This document shows positions 1-64,000 of a DNA stretch of 64,000 nt, one piece after another (within the stretch, counting starts at the first letter, position 1; each line of letters opens with the position of its first letter). The stretch comes from Dehalococcoidia bacterium (GTDB lineage: Bacteria; Chloroflexota; Dehalococcoidia; SHYB01). Location: NCBI GenBank assembly GCA_965248515.1, contig CBDFJU010000003.1, positions 975,254-1,039,253 of the forward strand, in the 5' to 3' direction. The notes beneath the pieces were generated by a model. The model was given only the letters and a program-made list of their open reading frames with translations. It had not been told where the DNA came from and made no database searches. The position numbers and the translations under genes are program-made.

Positions 1-317
1 AAGCCCCGCTCCCAGGCGTTCTCCACCCGCCCGGCAAAGGGGTCACCGGGTAGGAACTCGAACTCGACGTCGATGCCCTCGGCGCGCCGGTCAAGGCCCA
101 ATGTGCGGCCAATGGGAAGCCCGGCGGAGGGCGTGCGCCCCACATAGTCGTGGACCCACATCACCACCGGGTTCTTTAGATAGTTCTCGACCCGCATCCC
201 CATGGGCTCCACCACGTCGCCGTCGCGGGCCCGTTCGCCAGTCATGATGCGGACGCGATGCCGGCCTCCCGTCTTCCCTCGCGCCTCGATAGGAAACCAT
301 CCTCGATTGGCTGTCAT
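1..317 (-). CDS. Phage prohead serine protease (HK97/S78 family). 3' end lies beyond the window start.
   Basis: Own minus-strand translation from the ATG at 317-315: MTANRGWFPIEARGKTGGRHRVRIMTGERARDGDVVEPMGMRVENYLKNPVVMWVHDYVGRTPSAGLPIGRT... matches the prohead-protease N-terminal pattern (DGDVVEP, WxHD). The ATG overlaps the portal TGA (ATGA). Absent from the ORF track because it has no stop inside the window. Confidence 0.7.
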   Translation of the reverse strand, partial: MTANRGWFPIEARGKTGGRHRVRIMTGERARDGDVVEPMGMRVENYLKNPVVMWVHDYVGRTPSAGLPIGRTLGLDRRAEGIDVEFEFLPGDPFAGRVENAWERG

Positions 318-1610
318 ACGGCCACCTCTCCCCCTCCCCCTCGGCGCTCGAGGGGGGTTGCTTCGTCGTCTGGACTTTGCCGGGTGTCCCCGACGCGCGC
401 CGGGGCCCCGTGCCATTCGTCGCCCCAGCCCACGGGCCCGAGGCCCTCGCGCTCCCGAACCTCGTTGATGGTGAGGATGCCGGCCCCCACCAGCTGCTGA
501 TAGCGCCGGGCCCCTGGCGTCCTCGCGGAGGGCCGACACGTCACCGACGTCGAACCGGACCTGGAGGCCGTCGCCCAGGAGCGGGACCAGGCCCCGGCTC
601 AGCTCCGACTCGATAAGCTGCATCTCCGGGATGAGGGTCTCGTCCCAGAAGCTGGACTTGGCGAGCGTGAAGTTGGCGAAGCTGGAGAAGCGCAGGTCGC
701 CAATGAGGAGCGGCGAGACGCCGTAGGCGCCGCAGATCTCCTCCTTGGTGAACCGTTGCCCCTCGACGTACTCCATGTCGCGCTGAGAGACGGCCAGCGA
801 CTTCAGGTCGGCGCTCTTGTCGAGGATGGCGATGCTGTGCGCTCTGTTCGGGTCCTTGAACGCCACCTCCCAGCGCATGCGCAGTTCCTCGGCCTGAGCG
901 GTCGTCAGTTCTTGCTCGCTCTTGAGGTAGACCCGCCCGGGCGTGGCGTCGTTGCGAAAGAACCTTCGGTTAAACCGGATGGCGTCGGTGTTGGTGTCGA
1001 TGGACATGCGGAGTGCCGCTATCGGCGAGAGACCGGCGTACTCCTCGATGGGGTTGGGGTAGCGGAACCACAGCACGTCCTCAGGCCCGAAGGCCACGTC
1101 CACCCCATCTTTCGTGTAGAGATAACCCTTGATATAGGCGGAGGCGTCGGGTATCACCTTGAACCGGCTCGGCCTGAGCCACCAGAGCTCCCGGACGTTG
1201 CCCCGGCCATCGCGGAACAGGACGACGGGCGCTGACCCCCACAGGCTCAGGCTCGCCTCGACCATGTACCAGAACCGTTGCCGGCTCCAGAACGGGTTGA
1301 CCGAGTCTAGGAGTAGCTGCGCCGGGTGCGTGTCGGGAAGCGGCACGGTGGCGCCGCCTTCCGTCGAGCGGTAGAGGCGAAGCCGGACGCGCGAGAGGTT
1401 CCGCGCACGCAGATGAACGCAGGCGTAGACCGTCGGCGAGATCGCAAGATAGTCCCCATACGAAGAAGGCGACCAGTCGTCGCCCATGCCGAAACGCTGC
1501 TGGTAACTGTCGGAGAGGAGCGTCGCCACCGGGTTGGCCCGCGCCAGGCTTCGACGGCGAGGCGCTACCAGTCGGGACGCCGCTTTGCCCAGGGTCGTTA
1601 GAAAGCTCAA
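314..1610 (-). pseudogene. Phage portal protein (HK97 family) with an apparent +1 frameshift at a GGGG run near 495-505.
   Basis: An uninterrupted minus-strand frame from 1610 (TTG preceded by GAAGGAGA) down to ~500 translates to ...PDTHPAQLLLDSVNPFWSRQRFWYMVEASLSLWGSAPVVLFRDGRGNVRELWWLRPSRFKVIPD...YAGLSPIAALRMSIDTNTDAIRFNRRFFRNDATPGRVYLKSEQ...EICGAYGVSPLLIGDLRFSSFANFTLAKSSFWDETLIPEMQLIESELSRGL. The conserved portal C-terminus (RYQQLVGAGILTINEVREREGLGPVGWGDEW, stop at 314) is in the adjacent frame. Missed by the ORF track. Confidence 0.75.
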
Positions 1611-1625
1611 AATAGATCTCCTTCG

Positions 1626-1994
1626 CTAGAACACCCAAAGCCCGCGGCCCCGGTCGCGGCGAGTCTGGGCCTCGAGGGCCAGCGCCAGCGCGTCGGCCCG
1701 GTCCGGGCTCGGCGCCGTCTGGTCCCTGCCCCGTTTGTAGACGCGGATCGCCCGGTCGAGAACGACTTCGAAATCGGCTGTGGTCAACTGGTCCCTGACC
1801 TGGTCCAATCCTGGACGTTCAAGCGTTGCCCCCGATACACCGTCGTCCAGGTACTCGCCAACAACTTCGTAGCCTTTGTCCCAGGCGTAGCTCCGTAGCG
1901 CCTCCAACTGGCTCTGGATCGTTTGTTCCTGTTCCTGCCGGTCCGAGCTCACCCGCGCATAAATCGCCGTCCTCACCGTCGCTACTTGAACCAT
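1626..1994 (-). CDS. Serine recombinase (resolvase/invertase) N-terminal catalytic-domain fragment, truncated.
   Basis: AIYARVSSDRQ...SLEAQ...YEVVGEYLDDGVSG motif block. It ends after the DR..R region and has no E-helix or DNA-binding domain. Its TAG stop is in the same frame as, and immediately followed by, the portal ORF. Confidence 0.6.
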   Translation of the reverse strand: MVQVATVRTAIYARVSSDRQEQEQTIQSQLEALRSYAWDKGYEVVGEYLDDGVSGATLERPGLDQVRDQLTTADFEVVLDRAIRVYKRGRDQTAPSPDRADALALALEAQTRRDRGRGLWVF

Positions 1995-2009
1995 ACGAGC
2001 CTCCCTCCC

Positions 2010-2225
2010 CTAGCTGTCCTTGTTCTTCGTCCTCGGCCGACCCCGCTTCGGCACGTAGGTCTCCGCTAACTTCTCCACTGCCTTCCTGCGGATGAGCCAG
2101 CGGTTCGCGAACTTCTCACCCGGCAACTGGCCCCGACGGATAAGCCGCTGGATCGCGAGTGGGTGCATGCCGAGCGCCTGCGCGGCTTCTGGGCCACTCA
2201 TGTAGGACTTTTCAATGGTTTGCAT
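2010..2225 (-). CDS. Excisionase/AlpA-like HTH DNA-binding protein.
   Basis: MQTIEKSYMSGPEAAQALGMHPLAIQRLIRRGQLPGEKFANRWLIRRKAVEKL resembles a phage excisionase-family helix-turn-helix. Lies upstream of the recombinase fragment on the same strand. Confidence 0.5.
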   Translation of the reverse strand: MQTIEKSYMSGPEAAQALGMHPLAIQRLIRRGQLPGEKFANRWLIRRKAVEKLAETYVPKRGRPRTKNKDS

Positions 2226-2538
2226 CAGGCCTAAACTTATTACAAGTAATATGGCTTTTATGACGGCAATTATGCGCCCACAATGCGCAGATGTAAAGCC
2301 CGCGTGTGGGCATGAGCAAGTGCGCTCTCGTGGGCGGGAAGCAATTGCGCAGGCGGACGCGATTAACCGGCGTGCTCGCGCGAATTGCAAGGCGCGGGGG
2401 CGCGAGAATAAAAAGCGTTAATGCATGGGCCCCCATACTTTGCCAAGCCGCATTGAGGGCGTGGGCTACGCGAGTACGTGGGCGAGGGTGGGCATAAGGC
2501 GAATGCGAGAGAGAGGGCGCGAACAGAGGAGGTGCTAG

Positions 2539-2811
2539 ATGAGACAGACCTGTGAAGGGTGCGGCAGGGAGTTCAGGGGCGAGGGTGGCTTAACTTGGCA
2601 CCGGGATCGGGCACATAGCCAGGAGCGGGCAGAACCGAGCGCGGTGGAGCATACACACCACCCATGGACCGAGGCTTGCGTCATCGAGGGGTGTGAACAC
2701 GAGGCCGAGTCCTTCTATGTCGGTGAGCCGTCGATGGTCACCCAGTGCGATGGAGGGCATATCGCTGTCGAGCCGGTTCGACTGAGACGGAGTAGGACAG
2801 GAGAGCTGTGA
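2539..2811 (+). CDS. Small C2H2-type zinc-finger-like protein.
   Basis: CEGCGREFRGEGGLTWHRDRAH fits C-x2-C-x12-H-x4-H. A second Cys/His cluster follows (CVIEGCEHE...CDGGH). Its 3' third is duplicated downstream of the SDR gene. Confidence 0.45.
   Translation: MRQTCEGCGREFRGEGGLTWHRDRAHSQERAEPSAVEHTHHPWTEACVIEGCEHEAESFYVGEPSMVTQCDGGHIAVEPVRLRRSRTGEL
2691..2795 (+). repeat. Imperfect direct repeat, copy 1 (~100 bp), covering the zinc-finger gene 3' end.
   Basis: tgtgaacacgaggccgag...gagccggttcgactgagacgg vs copy 2 at 3642-3746, ~75% identity. Encodes CEHEAESFYVGEPSMVTQCDGGHIAVEPVRLR vs CEHEVDAIYVDEPSVVMRCQVGHVAVEPVRLR. Confidence 0.55.
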
Positions 2812-2863
2812 TACCGTAGCCCGCACAGGGACGAGCTCGAGGCCGTAACCGGGAGGACTGCAC

Positions 2864-3640
2864 GTGAGACTCAAAGACAGGGTCGCGGTTATCACCGGAG
2901 GAGGCTCCGGGCTGGGCCGGGCGACAGCCCTCGCCTTCACCCGCGAAGGGGCCCGCTGCGTGCTCGTTGGGCAGAACGAGGAGAGATTGGCCGAGAGTGT
3001 GCGGTTGATCGAGGAGGCGGGCGGGCAGGGCCTTGCGGCGCCCTGCAACATCGCCGAACCGGAGCGCGTTCAGGCCATGATCGAACTCACCGTCGCTACC
3101 TTTGGGCGGCTCGACATCCTGGTGAACAATGCCGCCATGAACCGGCCCGACGATATGCCATCCGAGCGCGTCGCAGAGATGACCGAAGAGTGGTGGTCGG
3201 CGACCCTCGGCGTCAATCTCAGCGGCTGCTTTTATTGCTCCAAGTACGCCCTGCAACAGATGGCCACCACCCAGAGCGGCGTCATCATCAATGTCGTCTC
3301 GACGGTGGGGCTGATCGCGAACCCGGGCGTAGCGGCATACGTGGCCTCCAAGCACGGCGTCGTCGGCCTGACGAAGGCTATGGCCGTCGACTACGGCCCC
3401 CACGGCATTCGGGTCAATGCCATCTGCCCCGGTGCTTTCGAGTCGGAGCGGATGGAGCGCTACATGAACTTGTACGGCGATGCTAATTGGCGCCAGACAT
3501 TCGGACAGGCAAGACCGCTGCGGCGCATTGGTAGCCCCGCTGAGGTGGCCAACGTGGCCATCTTCCTCGCATCGGACGAGGCGTCGTACGTTACCGGGGC
3601 CATCATCCCCGTGGACGGCGGCAGCATGGCAGGCGGTTAG
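2864..3640 (+). CDS. SDR-family NAD(P)-dependent oxidoreductase.
   Basis: TGGGSGLG Rossmann motif, NNAA, YxxxK (YVASKHG). GTG start with a GGGAGGA RBS. Confidence 0.85.
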   Translation: MRLKDRVAVITGGGSGLGRATALAFTREGARCVLVGQNEERLAESVRLIEEAGGQGLAAPCNIAEPERVQAMIELTVATFGRLDILVNNAAMNRPDDMPSERVAEMTEEWWSATLGVNLSGCFYCSKYALQQMATTQSGVIINVVSTVGLIANPGVAAYVASKHGVVGLTKAMAVDYGPHGIRVNAICPGAFESERMERYMNLYGDANWRQTFGQARPLRRIGSPAEVANVAIFLASDEASYVTGAIIPVDGGSMAGG

Positions 3641-3641
3641 G

Positions 3642-3746
3642 CTGTGAACACGAGGTCGACGCCATATACGTTGATGAGCCGTCGGTGGTCATGCGGTGCC
3701 AGGTAGGGCATGTGGCTGTTGAGCCAGTGCGACTACGTGGACACCG
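3642..3746 (+). repeat. Imperfect direct repeat, copy 2, immediately after the SDR stop.
   Basis: See copy 1. The two copies flank the SDR gene. Confidence 0.55.
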
Positions 3747-3799
3747 TCTTGACCAGGACCCCTTTGCTGCATTGGACCACAATTCATTCGGAGGGAGTT

Positions 3800-4132
3800 A
3801 TGGCAGTAATCAAGATAGCGCACCATCCCGATCTAATGCCAGAGCGCGCAATGCAGGTCTTCGACGGACACTTCAGTAGGAAGTACGAGGTGTACAAAAC
3901 AGCGTTCCCGGGAAGAGACTTTGTTGTGAAGAAAAGCGGCTGGACGGGGGTGGGAGTAAAGCTGGAACAGGACAAAGATGGCACCTCCTTTGTCTTTTCA
4001 CCCCTTATGCCAAATGTCATATTCAACATGCTTTTCGGCAACCTGATTGCAATCTTGTTGCTGCGCTCAAGTTGGAAAGCGCTGGAAAAAGAGGTGCGTG
4101 TATTCATAGAGAACGCGGCCGACTTCAGGTAG
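3800..4132 (+). CDS. Hypothetical small protein with a C-terminal hydrophobic helix, in the low-GC island.
   Basis: ATG preceded by GGAGGGAG. MAVIKIAHHPDLMPERAMQVFDGHF...NVIFNMLFGNLIAILLL. GC drops to ~50% here. Confidence 0.45.
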   Translation: MAVIKIAHHPDLMPERAMQVFDGHFSRKYEVYKTAFPGRDFVVKKSGWTGVGVKLEQDKDGTSFVFSPLMPNVIFNMLFGNLIAILLLRSSWKALEKEVRVFIENAADFR

Positions 4133-4649
4133 AGTACTTGGCCAGCCGGTATACACCTCAACCTCAACGAGTACTGCATGTCGAATTGAATCCGCGGCAT
4201 GGTCTCGATGAATAACTAGTTCACCGGTCATGGTTCTGCGATGACGCATCGAACCGCAGCAACCTGGGCCGGATTGCCGCCCATGGACCACTCGAAGGGG
4301 GAATTCTGGACTCCACCCCGTCTCTCACTCCGAGAGGCCAGAGTGCTCCTCCTCGTTCCAAAAGGCACCTTTATGAACGGGTTGGGAAGTCGCCTCGAAC
4401 TACCACTTTGAGCGACGTCCGTCCTCTGTCCAAGTTGGCGATGCAGCGTACCCCATTTAGAACGGGTTGCATGCCGCCTCTGGTAGACACAGAAGGGGCC
4501 CCGAGCCTGAACGTGCGTGCTACCCCGTTTGAGACGGAGCAGGGCTTCGCGGGGGTGATGCTTGCCTCCCATAATCGCACCGGCGAGTGCCTGTTTGAGT
4601 TCGGTTCGGCAGGCGACGGCGAAGGGTCTACTCTAGAGCAGGTCCGACT

Positions 4650-5282
4650 TTATGGGCAGGCGGGGTCCTTACAGGGCTCTCTCCGGAATGCCACTGCCTT
4701 ACCGGAGAAATTGCTGGACTCAGCGGCTTCGAAGGTCGGGAAACTCTCCATAATGAGCTCTTCGTCGAACCTACTGTCCGTGTTTGGTTGCACTTGGTAT
4801 TTCAAATAGACGGTTGTGGGAGTACTCCGGATACCCAACCCTTCCTCAATACGTGCTACCCCAGCAGTGTCACTTCCAGAGAGAATGAAGAACTTACTCC
4901 TTCCGTTAGGTTGGCCTTCGTAAAGCGGCTTACCCACAACCTCTTTGTCGGCCGCTTCAACAAACAGACCTGACATTGTGGGGAACTCTTGCAGCGTCTT
5001 CCAGTATGTCTCCTGGTGTAGATCCTCCTTCTTCACTAGATTCACCGCCCACCAATAAGTGTCGCGATAATCCCAAGCGTTTCCGAGGTCATCCTTAAAC
5101 CAGACGCCCCATATTGTATCTTGGTGATTGATACTCCCCCGGCTGTCTTCTATGTCCGAATAGGGAGTGGTTCCTTCCTCTACCAAGGAGTCATAATAAG
5201 GCTGGTAGGCCTCCAAGATAGATTCCCGTAGCTCATCAGTGAAATAATCGAGGGGATTGGCGCTGAGAGAATACGTAATCAA
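4650..5282 (-). CDS. Hypothetical protein (low-GC island). Its 5' end abuts the IS3 insertion and the N-terminus is probably lost or displaced.
   Basis: Long open frame with no ATG at its 5' end (first codon TGG in my reading). The frame opens immediately after the IS3 right-end TGA. Confidence 0.4.
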   Translation of the reverse strand: MITYSLSANPLDYFTDELRESILEAYQPYYDSLVEEGTTPYSDIEDSRGSINHQDTIWGVWFKDDLGNAWDYRDTYWWAVNLVKKEDLHQETYWKTLQEFPTMSGLFVEAADKEVVGKPLYEGQPNGRSKFFILSGSDTAGVARIEEGLGIRSTPTTVYLKYQVQPNTDSRFDEELIMESFPTFEAAESSNFSGKAVAFRREPCKDPACP

Positions 5283-5301
5283 TCTCAGGTGGACCCCATC
5301 A

Positions 5302-6237
5302 TCAGGACAGCGGTGAGGCTAAAATAAGAGAGTCTACCGCTGGGGTGTCTCGTAAACCTTCATCCGATGGTAAGGCTTGTGGATGTTCCAGTAAACACCT
5401 TTGTGGGCTCACTGCATGGAACACCTGACCCGGTGACCGATAGCCCAGGGCTTGATGGGGCCGCTCTTGGTTGTAGAAGGCCAGATAAGCCCCAATCCCC
5501 TTTCTGGCCTCAGTCCCATTTTGGTATGCCTTCAGGTACACCTCCTCGTACTTGATGCTGCGCCACAGCCGTTCCACGAAGACGTTGTCCATGCACCGGC
5601 CCCTGCCGTCCATACTCACTTGAACGCCTTGCGCCAGCAGCATGCTGGTGAAGGCCTCGCTGGTGAACTGGCTGCCCTGGTCGGTGTTGAAGATCTGTGG
5701 CCGACCCTTGCTCAAGGCCTCTTCCAGAGCCGCAACACAGAAGTCTACCTCCAGGGTGTTGGGCAGCCGCCAGGCCAGCACGTAGCGGCTGTGCCAGTCC
5801 ATGATGGCCACCAAGTAGAGGAAACCCCGAGCCATGGGTATGTAGGTGATGTCGGTGGCCCACACCTGGTTGACCCGGTTGATCTCCAGCCCCCTGAGCA
5901 AGTACGGATAGACCTTATGCCCTGGGTTTGGCTTGCTGGTGTTGGGACGCCGGTAGATGGCCTCCAGGCCTATCAGCTGCATCAGCCGGCGGACCCGCTT
6001 GCGGTTGACCTGGTGTCCGTGATTTCTGAGCCAGGCAGTCATCCTTCTGGAGCCGTAGAAAGGTGTCTTCAGGTACTGTTGGTCTATGAGGGCCATCAAC
6101 TCCAAGTCCTCGGCGCCGGCCTCGGTTGGCAGGTAGTACAACGAGGAGCGGCTGATACCCAGCAAGGCGCACTGGCGCACCAGAGACAGCTTCGGTTCTT
6201 CTCGGGCAATCATGGCCCGGCGTTGGGACCGGCTCAC
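5302..6237 (-). CDS. IS3-family transposase OrfB (DDE integrase core).
   Basis: ...[33 protein letters not shown]...[11 protein letters not shown]...[14 protein letters not shown]... is a classic IS3/IS150 DDE domain. Confidence 0.85.
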
Positions 6238-6518
6238 AACCCGAAGCTCCGTGACAAAAAATCCCGTTCCACCTTGAGCTGCCCAATCTGTTGGTAGAGC
6301 TGGGCAGTGAGGACCTCTTGGTCCTTCTCCTGGCGTCCAGCACCATTTTCAAAGAGGTGCGGCGCCCCCTGAGTCAAGGCCTTCTTCCAGGCATGGATCT
6401 GGCTCGGGTGGACTTCAAACCGGCTGGCCAGCTCTGCAATGGTGTGCTCCCCCTGGAGCGCGGCCAAAGCCACTTTGGCCTTGAAGACTGGGCTGTGCTT
6501 CTTACGTGTTTGCTTCAT
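6234..6518 (-). CDS. IS3-family transposase OrfA (HTH). Expected to fuse to OrfB by a programmed -1 frameshift.
   Basis: [48 protein letters not shown]...LKVERDFL. Overlaps orfB by 4 nt. Confidence 0.8.
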
Positions 6519-6597
6519 GTCCTGCTCCTTCTTTCCGTCCTATTTTAGGAGCGGGACTCTCTCTTAGCCACCTGTCCGAATTTTGGGGTCCACCTCA

Positions 6598-7504
6598 ATC
6601 CTCTATCAATATTTCGATCACTCACGCCGAAGTCTAAGGAATAATAAGAAGACGGTGGCGGCCAATATATGTAGCCAATGTGAGTCCCCGCGTCGAATAC
6701 GGCGTAGCCCTTTGGAGAGTCTTGTACTGCCGCTCTGATTTCATCCCGTAGCGCCAGATGGGCATAGAAGACGTAGATATCAGGGGAAACGTCGAAACTA
6801 ACCCCCACGTCTATTATCACTTTCTCACCATTGACGAATCCCTCTCTGCCCTCTCCACTCGCATCAAGTCTTAATGCTCTTGTATCCAATATTCCTTTGG
6901 CCGGTAGGTACACTTCAACCACGTCGCCGGGACAAGCATAGATGTACCACTTCTTCGGGCCTTCGATCTTGTAGAGGTATTGGAAAAATGGCGTGAGCCT
7001 CTGCCCTCTGCAGGTATTGGCCCCGTCGAGAACGGCATTGAAATCAACTGGCATCTGGGTGAAGCCACTGAACTCTAGTGTGGAGACAGGATCTGACGGA
7101 GGCGTAGGCGTGGGAGTGGCTGAGGGTGTGGGCACTCGTACGGGCGTGGCTGACGGTGCGGCGGTAGGGAGAGGGATCGGCGTAGGTGCGGGCGACGAAG
7201 TCGCAATCGCAGTTGTTGGCGGCCTCGTAATGAACGTGGGCGAGGGACTTGGTTGCCGAGGCGAGTGCGTGGCCAGCGTCGACGGGGCGTTCGTGGCAGG
7301 AACCGCCTCAGCTTGCGCTGTAGCCGGGAGGGATCGCAACCGGGGTGACGTGTCAGTCACGCCCGGGGTTGGCTCAGCCGTTGCCTGAGGTACCGGCGAG
7401 CTCGCTGCCCTCGGCGCCACCGCACCCCCGTCGGACTCGCCGCTGCACGCGTAGACCGCCAGGCCTGCGAGGAAAACGACGATCAATCCCCACCCGCGTC
7501 GCAT
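6598..7504 (-). CDS. Secreted (possibly lipo-) protein with a long Pro/Thr/Ser/Ala linker and a C-terminal globular domain. Its 3' end is interrupted by the IS3 element.
   Basis: Signal peptide MRRGWGLIVVFLAGLAVYAC, ~150 aa PT-rich linker, then a domain. The listed ORF (6545-7504) runs 53 nt into the IS. Low GC. Confidence 0.5.
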
Positions 7505-7556
7505 AGACCCATATTGACGGATTCACCCGGCCCTTGACGAGGGGGGTATCCCCCAA

Positions 7557-7802
7557 GTGCCGGAGGCAGTGCTCGCGGGGACTTTTAGGCATTGGGGGCT
7601 GACCCGCTGGCTCGCCATCCGTCGGACGGGAGATTGGTGGCATTACGAGCCAGACATAATTCACGAAATCGCTCAATTTGGTAGAGATTTCACAGCCGGT
7701 CTCGATCCTGAGGTACAGGCAAGATTCGCCTACCGTAACGCAGTTGAGATGCTGGGCCTTTCGCTTGACCGAGACGAAAAGGGGAGCCCCGCCGGTGGTT
7801 GA
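7557..7802 (+). CDS. Possible amidohydrolase-2 C-terminal fragment or small ORF.
   Basis: The ending ...ARFAYRNAVEMLGL resembles amidohydrolase-2 C-termini (compare 48062-49192, ...NVRAVYRMEG). Short, no clear RBS. Confidence 0.25.
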   Translation: MPEAVLAGTFRHWGLTRWLAIRRTGDWWHYEPDIIHEIAQFGRDFTAGLDPEVQARFAYRNAVEMLGLSLDRDEKGSPAGG

Positions 7803-7935
7803 CGAGGCCCCCCTTTTGGTGCCGCACTGTTAGGCAACTACTTTTTCTTGCCAGCGTTATCCGCGGCCTTGCTCTTGTCGTTGTACGCCTTCTGCAGACC
7901 TGGTGCACTGTCAATGCCCTTGCCAGGGACGCCGG
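7775..7935 (-). repeat. ~160 bp direct repeat, copy 1: shared 3' coding tail plus 3'UTR of secreted-protein gene A.
   Basis: Near-identical to 9258-9425: ggagccccgccggtggttgacgaggcccccc.tttggtgccgcactgttaggcaactactttttcttgccagcgttatccgc.gccttgctcttgtcgttgtacgccttctgcagacc... Confidence 0.7.
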
Positions 7936-8855
7936 TATTTTTCAGGCCATCGGCCTTGCTGCAATTAATCCCGCCGGAGGGACCCGCCCCACCGCCGTAC
8001 CACACGACGCCATCCAAATCTGGTCCAACATTTGCGACGACGCCGTTTGAGCCGTCGGGGCTTGAACCAGAGGATCTCTCCGTTGTTCAAAGCTACATAG
8101 AAGAAGCCAGAGGAGTCGGCGGTCATACCTTCGGGGAAGACTGTTGCGAACAGGACTGACTTTGTACCAAATTCGTCGATCTTGGTTACCTGACTGGCAG
8201 GGAGGTGCTCACTTACGTAGGTGTTTCCATCTTGGTCTATCTGAATCCCTACCGGTTGGTCTAGCTCTGCCGCGAGCGTGCTCACACCGCCGGTGGAGTT
8301 CCGCACAACGACCTCTCCCGGAAGCCAGTCCGCCACATGCAGGTCCCCTGTGAGCGGATTGGTAGCAAGCCCAAGCGGAGTTTCGACCTCGGCTGAAGCG
8401 CTGCTCAATAGCTTGCTGAACGGGCCGGTACCCCCTCCAGACGGAATCTGCCAGACGTTACCCGTTCTAGTGAAGGTCGTCTCAGCCGCTAGCAGGTCAC
8501 CGCCGCAATCGAATAGTAGGGCAGTCTGACCCCCGGAATTGACGGGCAAGCCAGTGGCGTAAGCGCTCGCCGTTGCATCTGCTTGGTATCGAACGATTTT
8601 CCCCTCGGGCGCCGATGCGTAGTAAAGCTCTCCCCCGAAGAATGCCAATCCTGGGGAGAGGCCCCCCAACGTAGGGGCAAAAAGGGACACTCCCGTACTT
8701 AGCGGCGTACCGTCGACATCCCTTGACAGAGTGACTTCATATATGCCTCCGCTCTGTGCTGAGGCATAAAGGGTGTCCGCCGGAAAACCAGACTGAGCTG
8801 TGCCTGTACCTGCAGCTAGGACCAGCCAAAGAACAGTAACCGAAACAGCGGCCAC
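7840..8855 (-). pseudogene. Secreted NHL-repeat/beta-propeller-like protein (gene A), frameshifted at a CCCC run near 7990.
   Basis: Signal peptide MAAVSVTVLWLVLAAGTGTAQS and an NHL-like DQPVGIQIDQDGNTYVSE. The last ~50 codons (…DGSNGVVANVGPDLDGVVWYGGGAGPSGGINCSKADGLKNTGVPGKGIDSAPGLQKAYNDKSKAADNAGKKK) are in the +1 frame relative to the listed ORF. Confidence 0.6.
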
Positions 8856-9002
8856 TACACTAAGCCGTAGGGCGGTTCCCCGCCTTGCGATGGCCGTTTC
8901 TGACGTTGTGACGCCTCCATCATGTACCCTCCGAGCCTCAGCTGTAGCAAAATCTCCGACGCCTCATGTAGGCGCGAAGAATAACAGCAAAGCCATCGGA
9001 TC

Positions 9003-9255
9003 ACATCACCCGAACGGGTGAGTTTTGAGACCAGGTTCACCTCGGCATGGAAGACGCTATCTGGTGGGGCCCACCCACGCTCAACCTCCTCGCGCCGGTC
9101 CCCAGGTCCGCCGGTACTCGCCTTCGCCGCGCCGCCCTAGACCTTGGGCCCTCGCCGCCTCGGCGCGGGAGCGCTGGCAGCTGTTGAAGGACCGGCGGCG
9201 ATCACTAGACCTGGGGGCGATCTGGGCGGTAGAGGCTCTGCACCTTTGACAGACA
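9003..9255. repeat. Conserved non-coding element R1 (~250 bp). One of three related copies.
   Basis: Shares blocks with R2 and R3: atcacccgaaNgggtgag hairpin (GNRA-like loop), cctcgcgccg.tcccca, gccttcg.cgcgccgccct, gctggcag.tgttgaaggaccggcggcg..ca.tggacctg. Confidence 0.6.
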
Positions 9256-9257
9256 CA

Positions 9258-9425
9258 GGAGGAGCCCCGCCGGTGGTTGACGAGGCCCCCTTTTTGGTGC
9301 CGCACTGTTAGGCAACTACTTTTTCTTGCCAGCGTTATCCGCAGCCTTGCTCTTGTCGTTGTACGCCTTCTGCAGACCCGGCGCATTATCTAAGCCTTCG
9401 CCAGGAACGCCACTATCTTTCAGGA
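9258..9425 (-). repeat. ~160 bp direct repeat, copy 2: shared 3' coding tail plus 3'UTR of secreted-protein gene B.
   Basis: See copy 1 at 7775-7935. Confidence 0.7.
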
Positions 9426-10050
9426 TTTCGGCCTTGCCCGCTTCTGGGTCCACAAAAGTTCTGAAATCGAGGTCATAACCGCCATTGAACCAGCTAGGAG
9501 ACTCAAACCTTGTGTAGCCATCGCCAGCCCCGTAGGGGTTGCCAATACCAGCTCCTAATGCGTAGAACCCACCTGCAACGGGTTGCCGCAGCACGATTGC
9601 CAACACTTGTCCGGCGCTAACGCTGACCCCAAAGCCACTTACATCAATACTGAGGAACGGCGGCGGGCTGCCAGAGACGTTGACGGACACGTCCGCAGCC
9701 GGGACCGTGACGCTCGCCAACGTATCCGAATCGTCCTCGATGGGAGCCCCCCCGGTTGTGCGGCGAACATCGACCAGCAATGGTGCTCCGCCGATCCTCC
9801 CGGCCCTCACCTGGACCTCCGTCAGAAGTCCATCCAGTCCGACTGTGAACGTCTGGGCTGCATCTGCTCCTCCCCCAACGATAGGTCCAATAGTACCGCT
9901 ATCGAACTCCTGGTCGAGCTGAGACGCTGCGTGCACAACTCCGGTGCTCCAGCTCTGAGTGAGGAGAGCCCCTGCCAGCAGCAGTGCCAGCAGAATCCCC
10001 ATTGCCCTCTTCGACCTTGTGATCGCGGTTGTCACGATTCCCTCCACCAC
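9316..10050 (-). CDS. Secreted hypothetical protein (gene B). Shares its C-terminal tail with gene A.
   Basis: Sec-type signal (RSKRA n-region, ILLALLLAGALL h-region, VHA|AS). Gly/Ser/Val-rich. Ends ...PGLQKAYNDKSKAADNAGKKK. Confidence 0.6.
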   Translation of the reverse strand: MVEGIVTTAITRSKRAMGILLALLLAGALLTQSWSTGVVHAASQLDQEFDSGTIGPIVGGGADAAQTFTVGLDGLLTEVQVRAGRIGGAPLLVDVRRTTGGAPIEDDSDTLASVTVPAADVSVNVSGSPPPFLSIDVSGFGVSVSAGQVLAIVLRQPVAGGFYALGAGIGNPYGAGDGYTRFESPSWFNGGYDLDFRTFVDPEAGKAEILKDSGVPGEGLDNAPGLQKAYNDKSKAADNAGKKK

Positions 10051-10110
10051 TCCAGAATTGCTTCCATCCCCGTGTCAGCGAGTGCGAATCTGGGCAAGGT
10101 ATACCACGGA

Positions 10111-10370
10111 TGCCATGGCGACGCATCACCCGAAAGGGTGAGCTCGGACGATTGGCGCGGTAGCGCCGCCTGGCAAGGCCGCCATCGGCCTCGACGTCCT
10201 CGCGCCGCTCCCCAGTCCGCCACTAGCCGCCTTCGACGCGCCGCCCTCGCCCCTGGCCTCGTCGCCTGGGCGTGGGAGGGCTGGCAGTCGTTGGAGGACC
10301 CTGGCGACCATTGGACCTGGTGACTTCGCCCTCGTTGACGCCTAGGGCTATCCTGGCCACATGAGGTGAG
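10111..10370. repeat. Conserved non-coding element R2, between divergent genes B (-) and C (+).
   Basis: Aligns with R1 and R3. Ends ...ttgacgcctagggctatcctggccacatgaggtg about 20 nt before the gene C ATG. Confidence 0.6.
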
Positions 10371-10388
10371 ACTGAAGGCCCTGCACAC

Positions 10389-11477
10389 ATGGCTTGGTAC
10401 GACGAAGTAAATGCTACCTGGAAGCAGGTCGGCCTCGAAGTAGGAGCTGAGTTCCAGTTCCAGAGAAGCCATGGAGTTCCGAGTATCCGGAGGAAGGGGA
10501 AACGCGCACATATTTACGAGGGGAAGCTAGTCCGAAGAACAGAGGAGTGGACCCTCACGCTGGAATACAAAGCGGTGGCGGAAATCGAATACGACGACTT
10601 CAACGAGTTCCACACCACGACCACGATGAAAGCTGGTGCGAACACGGAGAACGCTCACACCTGGATCGGCAGTCGTGGCGAACGAGTGTTTCTGAAGGAA
10701 GTGTCGAAGGAAGAAGCCCCGAGGCTCTTGCGGGCATTGATGGGACCCAATTGGATGCTCCCGATCAAGGATCATGACGAGTTGGTGGCCTTGTTCAGAA
10801 GTTCTGAAGATACTCTGGCGGAGCTAGAAAACCGAGAAGAATCGTCAGGCCCCGAAACGGAACGGGCCGAACGTCGGAGAGAACTGCTCGATGACACTAG
10901 ACGGCTGTTGAGCGCTAGGGTCGTTAAACATGAAAAGGAAGCAGCTGATGAGGACCAGCGGCTGCGCGACTGGCATATGGTGCGCAAAGGGAAACTTCTC
11001 GATGAAGCCCGGAGGCTGTGCGTTAGGTTTGCCGGCTTCGGGATGGATGCCCGAGTCTTGGAGCGAGCTCCCGCTCCGGACGACAAAGATTCGGTGTATG
11101 GGTGGATCGAGATACCCGAAGGCCCGATACGGTGGGTATTGGTGAACGACGAGCCTCAAGAGTTCTTGACTTGCTGGATGGTGCCCGATCCGCGAATCAA
11201 ACTCGACTCTCCGTTCATTCTGGTCAATTCAAGCCCTGTGAAGTCGCGTCGCTTTTTGGGGCGCGTGACAGGAATCAGGTGGACCAGTTCCGATGCCGCG
11301 CTTGAGCCGACGGGGTTCAGCCAGCGCGTCGCAGCCACACTCGATGACGCTACGGCTGCTACTCAGCGTGAAGTGTCAAGTAAAGCCGTCGGTTCATGGG
11401 CTGAGACAGACCCGGCCCGTGGATGTTGGGCGATCCTAAATGACAAGGGCACGACGAAGTGGACAGGCGCTCTTTGA
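10389..11477 (+). CDS. Hypothetical protein (gene C). Its C-terminal region shares a GPIRWV...PDP domain with the 11558 gene.
   Basis: Long ORF with conserved R2 upstream. No recognisable motifs except similarity to the neighbouring paralog. Confidence 0.55.
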   Translation: MAWYDEVNATWKQVGLEVGAEFQFQRSHGVPSIRRKGKRAHIYEGKLVRRTEEWTLTLEYKAVAEIEYDDFNEFHTTTTMKAGANTENAHTWIGSRGERVFLKEVSKEEAPRLLRALMGPNWMLPIKDHDELVALFRSSEDTLAELENREESSGPETERAERRRELLDDTRRLLSARVVKHEKEAADEDQRLRDWHMVRKGKLLDEARRLCVRFAGFGMDARVLERAPAPDDKDSVYGWIEIPEGPIRWVLVNDEPQEFLTCWMVPDPRIKLDSPFILVNSSPVKSRRFLGRVTGIRWTSSDAALEPTGFSQRVAATLDDATAATQREVSSKAVGSWAETDPARGCWAILNDKGTTKWTGAL

Positions 11478-11557
11478 CAGTACTATCAGGCAATTGCCGA
11501 CGCCTTGCTGGCGATGCCCATGCCCGGTAAGGAGTAGTCGGCGGACCGAAGGGAGAT

Positions 11558-12220
11558 ATGGTCTTGTTTGGCAGGCTCAAAGAGAAGTTGCGAAATCACG
11601 CCAGGGATGAAGTATGTGCAGCTCTCGAAGCTGTAGGTGTCCAGGCGAGGATGGCTCCCCGCGGCCATTCCGAAGAAGAAATCACGCGGGGTCATGGAAA
11701 ATCCTTCGGTGTCATCGATGTAGCTGCAGGACCCATCCGCTGGGTCGGTGTCAAGAGTCAACGTGAGGACAGTGGTGATTACGACATCCCTGATCCCATG
11801 GTCTGGTACACGGAGTATGGTGTTCCAGATTCCAGGCTTGGTCCTAGCTTTCCAGAGGTACGCATTGCATCACAGAAAACTTTTAGCGTTTTTCCTTGGG
11901 GAAAGTGGAAACATTTCGTGCCGCACCCAGGAAAAGACGTTGACGAGATGTTCACAGGCTATGACTTTGGTCTAGGGGTAATTGGTCGTCTGTCCATCGA
12001 TGTGTCGCTGCGTGAACCCATCAGGGAATCCCGTCGGATAGAAATAGAGGCGTACCCGAAACATCACTGTTGGGTAATATCAAGTCGCTACGTGAATGAC
12101 GGTTTCGACATGCCTCGGATGTGGAAGGGTCGGACAGTTGCGCCCTCACCTCAACAATGGGATGCCTACCAGGCGATAGCCCGCCATCTGCTCGAAACTC
12201 CGGTTCCACTTAATACATAG
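11558..12220 (+). CDS. Hypothetical protein, paralogous domain to gene C.
   Basis: GVIDVAAGPIRWVGV...DIPDP vs gene C WIEIPEGPIRWVLV...MVPDP. Confidence 0.5.
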   Translation: MVLFGRLKEKLRNHARDEVCAALEAVGVQARMAPRGHSEEEITRGHGKSFGVIDVAAGPIRWVGVKSQREDSGDYDIPDPMVWYTEYGVPDSRLGPSFPEVRIASQKTFSVFPWGKWKHFVPHPGKDVDEMFTGYDFGLGVIGRLSIDVSLREPIRESRRIEIEAYPKHHCWVISSRYVNDGFDMPRMWKGRTVAPSPQQWDAYQAIARHLLETPVPLNT

Positions 12221-12329
12221 GGGGCTGTGCCTATCTTCGCTAACCCGGGTGGCGGAGCCCCACTAAAAAGCTGAAGGCCACATAAGTTCGTATCTTCCCC
12301 CTTGCCCGGGGAGACGTAGCAGTTCGGCG

Positions 12330-12532
12330 GTAATGATACGCGGCTCGCCCCACCCTCGAAGTCGCCGCTGACCCTTGCGACGTCCTTGCTCAGCTCCGCC
12401 GTGTTCGTGACCGAGCCCTTGGCCTCGCCGCCTAGGCGCGGGAGCACTTACAGTGGTTGAAGGACCGGCGGCGTTCATTGGACCTGACCGCTCCATACGT
12501 TGACGCCGTGGCTATCCTTGCCACATAAGGTG
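12330..12532. repeat. Conserved non-coding element R3, upstream of the 12561 gene.
   Basis: Core ...ggcgcgggagcacttacagtggttgaaggaccggcggcgttcattggacctga...ttgacgccgtggctatccttgccacataaggtg aligns with R1 and R2. Confidence 0.6.
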
Positions 12533-12560
12533 CTTTTCGCCGATGCAGGTTGCTCGTTAG

Positions 12561-13223
12561 ATGTCTAGCTCCCGCGACTCAAAAGCCGATCGTGCTTCAG
12601 CAGATAAGGCGTTGGAAGGGGCGCAGCTGCTTGCTGCGGGCGACTATCAGGGAGCTATCGCCGCTTGTAACGAGGCCATCAAGTTATACCCAGGAAGCGT
12701 AGGCGCGCACCGTACCCTGGTAGAAGCATACCGGCGTCTGGGCGAGAACATCCCAACACACGCGGCCGGTGATGCTTTCGAGGAAAGACCAGCAGATTTG
12801 TCGCCTTTTCTTTCATCCGACGTGGGGGGAGGCATCTTCGTTGGGCTATTGATCATAGTTATCGGGGTTGTTGCGGCGCTGGTGAGTGGTTCGGGATGGC
12901 TCTTGTTACTAGTTGGAGGGTTCGGGGCGTTTGTTCTGCTATGGAGTATCTGGGACGGAATCAGAATGAAACAAGACATATCCTCCGGTTCGGTTGAGCT
13001 GCATGGAACGCTTAGCCGCTGTGGCGTCCTTGCCGGCAGCCGCCGTGGACCTGGCCGAACCGACGGCCTCAGCGTCGCCTCTCGACGCGCCTCGCAGACA
13101 CCACCGGAGCGGCAATCTTCATCAGCCCTGGAGTACTTGCCAATGTCGGAATCGCCGATGACAATTGCGCCTCGGGAACAGGAGCATGGCCGCGACTGCG
13201 CTGAACCTTCTTCCGCCGGGTGA
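12561..13223 (+). CDS. TPR-like N-terminal domain protein with two transmembrane helices.
   Basis: AIAACNEAIKLYPGSVGAHRTLVEAYRRLGE (TPR-like), then GGIFVGLLIIVIGVVAALV and WLLLLVGGFGAFVLLWSIW hydrophobic helices. Confidence 0.5.
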   Translation: MSSSRDSKADRASADKALEGAQLLAAGDYQGAIAACNEAIKLYPGSVGAHRTLVEAYRRLGENIPTHAAGDAFEERPADLSPFLSSDVGGGIFVGLLIIVIGVVAALVSGSGWLLLLVGGFGAFVLLWSIWDGIRMKQDISSGSVELHGTLSRCGVLAGSRRGPGRTDGLSVASRRASQTPPERQSSSALEYLPMSESPMTIAPREQEHGRDCAEPSSAG

Positions 13224-13233
13224 GCATTTGGTG

Positions 13234-13788
13234 ATGAGCTCTTCACTTGAAATCCCAGGACCACCGAAAATCTTGTTCCTCGACAGCACTGATGCCGGCG
13301 ACGGCCAGGCAAGTGATCTAGCGCAACGCATCAGCTCGGCCATCAGGCGTCAGGGAGTTGACCTGTCCGGGCCCTTCTCCGCTACCGACCCCCAGGCGAC
13401 CACTGACCTTCTCAGCAGGCATGCAGACGCCAATTGTCTCTTCTTCTTGGCGGGAGGGCCCGAAGACCTATCGAGCATCTCTCGGACGATGTCTTCTGCG
13501 GACCGATCTGGCAGCGATGCCGCACCCGCGCCTAGATTAATCGCCATCTATACGTCCCAGAACCCAGAAGTTCCTGAGAGAGAACGCGTAGTGGGTCCAC
13601 ATGCTCCGGGCACCATAGTAGTGATCTCGAAGCCTGTCATGTCCTCGAAGGAGGCGACGCTTTTCTTCGCCGAGTTCTTCGGAGAGTTGCATACTCATTG
13701 TCCGGATGCCATCAGCGTGGCCATGGTGCGGTTTTGCTTCGTGAAGGCGAGCCGACTCGCGCCGAAGAAGGCCGCCGTATGGACGTGA
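13234..13788 (+). CDS. Hypothetical protein.
   Basis: ATG just after the upstream stop. KILFLDSTDAGDG...LFFLAGGPEDL. No assignable family. Confidence 0.4.
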   Translation: MSSSLEIPGPPKILFLDSTDAGDGQASDLAQRISSAIRRQGVDLSGPFSATDPQATTDLLSRHADANCLFFLAGGPEDLSSISRTMSSADRSGSDAAPAPRLIAIYTSQNPEVPERERVVGPHAPGTIVVISKPVMSSKEATLFFAEFFGELHTHCPDAISVAMVRFCFVKASRLAPKKAAVWT

Positions 13789-13874
13789 GAACCAACTAAA
13801 GACCATTCTCAACCCTGCGGCGGGTTTGGGCACGCAGGGCTTCTGTCGCCGGCATTCCACGCCTCCCAGACGTC

Positions 13875-14013
13875 CCACGCCGTCGTTTCGCGGGGGTCGC
13901 GGGGGTCTAACCCGCCCCTCCATCGACGACGAAAATGTTCATCGCTCTCCTCTTATGTAGTACTGGCAGAGTTTCGGAATTTCGAGGGAGCTGGAATAAC
14001 CCCCGCGACCCCC
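13875..14013. repeat. 18 bp perfect inverted repeat (cgcgggggtcgcgggggt / acccccgcgacccccgcg) enclosing a ~100 bp AT-richer spacer, immediately 3' of the primase-like gene.
   Basis: Read directly from the sequence at 13875-13892 and 13996-14013. Spacer is tgttcatcgctctcctcttatgtagtactggcagagtttcggaatttcgag. Confidence 0.55.
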
Positions 14014-14018
14014 GCGAG

Positions 14019-15545
14019 CTATCCATCTCCAACACCTTTGGTCTCTGGCGGGGGTTCCCGGCGCTCCAACTTCCACGTGGCGACACCCGCGTGGGCGTCC
14101 TCTCCAGCCCTATGGATGCGGTAGGGGTCGATCACACGGCCCTTCATCCTGCCCAGCGCCTGACCGAAACGAGTTCGAGCAGCAAGGTCGTCACGTCCTT
14201 GCCAGAGCTCGAGGAGCAGTTCCCGACGGGTGACGATGCCGAACAAGTCTCTCGCGGGGATCTCGGTATCGCCGAACTCTTCCCACCACGCCGTGCAGAA
14301 CTCGCGCCACGGCTCGATCTCGGCTTCGGCGGCCTCGTAGACCCGATCCACGTTGCCGAGGAAGCCGCCGACTCCGACCACTTCGAGGATGCCGCCCATG
14401 ACCCTGGCCCACTTCTCGAAGCTTCCCAGGGACCGTCGGCCCGCTGGCTGGCCCGCTGCGAACCAGGCTCTGATCAGAGTAAGCGCCGCCCAGATCAAAT
14501 CGCCGCGGTGATCCAGGGCCCAAGCGCGAAGGTCCGGGTGCTTGAAGTCCTCCCGCTCCCACGGCTTTTCCATCGAGGGGTCTAGGCGAATCGCGATTGT
14601 GCGCCGGGCAACCTCTACCGATAGAGAAGGGTTGTTGGCCGTGGCGATCCATATCGCGCCGTTGGGTAGCGTGACGGTACGGCTGGCCCCAAGAAGCCGA
14701 TCCTCCCAGAGGGAGGCGGTCAACGCAGCAGAGAGAGCACCTGAGTCCAGGCCCCGCCGGACATTGTCGATCAGGATGAACTGAGGACCCTGCAGCAGTT
14801 TGGACGTGATCCTCTTTCGTGTCTCGTCCTCATCCCGGGCTTCAGTCATGACGGGGAGATTGCCACCTGTCGCCGGGATCGTCAGCACGTCGGCCAGTAG
14901 TCCTTTCCCACTCCCGGGAGTGGCCGACTCGATGAGGTGCAAAGGGACGAGGTCTATCAACGTCCTCACAAAGGGCAAGAGGAGCAAGGAAACAGCGTGG
15001 GCCCGGTCAGCGTCGCTGGCGAAGGGGAAGTCGCCCAAGAGGTCATCCATGATGAGCCGGAGCGCCGCAGCGATGTCGTCTTGGTCTGGCTCGTCGGGGA
15101 CGTCGGGGACCTGCACCCAGGTGAGCGGGTCGAGATAAAAACTCGTGCCAGGGTCGTAGCCGGGCCGGAGCGTGAGGTCGCCGTTGGGAGCGAATACTGG
15201 AGCCCCGCTGACGCCTCGGAGCCGCGGCACCGGTTTGACCTTTCTCACAAGCATGTCGTCGAGCACGTCGTTCGGGGGTCGAGCCGGCACCAGGCCTCCT
15301 TGTCGGGTCCACTTCATGAAGTCGGCAATCTTGTCGAGGTGGCTCTTCAGGATGACCTTCTTGACCTCTCGCATTCTGGTGTGGTCTCCATCACCGGCGC
15401 GTGTCAGGTCGACCAATAGCTCCCCGTGTCGGAAGAGCGTCGGCGGATCGTTGGTCTCTTGAACTGTAAGCCAGGTAACGGAAGCGAGGTCGCGCAGGAA
15501 CTCGCCGGTAATCTCGATCTGCCTTCGAGGCGGAGGGGTCGTCAT
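14019..15545 (-). CDS. P-loop NTPase of the phage/plasmid primase C-terminal (P4/D5/VirE-like, SF3 helicase-type) family.
   Basis: Walker A ESATPGSGKG, Walker B-like FILIDNV, N-terminal ~180 aa non-P-loop domain. RBS GAGGAGGACC. Confidence 0.6.
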   Translation of the reverse strand: MTTPPPRRQIEITGEFLRDLASVTWLTVQETNDPPTLFRHGELLVDLTRAGDGDHTRMREVKKVILKSHLDKIADFMKWTRQGGLVPARPPNDVLDDMLVRKVKPVPRLRGVSGAPVFAPNGDLTLRPGYDPGTSFYLDPLTWVQVPDVPDEPDQDDIAAALRLIMDDLLGDFPFASDADRAHAVSLLLLPFVRTLIDLVPLHLIESATPGSGKGLLADVLTIPATGGNLPVMTEARDEDETRKRITSKLLQGPQFILIDNVRRGLDSGALSAALTASLWEDRLLGASRTVTLPNGAIWIATANNPSLSVEVARRTIAIRLDPSMEKPWEREDFKHPDLRAWALDHRGDLIWAALTLIRAWFAAGQPAGRRSLGSFEKWARVMGGILEVVGVGGFLGNVDRVYEAAEAEIEPWREFCTAWWEEFGDTEIPARDLFGIVTRRELLLELWQGRDDLAARTRFGQALGRMKGRVIDPYRIHRAGEDAHAGVATWKLERREPPPETKGVGDG

Positions 15546-15560
15546 CGCTGGTCCTCCTCG

Positions 15561-15863
15561 TCATGGTTGATGGGTTCGCCTTCTCTTGGCTTGCCGTTGC
15601 CGGATGTCGGATTCCTCTTCGTGCTCCCGTCGGCTGGCCGCCTTCAGGGCCAGATTGACGGCCCTGCGAAGGCGCCCAATAGGGTCCTCGACCTCGATAT
15701 GCTCCAGCGAGACCTCCGGCTGCTTGTCTTGCCCATCACGACGGGGCTTCGAATCGTGGTCCATACACGAATTTTCGCAGAAGCGATGTTTGTACAAATC
15801 CCACGTCTGAACCTGTTGGGACTCCGAATGTCGAGACTCGCGCGGTTTCCTCGCAGTCGCCAT
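15561..15863 (-). CDS. Small basic hypothetical protein, co-oriented and 13 nt upstream of the primase-like gene.
   Basis: 100 aa, Arg/Lys/Glu-rich. Operon-like spacing. Confidence 0.35.
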   Translation of the reverse strand: MATARKPRESRHSESQQVQTWDLYKHRFCENSCMDHDSKPRRDGQDKQPEVSLEHIEVEDPIGRLRRAVNLALKAASRREHEEESDIRQRQAKRRRTHQP

Positions 15864-15935
15864 CAGCCCCTGTTAGAATCCGACGCATCCGGGCTAAGGC
15901 GTTTGCACAACCCGGTGTCAAGGGAGCTTGGGAAA

Positions 15936-16865
15936 ATGGGAAGCCGTCAGTCGATTACGCCGCAACAGCGCCTAGAGGTTGAGGAGTCGCTTCGGTTTGC
16001 CGGGTCCGTCAAAGCCGTGGCACGCAAGACTGGCCTGAGCTTGTCGTCGGTCTACAACATCAGGAGGACGATGAGGAGCGAGTCCAGCCCGGCCTTCGAA
16101 GAACACCGCCAAGGGATCGAAGCAAGAGCTCTGTCGGTGACAGAATCGCTGGCCTCATTCCCGCCCACTCCAGGAAGACTGTTATCCACTGACCGCTGGG
16201 GGAATACACATCGGTGGAAGGCCCAGGCGGCGATCAGCACTGTCCAAGGCGACGCCGATGGCTTCACGGCGTTGGTTCAGCATCTCCGGCCCCTTAAGTT
16301 CGAGTCTTCCTGGGATTCGTTCTGTCGAGGGTTGAAGGATTACCAGGAAGAGGCAGGAGAGCTAGAAGCCGGGGTCCAGGAAAAGGTAAACGGACTCGGT
16401 ATCGAAAGCCTGAGCCAAGGGGCCGTGGTCGGCCTGTTCCGTATCGCAGCGGACCAAGCCTGTTTCGACTCCGAGAGCTACGGTGGCGACACAGACGACG
16501 CGATGGGGGAGTTCCCTTACTTCTGGGAGAGGCCAAGGGCCGTCAGCGAGGACGGTGCCACAATCATCTACCAGATAGGTCGGCTAAAGGGCGCACAACC
16601 CGTGGAAAGGCCAACTTCAGCTTTCACGTTGTGGATTGGCGAGCATCAAGCAGGTCGAGCCCATGGAGACCAACAGGCCAGGGAAGCCGTCAAGAAGCTG
16701 GGCGACGCGGCTGAGGCGCTGATCGCCGACAACACTGGCGATGAGGTCGCTGACAGATACTTCGATCTGTTGAAGGGACGTGACCGGCTTAGCCAACTGT
16801 TGGGGCCATTCAAGGTCAAGAAGTGGGCCGCCGATGGCCGTTGCGAGTTGTGTCCGAGCAGCTGA
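15936..16865 (+). CDS. HTH-domain protein (resolvase-type HTH_7/HTH_23 N-terminus) with a C-terminal domain of unknown function.
   Basis: ITPQQRLEVEESLRFAGSVKAVARKTGLSLSSVYNIRR. Divergent from the primase operon. Confidence 0.5.
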   Translation: MGSRQSITPQQRLEVEESLRFAGSVKAVARKTGLSLSSVYNIRRTMRSESSPAFEEHRQGIEARALSVTESLASFPPTPGRLLSTDRWGNTHRWKAQAAISTVQGDADGFTALVQHLRPLKFESSWDSFCRGLKDYQEEAGELEAGVQEKVNGLGIESLSQGAVVGLFRIAADQACFDSESYGGDTDDAMGEFPYFWERPRAVSEDGATIIYQIGRLKGAQPVERPTSAFTLWIGEHQAGRAHGDQQAREAVKKLGDAAEALIADNTGDEVADRYFDLLKGRDRLSQLLGPFKVKKWAADGRCELCPSS

Positions 16866-16986
16866 TGAAGGCCCCTTGCTTCACCAGTCTTGTCCTAGGA
16901 TGCTGCTGACAGCTTCAGTTGCAATCTGGTGGAATACCCTTTAGTATCCTCATTGGGATCATTGAATACATTGAGCCAACCCCTGC

Positions 16987-17844
16987 GTGAGTCTGATGCC
17001 GAAATCTTTGACGGCGGTCACTTTTGACGATTTCGTGACCAACGTCGATGGCACCAATGGCCACCGGCGCTTCGACCTATCGGACTACGAGTTCGTCACC
17101 CCAGGCGGGATGGTACTGCCCGCCTTAGCCATTCGCCAAGCTTGCTCGTCCGGCACCACTCCCGTGCTCACTGTCCCAAACGCCAACATGCGGTCGTACC
17201 TCGCCCGAGCCGGATTTCTTAAGCACCTAAGCGATAGAGCCCAGATTGAACCGCCGCACACATCGAGTGAGGACCTTCCCTTTGATGTTCGCCGGGGCCA
17301 GAACCCGCTCTTACTCGAGATCACAGTGCAAACCGAGGCCGGCGACCTTCCTGAAATAATTGACAGAGTGATATGGGTTCTTCGTCGACGCATGAGCTAT
17401 CGAAAGTCTGACGCTTTTGACATAGGCATCGTGATCTCGGAGATTTGGCAAAACGCGTTCGACCACACTAATGGTCCGGTCACGACAATCGCGGCGATGC
17501 AAGTCTACGGCTCGCCGGGGAACGGTCGTCTAGAGATGGCGATCGGTGACGATGGGGACGGTGTGTTAAGCAGTCTCAGAAGGAATCCGACTCTGCCCCG
17601 CTTCGCCACCGACACGAAAGCGATTCGAGATGCCATCAAGCTGAACGTGTCAGAGCACGACGATCGGACGCGAGGCCATGGCCTCGCGCTGTTGGTCGAC
17701 AAAGTGTTCTCCCATGACGGTGCGGTTACCATACGCTCCGGGCGTGGGAAAGTGCACATCCGGATGGATAAGGGGCAGGGTTGGGCTTATCAGGTTCCTC
17801 ACCTTAGCGGCACCCAAGTCGTGGTTAATTTACCCACAGAATAG
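16987..17844 (+). CDS. GHKL-superfamily ATPase (HATPase_c, anti-sigma-factor/RsbW-like Ser kinase fold) with an N-terminal ~130 aa sensor-like domain.
   Basis: N-box-like IVISEIWQNAFDHT, G1 AIGDDGDGV, G2 GHGLALLVDKVF. A sigma70-like promoter lies upstream (TTGCAA-17-TAGTAT). Confidence 0.65.
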   Translation: MSLMPKSLTAVTFDDFVTNVDGTNGHRRFDLSDYEFVTPGGMVLPALAIRQACSSGTTPVLTVPNANMRSYLARAGFLKHLSDRAQIEPPHTSSEDLPFDVRRGQNPLLLEITVQTEAGDLPEIIDRVIWVLRRRMSYRKSDAFDIGIVISEIWQNAFDHTNGPVTTIAAMQVYGSPGNGRLEMAIGDDGDGVLSSLRRNPTLPRFATDTKAIRDAIKLNVSEHDDRTRGHGLALLVDKVFSHDGAVTIRSGRGKVHIRMDKGQGWAYQVPHLSGTQVVVNLPTE

Positions 17845-17861
17845 CGTCAAGGAGGAGCAAT

Positions 17862-18410
17862 ATGCCTGTAGCCGTCGGACCGAAGTTCCGACTCGCGGAG
17901 TACGGTCGGCAACTGTGGACCCGAGAGAGGGCCAGAGAGATCCGAGGTGAACTTGAAGCCCTGCTTCAGGCCGTTGAATCCGGAACAGTCGTCGTTTTGG
18001 ATTGCACTGATGTCGAAGTGTTTGACTATTCATTTGCGGCCGAATTGTTCGGTGTGACTCTCTTGAAACTACCCATTGAGTATCCGGACCGTTATCTGAT
18101 AATCGCGGGTCTCACTCCTTATACAAGAGAGAACCTCCATGCAGCGTTGGAAGCGGGAGGGGTGATGGCACTTGAGCGGAAGTCCTCGAAGGTCGAACTC
18201 CTAGGCAAGTTCTCCCCAAGCGACGAGGAGACTCTCGCTACGCTCCGCAAGTCTCGCCAGTCCCTAAGCGCGGCTGACGTGGCAAGGAAACTAAATATCA
18301 AACTGACCGCGTCGAACGAGCGCCTCGTAAAGTTGGCGCGAGCTGGCCTGGTTCGCCGCGAACGAGCCCTGGAAGGCCGAGCTCAGCAGCTCTACGCTGC
18401 AGTCCCCTGA
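17862..18410 (+). CDS. STAS-like (DUF4325-type) domain fused to a C-terminal winged HTH.
   Basis: VVVLDCTDVEVFDYSFAAELFGV (STAS-like) and LSAADVARKLNIKLTASNERLVKLARAGLVRRE (wHTH). RBS AAGGAGGAG. Confidence 0.6.
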   Translation: MPVAVGPKFRLAEYGRQLWTRERAREIRGELEALLQAVESGTVVVLDCTDVEVFDYSFAAELFGVTLLKLPIEYPDRYLIIAGLTPYTRENLHAALEAGGVMALERKSSKVELLGKFSPSDEETLATLRKSRQSLSAADVARKLNIKLTASNERLVKLARAGLVRRERALEGRAQQLYAAVP

Positions 18411-18433
18411 GCATTTCCGAGAGGCAGGCCCCC

Positions 18434-18461
18434 TTGACTCTATCAGCGAGAAATGAGTCAA
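18434..18461. promoter_or_regulatory. Perfect 7 bp inverted repeat TTGACTC-N14-GAGTCAA overlapping the predicted promoter of the Ubl/E2/JAB/E1 operon. Candidate operator.
   Basis: Read directly from the sequence. The 5' half is also a -35-like TTGACT. Confidence 0.45.
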
Positions 18462-18524
18462 TATCTTCAATGAGGCCAGTGCGTCTAATGCGCGATGGTT
18501 CTCAATCCGTTGAGGAGTAAAGTA

Positions 18525-18758
18525 ATGCCAGATCAAGGACCAAAGTACCATCTGAACATCGAAGGCACCCTATACGAATGGCCCGAAGGTACGATCACCG
18601 TCCCCGAGATTCGTGAGCTCGGCAGCTTGCCGGCAGACCTTCCGGTAATCGAGATCGACCTTCAGACCAACGAGGAGCGGACGCTGGCTGAGGACGAAAT
18701 CGTCGAACTGAAACCGGGCAAGGGCTTTTCCAAAAAAGTCGGTTGGAAACGTGGATGA
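18525..18758 (+). CDS. Ubiquitin-like beta-grasp protein (Multiubiq/BilA-like) ending in Gly.
   Basis: 77 aa MPDQGPKYHLNIEGTLYEWPEGTITVPEIRELG...KKVGWKRG*. C-terminal Gly. GAGGAG RBS. Its stop overlaps the next start (ATGA). Confidence 0.6.
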   Translation: MPDQGPKYHLNIEGTLYEWPEGTITVPEIRELGSLPADLPVIEIDLQTNEERTLAEDEIVELKPGKGFSKKVGWKRG

Positions 18759-19147
18759 GTGCTCGAATTGCTGATGAGCTTCGGCTGCTCAAGAGCTGGT
18801 ATACGCATCTAGAATACTTAGAGGACGGACATTGGGTTCGGATCCAGGGTTATCCGGTCCCTGACTCGATATGGGCAGTCAATCTAGTCGAGGTCTGCTT
18901 CCAGATCCCAGAAGCTTTACCGGGCCAAGGCCCCTACGGATTCTATGCGCGTCCCGAAATGAGGCTAAGAACCGGAAGCCCGCCGCCTAATAACTACAAG
19001 TACCCCGTTCCAACACCGTTTGGGGATGACTGGGGCAAATTTTCTTGGCAGCTGGAGCCGTGGCGGCCTGGAGCCAAGCCATCTGAGGGCAGCAACATAC
19101 TCGACTTTGCACGGTCGTTCTATGACCGCTTTCGTGAGGGGGTATAG
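18755..19147 (+). CDS. Prokaryotic E2-like (UBC-fold) protein (BilB-like).
   Basis: Operon position between the Ubl and JAB genes. Single conserved Cys (NLVEVCFQIPEALPGQGPYGFYARP). ~130 aa. Confidence 0.5.
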   Translation: MSARIADELRLLKSWYTHLEYLEDGHWVRIQGYPVPDSIWAVNLVEVCFQIPEALPGQGPYGFYARPEMRLRTGSPPPNNYKYPVPTPFGDDWGKFSWQLEPWRPGAKPSEGSNILDFARSFYDRFREGV

Positions 19148-19495
19148 ATGGCGGTAGCCGTCCGGTTCCCGACGCCCTTGTTTGATCGTGTGTGGGATCA
19201 CCTACTCCTCTCCGACACGGAGGAGGCGGCATTCCTCATGGCTGATTATCGCCTCAATGATCAGGGGGGTATATTTGTCGTGTCCGATTTGTATCTAATC
19301 GGACCTGACGACTTTACGTTCCAGTCGAGTTTTCATCTAAGCCTCGCGGACGAAACACGGGTCGCTGTAATCAAGTGGGCGTGGCAACTGGGAGGGTCTC
19401 TGATTGAAGTTCATGCTCATCGGGGGCCGCAGCAAGCCATGTTCTCACATAGCGATATGTATGGCTGTCGATGTCCAGCGATTATGTCCGCCTAA
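19148..19495 (+). pseudogene. JAB/MPN (JAMM) domain protein, N-terminal part (BilC-like), interrupted by IS insertion.
   Basis: JAMM-like motif E-x-HAH-x8-S-HS-D (LIEVHAHRGPQQAMFSHSD). Ends at a TAA that lies inside the IS target duplication. Confidence 0.6.
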
Positions 19496-19496
19496 G

Positions 19497-21062
19497 TGGT
19501 CAGGGAAAATGTCCATCTAGGCCGCTGTCATACCATCGGACTGTGATACGCGGGACCTGCCCCTGGTGCGCATCATGGGCGGGCTCTTGGCTTCGGCGTA
19601 CTTGCGGACCGTGTTCCTGTGGATGCCCAACTCCCTGGCGATTGCCCGAATGGCGAGGCCCCGAAGCTTAGCCTGCTGCACGGCCTTCCACCGGACCCTC
19701 TGTCGCGGCGTGGGTTTCCTGCGTGGCGATGCCGGAGGCTTGCAAACTCTGCCGCCGCCGTTCAATGTGGCGCTGTCGGCCTCGATGGCGTCGAGGGATG
19801 CCAAGCTCTCCTTGGAGTGGCTGCCCACGCCGTTGACCCTACGCTCAAGGCCGGGGCCATATCGGAGAGGACCATTGGAGGCACGGAGAACTCCAGGGCG
19901 CGGCGGCGCCTCCTGTGTGGGGATCGTGCGTCCCCGGTACTGCACGAGGAGCTGACCGTCCAGGCCCTCATGGACCTCCAGCTGCGCTCCGGCGTAGCTA
20001 GGCCGCTCCTTACCAGGCAGCAGCTGCAAGGTACGCCAGTTGTACTTGACGGTGTTGTCCCTGGCCACCTTGCGGCGGTGCTTGAAGCAGAGTATCTGGT
20101 CCAGGGACACCGATGACTCCATAGAGCGGTAAGCAACGCTTGAGTGCTCTGCCGGAACCCCGAACTTCTCGTTGAAGCGCGGCAGGAAGCGGTGCAGGAC
20201 TTCATTGGCCTCGTCGATGGTGGTGACGCCCGCCAAGCGCAGCTCGGTCACCAGCCGGTCCTGGAATGTCCCCGCCGTCCGCTCGACCCGGCCCTTCGCC
20301 TGCGGTGACCTGGCGAATATCTGGCGTATCCCCAGCTCCTCCATGGCGCGGGCGAACTGGGTTGGCCCGGCCGGCTTCTGGCGAGGCTCTCCAGTATGCT
20401 TGAAGACCGCGTGTCGGTCGCTGTAGACGGCCAGCGGTATCCCGCATTGCCGGATCAACCCCTCCATGAGAAGGAAGTAGCCGCGGGTGTCCTCCTCCTG
20501 GCTGAACAGAGCGTCAGGCACAGTGCCGGTGGCGTCGTCCACGGCCAACAGCAGGACGAACCGGGGTCCTTGTTCCCCCAGCCACCGATGGTGGCTCCCA
20601 TCTATCTGCAGCAGCATCCCTTCTTGGGCCATGCGTTTGCGCCGGACACGGTGTCTGGGCGGCCGGCGGCGGCGGGGGCTGTCCACGCCGGCGCTGACCA
20701 GGATGCGGCGCACCGTAGAGCGGCTCAGGTCGATCCCCTCCCGTTCCATCAACAACTCGGTCAGATGCGTATGGTTCGTTCCAGCGTAGCGAGTGCGGGC
20801 CAGCTGCACCACGTAAGTCATCTTGGTCTCCGTCGTGGTGTTGGCCGGTCGGCGGCCACGATTCCCGTGGGCGAGTGCGGCGGCGCCCTCCTTCCTCTAG
20901 GCCGCCAGAATACGCCTCATGTGGCGTTCGCTCACTCCCAGGACCTCGGCCGCCTGACATACCGGCACCTGATCTGCCAGAACGCTGTTGAGCACCTGAA
21001 GTCTCGTCTGCTCCTTCTGCGTCAATGTCACTCCTTCCATGGGATGACATTTTCGCTGACCA
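19497..21062 (-). mobile_element. IS481/ISNCY-like insertion sequence (~1.57 kb) with ~17 bp inverted repeats, inserted in the JAB gene.
   Basis: Ends TGGTCAGGGAAAATGTC... and ...GACATTTTCGCTGACCA. Flanking taag|IS|(g)ttag looks like a 4-5 bp duplication with one mismatch. Confidence 0.7.
19517..21040 (-). pseudogene. DDE transposase (IS481/ISNCY-like) with an in-frame TAG (minus strand, 20899-20897) where the family consensus has Tyr.
   Basis: N-terminus MEGVTLTQKEQTRLQVLNSVLADQVPVCQAAEVLGVSERHMRRILAA*RKEGAAALAHGNRGRRP..., then DDE core LLQIDGSHHRW...LLLAVDDATG...AVYSDRHAVF. Confidence 0.65.
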
Positions 21063-21063
21063 G

Positions 21064-21309
21064 TTAGCTACTGACATAATCGTAGAACAACGACAGTATG
21101 GCCTCCAAGAATTTGTACCTCACGCCCGGTGGCAGCTCGGTGGGCGTCCGTATGCTGCCCTGGTCGTAGCCGAGGATTCGTACGATGGTCTCGCCTGGGT
21201 TGATGAATCGGGAAATCCTCAGGCAATCGAGATCATCATGATCGACGACAAGGTCCTAGATGCCACGGGGCTCACTTTCACAGCGCTGAAGAAGCGTCGC
21301 TATGAGTAG
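21064..21309 (+). pseudogene. JAB/MPN domain protein, C-terminal part, displaced by the IS. Overlaps the E1 start.
   Basis: In frame with the N-terminal part once the IS and one duplication copy are removed (…PAIMSA-L-ATDIIVEQRQYGLQEF...KKRRYE*). Its stop overlaps the E1 ATG. Confidence 0.55.
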
Positions 21310-22157
21310 CGGTGACCGTTATGGCAGACAAATCGCTCTCTTCGGGCGCGAGGGTCAAGAGCGCCTCGAGCGTGTAGGAGTCATGATCGTAGGGCTCGGT
21401 GGTCTCGGATCTCATATCGCTCAGCAACTATCGTTTCTTGGGGTACAGCGATATGTGCTTATTGACCACGATACCGTCACCACGTCAAATCTAAATCGGC
21501 TCATCGGCGCCACTGATGCGGACGCGGACCTCATGACTCCGAAAGTTGAAGTTAGTCGCCGCCTAATCGAAGCTGTTCAACGGGATTCTCAAGTCACGAT
21601 CATCAGCGAGGAGCTGAACAAAGGATTGGTCAGTGCACAACGCGCCGTTCAAGCATCGGACGTTGTTTTTGGCTGTGTTGACGATGACCTCGTCCGACTG
21701 CACCTGACAGAGCTGGCGTCAATTCATGGCAAGCCGCTCCTCGACTCAGCAACTGACGTGGGAGCGAACGGGACCTCTCTTTGGTACGGAGGGCGGGTAG
21801 TCTTCGCTGCTGACGGGAAGCGCTGCCTTTCGTGCCTTGGACTCCTCGATCAACAGCTGATGGCCCGGTCAAGCATGACATCCGAACAGAAGGCGATCGA
21901 CGACAGCATTTACGGTGTTCCCACCGACGCGCTTGAAGGGACAGGCCCTTCTGTTGTCTCGATCAATGGCCGTCATCGCCTCCATCGCAGTCACCGAGTT
22001 CGCGGTTTGGGCGACTGGTCTCAGGCGCCCTTGGCCTCACTCTATTTATCGCGCCGACCTCGGAATTGTGACAAAGAGCATGGACGCGCCCGCTGAGGAC
22101 TGCTTTTACTGTAAGACACTTTGGGGCACCGAAGCCGACGATAAAAAGTCCAACTAG
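21302..22157 (+). pseudogene. ThiF/MoeB-type E1-like activating enzyme (BilD-like) with an apparent frameshift near 21985.
   Basis: DRYGRQIALFGREGQERLERVGVMIVGLGGLGSHIAQQLSFLGV...NLNRL, first CxxC (CLSCLG). After ...GPSVVSING the conserved continuation VIASIAVTEFAVWATG...CFYC... is in the +1 frame. Confidence 0.7.
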
Positions 22158-22310
22158 TCACGATCGATGAGATGCTAACTCCCGTTCCAGCACGAAGCGG
22201 AACTGGGGTTTTGAGAAACCGCGCTCACAAGACCTGTCAAGTATCATTGGCACACGAATCGCCAATCCCCTTGCTATAATCCGCACACTCCGTGGACGCC
22301 GCGAGACCCA

Positions 22311-23342
22311 ATGCCCAACGCCACTGTCGCCGTATGCTGGCCGATAGCCGACGATCTCATCGAACGGCTCCAGGCCTTCTCGCCAGATGTCCACGTCGTC
22401 AAGGCCGACGAGCTCATCCAGCGCGAGAACGAGTTGCTGGTCAGCGATCCTGGCGGCGCCGAGCGGGGTGAGGTCTCGAGCCGGCTCGACGCCGTTCTTC
22501 GCGACGTCGACGTCCTTCTCACCGGTGGGTTGACCGCGGACAACTTCCCCGCACGCACGCCGAACCTGAAATGGATCCAGGGAATCGGCGCCGGGATGGA
22601 CCGTATCCTCAACAACAAGGGCCTTCGCGAGGAGGTCGTTCTCACCAACGCGCGCGGCATGATAGCGCGCCCCATCGGCGAATGGGTTATCGGCGCAATC
22701 CTGGCGTTCGCCAAGCGCATGCCGACGTGGGCCGAACGCAAGCGCGAGCACGACTACACGCGCATGGGGCTGACGACGACCAGTGTTCAGGGCAAGACGG
22801 TCGGCATCCTCGGCTTCGGCAATATCGGCTCCGAGATCGGCCGTATCGCCCGCGTGCTGGACATGCGTGTCCTCGCCACGAAGAGGTCGGAGCGCGGCGG
22901 GCGCGGCGACGAAGCTCACGCCGACGTCGTGTACCCCATGTCCGAGACCGACGCCGTCATCGAGGCGAGCGACTTCCTCGCCATCGCGCTGCCCCTCACC
23001 GCGGAGACACATCACTGCGTCGACCGGCGGCGGATCGGGCTGATGAAACCCAGCGCCTATCTGGTGAACGTCGGCCGCGGCCCGATCGTCGACCAGCCGG
23101 CGCTGATCGATGCTCTCCGGAATGGGCGCATCGCGGGCGCGGCGTTGGACGTCTTCGACCCCGAGCCCTTGCCCAAGGAGAGCCCGCTCTGGGACCTGGA
23201 CAACGTTATCTTCTCGCCCCACGTGTCGGGCCTCGTCGACGACTATCAACAAAGGGTTGTCAGGCTGTTCGAGGACAACATGCGTCGCTACCTCGCTGGG
23301 GAAGGGCTTCGTAACGTGGTCGACAAGGAAGCAGGCTACTGA
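22311..23342 (+). CDS. D-isomer-specific 2-hydroxyacid dehydrogenase family (PGDH/GHPR-like).
   Basis: GxGxxG NAD site GILGFGNIGSEIG, catalytic R...E...H block (VGRGPIVDQ...LDVF). Confidence 0.85.
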   Translation: MPNATVAVCWPIADDLIERLQAFSPDVHVVKADELIQRENELLVSDPGGAERGEVSSRLDAVLRDVDVLLTGGLTADNFPARTPNLKWIQGIGAGMDRILNNKGLREEVVLTNARGMIARPIGEWVIGAILAFAKRMPTWAERKREHDYTRMGLTTTSVQGKTVGILGFGNIGSEIGRIARVLDMRVLATKRSERGGRGDEAHADVVYPMSETDAVIEASDFLAIALPLTAETHHCVDRRRIGLMKPSAYLVNVGRGPIVDQPALIDALRNGRIAGAALDVFDPEPLPKESPLWDLDNVIFSPHVSGLVDDYQQRVVRLFEDNMRRYLAGEGLRNVVDKEAGY

Positions 23343-23345
23343 GGG

Positions 23346-23657
23346 CTAGCCCCAGTCCTTGTCGGCGGGAAAGATGCTCGACACCTCCCACCGGCCCACG
23401 ACTTCGGTAGCGAGGCCGCCGAGGACGCCGCGGAACCTGGCAAGGTGCGGCGAGGCCCGGTGCTCGACCAGCGCGTCCTCGTCGCGATAGACCTCGTGGA
23501 GCAGGATCACGTTCGGGTCTCCCCGGTCTGCGTAGATGTTGAAGCCCATGCAGCCCGACTCATCCCGCAACGCGCTCTCGGCATCGTCGACGATCGCGTC
23601 GATGAAGGTTTGCCGCTGTTCGGGCTTTACTCGAAAACCGACAATAATCGCGATCAT
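23346..23657 (-). CDS. Antibiotic-biosynthesis-monooxygenase (ABM/Dabb) domain protein.
   Basis: ~100 aa MIAIIVGFRVKPEQRQTFIDAIVDD...HLARF. GAGGAGG RBS. Confidence 0.55.
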   Translation of the reverse strand: MIAIIVGFRVKPEQRQTFIDAIVDDAESALRDESGCMGFNIYADRGDPNVILLHEVYRDEDALVEHRASPHLARFRGVLGGLATEVVGRWEVSSIFPADKDWG

Positions 23658-23787
23658 GGGGGCCTCCTCACCTTTTGCCTCGCTTCGGCGTGGCCTATCA
23701 TACTGCAGGCTCATGGGGTGCGTTGAAGGTATAATCTCGTGTCGTCGCCCTTCCACGAGTAGGCCGCGACGCCAAGGAGGCGTTCCA

Positions 23788-23973
23788 ATGCCGATCGTTC
23801 GAGTCGAGATGTTCTCGGGTCGCTCTAGCGAGCAGAAGGCCGAGCTGGCCAAAGCCATAACCGACGCCGTGGTCCGGATCGCCAAGACCTCGGCGGATGC
23901 GACCACGGTGATCTTCAGCGACATCGACAAGGGGAATTGGGCCGACGCGGGCGAACTCGCCTCCGAAAGCTAG
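23788..23973 (+). CDS. 4-oxalocrotonate tautomerase family protein.
   Basis: MPIVRVEMFSGRSSEQKAELAKAITDAVV... Pro1 tautomerase signature. 61 aa. Confidence 0.7.
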   Translation: MPIVRVEMFSGRSSEQKAELAKAITDAVVRIAKTSADATTVIFSDIDKGNWADAGELASES

Positions 23974-23997
23974 CTCGAGGAAGCAGGGTCGAGCGTC

Positions 23998-24756
23998 ATG
24001 CGACTCGCCGGAAAGGCCGCCATCATCACGGGCGCCGCCGATGGCATCGGTCGGGCCACAGCCGTGAAGTTTGCCCAGGAAGGGGCGGACTCGCTGCTGT
24101 TCGATATCAACCGCGCTGGTGTCGAGGAGACTGCTGCCCGCGTCGTGGAGACGGGCCGCCGTGGCGAGGTCCTGGTCGGAGACCTCGCGGATGCGGACAC
24201 CCTTCAACGGATCGTCGACACCGCGGTCGAGCAGCTCGGTGGCTTCGACATCCTCGTCAACAACGCAGGCATCTTCTCCGGGGGGCACATCCTGGAGTTC
24301 TCCCCCGAGGACTACGACCGGCTGATGTCCATCAACCTGCGCGCTCCCTTCTTCCTCGCCCAGCTCGCCGGCAGGTATTGGGTGGCCGAGGGCAGGCCTG
24401 GCCGCATCGTGAACCTCTCGTCGGTCAACGCGCTGGTGGCGCTGCGGGACTCGGCGGCCTACACCGCGTCGAAGGGGGCCATCACGGCGCTCACGAGGGC
24501 CCTTGCACTGGAGCTGGCGCCCAATGACATCACGGTGAACGCTGTTGGGCCAGGGGTGATCCGCACCGGCATGAACCGCGGGCTGCTCGATGGGACACGG
24601 CTCGAGGACTCATGGACCAAGCGCACGCCTCTGGGCCGCTTGGGCGACCCCGCGGACATCGCCAACGCGATCGCCTTCCTGGCCTCCGACGAGGCTTCGT
24701 ATATCACCGGCCAGATCCTCTACGTCGAAGGGGGCCGGACCATCCGCATGGCCTGA
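23998..24756 (+). CDS. SDR-family oxidoreductase.
   Basis: ITGAADGIGRA, NNAG, YTASKGA. Confidence 0.85.
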   Translation: MRLAGKAAIITGAADGIGRATAVKFAQEGADSLLFDINRAGVEETAARVVETGRRGEVLVGDLADADTLQRIVDTAVEQLGGFDILVNNAGIFSGGHILEFSPEDYDRLMSINLRAPFFLAQLAGRYWVAEGRPGRIVNLSSVNALVALRDSAAYTASKGAITALTRALALELAPNDITVNAVGPGVIRTGMNRGLLDGTRLEDSWTKRTPLGRLGDPADIANAIAFLASDEASYITGQILYVEGGRTIRMA

Positions 24757-24857
24757 CAACGCTGCGAGCGCCTGTTCCCTGTATCCCGTTCCTTGTTCCC
24801 CTTCGCCGCTTTTGCTATGCTGACGCCGCTCTCCACTTTCAATTCGAGTGTTGCTGA

Positions 24858-25496
24858 ATGCCGGTAATCTTCCAAGGCGGTATCGAGGTTCGCAAGATCA
24901 GCGCGGGCCCCTATGACAACAACGTCTACGTGATCGTCAGTCCATCGACCAACGAGAGCGTGATCATCGATACCCCAGCGGAGCCCGAGAAGGCGCTCGC
25001 GGAGGCCGCGGGCACCGACGTCAAGGCAATTCTCATTACACACTGTCACTTCGACCATATCCTGGGCCACCAGGAGATCAAGGAAGCGACGAAGGCCCCC
25101 GTTTGGGTCCACGAGAGCGAGGCCGACAAGTTGCCCTTGCCGCCGGAGCACTTCTTCGAGCACGGAGGGACCATCAGCTTCGGAGGCGTGAACCTCGATA
25201 CGATTCACGTTCCCGGCCATACCACCGGCGGCACATCGATTCTCTGGGGCGACCAGCTTTTCACCGGCGACACCCTGTTCCCTGGCGGCCCTGGCAAGAC
25301 GTGGTCCCCGGACGCCTTTCAGGAGCTCGTCCAGATGTTGCGCGAGCGCGTCTTCGTCTTGCCCGACGACATGGCGGTCCACCCGGGCCACGGCGCCGGT
25401 ACCGTGCTCGGGCGCGAGAAAGAGCAGTTCCGCAGCTTCTCCGAGCGGGACCACAAGCCTGACCTCCATGGCGACGTCCTCTGGCTGAGCGCGTAG
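24858..25496 (+). CDS. MBL-fold metallo-hydrolase (glyoxalase II-like).
   Basis: THCHFDH zinc motif, HVPGHTTG. Confidence 0.8.
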   Translation: MPVIFQGGIEVRKISAGPYDNNVYVIVSPSTNESVIIDTPAEPEKALAEAAGTDVKAILITHCHFDHILGHQEIKEATKAPVWVHESEADKLPLPPEHFFEHGGTISFGGVNLDTIHVPGHTTGGTSILWGDQLFTGDTLFPGGPGKTWSPDAFQELVQMLRERVFVLPDDMAVHPGHGAGTVLGREKEQFRSFSERDHKPDLHGDVLWLSA

Positions 25497-25513
25497 CCGG
25501 GACCGGCGAGCGT

Positions 25514-26773
25514 ATGTACGAGAAGGCTATCCTCCCCAACGGCCTCCGGCTCCTCACCGTTCCCATGCCCCACGTCCGCTCCGTGACCGTCGCGATGTTC
25601 CTTGGCGCCGGCTCCCGCTACGAGTCCGACGAAGAGGCCGGCCTCTCTCACTTCCTCGAGCACATGCTGTTCAAGGGAACGCGGCGTCGGCCGTTGGCGC
25701 AGGAGATATCGGAGACGATCGAAGGCGTCGGCGGCTATATGAACGCCAGCACTGATCGTGAGGTGACGACCTACTGGGCCAAGGTGGCGAAGCACCACTT
25801 CGGGACCGCACTCGACCTGCTTTCCGACATGATGCTCAACTCGGTCTACGACCCGAACGAGATGGAGCGCGAGCGTGGCGTTATCCTCGAAGAGATCGCC
25901 TCTGTGAACGACTCGCCGCAACAGCGCGCCGACCTGCTCATCGACCAGGTCCTCTGGCCTGATCAGCCCCTGGGCCGAGACATCGCCGGCACGAAAGAGT
26001 CAGTGTCCTCCATCACCCGGCCGCAGATGATGGAATACCTGGGTTGTCAATACGCTCCGAGCAACGCGGTGGTGGCTGTCGCCGGTGACCTGGCCCATGA
26101 GGCCGTCGTGGACAGCGTGGCCGCACTCCTGGGGGAATGGTCGCCGGCTGAGCCCAGGTCGTGGTTCCCCGCGATCAACGGACAGAAGTCCCCGCGCGTG
26201 CGGCTGCAGCCTCAGAAAACGGAGCAGGCGCACGTCTGCATCGCCTTCCCGGCCCTCTCCAGCAAGCACCCCGACCGCTACTCCCTCGATCTGCTCAACG
26301 TCATTCTCGGAGAGGGGATGAGTAGCCGCCTCTTCGTCGAGATACGGGAGCGGCAGGGGCTGGCTTACGACGTGCACAGCTATGTGACGCATCTTCTTGA
26401 TGATGGCGCGGTGACGATCTATGCCGGTGTCGAGCCAAAGAAGATCGACGCCGCGATCAACGCCGCTCTATCTGAGGTCAATCGACTCCGCGACGGCGTT
26501 CCAGAGCACGAGCTCCACAAGGCCAAGGAGATGGTCAAGGGCCGGCTCCTTCTGCGGACCGAAGACACCCGCAGCATGGCCGGGTGGGTAGGCGCTCAGG
26601 AGCTTCTGCGCGGCGAGATCAACACGGTCGACGACATCGTCGACATTATCGACGCGGTTCAGGCCGACGATCTGCAACGGATCGCCGGCGACATCTTCAA
26701 CGCCGATAAGGTAAACTTGGCGGTGGTGGGCCCCTATCGCAGCGAAGCGAGGTTCCAGCGGCTCGTACAATAG
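25514..26773 (+). CDS. M16-family zinc peptidase (pitrilysin/insulinase-like).
   Basis: HFLEH inverted zinc motif, GAGSRYE. Confidence 0.85.
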   Translation: MYEKAILPNGLRLLTVPMPHVRSVTVAMFLGAGSRYESDEEAGLSHFLEHMLFKGTRRRPLAQEISETIEGVGGYMNASTDREVTTYWAKVAKHHFGTALDLLSDMMLNSVYDPNEMERERGVILEEIASVNDSPQQRADLLIDQVLWPDQPLGRDIAGTKESVSSITRPQMMEYLGCQYAPSNAVVAVAGDLAHEAVVDSVAALLGEWSPAEPRSWFPAINGQKSPRVRLQPQKTEQAHVCIAFPALSSKHPDRYSLDLLNVILGEGMSSRLFVEIRERQGLAYDVHSYVTHLLDDGAVTIYAGVEPKKIDAAINAALSEVNRLRDGVPEHELHKAKEMVKGRLLLRTEDTRSMAGWVGAQELLRGEINTVDDIVDIIDAVQADDLQRIAGDIFNADKVNLAVVGPYRSEARFQRLVQ

Positions 26774-26813
26774 CCGTTGAGCACGGGGCCACTCCCAGTC
26801 CGGAGGTGCTGTC

Positions 26814-27401
26814 ATGGTGCAAACGCTGAAAGGTCGGGTTGTCGTAATCGACCCGTCGGGGCACGTCTGGCGCGAACCGACCTCCCTGGCGAAACGGGTC
26901 GAGTCCTTCGAGGGCAAAACGGTCGGCTTGCTCGACGATGGGGTTGCCGCGAGCCATATCGTCCTCGAACGTATCGGTGAGCTGCTCCAGGAACGGAACG
27001 GGGTTGGCAGGGTCATCCTCGTGCGCAAGCCGAACCTCTCCGCCCGGGTCCCCAAGGCAATGTACGAGGACCTGAAGTCGCAAGTCGACTTCATGGTCGT
27101 TGGGGTGGGGGCCTGAGGCTCCTGCACGTCGTGCTGTATGCACGACGGGATCAGCTTCGAGACCGATGGTATCCCCGCCGCCGTTGTGGTCCTCGATGTC
27201 TTCAAAGAGCTGGCCTTCATGAAGCGCCGCCAGCTCGGCCGTGAGAACTTTGAGCCCATCATCCTTCCCGGCTACATCGGCGTCCCCGAGGTAAACCGGG
27301 CAAAAGCCGAAGAGGCCTATCCGGGCGTGATCCAATGGCTGACCCAGGGGACGCTGTCCCCGAAGGCGGCCCAGCCCGCCGCCGCCCCGGTCAGCCTCTA
27401 G
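26814..27401 (+). CDS. UGSC-family predicted selenoprotein. The in-frame TGA at 27114-27116 is read as Sec.
   Basis: The two listed ORFs (26814-27116, 27138-27401) are in the same frame, separated only by TGA. Context VGVGA-U-GSCTSCCMHDGI gives a U-G-S-C redox motif. A perfect 8 bp hairpin starts 10 nt after the UGA. SelD in this window is also Sec-containing. Confidence 0.6.
27127..27147 (+). promoter_or_regulatory. Candidate bacterial SECIS hairpin (CGTCGTGC-TGTAT-GCACGACG), 10 nt after the UGA.
   Basis: Read directly. Spacing is compatible with bacterial SECIS elements. Confidence 0.4.
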
Positions 27402-27407
27402 CAGCCC

Positions 27408-28487
27408 ATGGCGCAGCTCGGCGACGCCGCGGCCACCTTCACCACGCCCGATAGCTGGGACTCCTTCGTCGAGACGATCGAGGAGTTCTATCGCAAGGGC
27501 TGGACCGACGGCCTGCCCGTAATCCCGCCCACGCCGGACCTCGTCCAGCGCATGGTCGAGCATTCCGGCCGCGACCCTCACGAGCTCCTCGGTCCCGTGC
27601 CGCCTCGTATGGGCCTGGCCACCGTCGAGACCGTCGCCGCCAACGCCGTGATGGCCGGCTGCCGGCCCGAATATTTCCCAGTGGTCCTGGCCGTCGTCGA
27701 AGCGGCCCTCGACGAGCGCTTCAACCTGAACGGACTGCAGGCCACTACGCATCCCGCCGGGCCTCTCGTGATCATCAGCGGTCCCGTGGTGAAAGAACTC
27801 GACATCAACTACGGTACCAGTGCCTTCGGTCCCGGCTTTCGCTCCAACGCCACCATCGGCAGGGCGCTGCGCCTCGTGATGATGGTCCTCGGCGGCGGCT
27901 ACCCCGAGACCGGCGACAAGTCCGTCCTCGGCTCCCCCGGCAAGTACATCTACTGCATCGGCGAGTCGCCCGACGCGCCCTGGGGCCCGCTCCATAGGGA
28001 CTTCGGCGCCGACAGCGCAAGCGGCGTCACCGTAATCGGCTGCGATAGCCCGGTCCAGTACGCCTCCGGCGGCGCTGCCAAGGACCCGGAGATAGCCCTG
28101 CGGGACATGGTCGACCAGGTCGGGGTCTCGTGGCACACGATCCGTCGGGGAGGCGAGGTCCTCTTCGTCCTCAACCCCCTCATAGCGAAATCCTTATACG
28201 ACGCCGGCTGGTCGAAAAAGGCCATCGGCGAGCACGTCCACGAGCACGCCCAGGTGTCGATGAAAGGCATGCTGGAACGCGGCCGCATGAGCTGGAATGC
28301 CGGCGCTCCCGAGGACGTCTGGCCCGCAAGCCCCGACGACCTCGACGACACCACGATGATTTCCGTGCTGCGCAAGCCCGAGCACCTGCTGGTCACCGTC
28401 GCCGGCGGGCTCCAGGCCGCGTTCTGCGCCTGCATCCAGGGCTGGGGCTACATGGGCGGCTGGGCCACCAGCCGACCGATCAGCTAG
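27408..28487 (+). CDS. Hypothetical protein, downstream of the UGSC gene.
   Basis: Long clean ORF with typical codon usage. No family recognised. Confidence 0.5.
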   Translation: MAQLGDAAATFTTPDSWDSFVETIEEFYRKGWTDGLPVIPPTPDLVQRMVEHSGRDPHELLGPVPPRMGLATVETVAANAVMAGCRPEYFPVVLAVVEAALDERFNLNGLQATTHPAGPLVIISGPVVKELDINYGTSAFGPGFRSNATIGRALRLVMMVLGGGYPETGDKSVLGSPGKYIYCIGESPDAPWGPLHRDFGADSASGVTVIGCDSPVQYASGGAAKDPEIALRDMVDQVGVSWHTIRRGGEVLFVLNPLIAKSLYDAGWSKKAIGEHVHEHAQVSMKGMLERGRMSWNAGAPEDVWPASPDDLDDTTMISVLRKPEHLLVTVAGGLQAAFCACIQGWGYMGGWATSRPIS

Positions 28488-28783
28488 GCGGCGGTCGGGC
28501 CGGGAGTCCAGAGGGGCGGCGCCCCTTTGGCAGGGGTTGAAGGGGATGTGCCCCTTCTCTCAATGAATAGCCCGAAGGGCTACCTTGAACCCCCTTCAGG
28601 GGGTTTGGGGGTCTCCTCGGCAATCCGAACCTCACGCGAACGTCTTTGGACCGCATACGTTCGCCGACGACCCTCCGGCTCACCCTTCGACAGGCCCAGG
28701 TTGAGCGATCAGGCGCCCACCGCCTCCCTCCACCAGCGGTATAATCCCATCGCCCTTCCCCAAGCCCGCTCAGGAGGTCCCCC

Positions 28784-29980
28784 ATGCCCGGTCCCCTCGA
28801 CGGAATCCGCGTCATCGACTTCACCCACGCCCTCGCCGCGCCCTTCGGCACCATGGTCCTGGCCGACCTCGGCGCCGAGGTCATTAACGTGGTCCGGGTC
28901 GAAGAGCGCGACGAGACCCGCGGCCACGGCCCCTTTGTCAACGGACGCAGCACCTTCCGTTTCTCGATCGAGCGCGGCAAGAAAGGCATCCAGGTCGACC
29001 TCAAGCGCCCCGAGGGGCTGGAGCTGGCTCTCGACCTGGCGGACCGCAGCGACGTCCTCACCGAGAATTTCACCCCTGGTGCGATGGACCGCCTCGGGTT
29101 GGGCTACGAAGTCGTGTCGAAAAGGAACCCGCGCATCGTCTACGCGTCGTGCTCCGGCTTCGGGCAGACCGGCCCCTACGCACGGCGCGGCGGTCTCGAT
29201 GCCGTGATCCAGGCGATGAGCGGACTCATGAGCATCACCGGCGAGGCCGACGGCCGCCCGATGCGCACCGGCGCCTCCTTCGGCGATACGATCGCTGGGG
29301 CCCACTTCGCCATGGGCATCATCACCGCCCTCTACGAGCGAGAGCGCAGCGGCAAGGGGCAACGCCTCGACGTCAGCATGCTCGGCGCTATGGTCTACCA
29401 CCTGGAGAACGCCATCATCCGGCAGTCCGCCGGCGACACGCCCAAGCGAATCGGCCCGCGCCACCCGCTGAGCACCCCGTTCCAGCCCTTCGAGACGGCC
29501 GACGGCTGGATCGTCGTCGCCGGCACCCGGGACTGGCCCGCCCTCTGCGTCGTCATCGGCCGCGAGGAGCTAGCCAAAGACCCCCGGTTCGAGACCAACG
29601 CGGGACGCACCGCACTCCACGCCGAGCTCGAGCCCATCCTAATGGAGGCTTTCCGAGCCAAAGGCTCGGAGGAATGGCTGCGGCTTTTGGAAGGGATCTG
29701 CCTCGCCGCGCCCGTTTACTCCATCGATGAGATGATCCACGACCCACACATCCAGGCGACGGATACCATCGTCCGCCTGCCGGTGCCCGGGCCGGAGGAG
29801 CGCACCGTGCTCGTGCCCAACTCGCCGCTGCGCCTCTCGCGTACGCCGCCGCGTGTCGACTCGCCGGGCCCGGCCACGGGCGAGCACACTCGGCAGGTGC
29901 TTCAAGAGGTGCTCGAGATGCCGCCGCAGCGGATCGCGGAGCTCGAGGCGGCCGGCGTGGTGCGGTGTAACGAGGACTAG
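28784..29980 (+). CDS. CoA-transferase family III (CaiB/BaiF-like).
   Basis: GIRVIDFTHALAAPFGTMVLADLGAEVI N-terminal signature. Confidence 0.85.
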   Translation: MPGPLDGIRVIDFTHALAAPFGTMVLADLGAEVINVVRVEERDETRGHGPFVNGRSTFRFSIERGKKGIQVDLKRPEGLELALDLADRSDVLTENFTPGAMDRLGLGYEVVSKRNPRIVYASCSGFGQTGPYARRGGLDAVIQAMSGLMSITGEADGRPMRTGASFGDTIAGAHFAMGIITALYERERSGKGQRLDVSMLGAMVYHLENAIIRQSAGDTPKRIGPRHPLSTPFQPFETADGWIVVAGTRDWPALCVVIGREELAKDPRFETNAGRTALHAELEPILMEAFRAKGSEEWLRLLEGICLAAPVYSIDEMIHDPHIQATDTIVRLPVPGPEERTVLVPNSPLRLSRTPPRVDSPGPATGEHTRQVLQEVLEMPPQRIAELEAAGVVRCNED

Positions 29981-30393
29981 CCGGAGGAGGGCCGGAACTT
30001 CGGGATGCTGATCGCGTCCGTCGCGTCCTCGAACACGACCTCCACCGGCATGCCGATCTCCACGTCGTAGGGGTCCGCAGCGCCGACGACGTTTGTCAGC
30101 ATCAGCACGCCCTCGTCTAACGTCACGTAGGCCAGCACATAGGGGCCCTCGTCTTTGAAGCCCGGCGACTTGTTCTGGTGCACGACCGACAGGCTGTAGA
30201 CCGCGCCCTTGCCGCTGACCTTCACCCACTCGAGCTCCGTTGACAGGCAGCGAGGGCATACCCCCTGCGGCGGGTAAAACAGCTCGTTGCATTCGGTGCA
30301 GCGCGGGAGGCGCAGCTCGTGGAGCTTGCACGCGTCCCAGAAGGGCTTGGTGTCGGCGTTGACCGTCGGCAGCGGCTTGACGTAGTCGGCCAT
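29977..30393 (-). CDS. Zn-ribbon/OB-fold (DUF35) protein, partner of thiolase-like enzymes.
   Basis: CTECNELFYPPQGVCPRCLS zinc ribbon plus OB-fold. Confidence 0.75.
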   Translation of the reverse strand: MADYVKPLPTVNADTKPFWDACKLHELRLPRCTECNELFYPPQGVCPRCLSTELEWVKVSGKGAVYSLSVVHQNKSPGFKDEGPYVLAYVTLDEGVLMLTNVVGAADPYDVEIGMPVEVVFEDATDAISIPKFRPSSG

Positions 30394-30394
30394 G

Positions 30395-31564
30395 TTAGTC
30401 GCTCCCCAGGACCATCGTCACGCCGCTATGCCTTCCGCCGATGTTGCCCCCGGTCCCATGACAAAGTGAGATCTTGCAGTCCTTCACCTGGCGCTCGGTT
30501 CCCGCGTAGTCTCCCCGCAGCTGCTTCACCGCCTCGATAACCAGGAAGATGCCGCGCATGCCGGGGTGATTCGAAGAGAGGCCGCCGCCGTCGGTGTTCA
30601 TCGGAAGCTCGCCGTCGATAGCAAGCCGTCCTCCCTCGACGTAGCTGCCGCCCTCACCGCGTTTACAGAAGCCGAGACCTTCGAGGCTGGTCAGCACCGT
30701 GATGGTGAACGAGTCGTAGACCATCAGGTGATCGATATCCTTGTGCTCGACCCCCGCCATGGCGAAGGCCGTTGGCGCCGACCGGTACGGGGCAACGTCC
30801 ATGAAGTCGCGGTGGCCACCGCGGAGGTACTCGTAGCCTTCGCCGACCCCGAGGAGCCATGCGGGCTTCGTCTTGATGTCCCTCGCCCGCTCCGGGCTCG
30901 TTACCACCAGCGCCCCCCCGCTGTCCGAGATGACGCAGCAGTCGAACAGGTGCAGCGGCCAGGCGATGGGGCGTGAGGCGAGTACATCCTCGACGGTGAT
31001 AGGGTCGCGGAACATGGCGTTGGGGTTCATGCCGGCATGGCGCCGCGTCGTGACCGCGATCTCCGCCAGTTGCTCGCTGGTCGTCCCGAACTCGTGCATG
31101 TGCCGCGACGCCACGGTCGCGTAGAGCCCGGCGAGGATGCCCCCGTAGGGCGCCTCGAAACTCTCCGGCCATGGGTTCAGCCTCGAGCCACCCGAGCCCC
31201 CGGTGCCGATGGCCCGCCCGATCTGGATCGGCGTCGCTCCGTATGTGATGAGCACCACCTCGCACTGCTTTGCGGCGATGGCGGCCGCGGCCCGGGAGAC
31301 ATGCGCCAGGAACGAGGACCCTCCAATGTTCATCCCGTCGAGGACCCTGGGGTTCAGGCCGAGGTAATCGGCGAGGTAGACCACGTCCATTCCCGCGTTG
31401 GCCGGCGACATGAAGCCGTCGACGTCCTTGACGCTCAGGCCGGCCTCGGCCAGCGCCTGCCGGGCGCACTCCGCCTGAATCATGTTCGGCGTCACGCCGG
31501 GAGTCTGCCGGCCTGGGTACTCATACGCGCCGACGATCGCGGCGCTCTTCGTCAGGGAGCCCAT
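30395..31564 (-). CDS. Thiolase-like protein (SCP-x/lipid-transfer type).
   Basis: Thiolase fold motifs. Start MGSLTKSAAIVGAYEYPG chosen over the longer listed ORF. Confidence 0.8.
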   Translation of the reverse strand: MGSLTKSAAIVGAYEYPGRQTPGVTPNMIQAECARQALAEAGLSVKDVDGFMSPANAGMDVVYLADYLGLNPRVLDGMNIGGSSFLAHVSRAAAAIAAKQCEVVLITYGATPIQIGRAIGTGGSGGSRLNPWPESFEAPYGGILAGLYATVASRHMHEFGTTSEQLAEIAVTTRRHAGMNPNAMFRDPITVEDVLASRPIAWPLHLFDCCVISDSGGALVVTSPERARDIKTKPAWLLGVGEGYEYLRGGHRDFMDVAPYRSAPTAFAMAGVEHKDIDHLMVYDSFTITVLTSLEGLGFCKRGEGGSYVEGGRLAIDGELPMNTDGGGLSSNHPGMRGIFLVIEAVKQLRGDYAGTERQVKDCKISLCHGTGGNIGGRHSGVTMVLGSD

Positions 31565-31571
31565 GCCCGGA

Positions 31572-31796
31572 CTAGTCCAGCACCGGTATCGAGGTCCACT
31601 GCATCTCGTCGGGCTTGTCCACCAGCTTCTTCTCGCCGGCAATCTCCCGGATCTTGAGAAGCGTCATATTGACTTCCGGCGTCAGAAACACCCAGTCCGG
31701 CTCCGGCGGAAACCAGTAAGGCGAGTTGATCCGGACCACCGTCTTGTCCTTCGCGTTCAGATAGATACCGAACTTCTTGATGTTCTCCTGCACCAT
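31572..31796 (-). CDS. Small hypothetical protein heading the thiolase operon.
   Basis: 74 aa ORF, tight spacing to thiolase. Confidence 0.35.
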   Translation of the reverse strand: MVQENIKKFGIYLNAKDKTVVRINSPYWFPPEPDWVFLTPEVNMTLLKIREIAGEKKLVDKPDEMQWTSIPVLD

Positions 31797-31819
31797 GCGT
31801 CGCCTCCTCTTGAAACGGT

Positions 31820-33661
<1,842 letters not shown>

Positions 33662-33679
33662 TGGTGGTCTGGTCCTCCG

Positions 33680-34393
33680 TCAGGCCTGCGTAGCTCGACT
33701 GGCGGCCGCCTCGTCCCGCGTCGGCGACTCGAGGGCGTAATAGCCGCGGTATTCGGAGGGCAGCAAGGCGGCGACGCGCTCCATCATCATGTCGGACATG
33801 GCCGCTATCTGGGCCCGGTCGAGGTTCCCCTGAAGATGGGGGAGGGTGAAAGGCTGCCCAATCCTAACAGTTAGGCTAGGGCGTGTAAACAAACTGGACC
33901 ACCCGTGAAAGTTCTCCGAACCGGTGATCCCCACCGGCAGAATCGGCGCTTGCGACTGCATGGCGATCAGGGCCGCTCCCGGTTTCGCCCGGGTCATGGA
34001 ACCCTTCGATCGGGTCCCTTCCGGGAACGTGCTCACGGCCCGGTCTCGGGCCAGCGCCGCCAGCACGTTATCCATCGTTTGTCGCTGCGCCTTCCCTCGG
34101 GCAATGCGTATCGATCCGTAGCCCCGGACCAGCCAGCCGACGATTAGTTTGTCGTACAGCTCCGCCTTCGCGATGAAGGAGATTCGCCGTGGCACGGCGG
34201 TCGCGATCAACGAGGGGTCGGCGTAGCTCATGTGGTTCGAGACGATGAACAGGGGGCCGTGCGGTGGGACGTTTTCCCGTCCCTCGATGCGCCAGGTAGC
34301 GAGGAAGATCAGCAGAAACCTGGCCAGCTCCGTGAAGAAGACCCAGTGGAGCCAGAGGTAGGGGCGGCCTAGGAGTTTTCGAACAATGCGCAT
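33680..34393 (-). CDS. plsC: 1-acyl-sn-glycerol-3-phosphate acyltransferase.
   Basis: HxxxxD motif (NHMSYADP), FPEGTRS. Confidence 0.8.
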   Translation of the reverse strand: MRIVRKLLGRPYLWLHWVFFTELARFLLIFLATWRIEGRENVPPHGPLFIVSNHMSYADPSLIATAVPRRISFIAKAELYDKLIVGWLVRGYGSIRIARGKAQRQTMDNVLAALARDRAVSTFPEGTRSKGSMTRAKPGAALIAMQSQAPILPVGITGSENFHGWSSLFTRPSLTVRIGQPFTLPHLQGNLDRAQIAAMSDMMMERVAALLPSEYRGYYALESPTRDEAAASRATQA

Positions 34394-35067
34394 ATCGCCT
34401 CGGTGACTTGCTTCGCTGTTCGGCCATCAGTGTCGACGTGGCGTGCGTCGCTGGCGGCGACAAGGGGTGAGAGCTCGCGCTCACTGTCCAGCTTGTCGCG
34501 ACGCTTCAGGTCCTGCAGGACCTTCTCGTACGCGAGGTCCTCCCCGCGAGCGACGTTCTGCTCGTAACGTCGCCGGGCCCGCTCCTCGGCCGACGCCAGG
34601 AGGAACACCTTGAGCCCGGCCTTTGGCAGCACCTTCGTGCCGATGTCCCGGCCGACCATCACGATGCCGCCAGTCCCGGCGAGCTCGCGCTGCCGGAGCA
34701 CCAATGCGTCCCGCACCCCGCCGACCATCGAGACCGCGGACACTGCCCGGTCGACCTCCGGCGTGTAGATCTCGCCCGTCACGTCGCGCCCGTTGGCCGT
34801 GACCCTGGTCACTCCATTCGGACCAGGCAGCGGGGCGATCTCCATCGACGCCAACTCCGCCAACTCGGTGAGCGCGGCCTTGTCGTCGACGCTAATTCGT
34901 TGCCGCAAAGCCAAGGCCGTCACGGTGCGGTACATGACTCCGGTGTCGAGAAAACGATAGCCGAGACGCCCGGCCAGCTGAACGCCGACGGTGGTCTTGC
35001 CGGAGGCGCCAGGCCCGTCGATGGCGATCGTCTTCGGCTGCTTGTTTCCCATCTCTGGAGCGGTCAT
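34369..35067 (-). CDS. cmk: Cytidylate kinase.
   Basis: IAIDGPGASGKTT P-loop. Start uncertain (35052/35067/35148 alternatives). Confidence 0.8.
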   Translation of the reverse strand: MTAPEMGNKQPKTIAIDGPGASGKTTVGVQLAGRLGYRFLDTGVMYRTVTALALRQRISVDDKAALTELAELASMEIAPLPGPNGVTRVTANGRDVTGEIYTPEVDRAVSAVSMVGGVRDALVLRQRELAGTGGIVMVGRDIGTKVLPKAGLKVFLLASAEERARRRYEQNVARGEDLAYEKVLQDLKRRDKLDSERELSPLVAASDARHVDTDGRTAKQVTEAICALFENS

Positions 35068-35188
35068 GCCTGGAGAATTATAGCCGTGGCCCGAGGCGGC
35101 AGGCAAAAGCGCCCCGCGCTGGGCCGCCTTGACTTTTGCCCTTCCCACATTAGACTTGGCCCGTATCCGTAGCCCCAGGAGTGAGAAG

Positions 35189-36424
35189 GTGCGGTTCCAC
35201 TGGTTCCACCTGATGCCCTATCAGGACCTCCCTGCCGACTTCTCCACGAAATACGGCAGCGTCTGGGTCGACCCACCGTCGAGCCGCCTCTACGACCCTG
35301 TGGCAGGGCACCGCATGTATAACGAGTACATCGACGAGCTCGAGCACGCCGCCGAGGCCGGGTTCGACGGGATCTGCGTCAACGAGCACCATCAGAACGC
35401 CTACGGGCTCATGCCCTCGCCCAACCTGATCGCGTCCGCGCTGGCTCGGAGCACGACCAACACCGCCCTCTGCGTGCTCGGCAACAGCATCGCGCTCTAC
35501 AACCCGCCCGTCCGTGTGGCCGAGGAGATGGCGATGCTCGACGTGCTCAGCGGGGGCCGTCTTGTCGCTGGCTTCCCGGTCGGAACCTCGATGGACACCA
35601 ACTTCTGCTACGGCCAGACGCCCGCCAACCTGCGCGAAAAGTACAACGAGGCCCACGACCTCATCATGCGGGCCTGGACAGAGCCGGAGCCCTTCGTGTT
35701 CAACGGCAAGTACACCCAACTCCGCTATGTGAACATCTGGCCTCGCCCGCTCCAGCAGCCTCATCCACCGGTCTGGATACCCGGTGCCGGAAGCGTCGAG
35801 ACCTGGGAGTGGAGCATCGCCAACGACTACCTTTACTGCTACCTCAGCTTCTCGGGAAACAAGCGCGGCGAGCAGGTCATGAAGGGCTATTGGGACACCG
35901 TCGATCGCATGGGCGTCAATGACAACCCTTACCGTGCCGGGTTCCTGCAGATATGCGCCGTCGGCGAGACCGATGCCGAGGCCGAGAAGCTCTATTCGCC
36001 CCATGTCGACTATTTCTATGACAAGTGTCTGCACATCGGCCCCGGCTATGTCGAAGCGCCCGGCTACCGCAGCATCCGAAGCGTTCAGTCGGGGCTCGCC
36101 AAGTCGTTCAGCGGCATCTCCGACGCGCGCGGGAACAGTTGGAAGCAGTACCTCGATGAAGGCTTCGTCGTAGCGGGCAGCCCGTCCACCGTTGTCGACC
36201 AGCTCAAGGACGTCGTCGAACGGCTGCACGTCGGGCACCTACTGCTGCTCCTCCACTTCGGCGACATGCCGCGAGAGAAGACCATGCAGAATACCGAGCT
36301 TTTCGCCCGAGAGGTCATGCCCCGCTTGAAAAACATGTGGCCCCAGTGGGAGGACCGCTGGTATCCGAAGGGCCTTGACAGCGGCCCGGCGGTCGCCGCC
36401 CCGGCCGAGTCGAGCGCCAGATAA
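35189..36424 (+). CDS. LLM-class (luciferase-like) flavin-dependent oxidoreductase.
   Basis: GICVNEHHQNAYGLMPSPNL... GTG start after AGGAG chosen (MRFHWFHL). Listed ORF starts at 35129. Confidence 0.75.
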   Translation: MRFHWFHLMPYQDLPADFSTKYGSVWVDPPSSRLYDPVAGHRMYNEYIDELEHAAEAGFDGICVNEHHQNAYGLMPSPNLIASALARSTTNTALCVLGNSIALYNPPVRVAEEMAMLDVLSGGRLVAGFPVGTSMDTNFCYGQTPANLREKYNEAHDLIMRAWTEPEPFVFNGKYTQLRYVNIWPRPLQQPHPPVWIPGAGSVETWEWSIANDYLYCYLSFSGNKRGEQVMKGYWDTVDRMGVNDNPYRAGFLQICAVGETDAEAEKLYSPHVDYFYDKCLHIGPGYVEAPGYRSIRSVQSGLAKSFSGISDARGNSWKQYLDEGFVVAGSPSTVVDQLKDVVERLHVGHLLLLLHFGDMPREKTMQNTELFAREVMPRLKNMWPQWEDRWYPKGLDSGPAVAAPAESSAR

Positions 36425-36434
36425 CAGCCCTCCC

Positions 36435-37220
36435 ATGCCCCAGCCTCAACTCATCTCCGTTCGCGATGGCGCATTCCAGGCCAACACCTGGACTCAGGGG
36501 AGTGGTCCGCCGCTGCTCTATCTGCACGGAATCACCGGCCTCGCCGACTGGCCCGATTGGCTCGACCGACTCAGCGCCCGGTTTCGAGTTGTCGCCCCGC
36601 AGCACCCCGGTTGCGGTGAGTCGACAGGCATCGAGCGCCTCGACGATTTCCTCGACCTGGTTCTGTACTATGCTGACTTCATGGAGGCCACTGGCCTCGA
36701 GCGCCCCGTGGTTATGGGCCACTCCTTCGGTGGCAACATCGCCGCCGAGGTGGCGGCTATCCATCCCAGCGCTGTCGACAAGCTGGTGCTCGTCGCCCCC
36801 ACCGGCCTCTGGGACGACGCCCACCCCGTCACCGACGTCTTTGCCATGACGGAGCCCGAGCTTGTGCGCATCTCCTGGCACGACTACGACGGGGCGAAGG
36901 CCAACGGCCTGTTCCGCGTCCCCGCAACCGACGAGGAAAAGGGCGCTGCCCTCCTCGACCGGGCCAAGGCGCTGTCCTCGGCGGGCAAATTCCTCTGGCC
37001 TATACCCGACAAGGGCCTCAAGAAACGCATCGACCGTGTCCGCGCGCCTGCGCTGCTCGTCTGGGGTGCGTCCGACAAGATCGTGCCGCCTGCGTACGGT
37101 CCGATATTCCAGGGGCGGTTGCGCGGCGCGAAGGTCGTCGAGATCCCGGAGGCCGGCCACTACCCCATGCTCGAGCAGCCCGACCGGTTCATCGAAGCCG
37201 TCGAGGGGTTTCTGGGGTAA
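36435..37220 (+). CDS. Alpha/beta-hydrolase fold protein.
   Basis: GHSFGG nucleophile elbow, HG oxyanion (LYLHGITG). Confidence 0.8.
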   Translation: MPQPQLISVRDGAFQANTWTQGSGPPLLYLHGITGLADWPDWLDRLSARFRVVAPQHPGCGESTGIERLDDFLDLVLYYADFMEATGLERPVVMGHSFGGNIAAEVAAIHPSAVDKLVLVAPTGLWDDAHPVTDVFAMTEPELVRISWHDYDGAKANGLFRVPATDEEKGAALLDRAKALSSAGKFLWPIPDKGLKKRIDRVRAPALLVWGASDKIVPPAYGPIFQGRLRGAKVVEIPEAGHYPMLEQPDRFIEAVEGFLG

Positions 37221-37264
37221 CCTCCTGTTCCCTGTTGCACCCCTGTACCTTTTTGTGTTACGGT

Positions 37265-37510
37265 TTGACGGTACGTATCAATCGCGGAGACGGGGAGTAG
37301 TAGAGGAAACCGGGTCCCGTGAGAGTCGGGGGTCGGAGCGACCCGACGGCACAGGTCCTTGAACTCGCCCCCGAGCGACCGGGCTGAAACTCGAGTAGGT
37401 CCGGCGGGCAAGCCCGTTACAGCGAACGAGAGCTCCGCTTCTGGCGGGGAACAAGGGTGGTACCGCGGGATGCAATCCCGTCCCTTAACGCAGGGGCGGG
37501 ATTTTTTGGT
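37265..37510 (+). promoter_or_regulatory. T-box riboswitch leader upstream of ilvB.
   Basis: T-box sequence aacaAGGGTGGTACCGCGgga at 37450-37470, followed by a terminator hairpin atcccgtccc/ggggcgggat plus a T-run (37475-37509). Possible CUC specifier (gaaCUCg). Confidence 0.6.
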
Positions 37511-37555
37511 AGCGGTGGAATGTGGTCTCGTTGAAGACCCAGCGGAAAGAGGCTG

Positions 37556-39271
37556 TTGATGAAGCGCACCGGTGCACAGATCGTTTGTGAGTCGTTGCTG
37601 AAGGAAGGGGTGGACATTGTCTTCGGGCTGCTCGGCGGCGCGATTCTCCCCCTCTACCAGACGCTCCCCGAATATCCCAAGCTCAAGCATATCCTGGTAC
37701 GTCACGAGCAGTCCGCTGCCCATGCCGCGGACGGCTATGCTCGTGTGACGGGCAAGGTCGGCGTCTGCGTTGCCACGTCGGGCCCCGGTGCCACGAACCT
37801 GGTCACCGGTCTCGCCAACGCCATGATGGACTCGGTCGCCATGGTCGCCATCACCGGCCAGGTCCCCAGGTCCGCCATCGGGAAAGACGCCTTCCAGGAG
37901 ACCGACGTGACGGGCGTTACCCTCCCGGTCACCAAGCATAACTACCTGGTCATGGACCCGGCCGAGCTCGCCGTCACAGTGAAAGAGGCATTCCACTTGG
38001 CCCGCACCGGCCGGCCGGGGCCCGTGCTCATCGATATCCCGAAGGACGTCCTGCAGATGGAGGCCGATTTCAAATACCCGGACTCGGTCAACCTGCCGGG
38101 CTACAAACCGCACCTGACCGGCCACCCGACCCAGGTCAAGAAGGCCGCCAAACTGATCGCCGAGTCCGAGCGACCCGTGATCCTCGCGGGCCACGGCGTC
38201 ATCATCTCCCGTGCTTACGACGAGCTGCGCGAGCTGGCCGAGACGGCCCAGATCCCGGTGATCACCACCCTCCTCGGCATCAGCGGCTTTCCCGAGAATC
38301 ACGTCCTTTCGGCCGGCATGCCAGGCATGCATGGTATGGCCTATGCCAACCACGCGATCAACGAATCCGACCTCGTGATCGGGATCGGGATGCGCTTCGA
38401 CGACCGTGTCGTTGGGCGCGTGTCGGACTTCGCCCCGAACGCCAGGATCATTCATATCGATATCGACCCGTCGGAAATCGACAAGAACGTTCGCTCAACC
38501 CTTCCCCTGGTGGGCGACGTCAAGCGGGTGTTGGCGGCGATCAACCGCATCATCGAACCGGTGAGCCGCGTCGACTGGATCAAACGGATCGAGGCGCTGA
38601 AGAAGGCCCACCCGTCGCACCTGTTGCCCGAGACCGACAAGTTGCTCCCACAGTTCGTCGTTCGACAGATTTGGGAGGCGACCCAGGGCGACGCGATCAT
38701 TGTCACCGGCGTGGGCCAGCACCAGATGTGGGCCGCCCAGCACTTCTTCTACAACAAGCCGGCGTCCTTCGTCACGTCCGGCGGCCTGGGCACGATGGGC
38801 TTCGAGGTCCCTGCGGCCCTCGGCGCCAAGGTCGGCAAGCCCAAGGAAACCGTATGGTCTATCTGCGGCGACGGCGGGTTCCAGATGACCCTGCAGGAGC
38901 TCGCCACCATCAGGGAGCACAACGTCGATATCAAGTTCGCGATCTTCAACAATGGCTTCCACGGCATGGTCCGCCAGTGGCAGGAGTTCTTCTACGAAAA
39001 GGACTATGTCGCGACACGGTTCTTCAACCCGGACTTCGTCAAGCTCGCCGAGGCCTACGACATTGCGGGTCTTCGGGTGACCGACAGGGCCGCGGTTCGG
39101 CCCACAATCGACGAGGCGATGCAGATCAAGGGGCCCGTGGTTATCGACTTCGTGGTCGAAGCCGAAGAGAACGTCTACCCCATGATCCCGGCCGGCACGT
39201 CGGTGAACGAGATGATCGAAGCCCCAGTCGAGGGCCTGAAGCTCGTCGACTCGAAGGACGCGTCCACATGA
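37556..39271 (+). CDS. ilvB: Acetolactate synthase large subunit.
   Basis: ThDP-binding GDG...N motif region, 571 aa, typical ALS. Confidence 0.9.
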   Translation: MMKRTGAQIVCESLLKEGVDIVFGLLGGAILPLYQTLPEYPKLKHILVRHEQSAAHAADGYARVTGKVGVCVATSGPGATNLVTGLANAMMDSVAMVAITGQVPRSAIGKDAFQETDVTGVTLPVTKHNYLVMDPAELAVTVKEAFHLARTGRPGPVLIDIPKDVLQMEADFKYPDSVNLPGYKPHLTGHPTQVKKAAKLIAESERPVILAGHGVIISRAYDELRELAETAQIPVITTLLGISGFPENHVLSAGMPGMHGMAYANHAINESDLVIGIGMRFDDRVVGRVSDFAPNARIIHIDIDPSEIDKNVRSTLPLVGDVKRVLAAINRIIEPVSRVDWIKRIEALKKAHPSHLLPETDKLLPQFVVRQIWEATQGDAIIVTGVGQHQMWAAQHFFYNKPASFVTSGGLGTMGFEVPAALGAKVGKPKETVWSICGDGGFQMTLQELATIREHNVDIKFAIFNNGFHGMVRQWQEFFYEKDYVATRFFNPDFVKLAEAYDIAGLRVTDRAAVRPTIDEAMQIKGPVVIDFVVEAEENVYPMIPAGTSVNEMIEAPVEGLKLVDSKDAST

Positions 39272-39819
39272 GTACCAACCACATCCATCAGCACACCATA
39301 ACCGCCCAGGTCATGGACCATCCGGGCGTCCTGACCAGGATCGCCAGCATGTTCCGTCGGCGCGGCTTCAACATCGCGAGCCTGTCGGTCGGCCAGAGCG
39401 AGATTCCCAACCAGTCGCGGATGACCTTTGTCGTCGATGCCGACAACGATACCATCGTCGATCAGGTCACCAAGCAGCTGCGCAAGATCATCGAAGTCGT
39501 CAAGGTCAACGATCTGAGCGAAGAAGACGTCGTGGCCCGAGAGCTGGCGCTGGTCAAGGTCCGCGTGCCGTCCTCCGAGGCCAGGTCGGAGATCATCCAG
39601 ATCGTCGAGCTCTTCCGCGCCAAGATCGTCGATGTCGGCGCCGACTCGGTGATCATCGAGGTCACCGGTGACGAAGACAAGATCCAATCGCTCCTGATGC
39701 TGGTGAAGGGGTTCGGCATCTCGGAGATTATGCGCACGGGCCGGGTAGCCGTTGCCCGCGGCAAAAAGACGTCCTTGAAAGCCCGGGGCGCCAACGGCAA
39801 GCGCCCCAGCGGCGGCTAG
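39268..39819 (+). CDS. ilvN: Acetolactate synthase small (regulatory) subunit.
   Basis: ACT domain. ATGA overlap with the ilvB stop. The listed 382 aa ORF is an in-frame upstream extension. Confidence 0.85.
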   Translation: MSTNHIHQHTITAQVMDHPGVLTRIASMFRRRGFNIASLSVGQSEIPNQSRMTFVVDADNDTIVDQVTKQLRKIIEVVKVNDLSEEDVVARELALVKVRVPSSEARSEIIQIVELFRAKIVDVGADSVIIEVTGDEDKIQSLLMLVKGFGISEIMRTGRVAVARGKKTSLKARGANGKRPSGG

Positions 39820-39859
39820 GCAAGCGGCAGGGGACCGAGATTCCCAGAGGAGATCGAAG

Positions 39860-40189
39860 ATGAAAAGCGTCGGGGCTGAGCATGTCACGACCGTGCGACC
39901 AGGAGATTGCCAGCCAATCCGCTTCTGGATGGGTGACGCCATAAGTGCGGACGAGCAATGTCGGGGTCCCAATGGTCTGCACGGTCGTCACTATGGTAGC
40001 TACTGGCGAGTCCACAGGGACCTACATGACCCTCGATACGAGCCTGTTCAACATCTTCTCAAAGAAGCCCCCGGATGGGGCACGTTCTGGGCTGCTGCAT
40101 TGGGAGCGGTGGCCGGTGCCAGTTGGTTGGCCGCGTCGGCGATTCACCGCAGGACGGAAGCGAACCCATCCCCTCGATTGTCTGAGTAA
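39860..40189 (+). CDS. Small hypothetical membrane-anchored protein inserted between ilvN and ilvC.
   Basis: GAGGAGAT RBS. C-terminal hydrophobic helix TFWAAALGAVAGASWLAASAI. Confidence 0.4.
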   Translation: MKSVGAEHVTTVRPGDCQPIRFWMGDAISADEQCRGPNGLHGRHYGSYWRVHRDLHDPRYEPVQHLLKEAPGWGTFWAAALGAVAGASWLAASAIHRRTEANPSPRLSE

Positions 40190-40198
40190 GGAGACACC

Positions 40199-41212
40199 AT
40201 GGCAACGGTTTACTACGACGACGATGCCGATCTGAGCCTGCTCGACGGGAAGAAAATCGCCGTCATCGGCTACGGCAGCCAGGGCCACGCCCATTCGCTG
40301 AACCTGAAGGATTCCGGCTGCGACGTTGTCGTCGGCCTCTACGAAGGCTCGAAGAGCAAGGAGAAGGCCGAGGCTGAAGGGCTCACCGTCAAGAGCGTCG
40401 CCGACGCTTCTAAAGAGGCCGACATCGTCATGGTGCTGCTTCCCGACACCGTCCAGCGCGACGTTTACGACGGCGAGATCCGGCAAGGACTGGAGCCGGG
40501 CAACACCCTGATGTTCGGCCACGGGTTCAATATCCACTACAAGCAAGTCGTGCCACCCGACTTCGTCGACGTCAGCATGATCGCACCCAAGGCGCCGGGA
40601 CATCGGATGCGCGAGGTCTACAAGGAAGGGTTCGGCGTCCCCGGGCTGCTCGCCATCCACCAGGACCCCACCGGCAACGCCCAGGCCAACGGTCTGGCCT
40701 ATGGCAAGGGCGTCGGCTGCACGCGCGCCGGAGTTCTGGCCACGACGTTCCTCGAAGAAACCGAGACCGACCTCTTCGGCGAGCAGACTGTCCTCTGCGG
40801 TGGCGTTTCGTCGCTGGTCAAGACAGCCTTCGAGACCCTCGTCGAGGCGGGCTACCAACCCGAGTCAGCCTATTTCGAGACACTGCATGAGCTCAAGCTG
40901 ATCGTCGACCTGATGTACGAGGGCGGGCTGGAGTACATGCGCTACTCCATAAGCGACACCGCCGAGTACGGCGACTACACCCGAGGTCCCAGAGTCGTCA
41001 ACGAGAGCGTGCGCAAAGAGATGCGCAAGATCCTGGGAGAAATCCAGGACGGCTCTTTCGCCAGGGAGTGGATCGCCGAGTGGCGCGAAGGCGCGACGAA
41101 CTTCAACGCGCTACGGAAAAAGAACAAAGAGCATCAGGTTGAGAAAGTCGGCGTCGAGCTCCGCGCGATGATGCGAGGACTGACCAAGACCAGAGACAAG
41201 GGGTCAAAGTAG
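40199..41212 (+). CDS. ilvC: Ketol-acid reductoisomerase.
   Basis: [26 protein letters not shown] site. Confidence 0.95.
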
Positions 41213-41393
41213 CGGCGTAGCGTCGCTGAGGCGTTCCCATGGCTTGCATGTCATCCCGATCTCGAGTTCACCATCTTGCCCGGTTCTCAATGAGGACTCG
41301 GGCCAGCCTCCTGCTCCCCTGTGGGGGAGAAGCGTAGCGCCATATCGCGGGCGGCGGATTGGGGTTCTCAGGAGGCAGGCTAAGAGGTCCATC

Positions 41394-42953
41394 ATGAGCG
41401 AAGATAACAACGTAACTATTTTCGATACGACCCTGCGCGACGGCGAGCAGGCAGCCGGTGCCACGATGACCGTCGATCAGAAGGTCGAGATTGCGCATCA
41501 ACTCGACAAGCTGGGTGTCGACGTCATCGAGGCCGGATTTCCCGTCAGCTCCCCCGGCGAGCTTGCCGCGGTGCAGCGCATCGCCCGGGAAGTCGAGCGT
41601 CCAATCATCTGCGCACTCTCCCACGCCAACAACAAAGCCGTGGACGCCGCTTGGGACGCGGTGAAGGGCGCCAAGCGCAAGCGCATTCACATCTTCCTGT
41701 CCACGTCCGAGATACACATGTACCATCAGCTCCACAAGGACCGGGAAGAGATCCTCTCCATGGCCTGTGAGAACGTGGCCCGGGCCCGCGGCTACTGCGA
41801 CGACGTCGAGTTCTCCCCCATGGATGCAACCCGCAGCGACCTGGAGTACCTCCACCGGTTGCTCGAGGCAACCATCGACTCCGGCGCCACCACCGTAAAC
41901 ATTCCGGACACCGTCGGCTACACGACCCCAGAGGAGTTCTATCAGCTCATCCGGGGCATCTTCGAGAACGTGCGCAATATCGACAAGGCGCGTATCTCCG
42001 TCCATTGCCACAACGACCTGGGCATGGCGGTCGCCAACAGCCTGGCGGCGGTGCGGGCCGGCGCTCGGCAGATCGAATGCACCATCAACGGCATCGGCGA
42101 GCGGGCCGGCAACGCTTCGCTCGAAGAAGTCGCCATGGCGCTCAAGACCCGCGCTGACACCTACGACCTCGATACCAACATCGACACGATCCAGATCACC
42201 CGCACGAGCAAGCTCGTCAGCCAGCACACCGGGTTCGCTGTCCAGCCGAACAAGGCCATCGTCGGCAAAAACGCCTTCCGTCACGCCTCCGGCATTCACC
42301 AGGACGGCATGATGAAGCACCAGACGACGTACGAGATCATGGAGCCGCAGAGCGTCGGCCTGAGCGGCTCGACCCTGGTGCTGGGCAAGCTCAGCGGGCG
42401 CCACGCCTTTCAGAAGCGCATGGGAGAGATCGGCTTCCCGTTGGAGGGCGACGAGCTCGCCGCGGCGTTCGAGAGTTTTAAGGAAGTGGCCGAGGTGAAA
42501 AAAGAGGTCAGCGACGCCGACCTCGAGGCCCTGGTGGCCGACCAGCGTCGGAGCATGTCCGATGCCTACGCCCTCGAGAGCGTTCAGGTGGCCTGCGGCA
42601 CCGACGAAGTTCCGACCGCCACGGTGCGGATCAAAGGGCCGGACGAGAAAGACTTCGTCAATACGGCTAGCGGGACCGGGCCGGTCGACGCCGCCTACAA
42701 GGCGATCGACCAGGTCATCGGCGTCGACGCCCGCCTCGAAGAGTTCAGCGTCCAGTCCATAACCGAGGGTATCGACGCCATTGGCGACGTGATGGTCCGC
42801 ATCGAGAGCCAGGGCATGACCTACGTCGGCCGGGGCGCCTCGACCGATATCATCGTTGCCGCCGCCAAGGCCTACGTGAATGCCCTGAACCGGCTCATCT
42901 CCGAGCAAAGCCTTCCTCCTGCCGCCACCCAGGCGGCCAAGGTCGGGCCCTAG
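41394..42953 (+). CDS. leuA: 2-isopropylmalate synthase.
   Basis: [12 protein letters not shown]-terminal signature. C-terminal LeuA dimerisation/regulatory domain. Confidence 0.9.
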
Positions 42954-43092
42954 CGCTGCCAACCGATCGATCACGTCGAAGGGCGGGGGCTCGCCCCCGC
43001 TCTTCGAGAGTCCCCTCGGTGAGCTTGTCGGCAACGGATAGGCTATCCTGACACCTGCTCGAGCCGGTGCAGAAACTCAAAGGACCAAGACC

Positions 43093-44490
43093 ATGCCCAA
43101 GACGATGTTCGAGAAGATCTGGGACGCCCATGTCGTCCACGAAGAGCGCGGCCAGCCGGCCCTCCTCTATATCGACCTCCACCTCGTCCACGAGGTCACG
43201 TCGCCCCAGGCCTTCGATGGCCTTCGCATGACCGGGCGCAAGGTCCGCCGGCCCGACCTGACCGTCGCGACAGCCGATCACAACGTGCCCACGACGGCAC
43301 GGTCGCTTCCAATCGCGGACCCGATCTCCGCGCAGCAGCTACAAGCGCTGAGCGATAACGCCCGCGAGTTCGGCTTGACGCTTTATGACATCAACAGTCC
43401 CAACCAGGGCATCGTCCACGTCATCGGCCCCGAGCAGGGCTACACGCAGCCAGGGCAGACCATCGTCTGTGGGGACAGCCATACCGCGACCCACGGTGCC
43501 TTCGGGGCCATCGCCTTCGGCATCGGCACCTCGGAAGTGGAGCACGTCCTCGCGACCCAATGCCTGCTTCAGGCCCGGCCGCGGATTATGGAGATCCGCA
43601 CTAACGGTTCTCTCCCCAACGGGGTCACGGCCAAAGACCTAGTCCTCGCCATCATCGGCGAGATCGGCGTTGATGGCGCGACCGGCTACGTGATCGAGTA
43701 CACCGGTCAGGCAATCCGTGAGCTTTCCATGGAAGGTCGCATGACCGTCTGCAACATGTCCATCGAGGCTGGGGCTCGAGCCGGCATGGTCGCGCCCGAC
43801 GACACCACCTTCGCCTACCTGGAAGGACGCCGCGAGGCGCCGCAGGGGAGCGAGTTCGCCGCCGCCGTCGAGCGCTGGCGGGCCCTTGCGACAGACCAGG
43901 GCGCCGTCTTCGACCGTCTGGTCGAGATCGATGCCGCCGCGTTGGCCCCCTTCGTCACCTGGGGCACCAACCCGGGGATGGTTGCGCCCGTGACCGAGCG
44001 CGTGCCCGACCCCGCCTCCTTCGCAGCGGCATCCGATAAGAGCGCGGCCGAGCGGGCCCTCGAATACATGGGCCTTACCGCCGGCACGCCGATCTCGGAT
44101 GTCGCCATCGACCGGGTGTTCATCGGCTCGTGCACCAACGGACGAATCGAGGACCTTCGCGAGGCCGCCGGCGTGGTGAAAGGCAGAAAGATAGCCGCGA
44201 ACGTGCAGGCCCTCGTGGTGCCCGGCTCGGCCAACATCAAGCGCCAGGCAGAGGAAGAGGGACTGGACCAGGTGTTCATGGAGGCGGGCCTCGACTGGCG
44301 CGAGTCGGGCTGCTCGATGTGCCTCGGCATGAACCCGGACATCCTCGACGAAGGCGAACGTTGCGCCTCCACCTCCAATCGCAACTTCGAGGGGCGTCAG
44401 GGTAAGGGCGGTCGCACCCACCTCGTCAGCCCCGCGATGGCCGCCGCCGCCGCCATCGCCGGCCATTTTGTTGACATAAGGGACTGGTAG
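43093..44490 (+). CDS. leuC: 3-isopropylmalate dehydratase large subunit.
   Basis: Aconitase-family Cys ligands, [15 protein letters not shown]. Confidence 0.95.
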
Positions 44491-44637
44491 CACCTGTTCC
44501 TACGAGGATGAACGCACTACGCTGGTTAGTCCGATACCCCCTCCCCTGACTTGCCACGACCGGTTAGCCTGGACCCAGGCTGCGAGAACGCCGGACGGTC
44601 GGGCGACTAGCCCCGATGTCCGCGTGGGGAGGACGCT

Positions 44638-45543
44638 ATGCGGCGGAAGTTGCGGTGGAGCGTCTCGATTGGGCTGGTCCTGGTTGTCCTCGCCTACGGG
44701 CTTATCTCGTTCCTCATCGCCCAGGGCTTGACCAAAGCCGACCGCAATCCACAGGAGGATCATCCCTCCAACCACGGACTCCTGTTCGAGGACGTGGCGT
44801 TTCCGACCCGTGGCGGTGGCCCTTCGCTCAGGGGCTGGTACGTGGCCGGCGACCTCGCCAAGCCACACGTCATCTTCGTCCATGGGCTCGGCTCCAAGCG
44901 GTCTGGTGATAAGGCTGTCGAGATCGCGGCGGGACTCGCCGAGCGCGGATATAGCGCCCTCTTGTTCGACCTGCGGGGCCACGGCGAGTCTCCAGGCGGT
45001 AAGGTCTCCGGCGGCTTCTTCGAGCGGCTCGATGTCCTGGGCGCTTTCGACTACCTCAGGGAACGCGGCGTGCCGTCCAAGCGGATCGGCGTCCTCGGCT
45101 TCTCGATGGGCGCCGCGACGACCGCCTTTGCCGCCGGCGAAGAGCCCGCCCTTCGCGCCGTGGTCCTCGACAGTCCTTACGCGAACGCCAGGTCCTTCAT
45201 TAGCCAGGAGGCAGCTAGAAAGACCGTGCTCCCCAAGTGGCTCGTTCCCATCTTTGCGCCCACCTCCGAGCTCATGGCCGCCACGATCTACGGCATCAAC
45301 GTGGGCGCGATGGTCCCCGAGGAGGCCGTCCAGCGCATCGACTACCCTGTCCTCGTCGTGCATGGGACCGGGGACACCCGCATCCCTCACGAGCATGGGG
45401 AGCGTGTGCACGCCGCGGCGAGGCGTGGCAGCGAGCTTTGGCTCGTCCCGGACGTCGATCACGTCGACGCTTTCATCGCGTACCCCGGCGAGTACATCGA
45501 TCGCGTCGCCCGCTACTTCGATAGCCGTCTGAACGTCAGCTAG
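44638..45543 (+). CDS. Alpha/beta hydrolase (membrane-anchored, S9/ABHD-like) inserted between leuC and leuD.
   Basis: N-terminal TM helix, GFSMGAAT nucleophile elbow. Confidence 0.75.
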   Translation: MRRKLRWSVSIGLVLVVLAYGLISFLIAQGLTKADRNPQEDHPSNHGLLFEDVAFPTRGGGPSLRGWYVAGDLAKPHVIFVHGLGSKRSGDKAVEIAAGLAERGYSALLFDLRGHGESPGGKVSGGFFERLDVLGAFDYLRERGVPSKRIGVLGFSMGAATTAFAAGEEPALRAVVLDSPYANARSFISQEAARKTVLPKWLVPIFAPTSELMAATIYGINVGAMVPEEAVQRIDYPVLVVHGTGDTRIPHEHGERVHAAARRGSELWLVPDVDHVDAFIAYPGEYIDRVARYFDSRLNVS

Positions 45544-45601
45544 GACTGTAGCACAGGGTCGCGGCGCTCTGACCCTGACAAGCCCAACAAGACCGGAGCG
45601 G

Positions 45602-46498
45602 TCATGCTGACAGCCGTCGCTTCGCTTCTTCGTAGACGTCCCGCGGGAGCGGCCCTTTGACGGCCGCAGCCAGGTTCTCCTCCAGATGAGCCGGGTTGGA
45701 TGTGCCTACGATAGTCGTGTCGAGGTCTGGATGGGTGATCGTAAACCGGAGCATGAACTCCATCTTGCTCATGCCGTCGAGAAACTCGTCCATCTTCCTC
45801 TCATCCCAGAGTCTCCAGACATCCTCAGACCCCTGACTTTCACCGGGGATTCCGCGGGCCACGCCGCCCCGAATGATGGTCCCAGCCCCCGCCCGTGCGG
45901 CCTGAGAGATGACATCCTCATGTTCCCGCTTTAGACCCGAATACGGGATCTGGAAGGCGTCGAAGACGCCCATCGATATGTGATCGCCCAGATTGGGCAG
46001 GATCGAAGAGGAGCCGATAAAGCGGACCTTGCCCTCCCGTTTCAGGTCCATGAGCGTCTCGATTGCCCCCTCTTGCCGCAACACTTCCTGCGATGGGCTG
46101 GCATGGAACTGCACGAGGTCCAGGTGGTCGGTCCTCATCCGTTTCAGACTCTGGTTCACCCCTTCGACAATGTTCTCGCGGTCAAAGGTGTGAACGAAAC
46201 GGTCTTTTTCCGGGACTGACGTCGCGTCCACGACGCAGCCGCACTTGGAGGCCAGAAAATACTCGTTTCGGCGGTGGGAGATGTACTCGCCGATGTTTGC
46301 TTCGCTTTCGCCGTAGTCGATGGAAGTGTCGATGTAGTTGATACCCGCATCCAGTACGGCGTTCAATACCTTCTCCGCCTGCTCACGGGTCGACGCTCTG
46401 CGGGGCGAGCCTGGGCCGCGTAGCTCCATCGCACCGAAGCCGAGGACCGTCACCTCGAGTCCTGTTCTGCCGAGCCTTCGTTTCGGCAAGTCCGCCAT
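45602..46498 (-). CDS. Aldo/keto reductase.
   Basis: LGFGAMEL..., AKR catalytic tetrad context. Start MADLPKRRLGRTG with an AAAGGGGGGAG RBS. Confidence 0.8.
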   Translation of the reverse strand: MADLPKRRLGRTGLEVTVLGFGAMELRGPGSPRRASTREQAEKVLNAVLDAGINYIDTSIDYGESEANIGEYISHRRNEYFLASKCGCVVDATSVPEKDRFVHTFDRENIVEGVNQSLKRMRTDHLDLVQFHASPSQEVLRQEGAIETLMDLKREGKVRFIGSSSILPNLGDHISMGVFDAFQIPYSGLKREHEDVISQAARAGAGTIIRGGVARGIPGESQGSEDVWRLWDERKMDEFLDGMSKMEFMLRFTITHPDLDTTIVGTSNPAHLEENLAAAVKGPLPRDVYEEAKRRLSA

Positions 46499-46634
46499 TG
46501 CTCCCCCCTTTCGCCGGAACCAAGACCGGCGAGTCATGATACTCCAGCGCGATTTCCTTCGATAGGATTGAGCGAGAACCGAGCGCCAATTCCCGCTATA
46601 CTGTAGTCTCACCTCGCCTCATCCAGGAGTACCC

Positions 46635-47243
46635 ATGGAGCCGTTCGTCAGACACACCGGACTCGTTGCCCCCATGGACCGGGTCAACGTCGACACCGAC
46701 CAGATCATGCCCAAGCAGTTCCTCAAGCGCATCGAGCGCACGGGATTCGGCGAGTTCCTCTTCTTCGATTGGAGGCGCCTCCCGGACGGCTCGCCCAACC
46801 CCGACTTCGAGCTGAACGACCCCGCTTACCAGGGCGCCAGCATCCTCGTCGCGGGACGCAACTTCGGCTCCGGGTCATCGCGAGAGCATGCTCCGTGGGG
46901 GCTGCTCGAATACGGCTTCCGCGTCATCATCGCGCCGAGCCTGGCCGACATCTTTCGGAACAACTGTTTCCAGAACGGCGTGCTCCCCATCGTCATCGAC
47001 CAGGGCGTCGTCGACCGGATCATGAAGAAAGCCCAGGAGAAGACAGGCTATCGCCTCACGGTCGACCTCGAGGCTACTGAGCTTTCCGACGACACGGGGC
47101 TCTCCGAGCCGTTCGAGGTCGATGAGTTCCGGCGCTACTCCCTGCTCAACGGCCTCGACGACATCGGGCTGACGATGCACCACGAGGATAAGATCGCAGC
47201 TTACGAACGGAGTCGTTGGCCGGCGCGGGCCTCCGGTAACTAG
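46635..47243 (+). CDS. leuD: 3-isopropylmalate dehydratase small subunit.
   Basis: Aconitase swivel domain. 202 aa. Confidence 0.9.
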
Positions 47244-47249
47244 GTCTTC

Positions 47250-47969
47250 TTGGCCGTCGCCCGCGACCCTGAACACGCCGAGACCAGCGCCCTCCACGCC
47301 CTTGTCGACTTCAACGACAAGGACGTCCTCGAGATCGGCTGCGGTGACGGGCGATTGACCTGGCGATACGCTAACCGAGCTGCGTCCGTGATCGCGATCG
47401 ACCCTGACGAGGAAGAAATCGCCTCGGCTCGGGCCGAAACCCCTGAAGCGCTTCGCTCCGTGGTCACCTTCCAGGTCGCCGACGTCATCAAGGTCGACCT
47501 GCCACCTGTCGCCTATGACGTCGTGCTCGTCTCCTGGTCCTTGTGATGAATCACCATCGGGGGTCTCGGTGAGACCCTGAGCAAGATGCACGCGGCGCTG
47601 CGGCCGGGTGGCGTAATGCTGGATATCCATCCGGAGGCCAGGCACTCCCGCATCGAGGTGCATTCAGGCTCGCGGGTCGAAGACGTCGGAAACCTCGACG
47701 AGTCGGAATTCCTGCCCGATATCGACGCCGCGGAAAAGGTCCTCGCCTCGGCCGTATCGGCGGAGCGCTTCGTCGTCGAAGAGCAAAGACGGTTCGACTT
47801 TCTCTACCATTTCGCCGGTGTCGATGAGTACAAGGCGTTTCTCGTCGACGAGGAGTGGGGGAACGTCGATCCGGCTGTCGAGTCGAGGGCCCGCGAGCTC
47901 CTCGCGTCTGCGGGAGGCGAGTTGGTTATGCGGGAGCCGGTCCGAGCCGCGCGGCTGAGGCGAGTCTAA
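47250..47969 (+). pseudogene. Class I SAM-dependent methyltransferase interrupted by two consecutive in-frame TGA codons (47544-47549).
   Basis: Motif I DVLEIGCGDG. Post-motif II region ALRPGGVMLDI continues in the same frame after TGA TGA. Confidence 0.6.
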
Positions 47970-48061
47970 CGGACTCAGCCCTTAGCGTGTCCGGGCGAAC
48001 TGTGGCAAGATGTGCGGACGGTCGGCCGGACCGAGGTTGAGCACGGTCGATGGAGGACCCC

Positions 48062-49192
48062 ATGGCAAAACACGGCGTCGTATCAGCCGACTCCCATATC
48101 GACCTGTGGGCCCTGCCGTTCGATACCTTCACCTCCCGAGTCCCCAAGGCGTGGCGCGAGCGTGTCCCCCACGTTGTCCAGGGGCCGGAGGGGGTCGAGT
48201 GGGTCGCTGGCGAGCGGGGCGAGTTCAAGTTGGGCCAGGCGGGCACTCGGTCCATCTCCAATGCCCGCATGGAGCGAATGTTGCAAGTTGGCTTCGACCC
48301 CAAGGACCGCCGGCCCGTCGATCCTGAGCTCCGGATCGAGGACCAGGAAAAAGACGGCGTCGATGGCGAGGTCATCTACGGCATCTTCTCGCTATCCGAC
48401 TTGATGAAAGACCGCGACGCCGCGGCGATCGCCTTCCGGGCCTACAACGAATACGTGGCCGAGTTCTCGCAGGCCCAACCGGACCGTTTCTGCTGCCTCG
48501 GGATCATCCCCGGCAACACCGTGGAGGCCGCAATCGCCGATCTCGAGCATATCGCCGAGTTGGGCCTCCGTGGAGCCCAGTGGGGCTACCTCGACACCGT
48601 GAAACCCATCTGGCACCCCTACTGGGAGCCGTTCTGGGCCGCCGCCGCCGAGCGCCAGGTCGTTATCTCCCTCCACGCGCCCGTGTTCGGCAGCACCACC
48701 ACGGTGGGCCTGCTGCCGCACCTCGAGCGCCATCCGGCCTCCTACGCCGCTTTCCTCTGCGTCTTCCCAATGCAGCTCGACGAAGCGGTGACGTCCGTCA
48801 TCTTTAGCGGGACCCTCGAGCGCAACCCAGCGCTTAAGGTCGTGCTCACCGAGAGTGGCGTCGGCTGGATCCCCTACCTCCTCGAGCGCATGGACCACGA
48901 ATGGCACGACTACTACGAGGTCGGCGACTGGAAGTCGCTCATCGACACCGAGCCCAGCCAACTCTTCCGGGATCATATATACGCGACCTTCCAGACCGAC
49001 ACGGTGGGCCCAAGGCTCGCGGCCGATTTCTGCCCCGACAATTTTATGTGGGGCTCCGACTACCCGCACCCCGACGGCGTTTGGCCCGACTCCAAAGAGC
49101 ACATTGGCAAGTCGCTCGCCGGGCTGAGCGACGACATGCGGAGGAAGATCGTCAACGACAACGTCCGGGCCGTGTATCGAATGGAGGGGTAG
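48062..49192 (+). CDS. Amidohydrolase-2 family protein.
   Basis: SADSHIDLW N-terminal metal site, GSDYPHPDG. Confidence 0.8.
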   Translation: MAKHGVVSADSHIDLWALPFDTFTSRVPKAWRERVPHVVQGPEGVEWVAGERGEFKLGQAGTRSISNARMERMLQVGFDPKDRRPVDPELRIEDQEKDGVDGEVIYGIFSLSDLMKDRDAAAIAFRAYNEYVAEFSQAQPDRFCCLGIIPGNTVEAAIADLEHIAELGLRGAQWGYLDTVKPIWHPYWEPFWAAAAERQVVISLHAPVFGSTTTVGLLPHLERHPASYAAFLCVFPMQLDEAVTSVIFSGTLERNPALKVVLTESGVGWIPYLLERMDHEWHDYYEVGDWKSLIDTEPSQLFRDHIYATFQTDTVGPRLAADFCPDNFMWGSDYPHPDGVWPDSKEHIGKSLAGLSDDMRRKIVNDNVRAVYRMEG

Positions 49193-49195
49193 GCC

Positions 49196-50314
49196 ATGGA
49201 CTTCACCATCGCGGTCCTGGCTGGCGACGGTATCGGACCCGAGGTAACGGCCCAGGGCACGCGGGTGCTGGACCGCGTCGGCGAGCTGTTCGGCCACCGC
49301 TTCGACTATCGCGAGGGCCTGATGGGCGGGATCTCGATCGACCGCCTCGGCACCGCGCTTCCGGACGAGACGATCGACATCTGCCGTGGCGCCGACGCCG
49401 TGCTCCTCGGCGCCGTGGGCGGACCCAAGTGGGACGATCCCGCGGCCAAGACCCGCCCTGAAGACGGACTGCTCCGCATCCGCAAGGAGCTTCGTCTCTA
49501 CGCCAACCTTCGCCCCGTCACGAGCTACCCGCAGCTCGTCGATTCGACCCCGTTCAAGCCCGAGGTGCTCGAAGGCCTCGACCTCCTGGTCATCCGAGAG
49601 CTCACCGGGGGCCTCTACTTCGGTAAGCCCAAGAAACGCTGGAGCACGACGCGCGGGCGCCGCGCTGTGGATAGCATGGCGTACTCCGAGCAGGAGGTCG
49701 ACCGAGTGCTGCGCCTGGGCTTTCGCCTGGCGCGGGAGCGCAAGGGAAAGCTCACGTCGGTAGACAAGGCCAACGTGCTCGAGACTTCCCGGATGTGGCG
49801 CGAGATCGCGGTCGAGATCGGCAAGGAGAACCCCGACGTCGAACTCAACCACATGCTGGTGGACACCTGTGCGATGAACCTCGTGCGCAGCCCCGCCGAA
49901 TTCGACGTGATCGTGACCGAGAACACCTTTGGCGATATTCTCACCGACGAGGCCGCCGTCCTCGCCGGCTCCATGGGCATGCTGCCCTCGGCAAGCCTTG
50001 GCGGCGCCAACCTCGCCACGGGTTGGGACCAGAACGGCGGCCGCAGCTTCGGTCTCTACGAGCCGATCCACGGCTCGGCCCCCGACATCGCCGGCCAGGA
50101 CAAGGCCAACCCCCTGGCCACGGTCCTTAGCATCGGCCTCATGCTCCGCCTCTCGCTGGGGCTCGATACCGAGGCTTCCGTTGTTGAGGGCGCCGTGCAG
50201 GACGTCCTCGCCGCGGGACACCGCACCCCGGACATCGCCAAACAGGGCGAGCCCGTCGTGGGGACCGAAGCGATGGGGGCCCTCGTCGTCGAGGCTCTCC
50301 GCCGTCCGGCCTGA
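49196..50314 (+). CDS. leuB: 3-isopropylmalate dehydrogenase.
   Basis: [22 protein letters not shown]-type motif ([10 protein letters not shown]). Confidence 0.9.
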
Positions 50315-50409
50315 GCAGCGGCCCGTCTTCTCCCGTCCAGGTCGATTGCTCCAGTCCTTTCCTGAAGGCTATACTGGATTATTGGCGTTTCGTGAAAGGA
50401 CGCGGACTC

Positions 50410-51999
50410 ATGGCGGCCACCGAGCTTTACGACACGACGCTTCGCGACGGCACTCAGGCCGTCGGTATTTCTCTATCCGTCGAGGACAAGCTGCGCATCG
50501 CCGAGAAGCTCGATGGCCTCGGCATCAAATACATCGAAGGCGGCTGGCCCGGCTCCAACCCGAAAGATGCTGAGTTCTTCGAGCGCGCCAAGGACCTCGA
50601 CCTCAAGCACGCCGCCATCGTCGCCTTCTCCAGCACGCGAAGGGCTGGCGGACAGGTGGAAACGGACCCCAACATCGTCGCCCTCCTCGACTCCGGGGCG
50701 CCGGTTGTCACCCTCGTCGGCAAAAGCTGGGACCTTCACGTGAAAAACGTCCTCGAGACCAGCCTCGAGGAAAACCTGAACATGATCGCCGACTCCATCT
50801 CGTATCTGAAATCGAAGGGCCTGTCCGTCATCTACGATGCCGAGCACTTCTTCGATGGCTATAAGGCCGACCCGGAATACGCATTGCAGACGGTCAAAGT
50901 CGCGAGCAAGGCCGGGGCCGAGTGCATCGTCCTTTGTGACACGAACGGCGGCTCACTGCCCGCCGAGGTGACCGCCATCGTCGAAACCGTTGCCGGAGCG
51001 GTGGATACACCTCTGGGGATCCATGCCCACAATGACGGTGATCTGGCGGTGGCCAATAGTCTCGCGGCTGTGGCCGGAGGCGTTGTCCAGGTGCAGGGCA
51101 CAATCAACGGGATCGGTGAGCGCTGCGGCAACGCCAACCTGGTGTCCGTTATCGCCAACCTCAAGCTCAAACAGGGGATCGACTGCGTCAGTGACGAGCA
51201 ACTCGCCAACTTGAAGGACGTCGCCAGCTTCGTCGGCGAGCGCGCCAACCAGTCCCCTAACCCCTATCAGCCCTTCGTTGGCGACAATGCGTTCAGCCAC
51301 AAGGCCGGACTGCACGCCTCGGCGATGGCCAAGGACGAGCAGAGCTATCAGCACATCGATCCCACGAAGGTGGGGAACGTCAAGAGCGTGGTCGTCTCCG
51401 AGCTGTCGGGACGAAGCAACGTCCTTGCCAAGGCCAAGGAGATAGGAATCGACCTTTCGGCGCAAAAGGACGTGACGAAGCGCGTGGTCGACGAGATAAA
51501 GGATCTCGAAAGCCGCGGTTACGTCTTCGAAGGCGCCGAAGCCTCGTTCGCGCTGCTGTTGCGCCGGGCCATGCCCGGGTACAAGGCTCCCTTCGACCTG
51601 GTCGACTTCATGGTCGTCGCCGAGCGCCGCCGCCGCTCATCGACCCGCAACGACAGCGACGAGTCCCTCGCCGAGGCCATGGTCAAGGTGCGGGTCGACG
51701 GGGTCCTGATGCATACCGCCGCCGAGGGCGACGGCCCCGTCAACGCCCTGGACCAGGCGCTGCGCCGGGCCCTCGTCCAGTTCTATCCGAACCTCTCAGC
51801 CGTGAGGCTCACGGACTACAAGGTGCGAATCGTCGACGAGACGGCCGGCACCGAGGCTGCCGTTCGGGTCCTCATCGACTCCTCGGACCATGAGCGTCAC
51901 TGGAGCACGGTCGGCGCTTCCACCAACGTCATCGATGCGAGCTGGTTCGCCCTGGCCGACAGTCTCGAGTACTGGCTCATTAGCCAGCCGGACGCGTAG
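50410..51999 (+). CDS. cimA: (R)-citramalate synthase / LeuA-family HMGL-like enzyme.
   Basis: LYDTTLRDGTQ, LeuA_dimer C-terminal domain. Product inferred from the family, not assayed. Listed ORF starts at 50392 (GTG). Confidence 0.7.
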   Translation: MAATELYDTTLRDGTQAVGISLSVEDKLRIAEKLDGLGIKYIEGGWPGSNPKDAEFFERAKDLDLKHAAIVAFSSTRRAGGQVETDPNIVALLDSGAPVVTLVGKSWDLHVKNVLETSLEENLNMIADSISYLKSKGLSVIYDAEHFFDGYKADPEYALQTVKVASKAGAECIVLCDTNGGSLPAEVTAIVETVAGAVDTPLGIHAHNDGDLAVANSLAAVAGGVVQVQGTINGIGERCGNANLVSVIANLKLKQGIDCVSDEQLANLKDVASFVGERANQSPNPYQPFVGDNAFSHKAGLHASAMAKDEQSYQHIDPTKVGNVKSVVVSELSGRSNVLAKAKEIGIDLSAQKDVTKRVVDEIKDLESRGYVFEGAEASFALLLRRAMPGYKAPFDLVDFMVVAERRRRSSTRNDSDESLAEAMVKVRVDGVLMHTAAEGDGPVNALDQALRRALVQFYPNLSAVRLTDYKVRIVDETAGTEAAVRVLIDSSDHERHWSTVGASTNVIDASWFALADSLEYWLISQPDA

Positions 52000-52093
52000 T
52001 ACGGGCCGACCACCCCGGTTGGTACAGATGCCCCCTCGTAACCCCTGCTCTCCCCCGGTAAGCTTGGAGAGAAAGGTTCGAGGAGGCGACCCG

Positions 52094-52405
52094 ATGTTTG
52101 GAGCGATACCCGGACAGTTCATCTTCCCACTGATTATCCTGGGGGCAGGCATTTTCTTCTGGAAGATCATCCCGCCGCCATGGCGGGCATGGGCCATCGC
52201 GTCGTGGGTCGGGGGCCTGGGACTGGGCCTGGTAGCCCTGGTCTGGGCGGTAGCTCAGGCCTTTGGCGGAGGCCGCGGCGACGACAATGCGCCTGTAGCT
52301 CTAGCCCTCGTGGCGGCTGGGATGGTCGTCTGGCCGTGGCTGTTCGTCCTGGTCCGCGGGGTCATCTGGGCGGCGCGGAAGCTTCAGGAAGCCTCGAGTC
52401 GCTAG
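52094..52405 (+). CDS. Small hypothetical membrane protein.
   Basis: GAGGAGG RBS, three hydrophobic helices. Confidence 0.45.
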   Translation: MFGAIPGQFIFPLIILGAGIFFWKIIPPPWRAWAIASWVGGLGLGLVALVWAVAQAFGGGRGDDNAPVALALVAAGMVVWPWLFVLVRGVIWAARKLQEASSR

Positions 52406-52827
52406 TCCTTGACCTCGAGCGCCGCGTCTTCGACCTGCTCGTCGGCGATTCGAAAGGCCCGCAACACAGGGTCCGCCGGTTTGGCGAGGGACACGATTAC
52501 ATAGAGGAATTCGAACCAGTCCGAGGGCGGTGCCAGCTTGATGTCCGTCACCGAGGGGTACGCCTCGCTGAACGTGTGTGAGTGGTAGAACCCGAGGACG
52601 CTCATGCCGGCCTCGTCCGTCTCCCGGAAGATGCGGCTCATGTCCTGGGGATCGATCGTGTACTTCACCGGGCTTTGGTCGACGTTGTTCGCGCGATAGA
52701 CCCGCTCCACCCTGGTCTCACTTCCGGCGAGGATGCCGCAGCATTCGTTCGGGGCTTCGGCACGGGAGTGGTCGATCATCTCGTCGACCTGTGTTTTCGT
52801 GAGCTCCAGTTTGCGCATTGGGTCCAT
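52402..52827 (-). CDS. JAMM/Mov34/MPN metalloprotease (Mec+/QbsD-like).
   Basis: E..CGIL...FYHSHTFSEAYPSVTD matches E-x(n)-HxH-x7-S-xxD exactly. Confidence 0.75.
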   Translation of the reverse strand: MDPMRKLELTKTQVDEMIDHSRAEAPNECCGILAGSETRVERVYRANNVDQSPVKYTIDPQDMSRIFRETDEAGMSVLGFYHSHTFSEAYPSVTDIKLAPPSDWFEFLYVIVSLAKPADPVLRAFRIADEQVEDAALEVKD

Positions 52828-52906
52828 TCTAGGCGGCGTCGACGGTGTTGCAATACAAACGCCCCGTCGAAGGGGCGCATGGGTGGCTTGGCGGTCGCGC
52901 TGAACG

Positions 52907-53959
52907 CTACTCTTGCACGGTGATCTTTACCGGCGTGCCGTCAACGACCTCTCCCACGATGACCGGGCTCTCGACTCCGCTTCGTTTCATCTCCTCGATG
53001 AGAGCCTCGGCCTTGCCGGCGTCGACGGAAACGAGCAGGCCCCCGGAGGTTTGCGGGTCATACAAAACCCGATAGGCCTCGGGATGGACTCCGGGTGTCC
53101 AGCTTACTGCTTCGTCATAATACGTCCGGTTGCGCTTCGTCCCGCTGGGCGACAGGCCTCGCTCCGCGGTCAGCTCCCATGCCCCGGCCATTATCGGAGC
53201 CTGCGAGAAGAAAACGCGCGCGGAGGCGTTGCTCGCGTGGAGCATGCCATGAAGGTGACCGAGAAGTCCGAAGCCGGTCACGTCGGTACAGGCGTTGACG
53301 CCCACCCGAACGCTCGCCTCGGAGGCGGCCCGGTTGAGCGTTGCCATGTGGCGCACGGCTTCGTCGAGCACGTCCGCTGGCGCCTCGTCGATCTTCCCCG
53401 CGGTGGTAACGATCCCAGAGCCGAGAGGCTTGGTCAGCACCAGCATGTCGCCGGGCCGCGCACCCGCGTTGGTGAGCTGTTCTCCGGGACGCAGAACCCC
53501 GGTGGCCGCGAGCCCGTACTTCGGCTCGGCGTCGACAATGGTGTGGCCGCCCACAATGACCGCGCCGGCCTCGTGAACCTTGTCTGAGCCGCCCCGCAAA
53601 ATCTCCTTCAGGATCCCCTTCGGCAGGTCGTCCGGGAAGGCGACGATGTTGAGCGCAGTCAGAGGCCGCGCGCCGGTGGCATAGATGTCGCTCAGCGAGT
53701 TGGCGGCGGAGATGAGCCCATACGTGTATGGGTCGTCGACGACCGGTGGGAAGAAGTCCACGGTCTGGACCAACGCCACGTCTTCACTGAGGCGGTAGAC
53801 CGCTGCGTCGTCTCCGGTCTCGATTCCGACCAGCAAGTTAGGGTCAACTGTCTTCGGCAGTTGACTCAGCAAGTCGCTCAGGTCCCCCGGACCGAATTTA
53901 GCGCCTCAGCCGCCTGAGTGGGCTAACGACGTGAGCCGTATGCGTTGCTCAGTGGTCAT
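52907..53959 (-). CDS. selD: Selenide, water dikinase (selenophosphate synthetase). Sec-containing: TGA at 53908-53906 read as Sec.
   Basis: The listed ORF (52907-53872) lacks the N-terminus. In-frame upstream: ATG at 53959, then MTTEQRIRLTSLAHSGG-U-GAKFGPGDLSDLL..., giving the SelD active-site Sec/Cys position. A hairpin GGTCCGGGGGACC follows the UGA. Confidence 0.8.
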
Positions 53960-54313
53960 TTGTCGCCTGCGTTCTCTCCCTCGGACATGAACCCGGACAT
54001 GAAACGGTCGATTCCTCGCCGCTGCTGAGATTATAAACGATTTCTATGCGGCGTATCACGATCCGCTATGCCATCTTGCCGGTCGCTGGGGTACACGTCA
54101 TTCGATGCGTTGGGTTGAGGGAGGATTCATGCACGATACCGAGGTTAGGAATCGAGGTTCTGCTGGGCGTCAACGTACCCTGTACATTCATCGAATTTCC
54201 CCTTGACACCCGCCGATTGTGAAGGTATTCTCAAAGCGCGATTCACAGGGTAGAGCCCTCCGTTCCACGGTAGTAGCGACGCAACCCGTCCCGGCGGCTT
54301 TCCAGGAGGAGTC

Positions 54314-54619
54314 TTGGGAGACCCTGAAGCCCTCAATCACCTCGATTGGCGTGCCACCAGCATCGCGCTGCGATGGATCTGGTTGATCCTTATCTTTGCT
54401 CTTGGATTCTCGACGCACATGGTCTTGGCCAAGGCGATCATCCCTTCCCTGATCGATTCGGGTCACGTGCCCGACGGGCTCAGGGAACGGGCCCGCAAGC
54501 TCCGCATGCCGCTCTACATCTCCGCTGTGATGATCGTCGGTGCCATCGCGTTCTTCCTGTTCGAGGCAACCGACGCCGCCCACGAGATCCGTCGCTTCTT
54601 TCCTCGAAACTGGATTTAG
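54314..54619 (+). CDS. Small hypothetical membrane protein upstream of the ACIII operon.
   Basis: AGGAGG RBS and TTG start. Two hydrophobic helices. Confidence 0.4.
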   Translation: MGDPEALNHLDWRATSIALRWIWLILIFALGFSTHMVLAKAIIPSLIDSGHVPDGLRERARKLRMPLYISAVMIVGAIAFFLFEATDAAHEIRRFFPRNWI

Positions 54620-54677
54620 CATGTCGAGATGACCAGTTCCATCGTGACATCCTTCCGCGCAGAGTCCGGGGTTCCCG

Positions 54678-55322
54678 TTGCCTAAAGTCCCGCTGATCGT
54701 CAAGCTCGCGGCGCCCCTGGTTGGGCTTCTGGTCACGGTCGTGGTTGTCGTCGTGGGCGTCGGCGTTTTGAAGGCCTGGTGGAGCACTCCCTTCGGTCCC
54801 GTCACCGTCAACGCGACACAGCCCATCGAGTTTCCCCACGACCTCCACGTCGGCGAGAACGCGCAGATCGACTGCCAGTTCTGTCATCGAACGGTCACGC
54901 AGGGTGAGGCTGCGAGCCTCCCGGCCGTGCAGCAGTGCTACTTCTGTCATCGCGTGATCAGGCCCGATTCCCCCGAGGTGCAGAAGATCATTCACGCCTG
55001 GGAGAACGACGAGCCCATCAACTGGGTGCGGGTCCATCGCCTTCCCGACCACGTCCAGTTCGTACACGACGCCCACGTCAAGTTCTTCGCCGAGCAGAAC
55101 GACGTCGCGCCGTCGCAAGTGTGCTCCATCTGTCATGGCGATCTTGGCACCATGAAGATCGCGGAGCAGGTCCGTAACCTGAAGATGCGCGACTGCGTCG
55201 ACTGCCACCGCGGCGGCTACTTTAACTATTTGACGGAAGAGGCTGAACGGGAGATTCGCCTCGCTGTCGAGACTGGACAGCGGCGGCCTCCACCCACGGA
55301 CTGCGCGGCCTGTCACTACTAG
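54678..55322 (+). CDS. actA: Alternative Complex III pentaheme cytochrome c subunit.
   Basis: Five CxxCH motifs (CQFCH, CYFCH, CSICH, CVDCH, CAACH) after an N-terminal TM anchor. Confidence 0.8.
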   Translation: MPKVPLIVKLAAPLVGLLVTVVVVVVGVGVLKAWWSTPFGPVTVNATQPIEFPHDLHVGENAQIDCQFCHRTVTQGEAASLPAVQQCYFCHRVIRPDSPEVQKIIHAWENDEPINWVRVHRLPDHVQFVHDAHVKFFAEQNDVAPSQVCSICHGDLGTMKIAEQVRNLKMRDCVDCHRGGYFNYLTEEAEREIRLAVETGQRRPPPTDCAACHY

Positions 55323-55337
55323 GAGCTTCTAGGCACG

Positions 55338-57560
55338 ATGTCCTTCTCACGCAGACAATTCCTCAAGCTGGTAGGAGGTACGACTGCCGGGGCGGCGGTC
55401 CTCGCCGCATGCCGCCCCGCCGTTAGCGAGTTCATCCAGCAGAGCCCGCATACGCTCCCCGAAGACCTGGTGACCGGCGTCGACAACTGGTATGCGACCC
55501 TGTGCCGGGAGTGCTCCGCTGGCTGCGGCGTCGTGGTGCGGATCATCGAGGGCCGGGCCAAGAAGATCGAAGGCAACCCCCTCCACCCAATCAGTCGGGG
55601 CAAGCTCTGCGCGCGGGGGCAGTCCCCGGTGCAGGCCGTCTACCATCCCGATCGCATCCGCCGTCCGATGCGGCCCGAGGGCGGTCGCGGCTCCCGTCGT
55701 TACCGCGAGATCGGCTGGGACGAAGCGCTCGACGAGCTGGTGCGAAATCTCGATGGGCTGCGGGGCAGCGGCGCGGTCACGCTCATTACCGACCCGGTTG
55801 CCGGGCATCTCGGTGGGCTGGTCTCCACCTTCTCGCAAAGCTACGGCGCGCGCCACGTGCCCTACGAACCCATGGACCAGGCCGCGCTTCGGATGGCCAT
55901 GAACAGAGTCTTCGGCCAAGACCGGATCCCCGAGTTCGACATTCAGAACACCAACTACCTCCTATCGTTCGGCGCCGATTTCCTCGGTGGCTGGCTCTCC
56001 CAGGTCCGGCACTCTCGAGGCTACGGGGAGTTTCGTCAGGGCGACCGGGAGCGCGGGACCTTCGTCCAGGTCGACACCCGCTTCTCGACCACCGCGGCTA
56101 ACGCCGACACCTGGGTGCCCGTGAAGCCCGGGGCCGAGGGCAAGCTGGCGGCAAGCATGGCCCAGGTGATCATTACCGAGGGCCTCGGCCGAGCAGCTTC
56201 GTTGCGGGTAGCCGCGGGGGACCTCGAGGCATTCAGCCCGGAACGGGTCGCCGACGCCACCGGCGTCAGCGCCGACCGCATCCGGGAGCTGGCCCGGGCC
56301 TTCGCCGACGATCACAACCAGCCTGCCCTCGCCATCGGCGGCGGATCTGCCGGCGCCTACACCAACGGCTCGTTCAACCTGGCCGCTATCTATGCCCTCA
56401 ACCATCTTGTGGGGAGCGTCGGCAGTCCCGGCGGTATCATCTTCAATCCGGCCCCGCCGTCCGGCGGTCTCCCGGTCGCGGGCAGCGAGAGCATGCCGTT
56501 CAGCGGCTGGAACCGCGAAGTGGCGCGGATGCGCGAGGGCGCGGTCAGCGCCGTCCTCGTCCGCAACGCCGACCCGGTTTTCGGCTCGCCGGCGAGTCTC
56601 GACGTCGAGGGCGCCCTCGGGCGCGTCGGGTTCATAGCCAGCTTTTCGAGCTTCCTCGACGATACGACCCTGATGGCCGACCTGGTGCTGCCAACCAGCC
56701 TGCCGCTCGAAGACTGGGGCGATCTGCCGCCCGACCCGGGCCCCGGGTTTCAGGCCGTCGGGCTTCAGCAGCCCGTCGTGCGGCCCTTCCACGACACCCG
56801 CGGCTTCGGCGACGTCATCCTGGCGGTGGCCCAGGACCTGGGCCTCGAGAGTGACCTCCCCTGGACGAGCTTCCGCGATGTGCTTCGCGATGGCGCCCAG
56901 CGCCTGCACCAGCTGAATCGGGGCTCGGTCTCCGGCGCCACGTTCGAGGAGTTCTGGAACGACCTCCTACGGCAAGGGGGCTGGTGGGACGAGGCCCAGG
57001 TCTCCTCCGACCGCATCGCCCTGCCCGAGTTCCCGGTCATCGTGCCTGACGCGGAGTTTGCCGGCTCGCCCGCCGACTACCCCTTCACCCTCGTGCCCTT
57101 CCAATCGATCTCTCTGGGCGACGGACGTGGCGCCCACCTCCCATGGATGCAGGCCACCCCGGACCCCATCACCACGACGACCTGGGAGACCTGGGTCGAA
57201 GTGAACAGCCGTGTGGCCGACGATCAGGGCCTCAAGGAAGGCGATGTCGTCGCAATCGAATCGCCGACTGGGACCATCCAGGCGGCGGTCTATCCCAATC
57301 CCGCCGCCCCGCCCGACGTCCTCGGCATCCCGGTGGGCCAGGGACACCGCGCCTTCGGGCGCTACGCGGAGGGCCGCGGCTCCAACCCGCTCGATATCGT
57401 CGATCCGCGAACGGATGAGCAGTCGGGAGGCCTTGCCTGGGCCGCGACCCGCGTCCGAATGCGGCCCATCGGCCAGCGTATTCGCATACCGAAGATGGAA
57501 AACTCGGTCCTGGCCATCGACTTTGACCGATCGGTAGCCCAGATCACCAACGAAGGATAA
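55338..57560 (+). CDS. actB: ACIII ActB N-terminal-type subunit (molybdopterin-oxidoreductase-like, Tat signal).
   Basis: Twin-arginine signal SRRQFLKLVGGTTAGAAVLAA. N-terminal Cys cluster CRECSAGCG...C. Confidence 0.8.
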   Translation: MSFSRRQFLKLVGGTTAGAAVLAACRPAVSEFIQQSPHTLPEDLVTGVDNWYATLCRECSAGCGVVVRIIEGRAKKIEGNPLHPISRGKLCARGQSPVQAVYHPDRIRRPMRPEGGRGSRRYREIGWDEALDELVRNLDGLRGSGAVTLITDPVAGHLGGLVSTFSQSYGARHVPYEPMDQAALRMAMNRVFGQDRIPEFDIQNTNYLLSFGADFLGGWLSQVRHSRGYGEFRQGDRERGTFVQVDTRFSTTAANADTWVPVKPGAEGKLAASMAQVIITEGLGRAASLRVAAGDLEAFSPERVADATGVSADRIRELARAFADDHNQPALAIGGGSAGAYTNGSFNLAAIYALNHLVGSVGSPGGIIFNPAPPSGGLPVAGSESMPFSGWNREVARMREGAVSAVLVRNADPVFGSPASLDVEGALGRVGFIASFSSFLDDTTLMADLVLPTSLPLEDWGDLPPDPGPGFQAVGLQQPVVRPFHDTRGFGDVILAVAQDLGLESDLPWTSFRDVLRDGAQRLHQLNRGSVSGATFEEFWNDLLRQGGWWDEAQVSSDRIALPEFPVIVPDAEFAGSPADYPFTLVPFQSISLGDGRGAHLPWMQATPDPITTTTWETWVEVNSRVADDQGLKEGDVVAIESPTGTIQAAVYPNPAAPPDVLGIPVGQGHRAFGRYAEGRGSNPLDIVDPRTDEQSGGLAWAATRVRMRPIGQRIRIPKMENSVLAIDFDRSVAQITNEG

Positions 57561-57583
57561 CTGGAGAAGACGGGGAGAACGGC

Positions 57584-58318
57584 ATGACAACGCAGCGAGC
57601 AGAGCAGCCCAAGTGGGGCCTCGCGATAGACGGCGATCGGTGTACCGGTTGCCAGGCCTGTGTCGTTGCCTGCCAGGCCGAGAACAACCTCCCCATCAAC
57701 GACGCGGACCTCTTCCGCGAAAAGCGGGCGTTCGAATGGATTCGCGTCGAGCGCTATTGGGAGGGCGAATACCCCAACGTCAAGGCCCGGTTCCTGCCCA
57801 TGCTCTGCCAGCAGTGCGACAACGCTCCCTGTGAGCCCGTCTGCCCTGTCTTCGCTACCTACCACAACAACCAGGGGCTCAACGTCCAGGTCTACAACCG
57901 CTGCATTGGGACTCGATACTGCGCCAACAACTGTCCCTATAACGTCCGCTTCTTCAACTTCTGGGAGCCCTCGTGGCCCGCGAGCCTGCGCAACCAGCTC
58001 AACCCGGACGTGACGGTGCGCAGCCGTGGCATCATGGAAAAGTGCACGTTCTGCGTGCAGCGCATTCGCCGGGCCGAGAAGACAGCCAAGTTCGAGTTGA
58101 GGGTCCTGGCAGACGGCGAGCTCCAGACCGCTTGCGCCCAGGCCTGCCCCACCGACGCGCTCGTCTTCGGCAACCTCAAGGACCCGGCGAGCAAGGTTTC
58201 CAAGCTTTCCAAGGACCGGCGTCACTACCGCGTTCTCGAGGAGCAGGGGACCGAGCCCAGCGTGTTCTATCTCAAGCGTGTCGACAAGACCGCCGCAGAC
58301 GACGGGGGCCATGAGTAG
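57584..58318 (+). CDS. ACIII ActB C-terminal-type 4Fe-4S ferredoxin subunit, encoded separately here.
   Basis: Multiple CxxCxxCxxxCP motifs (CTGCQACVVACQAEN, CQQCDNAPCEPVCP...). Confidence 0.8.
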   Translation: MTTQRAEQPKWGLAIDGDRCTGCQACVVACQAENNLPINDADLFREKRAFEWIRVERYWEGEYPNVKARFLPMLCQQCDNAPCEPVCPVFATYHNNQGLNVQVYNRCIGTRYCANNCPYNVRFFNFWEPSWPASLRNQLNPDVTVRSRGIMEKCTFCVQRIRRAEKTAKFELRVLADGELQTACAQACPTDALVFGNLKDPASKVSKLSKDRRHYRVLEEQGTEPSVFYLKRVDKTAADDGGHE

Positions 58319-59690
58319 CCACTACGAGCCCCAGATCATTACCGAGACCCCGCAAGAGGTCAATCGGCAAATTCTGGAACAGACCAAGCGCTGGGGGAAG
58401 AATTTCAAGCTCGCCCTCGCGTTTATGGGCGTGTTGTTCCTGCTTGGCATCATTGGCTTCATCATCCGCCTCACGGACGGTTTGGACGACTTCACGCCGT
58501 GGGGCTACTTCATGGCGACCTACGCTTTTCTTCTGACCACGGCGTCCTCGGCCCCCATCGTCTCCATCACCCAGAGAATGGTGCGGAGCCACTGGCGGCG
58601 ACCGATGGCCCGTGCCTCCGAGACCTTCGCTGTCGTCGGCGTGCTCAGCACGCTGATGTTCATCCCGCTCATACTGCTGCTCCCCTCCGCGGATGGGCGG
58701 CGCAGCATTTGGTTCGAGTGGCCGGGAACGCCGCTCTTTACCGATCTCCTGGCGGTCGTCTTCCTCGCCGTTCTGGGGCTCATGCTCCTGTGGGTGGCAT
58801 CGATCCCCGATCTGGCGGCGCGGCGGGACCACGACAGCACCACGCCCCGGTGGGTCAGCCGCCTGGCCATGGAGTGGCGCGGGACAACCCGCCAGTGGAA
58901 CGTCCTTCGCGGCGCGCTGATGATCATGGGCGCGATGTACTTCCTGTTCCTGGTCTACGTGCACACCATCATCGCCGCCGACTTCGCCGAGGCGCTGGTG
59001 CCCGGCTGGAAAGACGCCATCCTCCCCACCTACCACGCCCTGAGCGGCCTGCAGAGCGCCTTTGCCTCGACCATCCTGGCCACGTTCCTGCTCTACAAGT
59101 TCGGCGGGTTCAAGGACTTCATCAGCAAGGACCAGTTCTGGGCCGCGGGCAAGATCATGTTCGCGCTATCGCTCCTCTGGGCCTACTTCTGGATGTCGGG
59201 CTTCATCGTCTACTGGTACGGCCGGCAGCCCGCCGAGCAGACCATCCTCCGCTATCTGATGTTCGATGCCTATATCGTGCCCTTCATCATCACCGTATTC
59301 CTCAACTTCCTCGTGCCCTTCCTGGTGCTGTTATGGAACTTCGCGCGGAAGTCCATTCTCGGGCCGACCATCGTCGCCGTTTCCATCCTGATCGGCACGC
59401 TCTTCGACAGGATCAGACTCTATGTCGCGTCCTTCTCGGCCGCGGATAAGACGGACTCGCTGGATACGCTTCACCCGGAGCCCCTGTCCGAGGTGCTGCC
59501 CGCCGTGATGCCGGGCGGGCCCGATGTGCTGATCGTCATCGGAGGAATTGCCGGCGCCATCTTTCTCTACATGCTTGCGACAAAGATCATCCCCCCCGTG
59601 TCGATCTGGGAGATCACCGAAGGGATGCTCTACCGCAAGAAGAAGACGTTCCTGAAGCGGACCATCATGGTCATGGGCAAGCCGGAATAG
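58311..59690 (+). CDS. ACIII NrfD/PsrC-family membrane subunit (ActC/ActF-type), first copy.
   Basis: Polytopic membrane protein. The ATG at 58311 overlaps the upstream stop (ATGAGTAG). Listed ORF starts at 58278. Confidence 0.7.
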   Translation: MSSHYEPQIITETPQEVNRQILEQTKRWGKNFKLALAFMGVLFLLGIIGFIIRLTDGLDDFTPWGYFMATYAFLLTTASSAPIVSITQRMVRSHWRRPMARASETFAVVGVLSTLMFIPLILLLPSADGRRSIWFEWPGTPLFTDLLAVVFLAVLGLMLLWVASIPDLAARRDHDSTTPRWVSRLAMEWRGTTRQWNVLRGALMIMGAMYFLFLVYVHTIIAADFAEALVPGWKDAILPTYHALSGLQSAFASTILATFLLYKFGGFKDFISKDQFWAAGKIMFALSLLWAYFWMSGFIVYWYGRQPAEQTILRYLMFDAYIVPFIITVFLNFLVPFLVLLWNFARKSILGPTIVAVSILIGTLFDRIRLYVASFSAADKTDSLDTLHPEPLSEVLPAVMPGGPDVLIVIGGIAGAIFLYMLATKIIPPVSIWEITEGMLYRKKKTFLKRTIMVMGKPE

Positions 59691-59691
59691 C

Positions 59692-61086
59692 ATGCAAGAC
59701 CAACTCATAGTCGGGGCCAATGCCCAAGAGGTCGACGAGAAGATCAACCGCGATCTTATCGGGAGCGTCCTCACTACCCCGCCGCGATTCTGGGTCATCG
59801 TCGGCTTTCTCGCGCTTGTGGTCGCCATGTCCGCGGGCGCTGCGGGCTACATGATCAACCAGGGCCTGGGGGTTACCGGGCTCCATCGGCCGGTGATGTG
59901 GGGCTTCTTCATCACCAACTTCGTCTTCTGGGTCGGGATCAGCCACGCGGGTGTGATGCTGTCGGCGATTCTGAGGCTGGCCCAGGCCGAGTGGCGAAGG
60001 CCGGCGACCCGCGCCGCGGAGGTCGTGACCGTCTTCTCGCTCATGACTGCGCTGCTGATGCCCATCCTGCACACCGGGCGTCCATGGCGGACGTTGTACT
60101 GGGCGTTCCCGTACGACTTCGCCCGAGGTATCTGGCCGAACGTGCGGTCGCCCCTCGTCTGGGACCCCACGGCCATCAACACCTACCTGACCTCGAGCAT
60201 CCTCTTCGTCTATGTCGCCCTCATTCCCGACTTCGCCGTGGCCCGCGACAGGACCACCGGCATCCGCCACACGATCTACAGCGTGTTGGCCCTCGGGTGG
60301 CGCGGCTACCCGCGCCAGTGGCGCCTCCAGATGATCGCCGGGATACTGCTCTCGGCACTCATCCTCCCGGTGTTTGTCTCGGTCCATAGCATCGTGTCCT
60401 GGGACTTCGCCGTGGCCCAGTCTGTCGAAGGGTGGCACTCTACTATCTTCGCCCCCTACTTCGTCATCGGGGCCGTTCACTCGGGAGTCTCGGCGGTCGT
60501 GACGGTGCTGATCATCCTCCGCTACCTGTTCAATTGGGGGGACTACATCACAAGGGACACACTGGACTCCCTGGGGCGGCTCCTCATCGTTGTAGCCACC
60601 GCCTGGTTCTATTTCTTCACCATGGAGGTCCTGTTCGGTCTCTTCACGCTGGAGACACCGGAGATTGGCCTGCGGACCTTGCAGATATTCCAGTGGCCCT
60701 ATGCGATGCTCTTTATCACCTTCATCATCGCCGCCTATTTCTTCCCAGTACCGCTGTGGCTATTCCGTAACGTGCGGAGAAGCTTCAAGTGGATGTTCAT
60801 CACCACCGTGGCGGTGAACATCGGTATGTGGCTGGAACGCTTCTTGATCGTCGTGCCGGGGCTTGCGCGGAAGTCGCCCCTGACCTTCAACTGGAGCACG
60901 TATCATCCGAGCATCATCGAAATACTCATCGTCATCGGCACCTTTGCCTTCGTCAGTATGATGATCCTGCTGTTCTCCAGAGTCGCTCCGCTTATACCCA
61001 TCTACGACGTCAAAGAAGGGCAGATCCTGAAGGACACTATCAAGATCGGCAAAGTCGAAGTCCCCGCTGTGATGCGAGAAGAATGA
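59692..61086 (+). CDS. actC: ACIII NrfD/PsrC-family membrane subunit (ActC-type), second copy.
   Basis: TNFVFWVGISHAG motif typical of the NrfD/PsrC/ActC family. ~10 TM. Confidence 0.75.
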   Translation: MQDQLIVGANAQEVDEKINRDLIGSVLTTPPRFWVIVGFLALVVAMSAGAAGYMINQGLGVTGLHRPVMWGFFITNFVFWVGISHAGVMLSAILRLAQAEWRRPATRAAEVVTVFSLMTALLMPILHTGRPWRTLYWAFPYDFARGIWPNVRSPLVWDPTAINTYLTSSILFVYVALIPDFAVARDRTTGIRHTIYSVLALGWRGYPRQWRLQMIAGILLSALILPVFVSVHSIVSWDFAVAQSVEGWHSTIFAPYFVIGAVHSGVSAVVTVLIILRYLFNWGDYITRDTLDSLGRLLIVVATAWFYFFTMEVLFGLFTLETPEIGLRTLQIFQWPYAMLFITFIIAAYFFPVPLWLFRNVRRSFKWMFITTVAVNIGMWLERFLIVVPGLARKSPLTFNWSTYHPSIIEILIVIGTFAFVSMMILLFSRVAPLIPIYDVKEGQILKDTIKIGKVEVPAVMREE

Positions 61087-61104
61087 TCGGTAGAGGGGTG
61101 AGTT

Positions 61105-61617
61105 ATGGAAGCTAGACAAGTGTTGGGCCTATTCCGCACAGCGGACAACGCGGCCCTCGCGACAGATAGGCTCAAGGAGGCCGGATTCAAGGCGGAGGAC
61201 TATCAGGTGTTGACCGGAACACCCTACCCCGAAGGCGCGTTCGGTGAGGAAGTCCCCAAACATCGCCTCTTCGCCTTTCCCTTCTTTGGCGCGGCCGTGG
61301 GGCTCGCCGCCGCGATCCTGATTACCGCCGGGACCCAGATCTCCTACCCGCTGGTCACCGGTGGTAAGCCGATCCTCGCCGTGCCAGCCATGGCGATCAT
61401 CGCCTACGAAGGCACCATGCTGGGCGCAATCATCATGACGATCATCGGCATCATGTTCGAGTCCCGGCTCCCGAGGCCGGTTATGGGCCTCTACGACACG
61501 CGAATCACCGAGGGCTTTATTGGGATCGCCCTCACCTGCCCCGAAGACCGGCTCCAGGCGGCCGACCTGGTCATGCGACAGGCCGGCGCCGACGACGTGA
61601 AGAACGACGACAACTAG
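61105..61617 (+). CDS. ACIII small membrane subunit (ActD-like, DUF3341).
   Basis: Two TM helices. Operon position. Confidence 0.6.
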   Translation: MEARQVLGLFRTADNAALATDRLKEAGFKAEDYQVLTGTPYPEGAFGEEVPKHRLFAFPFFGAAVGLAAAILITAGTQISYPLVTGGKPILAVPAMAIIAYEGTMLGAIIMTIIGIMFESRLPRPVMGLYDTRITEGFIGIALTCPEDRLQAADLVMRQAGADDVKNDDN

Positions 61618-61628
61618 AGGACGCGCGA

Positions 61629-62174
61629 GTGATCTCTTTCGGCAAGAAAAGGACGATTCCCCGGCGGCTTGCGGCGATACTCCTCGCCGCCGCCGCGCTC
61701 TCGCTGCTGGTCTCGGCCTGCAGCAGGGGTACCTATGCCGTCGAAGTCTTTCCCGAGATGCACTACCACCAGTCGACCAGGATCCAGGAGCCACCGCGAC
61801 TATCGCCTCCCGATGGCGCCGTCCCCGTGACCGGCCGAGAGGTGAGCTACAGTAGTCAGGAAGCTTCGGGTCTGGTGAATCCGCTACTGCGGACCGACGA
61901 TGTCCTCGTCCAGGGCCGGGAAGCCTACCGCGTCAACTGCAGCATGTGTCACGGCCCAACCGCCCAGGGCGATGGCGCCGTTGGCCGCGCCCTGGTAGCC
62001 GACGGCTATGTGCGACCTCCCAACTTGACGGCCCAGACGACCCAAGGCCGCACCGATGGCGACATCTACTTCCTGATCACCAACGGCATCTTCGTCATGC
62101 CCCAGTTCGGGCTGATGCTGCCTCCCGACGACCGCTGGGCGTTGGTGCACTATCTTCGGGCCCTTGCGGAGTAA
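61629..62174 (+). CDS. ACIII monoheme cytochrome c subunit (ActE-like).
   Basis: Signal peptide plus lipobox-like LVSAC. Single CSMCH heme motif. Confidence 0.7.
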   Translation: MISFGKKRTIPRRLAAILLAAAALSLLVSACSRGTYAVEVFPEMHYHQSTRIQEPPRLSPPDGAVPVTGREVSYSSQEASGLVNPLLRTDDVLVQGREAYRVNCSMCHGPTAQGDGAVGRALVADGYVRPPNLTAQTTQGRTDGDIYFLITNGIFVMPQFGLMLPPDDRWALVHYLRALAE

Positions 62175-62207
62175 CAGGCAGGCGGATAGAAGGATCGAGG
62201 CAATCTG

Positions 62208-62423
62208 ATGCGAGACGAAGTGCTGGAACAGAGCAACGACCCTTCGCGTCGCGCCTTTCTCAAGAAGGCCGCTATCGGTCTGGCCGCCGCCCTGGGACTC
62301 GGCGAGGCTTTGAGGAGAGGACTTCTCCGCTCCAACGGGGCGGGCCCGGTCGCCAGCTTCGACGAAGACTCGATCTTCTGGCCCCGCGCCGACCAGATCG
62401 GCAAGGTACTCGGCGGCAAGTAG
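62208..62423 (+). CDS. Small ORF with a twin-arginine signal-like N-terminus.
   Basis: SRRAFLKKAAIGLAAAL. Only 71 aa, function unclear. Confidence 0.3.
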   Translation: MRDEVLEQSNDPSRRAFLKKAAIGLAAALGLGEALRRGLLRSNGAGPVASFDEDSIFWPRADQIGKVLGGK

Positions 62424-62655
62424 CTCGCCTGCGGCTGGCGGGCCCGAATCAGCATGGGTCCGTCGTCTCCCAGTAGCAGTCTTGTTGGCCTTGAAACGGC
62501 CATGCTAGAATAAATTCTGATTGGGGCCATTGGATTTTTCGATAGCGAGGCGCTCATCGGTCCCATGCTCGGTTGCAGGCGCGAGGACGGTCGGGTGGGG
62601 TGGGTACTCCATGACGGCTGCCCTCTTCCACCTCTCGGATGACAAAGGCTAGACG

Positions 62656-63366
62656 TTGACCCTGAAACAGTCGCAGCGATTCTCCGAAGACGAGCTCAAG
62701 GCCATCTCCGACGGGTTCGAGGATAAACACCCGCAGGAGATTATCGAGTGGGCATTCGATACCTTCGGAGTCAGTAACGTCGCGGTCGGCAGCAGCTTCG
62801 GCGGCGCGTCCGGCGCCGTGCTCGTCGACCTTGTTGCCAAGATCGCCCCCTACGCGAACGTCTTCTACCTCGACACCGACTTCCTGTTCCCCGAGACCTA
62901 CGCGCTGGTTGAAGAGACGAGACAGCGCTACGGGATCGAACCCATCGCCGTAAAGTCGATCCACACCCCGGAGCAGCAGGCCGAGCAGATCGGTCCGGAG
63001 CTCTGGGTCACCAACCCCGACGCATGCTGTAACCTCCGGAAAGTCGAGCCCAACGTCCGTATGCTTGCGGGAGCGGAGGCCTGGGTCACCGGAATTCGCC
63101 GCGACCAGTCGGGAAGACAAGACGTCCCCATCGTGGAGTGGAACTCCAAGTTCTGGCTGGTGAAGGTCAATGCGGTGGCCCACTGGACGAAGAAAGACAT
63201 CTGGGGCTACATACTGAAGAACGATGTCCCATACAACAAGCTGTTGGACCAGGGATACAAGAGCATTGGGTGCACTCACTGCACGCGTCCGGTGGCAACC
63301 GACGAAGACGAGCGGGCCGGCCGTTGGTCGGGCCAGGGCAAGACTGAATGCGGCCTCCACACCTAA
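62656..63366 (+). CDS. cysH: Phosphoadenosine phosphosulfate (PAPS/APS) reductase.
   Basis: PAPS-reductase fold, C-terminal ECGLH signature. Confidence 0.85.
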   Translation: MTLKQSQRFSEDELKAISDGFEDKHPQEIIEWAFDTFGVSNVAVGSSFGGASGAVLVDLVAKIAPYANVFYLDTDFLFPETYALVEETRQRYGIEPIAVKSIHTPEQQAEQIGPELWVTNPDACCNLRKVEPNVRMLAGAEAWVTGIRRDQSGRQDVPIVEWNSKFWLVKVNAVAHWTKKDIWGYILKNDVPYNKLLDQGYKSIGCTHCTRPVATDEDERAGRWSGQGKTECGLHT

Positions 63367-63389
63367 CGCGGGGCTAAGGAGCGGCGGAA

Positions 63390-63938
63390 TTGGAACGAGG
63401 ATTCACCGTTTGGTTCACCGGCCTTTCCGGCGCCGGCAAGACAACCCTCGCCGAGCGGCTCGCGCCGCGGCTTCAGGAGCTGGGCCTCAAGGTCGAGCTC
63501 CTCGACGGCGACGTGGTCCGCACCAACCTGAGTAAGGGCCTCGGGTTCAGCAAAGAGGACCGCGACACAAACATCCGTCGCATCGGGTTCGTCTGCGACC
63601 TGTTGACCCGCAACGGCGTCGTCGCTATCGCCTCGGCCATCTCCCCCTATCGCGAGATCAGGGACGAGGTGCGCGGAACCGTCGGCGATTTCGTCGAGGT
63701 CTTCGTGAAATGCCCCATCGACGTCCTCGCCGAGCGTGACGTCAAAGGGTTATACAAGAAGGCCATCGCCGGAGAGATCAAGAACTTCACCGGCGTTTCC
63801 GACCCCTACGAAGACCCCCTCACGCCGGAGGTCCTCGTGGAGTCCGACAAAGAGACCGTCGACGCCAGCCTCGAGAAGATCGTCGCTAGCCTCGAAACGC
63901 TCGGCTACCTGAGTGCGGCCTCCGGGACCCCCAGCTGA
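63390..63938 (+). CDS. cysC: Adenylyl-sulfate kinase.
   Basis: [12 protein letters not shown]-loop, APS-kinase length (182 aa). Confidence 0.9.
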
Positions 63939-64000
63939 CCCTGGCGTTCCCTGTCGCTCTGGGGTCCCGCTCCCCCGCTCACGAAAACCCCAGTCTCCGG

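What the first reader, a model, noticed from the sequence alone, without database searches (positions are those of the whole stretch)
16987..18470. GHKL kinase-like ATPase plus STAS-wHTH fusion as a candidate partner-switching regulator, with a perfect inverted repeat in the downstream promoter
RsbW-type GHKL kinases phosphorylate STAS-domain antagonists. Here the STAS-like domain is fused to a winged HTH. A 7 bp perfect palindrome TTGACTC-N14-GAGTCAA sits on the predicted promoter of the Ubl/E2/JAB/E1 genes. This suggests phosphorylation-controlled transcriptional gating of the conjugation system. I am not aware of this arrangement being described.
Basis: inference. Interest (0 to 1): 0.7.

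Follow-up and report, generated by a model that had tools for sequence, protein, structure and literature searches.

The report
CapK/CapS kinase-repressor pair, decayed cargo
These two genes are a divergent member of the CapK/CapS kinase-plus-repressor switch described in 2026, which turns on neighbouring bacterial ubiquitin-like defence operons after stress; here the operon it should control is broken by a transposon and a frameshift, so the finding is real but no longer new.

Summary
16987-17844 encodes a GHKL kinase-like protein and 17862-18410 a STAS-wHTH protein. TTGACTC-N14-GAGTCAA sits at 18434-18461, ahead of Ubl/E2/JAB/E1 genes.

The arrangement is already published: CapK (kinase) and CapS (STAS-wHTH repressor), Chambers et al., EMBO J 2026 (PMC13373217). 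Evidence that the window pair belongs to that family:
- The kinase matches E. roggenkampii CapK (BLASTP 1e-10; hhalign 98.5%) and keeps the catalytic Asn (N156 = N218).
- The CapS-like family profile matches the CapS crystal chain 9z71 over its full length (E 2.8e-8).
- S57 aligns with the proven phospho-site S54 and is Ser in 102 of 110 relatives.

Differences from the published pair:
- The kinase lacks the N-terminal HTH. It also lacks the Trp and Lys residues implicated in ssDNA sensing.
- capK and capS are 17 nt apart, so there is no separate capS promoter.
- About 90% of roughly 100 related loci carry a different operator, T[AT]CA-N10-TG[AT]A plus T[AT]CA-N1-TG[AT]A. The window has neither.

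The window's own palindrome is unproven: an inverted repeat of this kind arises by chance in 7-11% of comparable segments.

The cargo operon is decayed. A 1.6-kb IS splits the JAB gene and the E1 gene has a frameshift.

Verdict: new member of a known kind; low interest.

The parts
16987..17844 (+). capK-like gene. It encodes an alpha/beta N-terminal domain plus a GHKL Ser kinase domain and has no N-terminal HTH. The probable start is ATG 16996.
   Evidence: ORF. HATPase_c_2 hit at 26.3 bits. BLASTP against E. roggenkampii CapK gives E 1e-10, with N156 aligned to N218. hhalign gives probability 98.5%, E 2.3e-15. Invariant N-box, G1 and G2 motifs. AF2 model plus Foldseek hits to SpoIIAB/RsbW.
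17845..17861 (+). 17-nt capK-capS spacer carrying the AGGAGG ribosome-binding site. There is no room for the separate capS promoter and narrow operator seen in other capKS loci.
   Evidence: Sequence. Compare the 25-33-nt spacers with TTGACA-N17/18-TACACT promoters in homologous loci.
17862..18410 (+). capS-like gene: STAS domain (about residues 1-115, phospho-acceptor S57) fused to a wHTH domain (about residues 117-182).
18434..18461 (.). Perfect inverted repeat TTGACTC-N14-GAGTCAA. It is the candidate CapS operator. The left arm contains a -35-like TTGACT.
   Evidence: Sequence. Chance rate 6.5-10.8%. Not an RNA hairpin of note, z -0.04. No sigma-70 promoter called. Not the clade's operator type.
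18495..18758 (+). Ubl gene (Multi_ubiq, 87 aa). The protein ends ...KRG, and its stop codon overlaps the E2 start codon (ATGA).
   Evidence: Pfam; sequence.
18755..19147 (+). E2-like gene (Prok-E2_E, BubB-like). It has the conserved Ser in an FSWQ motif where Type I Bub has WSRH.
   Evidence: Pfam; alignment.
19148..19464 (+). 5' part of the JAB/JAMM peptidase gene, containing HxH...SxxD. It is interrupted just after the motif.
   Evidence: The restored 174-aa ORF reads through in frame.
19465..21096 (-). Insertion sequence of 1632 bp. It has imperfect terminal inverted repeats of about 50 bp, a 5-bp target duplication TATGG (19460-19464 and 21097-21101), and a transposase gene at 19517-20821 on the minus strand.
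   Evidence: Pfam HTH_23 and a weak rve_3 hit.
21097..21309 (+). 3' part of the JAB gene.
21302..22157 (+). E1 (ThiF) gene with a +1 frameshift at about 21971 (an extra C in GGCCGTC). The 5' frame ends at 22096 and the 3' frame ends at 22157.
   Evidence: Repairing the frame raises the ThiF score from 116.6 to 123.6 bits and extends the profile match from 1-166 to 1-208.

Best explanation
The two genes are a divergent, HTH-less member of the CapK/CapS 'controller of adjacent pathways' module. They sit on a low-GC island directly upstream of a Bub-related Ubl/E2/JAB/E1 operon.

Proposed mechanism:
1. CapS (STAS-wHTH) binds as a dimer to an operator at the promoter in the 84-nt gap before the Ubl gene and represses it. 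This is inferred from homologues. The TTGACTC-N14-GAGTCAA repeat is the only candidate site.
2. A stress signal activates CapK. In E. roggenkampii the signal is ssDNA from DNA repair. Here the signal is inferred, and the residues implicated in ssDNA sensing are not conserved.
3. CapK phosphorylates CapS on S57, at the N-terminus of STAS helix alpha-2. The site and the catalytic residues are shown by alignment and by the model; the reaction itself is inferred.
4. Phospho-CapS dimers dissociate and leave the DNA, and the operon is derepressed. This is inferred from the homologous system.

capK and capS appear to be co-transcribed, so the separate autoregulated capS promoter of other loci is missing.

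In this genome the regulated operon is no longer functional: an IS lies in the JAB gene and the E1 gene is frameshifted.
For: Published experiments on CapK/CapS cover repression, palindrome binding, S54 phosphorylation, loss of the dimer and activation by ssDNA (PMC13373217).

Homology of the kinase:
- A against CapK WP_001567866.1: BLASTP E 1e-10 over A 40-263 / CapK 106-340.
- Profile comparison: probability 98.5%.
- N156 aligns with N218. E152, D188xGxG192 and R229GxGL233 are invariant.
- The fold matches SpoIIAB, RsbW and UsfX.

Homology of the repressor:
- The B family profile matches CapS chain 9z71 at E 2.8e-8 over 20-178 / 23-179, and V. cholerae CapS (9z72) at 5e-4.
- S57 falls in the column of S54 and is Ser in 102 of 110 sequences, Thr in 2.
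- S57 caps helix 56-73 in a model of pLDDT 93.

Gene order and context:
- The capK-like gene lies immediately upstream of the capS-like gene in 14 of 14 genome loci and in 62 of 87 loci overall.
- Cargo downstream of the pair is Bil-like, Bub-like or YegP-first, as in the paper.
- Related loci carry operators with the same N10 and N1 spacings as the experimentally mapped CapS sites. 87 of 95 loci have one downstream of capS and 80 of 99 have one upstream. Background is 8 matches to each motif in 156 kb.
Against: No binding, phosphorylation or expression data exist for this locus.

The window's palindrome has 7-bp arms 14 nt apart (21 bp centre to centre). That does not match the 14-bp spacing that fits the CapS dimer. 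It is not conserved anywhere, and a repeat of this kind arises by chance in 7-11% of comparable segments.

No clear -10 element is present.

CapS DNA-contact residues N145 and K151 align with A150 and V156, and the wing is two residues shorter.

CapK W68 aligns with S6 (Lys in the clade), and K237/K239 align with G178/G180. ssDNA sensing may therefore not apply here.

Pairwise similarity of B to CapS is weak: E 0.001-0.025.

The cargo is inactivated, so the circuit may be a relic.
Confidence: 0.8

Rival explanations
1. The pair is CapK/CapS-like, but TTGACTC-N14-GAGTCAA is not the CapS operator. It would be a chance repeat or the site of another factor. CapS would bind elsewhere, or the regulatory link has decayed along with the operon.
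For: The chance rate is 6.5-10.8% and the half-site is not enriched. The spacing differs from the N10 and N1 sites of E. roggenkampii CapS and of about 90% of related loci. There are no close orthologues to show conservation. No sigma-70 promoter is called.
Against: It is the only inverted repeat with arms of 5 bp or more in the 84-nt gap. Its left arm is a 5/6 -35 hexamer. It lies where related loci place their operator, a median of 18 nt after the capS stop there and 23 nt here. Other divergent family members also lack the canonical site.
Confidence: 0.4
2. A is a classical RsbW/SpoIIAB-type anti-sigma factor and B is its anti-anti-sigma antagonist, controlling a sigma factor by partner switching.
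For: The GHKL fold of A is closest to SpoIIAB, RsbW and UsfX. B has a STAS domain with a Ser at the canonical position.
Against: No sigma factor or PP2C phosphatase was found among the neighbouring ORFs scanned. B carries its own DNA-binding wHTH. A has an extra N-terminal domain and is homologous to CapK. The pair travels with variable defence-type cargo, not with sigma genes.
Confidence: 0.03
3. The pair is a VapKSC-like toxin-antitoxin module, in which the STAS protein inhibits a toxin until it is phosphorylated.
For: Like VapK, the kinase lacks the HTH and has the STAS-like plus GHKL architecture.
Against: There is no PIN/VapC gene next to the pair. B has a full wHTH rather than VapS's short C-terminal helix. 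B aligns with CapS over both domains.
Confidence: 0.02

Closest known systems
CapK/CapS of Enterobacter roggenkampii and Vibrio cholerae (Chambers et al., EMBO J 2026, PMC13373217; PDB 9z71, 9z72, 9z73)
   Same: The gene order is the same: kinase, then STAS-wHTH, then an immune-type operon on the same strand. CapS is the same length (182 aa) with the same two domains. The phospho-Ser falls in the same alignment column. The GHKL N-box Asn is kept. The cargo is a ubiquitin-like conjugation operon, as in 236 of the 443 published loci.
   Different: - The kinase is 285 aa against 368 aa and has no N-terminal HTH.
- W68 and K237/K239, implicated in ssDNA sensing, are not conserved.
- Identity is only about 24% for the kinase; for CapS the similarity is detectable only at profile level.
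- There is no capK-capS intergenic promoter or narrow operator.
- The candidate operator has 7-bp arms with an N14 spacer, instead of TTAA-N10-TTAA.
- The wing is shorter and the predicted DNA-contact residues differ.
- The cargo is disrupted.
HTH-less capK/capS clade in soil and sediment metagenomes and MAGs
   Same: The kinase architecture and length are the same (278-342 aa, median 290). The proteins are 33-53% identical to the window's. The VEVFD[YF]SFA phospho-site motif is shared. The cargo is Bil-like or Bub-like.
   Different: The clade has a conserved TTGACA-N17/18-TACACT capS promoter. It also has T[AT]CA-N10-TG[AT]A and T[AT]CA-N1-TG[AT]A operators and a T-run after capS. The window has none of these.
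VapK/VapS/VapC (same paper)
   Same: The kinase is HTH-less, with a STAS-like domain plus a GHKL domain. It acts on a STAS-domain substrate with a conserved Ser.
   Different: VapS has no wHTH and inhibits a PIN toxin. No toxin gene is present here.
SpoIIAB/SpoIIAA and RsbW/RsbV partner-switching modules
   Same: The kinase fold is the same, and the STAS substrate is phosphorylated at the N-terminus of helix alpha-2.
   Different: Those systems act by releasing a sigma factor. Here the STAS protein is itself the DNA-binding repressor, and no sigma factor or phosphatase is encoded nearby.
CapH/CapP and CapW(BrxR) regulators of Bil, Bub and CBASS operons
   Same: They occupy the same position and play the same presumed role: stress-responsive derepression of an adjacent defence operon.
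   Different: The proteins and chemistry are unrelated. CapP cleaves CapH, and the WYL domain of CapW binds a ligand. Neither involves phosphorylation.
Type I Bub (6E.1) and Bil (6C) ubiquitin-like operons
   Same: The set is Ubl, E2, JAB peptidase and E1. The E2 belongs to Prok-E2_E and has the Bub-type Ser. The gene order is that of Bil.
   Different: The genes are separate rather than the BubAB and BubCD fusions. No BubE/DUF6527 is found anywhere in the window. The His of the S-x-H motif is replaced by Gln. The E2 is not BilB-like.

Membership tests
CapS | N-terminal STAS domain fused to a C-terminal wHTH, about 180 aa | tested here: met
CapS | Sequence homology to the crystallised CapS proteins | tested here: met
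   The family profile matches 9z71_A at E 2.8e-8 over both domains and 9z72_A at E 4.9e-4. A single-sequence search is only marginal, E 0.025; BLASTP gives 0.001.
CapS | Conserved phospho-acceptor Ser at the start of STAS helix alpha-2 (S54 in E. roggenkampii) | tested here: met
   S57 is in the same column as residue 54 of WP_001567865.1. That column is Ser in 102 and Thr in 2 of 110 sequences. S57 is invariant among the 13 closest homologues. The predicted helix spans 56-73.
CapS | Encoded immediately downstream of capK and upstream of an immune-type operon | tested here: met
   A 17-nt gap follows capK and an 84-nt gap precedes the Ubl gene.
CapS | Two palindromic operators with the same half-site: a narrow one (N1) before capS and a wide one (N10) before the cargo | tested here: not met
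   The window has one 7-bp inverted repeat with an N14 spacer and no site before capS. There are no T[AT]CA-N10 or N1 motifs in 64 kb. Actual binding cannot be tested with these tools.
CapS | DNA-contact residues N145, K151 and G169-G170 | tested here: not met
   They align with A150, V156 and G170-R171. The wing is two residues shorter.
CapS | Dimer that dissociates on phosphorylation, giving derepression | not testable with these tools
   This needs SEC-MALS, EMSA or reporter assays, or multimer modelling.
CapK | GHKL kinase domain with the catalytic N-box Asn (N218) | tested here: met
   N156 aligns with N218. E152, N156, H160, D188/G190/G192 and R229/G232/L233 are invariant. Foldseek hits to SpoIIAB and RsbW.
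CapK | Sequence homology to CapK | tested here: met
   BLASTP E 1e-10, 24% identity over 245 columns. hhalign probability 98.5%, E 2.3e-15.
CapK | N-terminal HTH domain | tested here: not met
   The ORF cannot extend upstream. It is 285 aa against 368 aa. CapK residues 1-65 have no counterpart. The clade's kinases have a median length of 290 aa. The paper reports that deleting the HTH has no phenotype.
CapK | STAS-like domain between the HTH and the GHKL domain | tested here: inconclusive
   A residues 40-115 align with CapK 106-190, and the model shows an alpha/beta domain. There is no profile similarity to the CapS STAS domain, and no fold search was run on the domain alone.
CapK | ssDNA-sensing residues W68, K237 and K239 | tested here: not met
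   W68 aligns with S6 (Lys in the clade). K237/K239 align with G178/G180. The N-terminal alignment is uncertain. VapK uses a Phe at this position, and F13/F16 are nearby candidates.
RsbW/RsbV-type partner switching | A cognate sigma factor and a PP2C phosphatase in the module | tested here: not met
   No such domains were found in the neighbouring ORFs scanned.
VapKSC | An adjacent PIN/VapC toxin, and a STAS protein with a short C-terminal inhibitory helix | tested here: not met
   The downstream genes are Ubl, E2, JAB and E1, and B has a full wHTH.
Type I Bub operon (cargo) | BubAB and BubCD fusions plus BubE (DUF6527) | tested here: not met
   The E2 is Prok-E2_E with the Bub-type Ser. However, all four genes are separate, and no BubE homologue is found in the window.
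Bil operon (cargo) | BilA_UBL, BilB-like E2 and BilD_N-type E1 | tested here: not met
   The window proteins hit Multi_ubiq, Prok-E2_E and ThiF only. There is no tblastn similarity to the Bil proteins of L003 or L004. Only the gene order matches.

The most novel reading that the evidence does not exclude
The HTH-less CapK clade lacks the Trp and Lys residues implicated in ssDNA activation, so it may respond to a signal other than ssDNA. Separately, the window's CapS has a shortened wing and a candidate operator whose half-sites lie 21 bp apart. It may bind DNA in an oligomeric mode different from the published interface-1 dimer. A related possibility is that the capK-less 'orphan' capS genes in front of Bil-like operons are controlled in trans or are constitutive repressors.
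Probability: 0.2. Interest if true: 0.45.

Novelty: new member of a known kind. Interest (0 to 1): 0.25.

Why it matters
That is reassuring for the scan, but it removes the novelty.

What remains useful:
1. CapK/CapS extends beyond the mostly proteobacterial set in the paper. An HTH-less clade is widespread in soil and sediment bacteria, with its own highly conserved operator (T[AT]CA half-sites at the same N10 and N1 spacings). This is independent comparative support for the published two-site model.
2. The window locus is a natural outlier. It has a single promoter, a different palindrome and lost ssDNA-contact residues, so it could show how specificity and input evolve in this module.
3. 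It shows a defence-type Ubl operon in decay while its regulators stay intact.

Tried and rejected
- PADLOC (2023) and NCBIfam gave no meaningful family for A or B. The only hits were partial: DrmA N-terminus and Csa3 wHTH. Both libraries predate the CapK/CapS description.
- Foldseek against the PDB did not return CapS, because that library stops at 2026-04-08. The sequence-profile search of the 2026 PDB copy found 9z71 and 9z72 instead.
- A literature search for 'DUF4325' was uninformative. The two 2023 Bil preprints mention only CapH/CapP or no regulators.
- Terminator or RNA-hairpin reading of the palindrome was rejected: z-score -0.04, and no terminator is called there.
- The exact 28-nt palindrome region is absent from metagenome contigs. 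No CapS relatives were found in viral contigs.
- No relative is closer than 53% identity in any collection. Conservation of this particular palindrome therefore cannot be tested.
- tblastn of homologous E1 C-termini against the frameshift region found nothing. The frameshift rests on the reading-frame pattern and on the extension of the Pfam ThiF match.
- The restored JAB protein has no Pfam hit at E 0.01. Its identity rests on the HxH...SxxD motif, its position in the operon, and 25% identity to the JAB of L016.
- Profile-profile comparison of A's N-terminal domain with the CapS STAS domain showed no similarity.
- The source organism could not be named.
- The sigma-factor partner-switching and VapKSC-type toxin-antitoxin readings were rejected for lack of the defining partner genes.
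Full report
**Observation.**
The window holds two co-directional ORFs, A (16987-17844, 285 aa) and B (17862-18410, 182 aa). They are separated by 17 nt that carry an AGGAGG ribosome-binding site. A hits HATPase_c_2 just below the Pfam threshold (26.3 against 27.4 bits). B hits the STAS-like DUF4325 above threshold (27.4 against 23 bits, residues 24-87) and several wHTH families (residues 117-182).

The perfect inverted repeat TTGACTC-N14-GAGTCAA lies at 18434-18461, in the 84-nt gap before the next gene. Downstream are a Multi_ubiq Ubl, a Prok-E2_E E2, a JAB gene and a ThiF E1. The description is therefore accurate.

The statistics of the repeat are weak:
- A perfect 7+7 repeat with a spacer of up to 20 nt occurs in 6.5% of shuffles of that gap and in 10.8% of random 84-nt windows of this sequence.
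- The 7-mer is not enriched.
- As RNA the hairpin is no more stable than shuffled controls (z -0.04).
- The sigma-70 scan calls no promoter there. Only the -35-like TTGACT is evident.

**It is a known system.**
A full-text search found Chambers, Rani, Min, Villa and Corbett, EMBO J 2026 (PMC13373217; preprint February 2026). They describe CapK, an HTH-STAS-GHKL kinase, and CapS, a STAS-wHTH repressor, in 443 loci. Of these, 231 lie upstream of Bub operons, 5 upstream of Bil operons and 75 upstream of CBASS.

Their findings:
- CapS binds a narrow (TTAA-N1-TTAA) and a wide (TTAA-N10-TTAA) palindrome.
- CapK phosphorylates CapS on S54. This breaks the CapS dimer and derepresses both capS and the downstream operon.
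- CapK is activated by ssDNA through W68, and K237/K239 line the predicted groove.
- Deleting the CapK HTH has no phenotype.
- A related HTH-less kinase, VapK, works with VapS and VapC as a toxin-antitoxin system.

**Membership of B.**
A profile of B and its 12 closest homologues matches the E. roggenkampii CapS crystal chain 9z71 at E 2.8e-8 over both domains. It matches V. cholerae CapS (9z72) at E 4.9e-4.

I fetched the E. roggenkampii locus (L005; CapK WP_001567866.1, 368 aa; CapS WP_001567865.1, 182 aa). This fixed the offset between the PDB chain numbering and the paper's numbering at +2.

I then aligned B with 108 full-length cluster representatives found by an index-free HMMER search, which returned 808 clusters at E 1e-3 or better and 284 at 1e-10 or better. 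In that independent MAFFT alignment the column of B S57 holds residue 54 of E. roggenkampii CapS. The column is Ser in 102 and Thr in 2 of 110 sequences.

**Membership of A.**
BLASTP against CapK gives E 1e-10 (24% identity, A 40-263 against CapK 106-340), with N156 aligned to the catalytic N218. hhalign of the A family against CapK gives probability 98.5% and E 2.3e-15. The N-box (E152, N156), G1 (D188xGxG192) and G2 (R229GxGL) motifs are invariant in 25 sequences. The AF2 model (pLDDT 87.2) matches SpoIIAB, RsbW and UsfX (TM-score on target up to 0.74).

**Differences from the published CapK.**
- A has no N-terminal HTH. The ORF cannot be extended upstream, and its relatives are 278-342 aa with a median of 290.
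- W68 aligns with S6, which is Lys in the clade. K237/K239 align with G178/G180.
- The domain preceding the GHKL domain is alpha/beta and aligns with the region the paper calls STAS. It shows no profile similarity to the CapS STAS domain. I leave that feature inconclusive.

**Comparative genomics.**
I collected about 100 related loci from look-ups of homologues, GTDB genomes (14 loci, all MAGs of Acidobacteriota, Planctomycetota, Nitrosospira, Endomicrobiales and others) and JGI metagenomes (80 loci). None exceeds 53% identity to B. None comes from viral contigs.

The capK-like gene is immediately upstream of capS in 14 of 14 genome loci and in 62 of 87 loci that have enough upstream sequence. 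The cargo is Bil-like, Bub-like, YegP-first, another E1-containing set or unclassified. This is the same pattern as in the paper.

The regulatory DNA is highly conserved across these phyla:
- Within 90 nt after capS, 87 of 95 loci carry T[AT]CA-N10-TG[AT]A. The consensus is TWCAKYACMTWCACTGWA, starting a median of 18 nt after the stop codon.
- In the 70 nt before capS, 73 of 99 loci carry T[AT]CA-N1-TG[AT]A, and 80 of 99 carry either motif.
- Background is 8 matches to each motif in 156 kb.
- The site before capS overlaps the -10 of a TTGACA-N17/18-TACACT promoter.

These are the same N10 and N1 spacings as the experimentally mapped CapS sites, with a different half-site.

**The window is an outlier.**
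It has none of these motifs anywhere in 64 kb, no T-run after capS, and no promoter between capK and capS. Its only candidate operator is the 7-bp repeat. The half-site centres are 21 bp apart, against 14 bp in the mapped sites.

Its CapS has a wing two residues shorter. It also has different residues at the positions the paper models as DNA contacts: A150 and V156 in place of N145 and K151. Eight other divergent loci also lack the canonical site, so operator turnover does occur in the family. The assignment of this palindrome to CapS nevertheless remains an inference. I put it at about 0.5-0.6.

**State of the cargo.**
- A 1632-bp IS (19465-21096) interrupts the JAB gene just after its HxH...SxxD motif. 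The IS has terminal inverted repeats of about 50 bp, a TATGG target duplication, and a transposase gene at 19517-20821 on the minus strand. Removing it restores a 174-aa ORF.
- The E1 gene changes frame at about 21971, where there is an extra C. The repaired protein raises the ThiF score from 116.6 to 123.6 bits and extends the match from profile position 166 to 208. A sequencing error cannot be excluded.
- The E2 is BubB-like, with the conserved Ser in FSWQ where Type I Bub has WSRH.
- There are no fusions and no BubE anywhere in the window. The operon is therefore a Bub-related four-gene variant, not a canonical Bub or Bil operon.
- The locus has 55.8% G+C against 64.2% in the flanking chromosome, which is consistent with horizontal acquisition.

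**Mechanism and verdict.**
The most likely reading (confidence 0.8) is a CapK/CapS-type switch. A CapS dimer represses the promoter ahead of the Ubl gene. CapK, on a stress signal, phosphorylates S57. The dimer falls apart and the operon is derepressed.

- Shown here: homology, architecture, catalytic and acceptor residues, gene order and the comparative operator pattern.
- Inferred: DNA binding at this palindrome, phosphorylation, the dimer switch and the identity of the signal.

The rivals, sigma-factor partner switching and a VapKSC-like toxin-antitoxin system, lack their defining partner genes. This is a new, divergent member of a known kind.

Noticed in passing
window 19465-21096 (target duplication 19460-19464 and 21097-21101): A 1632-bp insertion sequence has inserted into the JAB peptidase gene of the Ubl operon. 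It has imperfect terminal inverted repeats of about 50 bp, a 5-bp TATGG target duplication and a 434-aa transposase on the minus strand. There is only one copy in the window.
   Followed up: yes
window about 21968-21972: The E1 (ThiF) gene shifts frame at an extra C in GGCCGTC. Downstream sequence in the +1 frame continues the E1, including a C-terminal CFYC motif, to 22157. This is either a real pseudogene or an assembly error.
   Followed up: partly
loci L047, L060, L062, L065, L069, L092, L096 and 18 others: 25 of 87 related loci have a capS-like gene with its own TTGACA-N17/18-TACACT promoter and operator, but no capK-like ORF anywhere in the fetched DNA. For seven of these (L047, L060, L062, L065, L069, L092, L096) the fetched DNA reaches about 4 kb on each side of capS; for the other 18 it is shorter, in some cases only a few hundred bases upstream. 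Nine of the ten classifiable cases precede Bil-like operons. The published survey started from capK, so it would not have seen such 'orphan' capS genes.
   Followed up: partly
loci L001-L105, just upstream and downstream of capS: A conserved three-half-site operator with consensus TWCAKYACMTWCACTGWA: T[AT]CA, then a spacer, then T[AT]CA-C-TG[AT]A. It lies after capS, preceded by a T-run, and a narrow copy overlaps the -10 (TACACT) of the capS promoter. It is conserved across several phyla.
   Followed up: yes
L005 6529-6553 (E. roggenkampii, between capS and the Bub operon): Upstream of the published TTAA-N10-TTAA site there are inverted repeats TCAGT-N6-ACTGA and TCAGT-N14-ACTGA. They resemble the TTCAG...CTGAA half-sites of the HTH-less clade. 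This may be coincidence.
   Followed up: no
window 18755-19147 and the whole window: The E2 is Bub-type, with a Ser where canonical E2s have Cys, but its motif is FSWQ rather than WSRH. No BubE/DUF6527 gene is found anywhere in the window. The Ubl ends in ...KRG, and its stop codon overlaps the E2 start codon (ATGA).
   Followed up: partly
window about 5000-22200: This looks like a low-GC variable island: 55.8-59% G+C against 64.2% further on. It holds an IS3-family transposase (5302-6237, minus strand) and many ORFs without Pfam hits. These include a 508-aa protein with a P-loop-like motif (14019-15545, minus strand) and a long ORF with an HTH-like stretch directly upstream of capK (15426-16865). 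There are no tRNA genes in the window.
   Followed up: partly

What the first reader, a model, noticed from the sequence alone, without database searches (positions are those of the whole stretch)
26814..27401. Predicted selenoprotein: UGSC-family gene with an in-frame TGA and a perfect downstream hairpin
Two adjacent listed ORFs share a frame and are separated only by TGA. Reading through gives ...VGVGA-U-GSCTSCC..., a U-G-S-C redox-type motif. An 8 bp perfect stem (CGTCGTGC/GCACGACG) begins 10 nt after the UGA, compatible with a bacterial SECIS. The genome also encodes a Sec-containing SelD (see that finding).
Basis: partly seen in the sequence, partly recalled or inferred. Interest (0 to 1): 0.7.

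Follow-up and report, generated by a model that had tools for sequence, protein, structure and literature searches.

The report
UGSC-family selenoprotein gene with SECIS hairpin
This is a real but ordinary selenoprotein gene: one 195-codon gene of the long-known UGSC family whose internal TGA encodes selenocysteine with the help of a conserved RNA hairpin. What the protein and its ever-present neighbour gene do is still unknown.

Summary
Window 26814-27401 (+) is one reading frame broken only by TGA at 27114-27116. A perfect 8-bp hairpin (27127-27147, loop UGUAU) starts 10 nt after it. With Cys in place of the stop, the product matches Pfam PF24696 (UGSC family) end to end, E 5e-39. It also aligns without a break to uninterrupted Cys-containing homologues.

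In 90 homologous sites from many phyla, 89 have TGA at this codon. The hairpin is kept in 70 distinct Sec-type sequences, with compensatory changes and frozen synonymous sites, and it decays in 17 Cys-type controls. It meets all four published bacterial SECIS criteria. The same window carries a SelD gene with its own in-frame TGA. selA, selB and selC are not in the window and could not be checked genome-wide.

UGSC has been a catalogued selenoprotein family of unknown function since about 2007, so this is a new, mis-called member of a known kind (public gene calls split it into 100-aa and 87-aa hypothetical proteins).

Extras found here:
- An adjacent 359-aa gene with no Pfam family accompanies UGSC in every testable locus and is fused to it in Alicyclobacillus.
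- The predicted UGSC fold is flavodoxin/Rossmann-like, not thioredoxin-like.

The parts
26802..26806 (+). Shine-Dalgarno-like GGAGG, 7 nt upstream of the ATG
   Evidence: Read directly from the sequence.
26814..27401 (+). UGSC-family selenoprotein gene: 195 codons plus a TAG stop, with Sec at codon 101
   Evidence: Translation. Pfam PF24696 at 134.6 bits, profile positions 2-171/172. hhalign probability 99.8 against the Cys-form profile. GC3 is 0.81 and 0.84 on the two sides of the TGA.
27114..27116 (+). In-frame TGA read as selenocysteine (U101 of the motif U-G-S-C)
   Evidence: TGA in 89 of 90 homologous sites and TGC in one. Aligned to Cys in the Cys-forms.
27127..27147 (+). Bacterial SECIS hairpin: 8-bp stem (27127-27134 with 27140-27147) and loop UGUAU (27135-27139). 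The loop begins 18 nt after the UGA
   Evidence: Folds at -13.5 kcal/mol. 92% of cells paired across 70 distinct sequences, with compensatory changes at 3 pairs. Not kept in Cys-forms. Kept in Alicyclobacillus despite different amino acids. Meets the bSECIS criteria quoted in PMC13188914.
27408..28487 (+). Conserved partner gene (359 aa, no Pfam family) that starts 6 nt after the UGSC stop codon
52907..53959 (-). Selenophosphate synthetase SelD with its own in-frame TGA (53906-53908), at the position of E. coli Cys17
   Evidence: tblastn 42% identity, E 1e-66, with the stop aligned to Cys17. Sequence read. AIRS and AIRS_C domains.

Best explanation
Window 26814-27401 is a single gene for a UGSC-family selenoprotein in a Dehalococcoidia (Chloroflexota) genome.

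Recoding. The UGA at 27114-27116 is decoded as selenocysteine. The hairpin inside the coding sequence (8-bp stem, loop UGUAU, loop starting 18 nt after the UGA) acts as a bacterial SECIS element. It recruits SelB-GTP-Sec-tRNA(Sec) to the ribosome. Selenium is activated by the SelD encoded in the same window. The gene identity, the conserved UGA and the conserved hairpin are shown by the data. SelB binding and actual Sec insertion are inferred from established knowledge of the bacterial Sec pathway.

Protein function (inferred, lower confidence of about 0.4). Sec101 sits at the N-terminus of helix 3 of a flavodoxin/Rossmann-like alpha/beta domain and forms a U-x-x-C selenenylsulfide redox couple with Cys104. 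The protein works as one subunit of an obligate two-protein unit with the product of the adjacent gene 27408-28487, which has an invariant Cys85. It probably passes reducing equivalents to or from that partner, on a substrate not yet known.
For: One gene:
- Pfam PF24696 UGSC at E 5e-39 spans both sides of the TGA.
- The product aligns contiguously to uninterrupted Cys-form proteins from Sphingomonads and haloarchaea that NCBI names 'UGSC family (seleno)protein'.
- The coding GC3 signature is equal on both sides of the TGA.

Sec codon:
- TGA occurs at the same codon in 89 of 90 sites from Dehalococcoidia, Proteobacteria, Nitrospinota, Eremiobacterota and others.
- The same TGA is present in three independent assemblies.
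- TGA still ends other genes in the window, so the genetic code is standard.

SECIS:
- Across 70 distinct sequences, 92.3% of cells are paired. None of 500 shuffles reach that value, and slid controls give 10-50%. Compensatory changes occur at pairs 15/33, 18/30 and 21/27.
- The loop Cys codon is TGT in 74 of 74 Sec-forms, while the Cys four codons upstream is mostly TGC.
- In 17 Cys-form controls the loop codon is TGC in 14, the Ser codon is free, and only 3-7 of the 8 pairs form.
- Two Alicyclobacillus genes keep the hairpin although the peptide changes to TSWSVHD or SSCSLRD.
- All four published bSECIS criteria are met: loop of 3-9 nt, stem of 4-16 bp, G in the first two loop positions followed by U, 16-37 nt from the UGA, and MFE of -7.5 or lower.

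Sec machinery:
- A Sec-type SelD is in the window.
- selA lies next to the module in 17 related loci. L082 reads selA-selB-tRNA(Sec)-partner-UGSC.

Function:
- The AlphaFold2 model of a Cys-form homologue (pLDDT 90.9) places the Cys equivalent to Sec between strand 3 and helix 3.
- The partner is adjacent in every locus where this can be tested, and is fused to UGSC in A. tolerans.
- Only the U-x-x-C pair is universal. The third Cys (C108) is Ser in the A. tolerans copies.
Against: - selA, selB and tRNA(Sec) were not found in the 64-kb window, and the rest of the genome could not be searched.
- There is no experimental evidence for Sec insertion here.
- The NCBIfam equivalog NF041046 scores 94.5 bits, below its curated cut-off of 125.
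- The hairpin overlaps a strongly conserved peptide (TSCCMHD), so part of its conservation is at the protein level.
- The Cys-form controls belong to a separate clade, so their comparison is phylogenetically confounded.
- Rfam has no matching SECIS model.
- The loop's flanking U and U do not pair, unlike the commonest bSECIS loop pattern.
- The redox and partner mechanism rests on motif position, a model of a 34%-identical homologue, and gene adjacency. No substrate, cofactor or complex was shown.
Confidence: 0.92

Rival explanations
1. The TGA is a genuine stop. Either the locus is a pseudogene, or it is two separate small genes (100 aa and 87 aa) as public gene callers annotate it.
For: Gene calls in public collections list the two halves separately as hypothetical proteins. 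The second half has an ATG at 27138.
Against: - The TGA sits at the identical codon in 89 of 90 homologues from many phyla, which a random nonsense mutation cannot explain.
- Cys-form homologues are single uninterrupted proteins.
- The seven codons GSCTSCC between the TGA and the ATG are the most conserved part of the family.
- No Shine-Dalgarno sequence precedes ATG 27138, which lies inside the hairpin.
Confidence: 0.02
2. The UGA is read through or recoded, but not as selenocysteine. It could be an alternative genetic code (Trp or Gly at UGA) or near-cognate suppression, with the hairpin merely stimulating read-through.
For: Read-through of some kind is required by the conservation on both sides of the codon. 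TGA is rare as a terminator in the window, ending 2 of 17 checked genes.
Against: - TGA does terminate the ilvB-like and NrfD-like genes.
- The homologous residue in UGA-free relatives is always Cys, the Sec analogue, never Trp or Gly.
- SelD in the window is itself Sec-type.
- selA, selB and tRNA(Sec) lie beside the module in other genomes.
- The family is established as a selenoprotein family in the literature (PMC2398784, PMC13188914).
Confidence: 0.03
3. The gene is a selenoprotein, but the 27127-27147 hairpin is only a by-product of the conserved codons for TSCCMHD. The functional SECIS lies elsewhere or has a different shape.
For: The hairpin coincides with the most conserved peptide, and 3 of its 8 pairs never vary. 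Longer alternative folds that include flanking pairs are predicted.
Against: - Synonymous sites inside the hairpin are frozen (TGT 74 of 74, TCG 70 of 75), while the same residues are free in Cys-forms.
- The closing pair flips from C-G to G-C through non-synonymous changes: Cys to Trp together with Met to Ile.
- The hairpin survives changed peptides in Alicyclobacillus.
- Its position and loop match the bSECIS consensus.
Confidence: 0.04
4. An alternative function for the protein. The U/C-x-x-C(-x-x-x-C) motif ligates a metal or an iron-sulfur cluster, possibly shared with the partner, rather than acting as a redox dithiol/selenol.
For: [quoted passage not shown] These hold [8Fe-9S-C]-type clusters through single Cys ligands (PMC12176620).
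- The partner's weak best matches are class I (Fe-S) fumarate hydratases.
- Most members carry a third Cys at position +7.
Against: - The third Cys is Ser in both A. tolerans copies.
- No cofactor prediction was possible with these tools.
Confidence: 0.2

Closest known systems
UGSC-containing selenoprotein family (Pfam PF24696; NCBIfam NF041046 'UGSC family (seleno)protein'). Described by Zhang and Gladyshev in Hyphomonas neptunium, Olavius symbionts and the Sargasso/GOS metagenomes (PMC1976440, PMC2398784)
   Same: - Full-length Pfam match.
- U-G-S-C motif at the same position.
- Sec-forms greatly outnumber Cys-forms: 255 versus 21 in GOS, and 89 versus 1 in the sites collected here, though that set was selected with a Sec-type query.
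- Function unknown.
- A fusion with an unknown domain has been reported for the family.
   Different: - This is a divergent Dehalococcoidia subgroup (VGVGA-U-GSC) about 35% identical to the proteobacterial type.
- It scores below the NCBIfam equivalog cut-off.
- It is not annotated as a selenoprotein in public gene calls, which split it into two ORFs.
Thioredoxin-fold UxxC/CxxU selenoproteins (Trx-like, Prx-like, SelW-like)
   Same: A Sec paired with a Cys three residues away, at the N-terminus of a helix. This points to a selenenylsulfide redox couple.
   Different: - The predicted fold is a five-stranded parallel beta-alpha repeat (flavodoxin/Rossmann-like).
- The 2008 suggestion of a 'likely Trx-like fold' (PMC2398784) is not supported.
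Bacterial SECIS elements (E. coli fdhF type; bSECIS consensus model)
   Same: - The hairpin lies inside the coding region just 3' of the UGA.
- The apical loop is small, with G then U.
- The loop starts 18 nt from the UGA, within the 16-37 nt range, and the stem is stable.
   Different: - It has its own family-specific sequence (UCGUGC-UGUAU-GCAYGA).
- It has no bulged U.
- Binding to SelB has not been tested.
Glycine/proline reductase selenoprotein B (GrdB/PrdB, Pfam PF07355)
   Same: A UxxC selenoprotein (PMC2398784, Table 2) that works only together with a partner subunit encoded next to it. This is a possible analogy for a two-subunit reductase.
   Different: - There is no PF07355 match even at E up to 10.
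- It is not among the structural matches.
- The partner here has no Pfam family at all.
- The resemblance is an analogy only.
[quoted passage not shown]
   Different: - Sequence identity is only 11-13%.
- The scores barely exceed generic Rossmann-like matches.
- Those proteins bind complex Fe-S clusters in methanogens, and there is no evidence of that here.

Membership tests
UGSC family (Pfam PF24696) | Profile match above the gathering score over the whole domain | tested here: met
   134.6 bits against a cut-off of 25, E 5.1e-39. Protein residues 11-177 cover profile positions 2-171 of 172 and span the TGA.
UGSC family (Pfam PF24696) | U/C-G-S-C motif at the conserved position, with Cys in the non-Sec homologues | tested here: met
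   The window reads VGVGA-U-GSCTSCCMHD and aligns to NAYGD-C-GSCTSWC(I/V)HD in the Cys-forms.
NCBIfam NF041046 UGSC_fam (equivalog model) | Score at or above the curated cut-off of 125 bits | tested here: not met
   94.5 bits, E 5.8e-27. The protein is therefore filed at the Pfam and literature family level, not as an NCBIfam equivalog. This probably explains why it is not auto-annotated.
Bacterial selenoprotein gene | In-frame UGA conserved among orthologues, with a Cys codon in some homologues | tested here: met
   89 TGA and 1 TGC among 90 sites. There are 17 further distinct Cys-form sequences.
Bacterial selenoprotein gene | bSECIS hairpin: 3-9 nt loop, 4-16 bp stem, G in loop position 1-2, 16-37 nt from the UGA, MFE of -7.5 kcal/mol or lower | tested here: met
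   5-nt loop UGUAU, 8-bp stem, 18 nt from the UGA, -13.5 kcal/mol. The criteria are quoted from PMC13188914. The hairpin shows covariation and is lost in Cys-forms.
Bacterial selenoprotein gene | The genome encodes selD | tested here: met
   SelD at 52907-53959 (-), itself with an in-frame TGA.
Bacterial selenoprotein gene | The genome encodes selA, selB and tRNA(Sec) (selC) | not testable with these tools
   ARAGORN finds no tRNA in the window. None of the ten largest likely genes in the window (431-740 aa) is SelA or SelB. In other genomes these genes lie beside the UGSC module.
Bacterial selenoprotein gene | Selenium actually incorporated at the UGA | not testable with these tools
   Needs 75Se labelling or mass spectrometry.
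Thioredoxin-fold oxidoreductases | Thioredoxin fold (mixed sheet, beta-alpha-beta-alpha-beta-beta-alpha) | tested here: not met
McrC/Mmp7-like cluster-binding domain | Specific structural similarity plus conserved cluster ligands | tested here: inconclusive
GrdB/PrdB (PF07355) | Profile match | tested here: not met
   No hit at E up to 10.

The most novel reading that the evidence does not exclude
UGSC and the adjacent 350-aa protein form an obligate two-subunit (sometimes fused) selenoenzyme of a class not yet described.
- The selenium-bearing subunit is flavodoxin/Rossmann-like rather than thioredoxin-like.
- The catalytic partner has no Pfam family and no solved structural relative, only a faint resemblance to class I Fe-S hydro-lyases.
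- The module is spread from Chloroflexota to Proteobacteria, Firmicutes and haloarchaea, and is often parked next to selA, selB and selC.

The evidence shows the association and the folds. It does not show any activity.
Probability: 0.45. Interest if true: 0.55.

Novelty: new member of a known kind. Interest (0 to 1): 0.27.

Why it matters
For this window it is chiefly an annotation correction. Two 'hypothetical' ORFs are really one selenoprotein, and the organism, a Dehalococcoidia bacterium, uses selenocysteine.

More broadly, UGSC is one of the most abundant selenoprotein families in aquatic metagenomes, and nobody knows what it does.
- It never occurs without one particular neighbouring gene.
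- The two are fused in a cultivable Alicyclobacillus.
- The predicted fold is not thioredoxin-like.
- The SECIS is family-specific and overlaps the active-site codons.

The overlap also illustrates how an RNA signal constrains the protein sequence it sits in. Part of the conservation of 'GSCTSCCMHD' is RNA-level.

Tried and rejected
- Rfam, with gathering thresholds on the whole window and E up to 10 on 27000-27300, has no SECIS match here. Only a T-box elsewhere and noise hits appeared.
- ARAGORN found no tRNA in the window. A Pfam scan of the ten largest likely genes found no SelA or SelB.
- The first homologue search with the read-through protein returned a single truncated hit, because Sec-forms are cut at the TGA in protein databases. 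Cys-forms had to be reached through locus L079.
- An exact look-up of the partner protein found no contig on record.
- The afdb_sample fold library was not available.
- A 9-bp helix that would present the UGA itself in a 3-nt loop (27105-27125) occurs only in the closest relatives and is absent from the rest of the family. I rejected it as incidental.
- P0042, an apparent C-terminal-UGSC plus partner protein, looks like a frameshift or gene-call artefact. The genuine fusion is the Alicyclobacillus one.
- The GOS supplement figure for the 'UGSC/Unknown_1 fusion' is held only as an image. Whether Unknown_1 is the partner family could not be verified.
- Neighbourhood clustering found no third gene conserved with the module, apart from selA in 17 loci.
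- Sequence searches of both proteins against PDB chains gave nothing below E 0.1.
- The thioredoxin-fold and GrdB/PrdB ideas were tested and not supported.

Full report
**Observation**

The plus-strand frame that starts at ATG 26814 is preceded by GGAGG at 26802-26806. It runs to TGA at 27114-27116 and continues in the same frame, with no further stop, to TAG at 27399-27401. The product reads ...DFMVVGVGA-U-GSCTSCCMHDGISFETDG....

The hairpin is as described: CGTCGTGC (27127-27134), loop TGTAT (27135-27139) and GCACGACG (27140-27147), with a 10-nt spacer after the TGA. On its own it folds at -13.5 kcal/mol. The 71-nt context has a z-score of -3.77 against dinucleotide shuffles.

Only 6 of the 1696 TGA trinucleotides in the window are followed at 5-24 nt by a perfect hairpin of 8 bp or more. 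This is the only TGA flanked on both sides by long stretches with the genome's coding signature; GC3 is 0.81 before it and 0.84 after it. The same 100-aa and 87-aa ORF pair appears in three independent metagenome assemblies, so the TGA is not a read error.

**It is one gene**

With Cys substituted for the stop, the 195-residue product matches Pfam PF24696 (UGSC family) at E 5.1e-39, covering profile positions 2-171 of 172. It matches NCBIfam NF041046 'UGSC family (seleno)protein' at 94.5 bits. That is highly significant but below the equivalog cut-off of 125.

Uninterrupted Cys-containing homologues exist in Sphingomonads and haloarchaea, and several are named 'UGSC family (seleno)protein' by NCBI. 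The window protein aligns to Salinigranum P0189 at 34% identity straight across the TGA, with U opposite Cys. It aligns to a profile of 58 Cys-forms with hhalign probability 99.8. Public gene calls split the window gene into two pieces; their near-identical copies in JGI are labelled 'hypothetical protein'.

**The TGA is conserved**

A scan of one genome per species returned 80 loci, with the best match at 86% identity in a Dehalococcoidia chromosome. This places the window in Dehalococcoidia. Together with three loci from an earlier look-up and the window, these hold 90 UGSC sites. Of these, 89 carry TGA and one carries TGC at this codon.

This ratio is not unbiased, because the 80 loci were those most similar to a Sec-type query. 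It does agree with the published 255 Sec versus 21 Cys forms in GOS (PMC2398784). The genetic code is standard: TGA terminates the ilvB-like and NrfD-like genes in the window.

**The hairpin behaves as a SECIS**

In 70 distinct Sec-type sequences aligned in register (alignment A2), the 8-bp helix is paired in 92.3% of cells. None of 500 shuffles reach that value, and sliding the partner strand by 1-3 columns gives 10-50%. Three pairs show changes on both sides: G-C to A-U at pairs 15/33 and 18/30, and C-G to G-C at the closing pair 21/27.

The closing-pair flip is achieved through two amino-acid changes at once, Cys to Trp and Met to Ile, in the second Dehalococcoidia paralogue.

Synonymous sites are frozen. 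The Cys codon in the loop is TGT in 74 of 74 Sec-forms, although the Cys four codons upstream is TGC in 67 of 75. The Ser codon in the stem is TCG in 70 of 75.

As a control I collected Cys-form DNA. In 17 distinct sequences the loop codon is TGC in 14. The Ser codon is TCC, TCG, AGC, TCT or TCA. Only 3-7 of the 8 pairs can form, and the hairpin is mostly not the predicted fold. This control is phylogenetically confounded because the Cys-forms are one clade. However, two Sec-type genes in Alicyclobacillus tolerans keep a 7-bp hairpin at the same place, with GU in the loop, even though the peptide there is TSWSVHD or SSCSLRD.

The element meets all four rules of the published bacterial SECIS model: a 3-9 nt loop, a 4-16 bp stem, G in the first two loop positions usually followed by G or U, 16-37 nt between the UGA and the loop, and MFE of -7.5 kcal/mol or lower (PMC13188914). 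Here these are 5 nt, 8 bp, U-G-U, 18 nt and -13.5 kcal/mol. Rfam has no model that matches it.

**Sec machinery**

SelD is in the window on the minus strand (52907-53959). It is 42% identical to E. coli SelD, with an in-frame TGA (53906-53908) aligned to Cys17. A Sec-dependent SelD implies a working Sec system.

No tRNA gene and no SelA or SelB lie in these 64 kb, and I could not search the rest of the genome. In other genomes the link is physical. selA is next to the module in 17 loci. An alphaproteobacterial locus reads selA-selB-tRNA(Sec)-partner-UGSC.

**What the protein may do**

The gene 6 nt downstream (27408-28487, 359 aa) has no Pfam or NCBIfam family. It has more than 7900 database relatives, and every one that carries a source name is called 'hypothetical protein'.

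A homologue lies directly beside UGSC in 80 of 84 Sec-type loci. It is downstream in Dehalococcoidia and upstream in Proteobacteria, Nitrospinota and Eremiobacterota. The four exceptions are cut by contig ends on the expected side. It is also adjacent in 24 of 25 Cys-type loci, and the exception is again truncated.

In A. tolerans one frame encodes UGSC, with its TGA, fused to this protein. This matches the 'UGSC/Unknown_1 fusion' mentioned for GOS (PMC2398784), although that figure could not be read.

Only the U-x-x-C pair is universal. The third Cys is Ser in the Alicyclobacillus copies. I therefore favour a selenenylsulfide redox couple at a helix N-terminus that serves the partner protein. 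A metal- or cluster-binding role is the main alternative. Neither is demonstrated.

**Comparison with what is known, and verdict**

UGSC-containing proteins have been listed as a selenoprotein family of unknown function since 2007-2008 (PMC1976440, PMC2398784). They are still listed as uncharacterised in 2022 and 2026 reviews (PMC9312934, PMC13188914). They were also seen with recoded Sec codons in Geodermatophilaceae (PMC5330540).

The window gene is thus a new and currently mis-annotated member of a known kind.

The parts that go beyond the literature I could read are:
- the universal partner gene of unknown fold;
- the non-thioredoxin fold of UGSC;
- the evidence that the active-site peptide is co-constrained by the SECIS.

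These apply to the whole family rather than to this window.

Noticed in passing
window 52907-53959 (-): SelD is itself a selenoprotein, with TGA at 53906-53908 aligned to E. coli Cys17. A small hairpin GGUCC-GGG-GGACC starts 12 nt after the UGA. A separate perfect 8-bp hairpin, GTCAACTG/CAGTTGAC, lies about 40 nt downstream.
   Followed up: partly
window, 17 well-supported genes: Stop-codon use is TAG 12, TAA 3 and TGA 2. TAG dominance with rare TGA is unusual for a genome of about 63% GC. It might relate to heavy use of UGA for Sec, but this was not examined.
   Followed up: no
L001 2465-4092, also L004 and L006-L009: Close relatives carry a second, divergent Sec-type UGSC (GLGN-U-GSCTAWCIHD) with its own partner paralogue a few kb from the first pair. 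The window has only one UGSC site.
   Followed up: partly
L082 1-4456, and 16 further loci (for example L045 and L030): selA lies beside the partner-UGSC module. L082 reads selA-selB-tRNA(Sec)-partner-UGSC, which suggests UGSC is a principal client of the Sec system in some Proteobacteria.
   Followed up: yes
L112 1868-6187 (Alicyclobacillus tolerans, GCA_021739485.1): A cultivable Firmicute carries a Sec-type UGSC fused in frame to the partner domain (527 codons, TGA at 2147). It also carries a second unfused Sec-type pair and one more 346-aa ORF with no Pfam family. This could serve as an experimental system.
   Followed up: partly
window 27105-27125 (+): A 9-bp helix (GUGGGGGCC/GGCUCCUGC) would present the Sec UGA as its 3-nt loop. 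It occurs only in the nearest relatives and is not conserved across the family.
   Followed up: yes
window 37278-37488 (+): A T-box leader (Rfam RF00230, 118.7 bits) lies upstream of a TPP-dependent, acetolactate-synthase-like gene at 37556-39271. Aconitase-family (LeuC-like) and LeuA-like genes lie downstream.
   Followed up: no
window 55338-61086 (+): Next to SelD lie a molybdopterin oxidoreductase (740 aa, no in-frame TGA), an unassigned 470-aa ORF and an NrfD-like membrane subunit.
   Followed up: no
window 28784-31642: Downstream of the module are a family III CoA-transferase, a ChsH2-like OB-fold/zinc-ribbon protein and a thiolase-like protein. CoA-transferase homologues occur in 34 of the related loci, but their position relative to UGSC was not examined and they did not come out as a conserved neighbour in the clustering.
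   Followed up: partly

What the first reader, a model, noticed from the sequence alone, without database searches (positions are those of the whole stretch)
52402..53959. SelD is itself a selenoprotein whose N-terminus was missed, and it sits beside a Mec+-type JAMM protease
Extending the listed ORF upstream through TGA reaches an ATG 17 codons earlier. The UGA falls exactly at the SelD active-site Sec/Cys position (…HSGG-U-GAKFGP…), followed by a hairpin GGTCCGGGGGACC. The adjacent JAMM (perfect HxH-x7-S-xxD) resembles the Mec+/QbsD enzymes that release sulfur from ThiS/MoaD/CysO-type carriers. No carrier gene is visible here. A JAMM-SelD pairing hints at a sulfur or selenium carrier-protein pathway.
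Basis: partly seen in the sequence, partly recalled or inferred. Interest (0 to 1): 0.65.

Follow-up and report, generated by a model that had tools for sequence, protein, structure and literature searches.

The report
Selenocysteine-type SelD beside a JAMM peptidase
The gene for the enzyme that activates selenium (SelD) itself uses a selenocysteine encoded by an in-frame TGA, which is a well-known arrangement, and the small JAMM metalloprotease next to it is a conserved neighbour in some Chloroflexi, but nothing here shows that the two work together.

Summary
On the minus strand, 53959..52907 encodes a 350-residue SelD. Its codon 18 is an in-frame TGA (53908..53906) at the catalytic Cys/Sec position, and a GGTCC-GGG-GGACC hairpin lies 12 nt downstream. 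All 20 related SelD-JAMM loci carry TGA at this codon, with conserved coding sequence upstream. Other SelDs have TGC/TGT in the same column. Sec-type SelD is one of the most widespread bacterial selenoproteins, so the "missed N-terminus" is a routine ORF-calling artefact.

The neighbour (52827..52402) is a complete JAMM/MPN+ metallopeptidase. In 22 other Chloroflexota-type loci its 42-54 % identical homologues lie within 10 kb of a MoaD/CysO-like carrier, as in cysK - Ubl::E1 - cysO - cysM - JAMM. This supports a Mec+-like role, cleaving after the Gly-Gly of a ubiquitin-like sulfur carrier.

The selD-JAMM pairing, often cysK-like - selD - JAMM, is conserved in a subset of Dehalococcoidia-like genomes. 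No carrier, E1 or CysM lies beside any of them. Synteny also extends to unrelated genes, and the SelD-linked JAMMs show no distinguishing residues. A selenium carrier-protein pathway therefore remains speculation. The organism decodes Sec: the window holds a second candidate selenoprotein of the UGSC family.

The parts
52907..53959 (-). selD, selenide,water dikinase: 350 codons plus a TAG stop. The true start is ATG 53959, not the TTG at 53872.
   Evidence: Translation. AIRS and AIRS_C domains. TIGR00476 371.6 bits (cut-off 125) and NF002098 331.3 bits (cut-off 299). Aligned with E. coli and Aquifex SelD structures, with the catalytic Lys, Asp and Asn positions conserved.
53906..53908 (-). In-frame TGA, codon 18, read as selenocysteine at the active-site Cys17 (E. 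coli) position.
   Evidence: TGA is at the same codon in 20 of 20 SelD-JAMM loci. Across 97 SelD loci the column holds 51 TGA, 44 TGC and 2 TGT.
53881..53893 (-). Candidate SECIS core hairpin GGUCC-GGG-GGACC, 12 nt after the UGA. A possible 4-bp lower stem is CGCU (53903..53900) paired with AGCG (53878..53875).
   Evidence: Sequence. Identical or near-identical in 10 related genes despite divergent neighbouring codons, using the rare Gly codon GGU (7 % of Gly codons here). The same hairpin or compensated variants occur in distant Sec-type SelDs, and it is broken in a Cys-type SelD with the same peptide. Folding energy is not significant on its own.
53843..53865 (-). Second hairpin inside selD: GUCAACUG-CCGAAGA-CAGUUGAC, an 8-bp stem starting 40 nt after the UGA. 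It is an alternative or auxiliary structure.
   Evidence: The stem is largely kept in L087 while the loop and the encoded residues differ. It lies outside the usual SECIS distance, and the loop does not begin with G.
54030..54059 (-). Promoter-like site (GTGATA-18-TATAAT) upstream of selD.
   Evidence: This block is conserved in L087, while the rest of the 5' region diverges until about 18 nt before the ATG.
52859..52878 (-). G+C-rich, terminator-like hairpin in the 79-bp selD-JAMM spacer.
   Evidence: The hairpin is conserved in L087 while the flanking spacer sequence is not.
52402..52827 (-). JAMM/MPN+ (M67) metallopeptidase, 141 aa. The start is more likely the second ATG at 52818, giving 138 aa.
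   Evidence: Prok-JAB E 1.8e-23. E28, H82, H84, S92 and D95 are invariant. Closest solved structures are 2KKS, 2KCQ and PfJAMM1 5LDA. Homologues and L087 start at the position of the second ATG.

Best explanation
Two adjacent genes of ordinary kinds.

(1) selD encodes a selenophosphate synthetase whose catalytic residue 18 is selenocysteine. Ribosomes start at ATG 53959. With SelB and Sec-tRNA(Sec), they read UGA 53908..53906 as Sec, probably guided by the small conserved hairpin GGUCC-GGG-GGACC that begins 12 nt downstream. The enzyme then makes selenophosphate from selenide and ATP for Sec-tRNA synthesis. Its own synthesis therefore depends on its product.

(2) The downstream gene encodes a complete zinc JAMM peptidase. 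It belongs to the same family that, in related Chloroflexota, sits in cysK - Ubl::E1 - cysO - cysM - JAMM clusters. Its most likely job is Mec+-like: hydrolysing the bond after the C-terminal Gly-Gly of a ubiquitin-like sulfur carrier (a CysO-cysteine adduct, or a carrier precursor or fusion) that is encoded elsewhere in the genome.

The adjacency is an inherited piece of gene order shared by a subset of Dehalococcoidia-like genomes, often as cysK-like - selD - JAMM. It is best read as selD lying within or next to a sulfur/cysteine-metabolism neighbourhood. It is not evidence that the JAMM acts on SelD or on a selenium carrier.

Shown: gene identities, the Sec codon, conservation of the pairing, and absence of a carrier nearby. 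Inferred: SECIS function of the hairpin, the JAMM substrate, and any co-regulation.
For: SelD identity and the Sec position.

TGA conserved with coding sequence on both sides in 20 of 20 SelD-JAMM loci. Sec-type and Cys-type SelDs align in the same column.

Nucleotide conservation resumes about 18 nt before ATG 53959 in the 79 %-identical relative L087.

Hairpin evidence. GGU-CCG-GGK-GAC is invariant in 10 genes, although GGT is only 7 % of Gly codons. Compensated variants occur in L124 and L136, the identical hairpin occurs in distant L116, L097 and L098, and it is broken in Cys-type L112. A different, stronger hairpin with compensatory changes occurs in the sister groups.

The organism decodes Sec: the window holds a UGSC-family candidate selenoprotein with an in-frame TGA at 27114.

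JAMM: motif and family. Homologues lie in carrier-containing clusters such as L014, which reads Rrf2 - cysK - MoaD::MoeB fusion - cysO - cysM - x - JAMM. The Mec+ mechanism is taken from PMC3227635. SelD-linked and CysO-linked JAMMs are interleaved in the tree and differ at only one conservative column.

Synteny extends to ACIII and cimA/leuB.
Against: No selA, selB or tRNA-Sec lies in the 64 kb (for the tRNA; Pfam scans covered about 30 of the ORFs). The recoding machinery is therefore inferred, not seen.

The window's hairpin is only 4-5 bp. Its folding energy is no better than shuffles (z -0.1, -0.48), and no Rfam SECIS model matches.

The JAMM's substrate is not visible. The selD-JAMM gap is tight (8-15 bp by called-gene coordinates in L001, L002, L003 and L086), and the order is kept across three JAMM clades of about 45-50 % identity. 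That is more persistence than pure chance adjacency usually shows, so a functional link is not excluded.

SelD-adjacent CysK-like enzymes have an altered substrate loop in 9 of 11 cases, against 0 of 40 elsewhere. This hints at a specialised module.
Confidence: 0.72

Rival explanations
1. The cysK-like - selD - JAMM cluster is a dedicated selenium-mobilising module. A CysK-like PLP enzyme handles selenocysteine or selenide, a ubiquitin-like carrier encoded elsewhere carries S or Se as a (seleno)carboxylate or Cys/Sec adduct, the JAMM releases the product and recycles the carrier, and SelD takes the selenide. In the window the PLP enzyme has been lost or moved.
For: The pairing is conserved in 20 loci, with short intergenic gaps in most. 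The three-gene form is found with different upstream flanks, ACIII in some loci and RtcB/archease in another. SelD-adjacent CysK-like proteins have GN(M/S)G instead of the otherwise invariant TSGNTG loop in 9 of 11 cases against 0 of 40, and the one tested scores below the CysK cut-off (323.7 against 350.95). In L092, SelD follows E1 - cysO - cysM - rhodanese - TusA-like. Rhodanese is a frequent JAMM neighbour.
Against: No carrier or E1 lies in any of the 20 loci or in the 64-kb window. The window, L087, L003, L023, L031 and L043 lack the PLP enzyme. The JAMMs show no SelD-specific residues. Synteny also includes unrelated genes. SelD's presence is already explained by Sec decoding. In the window a conserved terminator-like hairpin separates selD from the JAMM. 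No paper found links SelD with a JAMM.
Confidence: 0.12
2. The TGA is a genuine stop, from a sequencing error, a pseudogene or a short upstream ORF, and SelD starts at the downstream TTG (53872).
For: Mechanical ORF calling gives the TTG start. The window's SECIS-like hairpin is thermodynamically unremarkable. No read data are available.
Against: The same TGA occurs in 20 of 20 related loci and 51 of 97 SelD loci, and the 17 upstream codons are conserved as protein (RLT.LA..GG). A TTG-start protein would lack the Gly-rich loop that carries the catalytic Sec/Cys and Lys. NCBI annotates the 350-aa form for a homologue.
Confidence: 0.02
3. The JAMM belongs to a ubiquitin-like conjugation or defence system (a Cap3-like JAB of CBASS/E1-E2 systems, or a desampylase removing protein modifiers), not to sulfur-carrier metabolism.
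For: There are weak PADLOC JAB matches (best E 9.6e-7, 26 bits). The best NCBIfam match is the Haloferax desampylase model (97.3 bits). In the L014 cluster, the E1's N-terminal domain passes the SAMP1 cut-off (63.7 against 60) and the free carrier falls just below it (58 against 60).
Against: The desampylase score is below its cut-off of 130. No E1/E2, cyclase or effector lies nearby. Homologues sit next to cysteine synthases and rhodanese, not defence genes.
Confidence: 0.05

Closest known systems
Selenocysteine-containing SelD (for example Aquifex aeolicus SelD, PDB 2YYE/2ZOD; Haemophilus and clostridial Sec-SelDs)
   Same: Same family, with scores above the equivalog cut-offs. Sec lies at the same N-terminal loop position, followed by the catalytic Lys (G-U-x-x-K). 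The Aquifex enzyme even shares ...AAKVGPGDL... downstream. UGA is followed by a nearby stem-loop.
   Different: The residue two positions after Sec is Ala here (U-G-A-K), not the second Cys of E. coli (C-G-C-K). The candidate SECIS is a very short 4-5 bp hairpin that differs from the longer hairpin used by sister Chloroflexota SelDs. None of this is outside known variation.
Mec+ (Rv1334) of the M. tuberculosis mec-cysO-cysM cysteine pathway
   Same: A standalone JAMM of about 140 aa with a complete E...HxH...S..D motif. Close homologues (42-54 % identity) lie in loci with a MoaD/CysO-like carrier, a CysM-like synthase and an E1. One homologue is named 'CysO-cysteine peptidase' by its source.
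   Different: In this window and 19 related loci the neighbour is SelD, and no CysO, CysM or E1 is nearby. Direct similarity to Rv1334 and CysO-Cys hydrolysis were not tested.
Other carrier-processing JAMMs: QbsD (quinolobactin), DRJAMM of Deinococcus (cleaves a MoaD-MoaE fusion; PMC8832034 abstract), HvJAMM1 desampylase
   Same: Same fold and catalytic motif, and cleavage after the Gly-Gly of a ubiquitin-like sulfur carrier. The L014-type clusters contain a MoaD::MoeB fusion with an internal ...AIAGG junction that such an enzyme could cut.
   Different: No fused or extended carrier lies near this JAMM. It scores below the desampylase equivalog cut-off (97.3 against 130).
Previously proposed SelD-associated genes (YedE, YedF/SirA-like, LysR-like; NifS-like and NADH-oxidase fusions)
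   Same: The general theme of SelD lying beside sulfur-trafficking genes. One related locus (L092) has rhodanese and a TusA/SirA-like gene directly upstream of SelD.
   Different: A JAMM/Mov34 neighbour is not mentioned in the comparative-genomics papers searched (0 occurrences of JAB, Mov34 or MPN in PMC5322559 and of JAB or Mov34 in PMC9312934).

Membership tests
SelD (selenide, water dikinase) | AIR-synthase-related N- and C-terminal domains, and a score above the curated equivalog cut-offs | tested here: met
   PF00586 and PF02769. TIGR00476 371.6 bits against 125, and NF002098 331.3 bits against 299.
SelD (selenide, water dikinase) | N-terminal Gly-rich loop with catalytic Cys/Sec followed by Lys (E. 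coli Cys17, Lys20), and conserved metal/ATP-binding Asp and Asn residues | tested here: met
   AHSGG-U-GAK aligns with HGAG-C-GCK of 3U0O. The DDAAVY, VDFF, ANSLSD and TDVTGFG blocks are conserved. These are present only if translation starts at 53959.
Sec-type SelD (selenoprotein) | In-frame UGA at the catalytic position, conserved among orthologues and replaced by Cys codons in others | tested here: met
   20 of 20 SelD-JAMM loci carry TGA. Across 97 loci the column holds 51 TGA and 46 TGY.
Sec-type SelD (selenoprotein) | Sec-decoding machinery (selA, selB, tRNA-Sec) in the same genome | not testable with these tools
   No tRNA lies in the window. No SelA or SelB was found among the roughly 30 window ORFs scanned. 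The rest of the genome is unavailable. Indirect support comes from a second in-frame-TGA gene of the UGSC (seleno)protein family at 26814..27401.
Bacterial SECIS element | Stem-loop shortly downstream of the UGA, with the apical loop about 16-37 nt from the UGA and a G in the loop (bSECISearch-type consensus, recalled from memory) | tested here: inconclusive
   The geometry fits: the hairpin is 53893..53881 with a GGG loop 17-19 nt after the UGA. Nucleotide-level conservation, compensated variants in other Sec-SelDs and loss in a Cys-type SelD support it. Against it, the stem is only 4-5 bp, the energy z-scores are -0.1 and -0.48, there is no covariation within the window's own group, and no Rfam hit was found.
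JAMM/MPN+ metallopeptidase (Pfam Prok-JAB, MEROPS M67) | Catalytic Glu plus H-x-H-x7-S-x2-D zinc site | tested here: met
   E28, H82, H84, S92 and D95 are invariant in 34 sequences. PF14464 scores 83 bits against a cut-off of 25. PDB relatives are 2KKS, 2KCQ and 5LDA.
Mec+ (CysO-cysteine peptidase) | Encoded with its partners CysO (a ThiS/MoaD-like carrier ending in GG) and CysM | tested here: not met
   None lies in the window or in any of the 20 SelD-linked loci. The feature is met only for homologues elsewhere: 22 genome-scan JAMM loci have a carrier-type protein within 10 kb, for example L014.
Mec+ (CysO-cysteine peptidase) | Hydrolyses the CysO-cysteine adduct (PMC3227635) | not testable with these tools
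   This is a biochemical property.
Desampylase (HvJAMM1, NF041370) | Score above the equivalog cut-off | tested here: not met
   97.3 bits against a cut-off of 130.
CBASS/E1-E2-associated JAB (Cap3-like) | Strong match to defence-system JAB models, and a neighbouring E1/E2 and effector | tested here: not met
   The best PADLOC JAB match is 26 bits. The neighbours are selD, ACIII and leucine-biosynthesis genes.

The most novel reading that the evidence does not exclude
In a subset of Dehalococcoidia-like Chloroflexota, a conserved cysK-like (altered GN(M/S)G substrate loop) - selD(Sec) - JAMM cassette is a dedicated selenium-supply module. The PLP enzyme and a ubiquitin-like carrier encoded elsewhere would generate or hand over selenide (for example via a carrier-Sec/Cys adduct that the JAMM cleaves) for SelD. 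This would be a carrier-protein route of selenium delivery not described for any organism. The window would hold a reduced two-gene version.
Probability: 0.1. Interest if true: 0.65.

Novelty: new member of a known kind. Interest (0 to 1): 0.3.

Why it matters
For annotation: this selD must be called from ATG 53959 with TGA read as Sec, because the TTG-start model lacks the catalytic loop. The window also holds a second split selenoprotein gene (UGSC family, 26814..27401), so TGA-aware gene calling is needed for this lineage.

For biology: how selenide reaches SelD specifically is still an open question. A conserved selD-JAMM order, often cysK-like - selD - JAMM, in Dehalococcoidia-like bacteria is a small lead that I did not find described in the papers searched. 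It would matter only if the JAMM or the variant CysK-like enzyme proves to act in selenium delivery. The present evidence favours inherited gene order inside a sulfur/cysteine neighbourhood.

Tried and rejected
- Rfam, at gathering scores on the whole window and at E<=10 on 53780..53990: no SECIS family. The only hit at gathering score was a T-box elsewhere in the window.
- Single-sequence folding of the region after the UGA: not better than shuffles (z -0.1, -0.48). The case for a SECIS therefore rests on comparison, not energy.
- Sec-type against Cys-type SelDs, folding z-scores of nt 10-54: -1.20 against -0.63, one-sided Mann-Whitney p = 0.037. The direction is right but the signal is weak, and the sequences are not independent.
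- Exact look-up of the window's JAMM in the assembly index: not on record.
- Search for carriers: GG-ending ORFs and a CysO/MoaD HMM against all six frames of the window and all loci. Nothing was found in the window or in any SelD-linked locus.
- tblastn of CysK/CysM and rhodanese against the window: no hit.
- Pfam scan of about 30 other window ORFs for selA, selB, E1, ThiS or YedE/F: none. They are ilv/leu genes, ACIII, lipid and CoA enzymes, and mobile-element genes.
- Residues specific to SelD-linked JAMMs: only F80 against Ile. Neofunctionalisation of the JAMM was therefore rejected.
- PADLOC: only weak generic JAB matches. A defence role was rejected.
- Literature: no paper linking SelD to a JAMM, Mov34 or desampylase was found. 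The first search was badly designed, using word-start matching.
- An attempt to confirm from the literature that a Thr-to-Met change in the CysK Asn loop marks beta-cyanoalanine synthases found nothing usable. That resemblance remains a recollection only.
- I ran no further search on looking for CysO in the same genomes. MoaD-type carriers are expected there anyway for molybdenum-cofactor synthesis, so a hit would not have been decisive.
Full report
**What is in the sequence**

On the minus strand, 53959..52907 translates to a 350-residue protein with a single internal stop: MTTEQRIRLTSLAHSGG*GAKFGPGDLSDLLSQLPK.... The mechanical ORF list starts it at TTG 53872. The in-frame TGA is codon 18 (53908..53906), and the ATG lies 17 codons upstream (53959..53957). 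The sequence GGTCCGGGGGACC occupies 53893..53881, 12 nt after the TGA.

Seventy-nine bases downstream, 52827..52402 encodes a 141-aa protein with NECCG and FYHSHTFSEAYPSVTD.

**SelD identity and the Sec codon**

With Cys substituted for the stop, the protein has both AIR-synthase-related domains. It exceeds the curated equivalog cut-offs for SelD: TIGR00476 at 371.6 bits against 125, and NF002098 at 331.3 against 299. The TIGR00476 match begins at residue 8, inside the extension.

Against solved structures it aligns end to end with E. coli SelD (3U0O) and Aquifex SelD (2YYE/2ZOD). The TGA falls on E. coli Cys17, the following Lys on Lys20, and the Asp/Asn blocks (DDAAVY, VDFF, ANSLSD, TDVTGFG) are conserved. 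A TTG-start protein would lack the catalytic loop.

The comparative evidence is decisive:
- Every one of 20 loci that carry SelD next to a JAMM homologue has TGA at this codon. The upstream peptide is conserved (RLT.LA..GG-U) and an ATG lies a similar distance upstream.
- In a wider sample of 97 SelD loci the same column holds 51 TGA, 44 TGC and 2 TGT.
- In the closest relative (L087; SelD 79 % identical), the 5' region is diverged, but conservation resumes about 18 nt before the ATG and runs through the TGA.
- NCBI already annotates a 350-aa product for one homologue (L001).

This part of the finding is real but already known. The "missed N-terminus" is the usual consequence of treating TGA as a stop.

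**SECIS**

Folding energy alone does not single out a structure. The 60 nt after the UGA fold no better than shuffles (z -0.1; z -0.48 for nt 10-54), and no Rfam family matches. Comparison is more informative.

- Ten related genes (window, L087, L023, L031, L043, L001, L004, L002, L084, L086) all read GGU CCG G(G/A)(G/U) GAC C at codons +5 to +9. Neighbouring codons vary freely. GGT supplies only 7 % of Gly codons in this window's genes, against 60 % for GGC.
- The same hairpin recurs in distant Sec-type SelDs (L116, L097, L098).
- Compensated variants occupy the same place: GGGCC/GGUCC in L124 and GGGC/GCCC in L136.
- The one Cys-type SelD with the same GPGD peptide (L112) uses GGC, which breaks the stem.
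- Sister Chloroflexota SelDs use a longer hairpin a few nucleotides further on, (A)GGACCUG-GUN-CAGGUCC(U) or CUGGCGCAG-GUY-CUGCGCCAG. It shows compensatory double changes: C-G to U-A in L006, and G-C to C-G in L065.
- As a group, Sec-type genes fold slightly better here than Cys-type genes (z -1.20 against -0.63, p = 0.037).

A second, stronger hairpin (53865..53843) lies further downstream than SECIS elements usually do.

**Does the organism decode Sec?**

No tRNA gene lies in the window, and I found no selA or selB among the ORFs scanned. A scan for in-frame TGA flanked by coding-like sequence did find a second candidate. ORF 26814..27401 (plus strand) has TGA at 27114 in the motif VGVGA-U-GSCTSCC. 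It matches NCBIfam's "UGSC family (seleno)protein" (E 5.8e-27, 94.5 bits, below the 125-bit cut-off). UGSC proteins are a known selenoprotein family. Lin et al. 2015 report that Chloroflexi have the Sec trait but not the selenouridine trait. That fits an ordinary role for this SelD in Sec-tRNA synthesis.

**The JAMM**

The protein is Pfam Prok-JAB (E 1.8e-23). E28, H82, H84, S92 and D95 are invariant across 34 homologues. Its closest solved relatives are the uncharacterised 2KKS and 2KCQ, and Pyrococcus JAMM1. Its best NCBIfam match, the Haloferax desampylase, is below cut-off (97.3 against 130). Defence-system JAB models match only weakly.

Homologues are almost all from Dehalococcoidia/Chloroflexota MAGs, which places the organism. 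Homologue N-termini and L087 suggest that the real start is the second ATG, at 52818.

**What the JAMM's relatives sit next to**

Of 80 genome loci holding a homologue (42-62 % identity):
- 12 have SelD immediately upstream.
- 22 have a MoaD/CysO-like carrier ending ...AGG within the 10-kb flanks, typically just before a CysM-like cysteine synthase that precedes the JAMM. An HMM also finds a second carrier domain fused to an E1 in many of these loci.
- Others have a two-domain rhodanese, or unrelated genes.

L014 shows the full form: Rrf2 regulator - CysK (435 bits, above cut-off) - MoaD::MoeB/MoeZ-type E1 fusion - CysO-like carrier - CysM-type synthase - small membrane protein - JAMM. This is the architecture of the mycobacterial pathway. 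There, CysM adds O-phosphoserine to CysO-thiocarboxylate, and Mec+ hydrolyses the CysO-cysteine adduct (PMC3227635).

Mec+ releases cysteine from the carrier, not sulfur.

**The selD-JAMM pairing**

Including metagenomic relatives, 20 loci have selD followed by the JAMM. By the gene coordinates called, the gap is only 8-15 bp in L001, L002, L003 and L086. Eleven SelD loci have a CysK-like gene directly upstream of selD. Nine of these are among the 20 SelD-JAMM loci. In the other two (L088, L109) no JAMM is seen. The window, L087, L003, L023, L031 and L043 lack the CysK-like gene.

Four observations argue against reading this as a pathway:
- No carrier, E1 or CysM-type gene occurs in any of the 20 loci or in the whole 64-kb window. 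The carrier cluster and SelD are mutually exclusive neighbours of the JAMM.
- The conserved block extends to functionally unrelated genes: the alternative complex III operon divergently upstream, and cimA/leuB convergently downstream. Local gene order is simply well preserved in this lineage.
- SelD-linked JAMMs fall in three clades interleaved with carrier-linked ones. They differ from the carrier-linked ones at a single conservative column, F80 against Ile.
- Among 80 SelD loci drawn from metagenomes, only the two Chloroflexota-like ones (L087, L090) have the JAMM. In the window and L087 the 79-82 bp spacer also holds a conserved terminator-like hairpin, so co-transcription is not assured.

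Three observations keep a functional link alive:
- The order persists across about 45-50 % JAMM identity.
- SelD-adjacent CysK-like proteins have GN(M/S)G in 9 of 11 cases, where all 40 other CysK/CysM sequences in these loci have TSGNTG.
- In L092, SelD follows E1 - cysO - cysM - rhodanese - TusA-like.

**Mechanism adopted**

SelD is a Sec-dependent selenophosphate synthetase serving selenoprotein synthesis. This part is shown, apart from the recoding machinery and the SECIS function.

The JAMM is a zinc peptidase that most likely cleaves after the Gly-Gly of a ubiquitin-like sulfur carrier encoded elsewhere: a CysO-Cys adduct, or a carrier fusion or precursor. This is inferred from family and synteny.

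Their adjacency is inherited gene order within a sulfur/cysteine neighbourhood. Any coupling, for example through selenium-dependent polarity at the UGA or shared regulation, is conjecture.

I put about 0.72 on this overall reading and about 0.12 on a genuine selenium/sulfur carrier module. The remainder goes to the minor rivals.

**Novelty and scores**

Sec-type SelD and standalone JAMM peptidases are both known kinds. This is a new member of each, from an uncultured Chloroflexota lineage. The conserved (cysK-like)-selD-JAMM order is not mentioned in the selenium comparative-genomics papers I could search. It is a modest lead, not a discovery. Interest is 0.3.

Noticed in passing
window 26814..27401 (+), TGA at 27114..27116: A second gene split by an in-frame TGA: ...DFMVVGVGA-U-GSCTSCCMHDG.... 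It matches NCBIfam NF041046 'UGSC family (seleno)protein' (E 5.8e-27, 94.5 bits, below the 125-bit cut-off). It is listed mechanically as two ORFs (26814..27116 and 27138..27401). The next gene (27408..28487, 359 aa) has no Pfam match.
   Followed up: partly
window 52859..52878 (-), and L087 about 4790..4810: A G+C-rich, terminator-like hairpin (GCGCCCCTTCGACGGGGCGT followed by TTGTATT) in the selD-JAMM spacer. It is conserved in the closest relative while the surrounding spacer is not. Relatives with 8-15 bp gaps have no room for it. Its role (terminator, attenuator or RNA-stability element) is unknown.
   Followed up: partly
window 52818 versus 52827 (-): The JAMM probably starts at the second ATG (MRKLELTK..., 138 aa), as in its homologues and in L087. 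A promoter-like TTGCAA-16-TAGAAT ends 7 nt before that ATG, which would give a leaderless mRNA, but this element is not conserved in L087.
   Followed up: partly
L001 3771..4676, L002 3798..4724, L004, L016, L065, L080, L084, L088, L109 (CysK-like genes directly upstream of selD): SelD-adjacent CysK-like enzymes have GN(M/S)G in place of the TSGNTG substrate ('Asn') loop in 9 of 11 cases. All 40 other CysK/CysM-type sequences in the fetched loci have TSGNTG. The L001 protein scores below the CysK cut-off (323.7 against 350.95). From memory only, a Thr-to-Met change in this loop is typical of beta-cyanoalanine synthases, which use cysteine as a substrate. This was not verified.
   Followed up: partly
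L014 5848..10396: A complete carrier-dependent cysteine cluster in a Dehalococcoidia MAG: Rrf2 - CysK - MoaD::MoeB/MoeZ-type E1 fusion (internal ...AIAGG junction) - CysO-like carrier - CysM-like synthase - 162-aa membrane protein - JAMM. The carrier-E1 fusion is itself a possible JAMM substrate.
   Followed up: partly
L092 10..4996: In another metagenomic contig a Sec-type SelD follows E1 (partial) - CysO-like - CysM-like - two-domain rhodanese - TusA/SirA-like protein (CPY motif). No JAMM was detected in the 418 bp available downstream.
   Followed up: no
window 53843..53865 (-): A perfect 8-bp inverted repeat, GTCAACTG-N7-CAGTTGAC, inside selD, starting 40 nt after the UGA. The stem is mostly kept in L087 although the loop and the encoded residues differ.
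   Followed up: partly
window 37278..37488 (+) and 37556..51999: A T-box leader (118.7 bits) precedes a branched-chain amino-acid gene series: acetolactate synthase-like, ilvC, leuA, leuC ... leuB, and a second HMGL-family synthase (cimA/leuA-like, 50392..51999) that converges on the JAMM.
   Followed up: no
window 54314..about 62000 (+): An alternative-complex-III-like operon is transcribed divergently from selD: a small membrane protein, a multihaem cytochrome, a molybdopterin-family subunit, an FeS subunit and NrfD-like subunits. The same arrangement is conserved upstream of selD or cysK in L001, L004, L023, L031, L043, L084 and L087.
   Followed up: no
window 1626..6518: Mobile-element genes: a resolvase fragment (1626..1994), an HTH protein, and an IS3-type transposase pair (6518..6234 and 6237..5302). 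The first roughly 22 kb has lower coding regularity, and several large ORFs there have no Pfam match (14019..15545, 15426..16865).
   Followed up: no
alignment A1 (JAMM homologues), window JAMM residues 27-31: All 34 aligned homologues have two adjacent cysteines next to the catalytic Glu (N-E-C-C-G). The nearest PDB relative, 2KKS, has N-E-A-C-G. This holds for both SelD-linked and CysO-linked members, and its significance is unknown.
   Followed up: no
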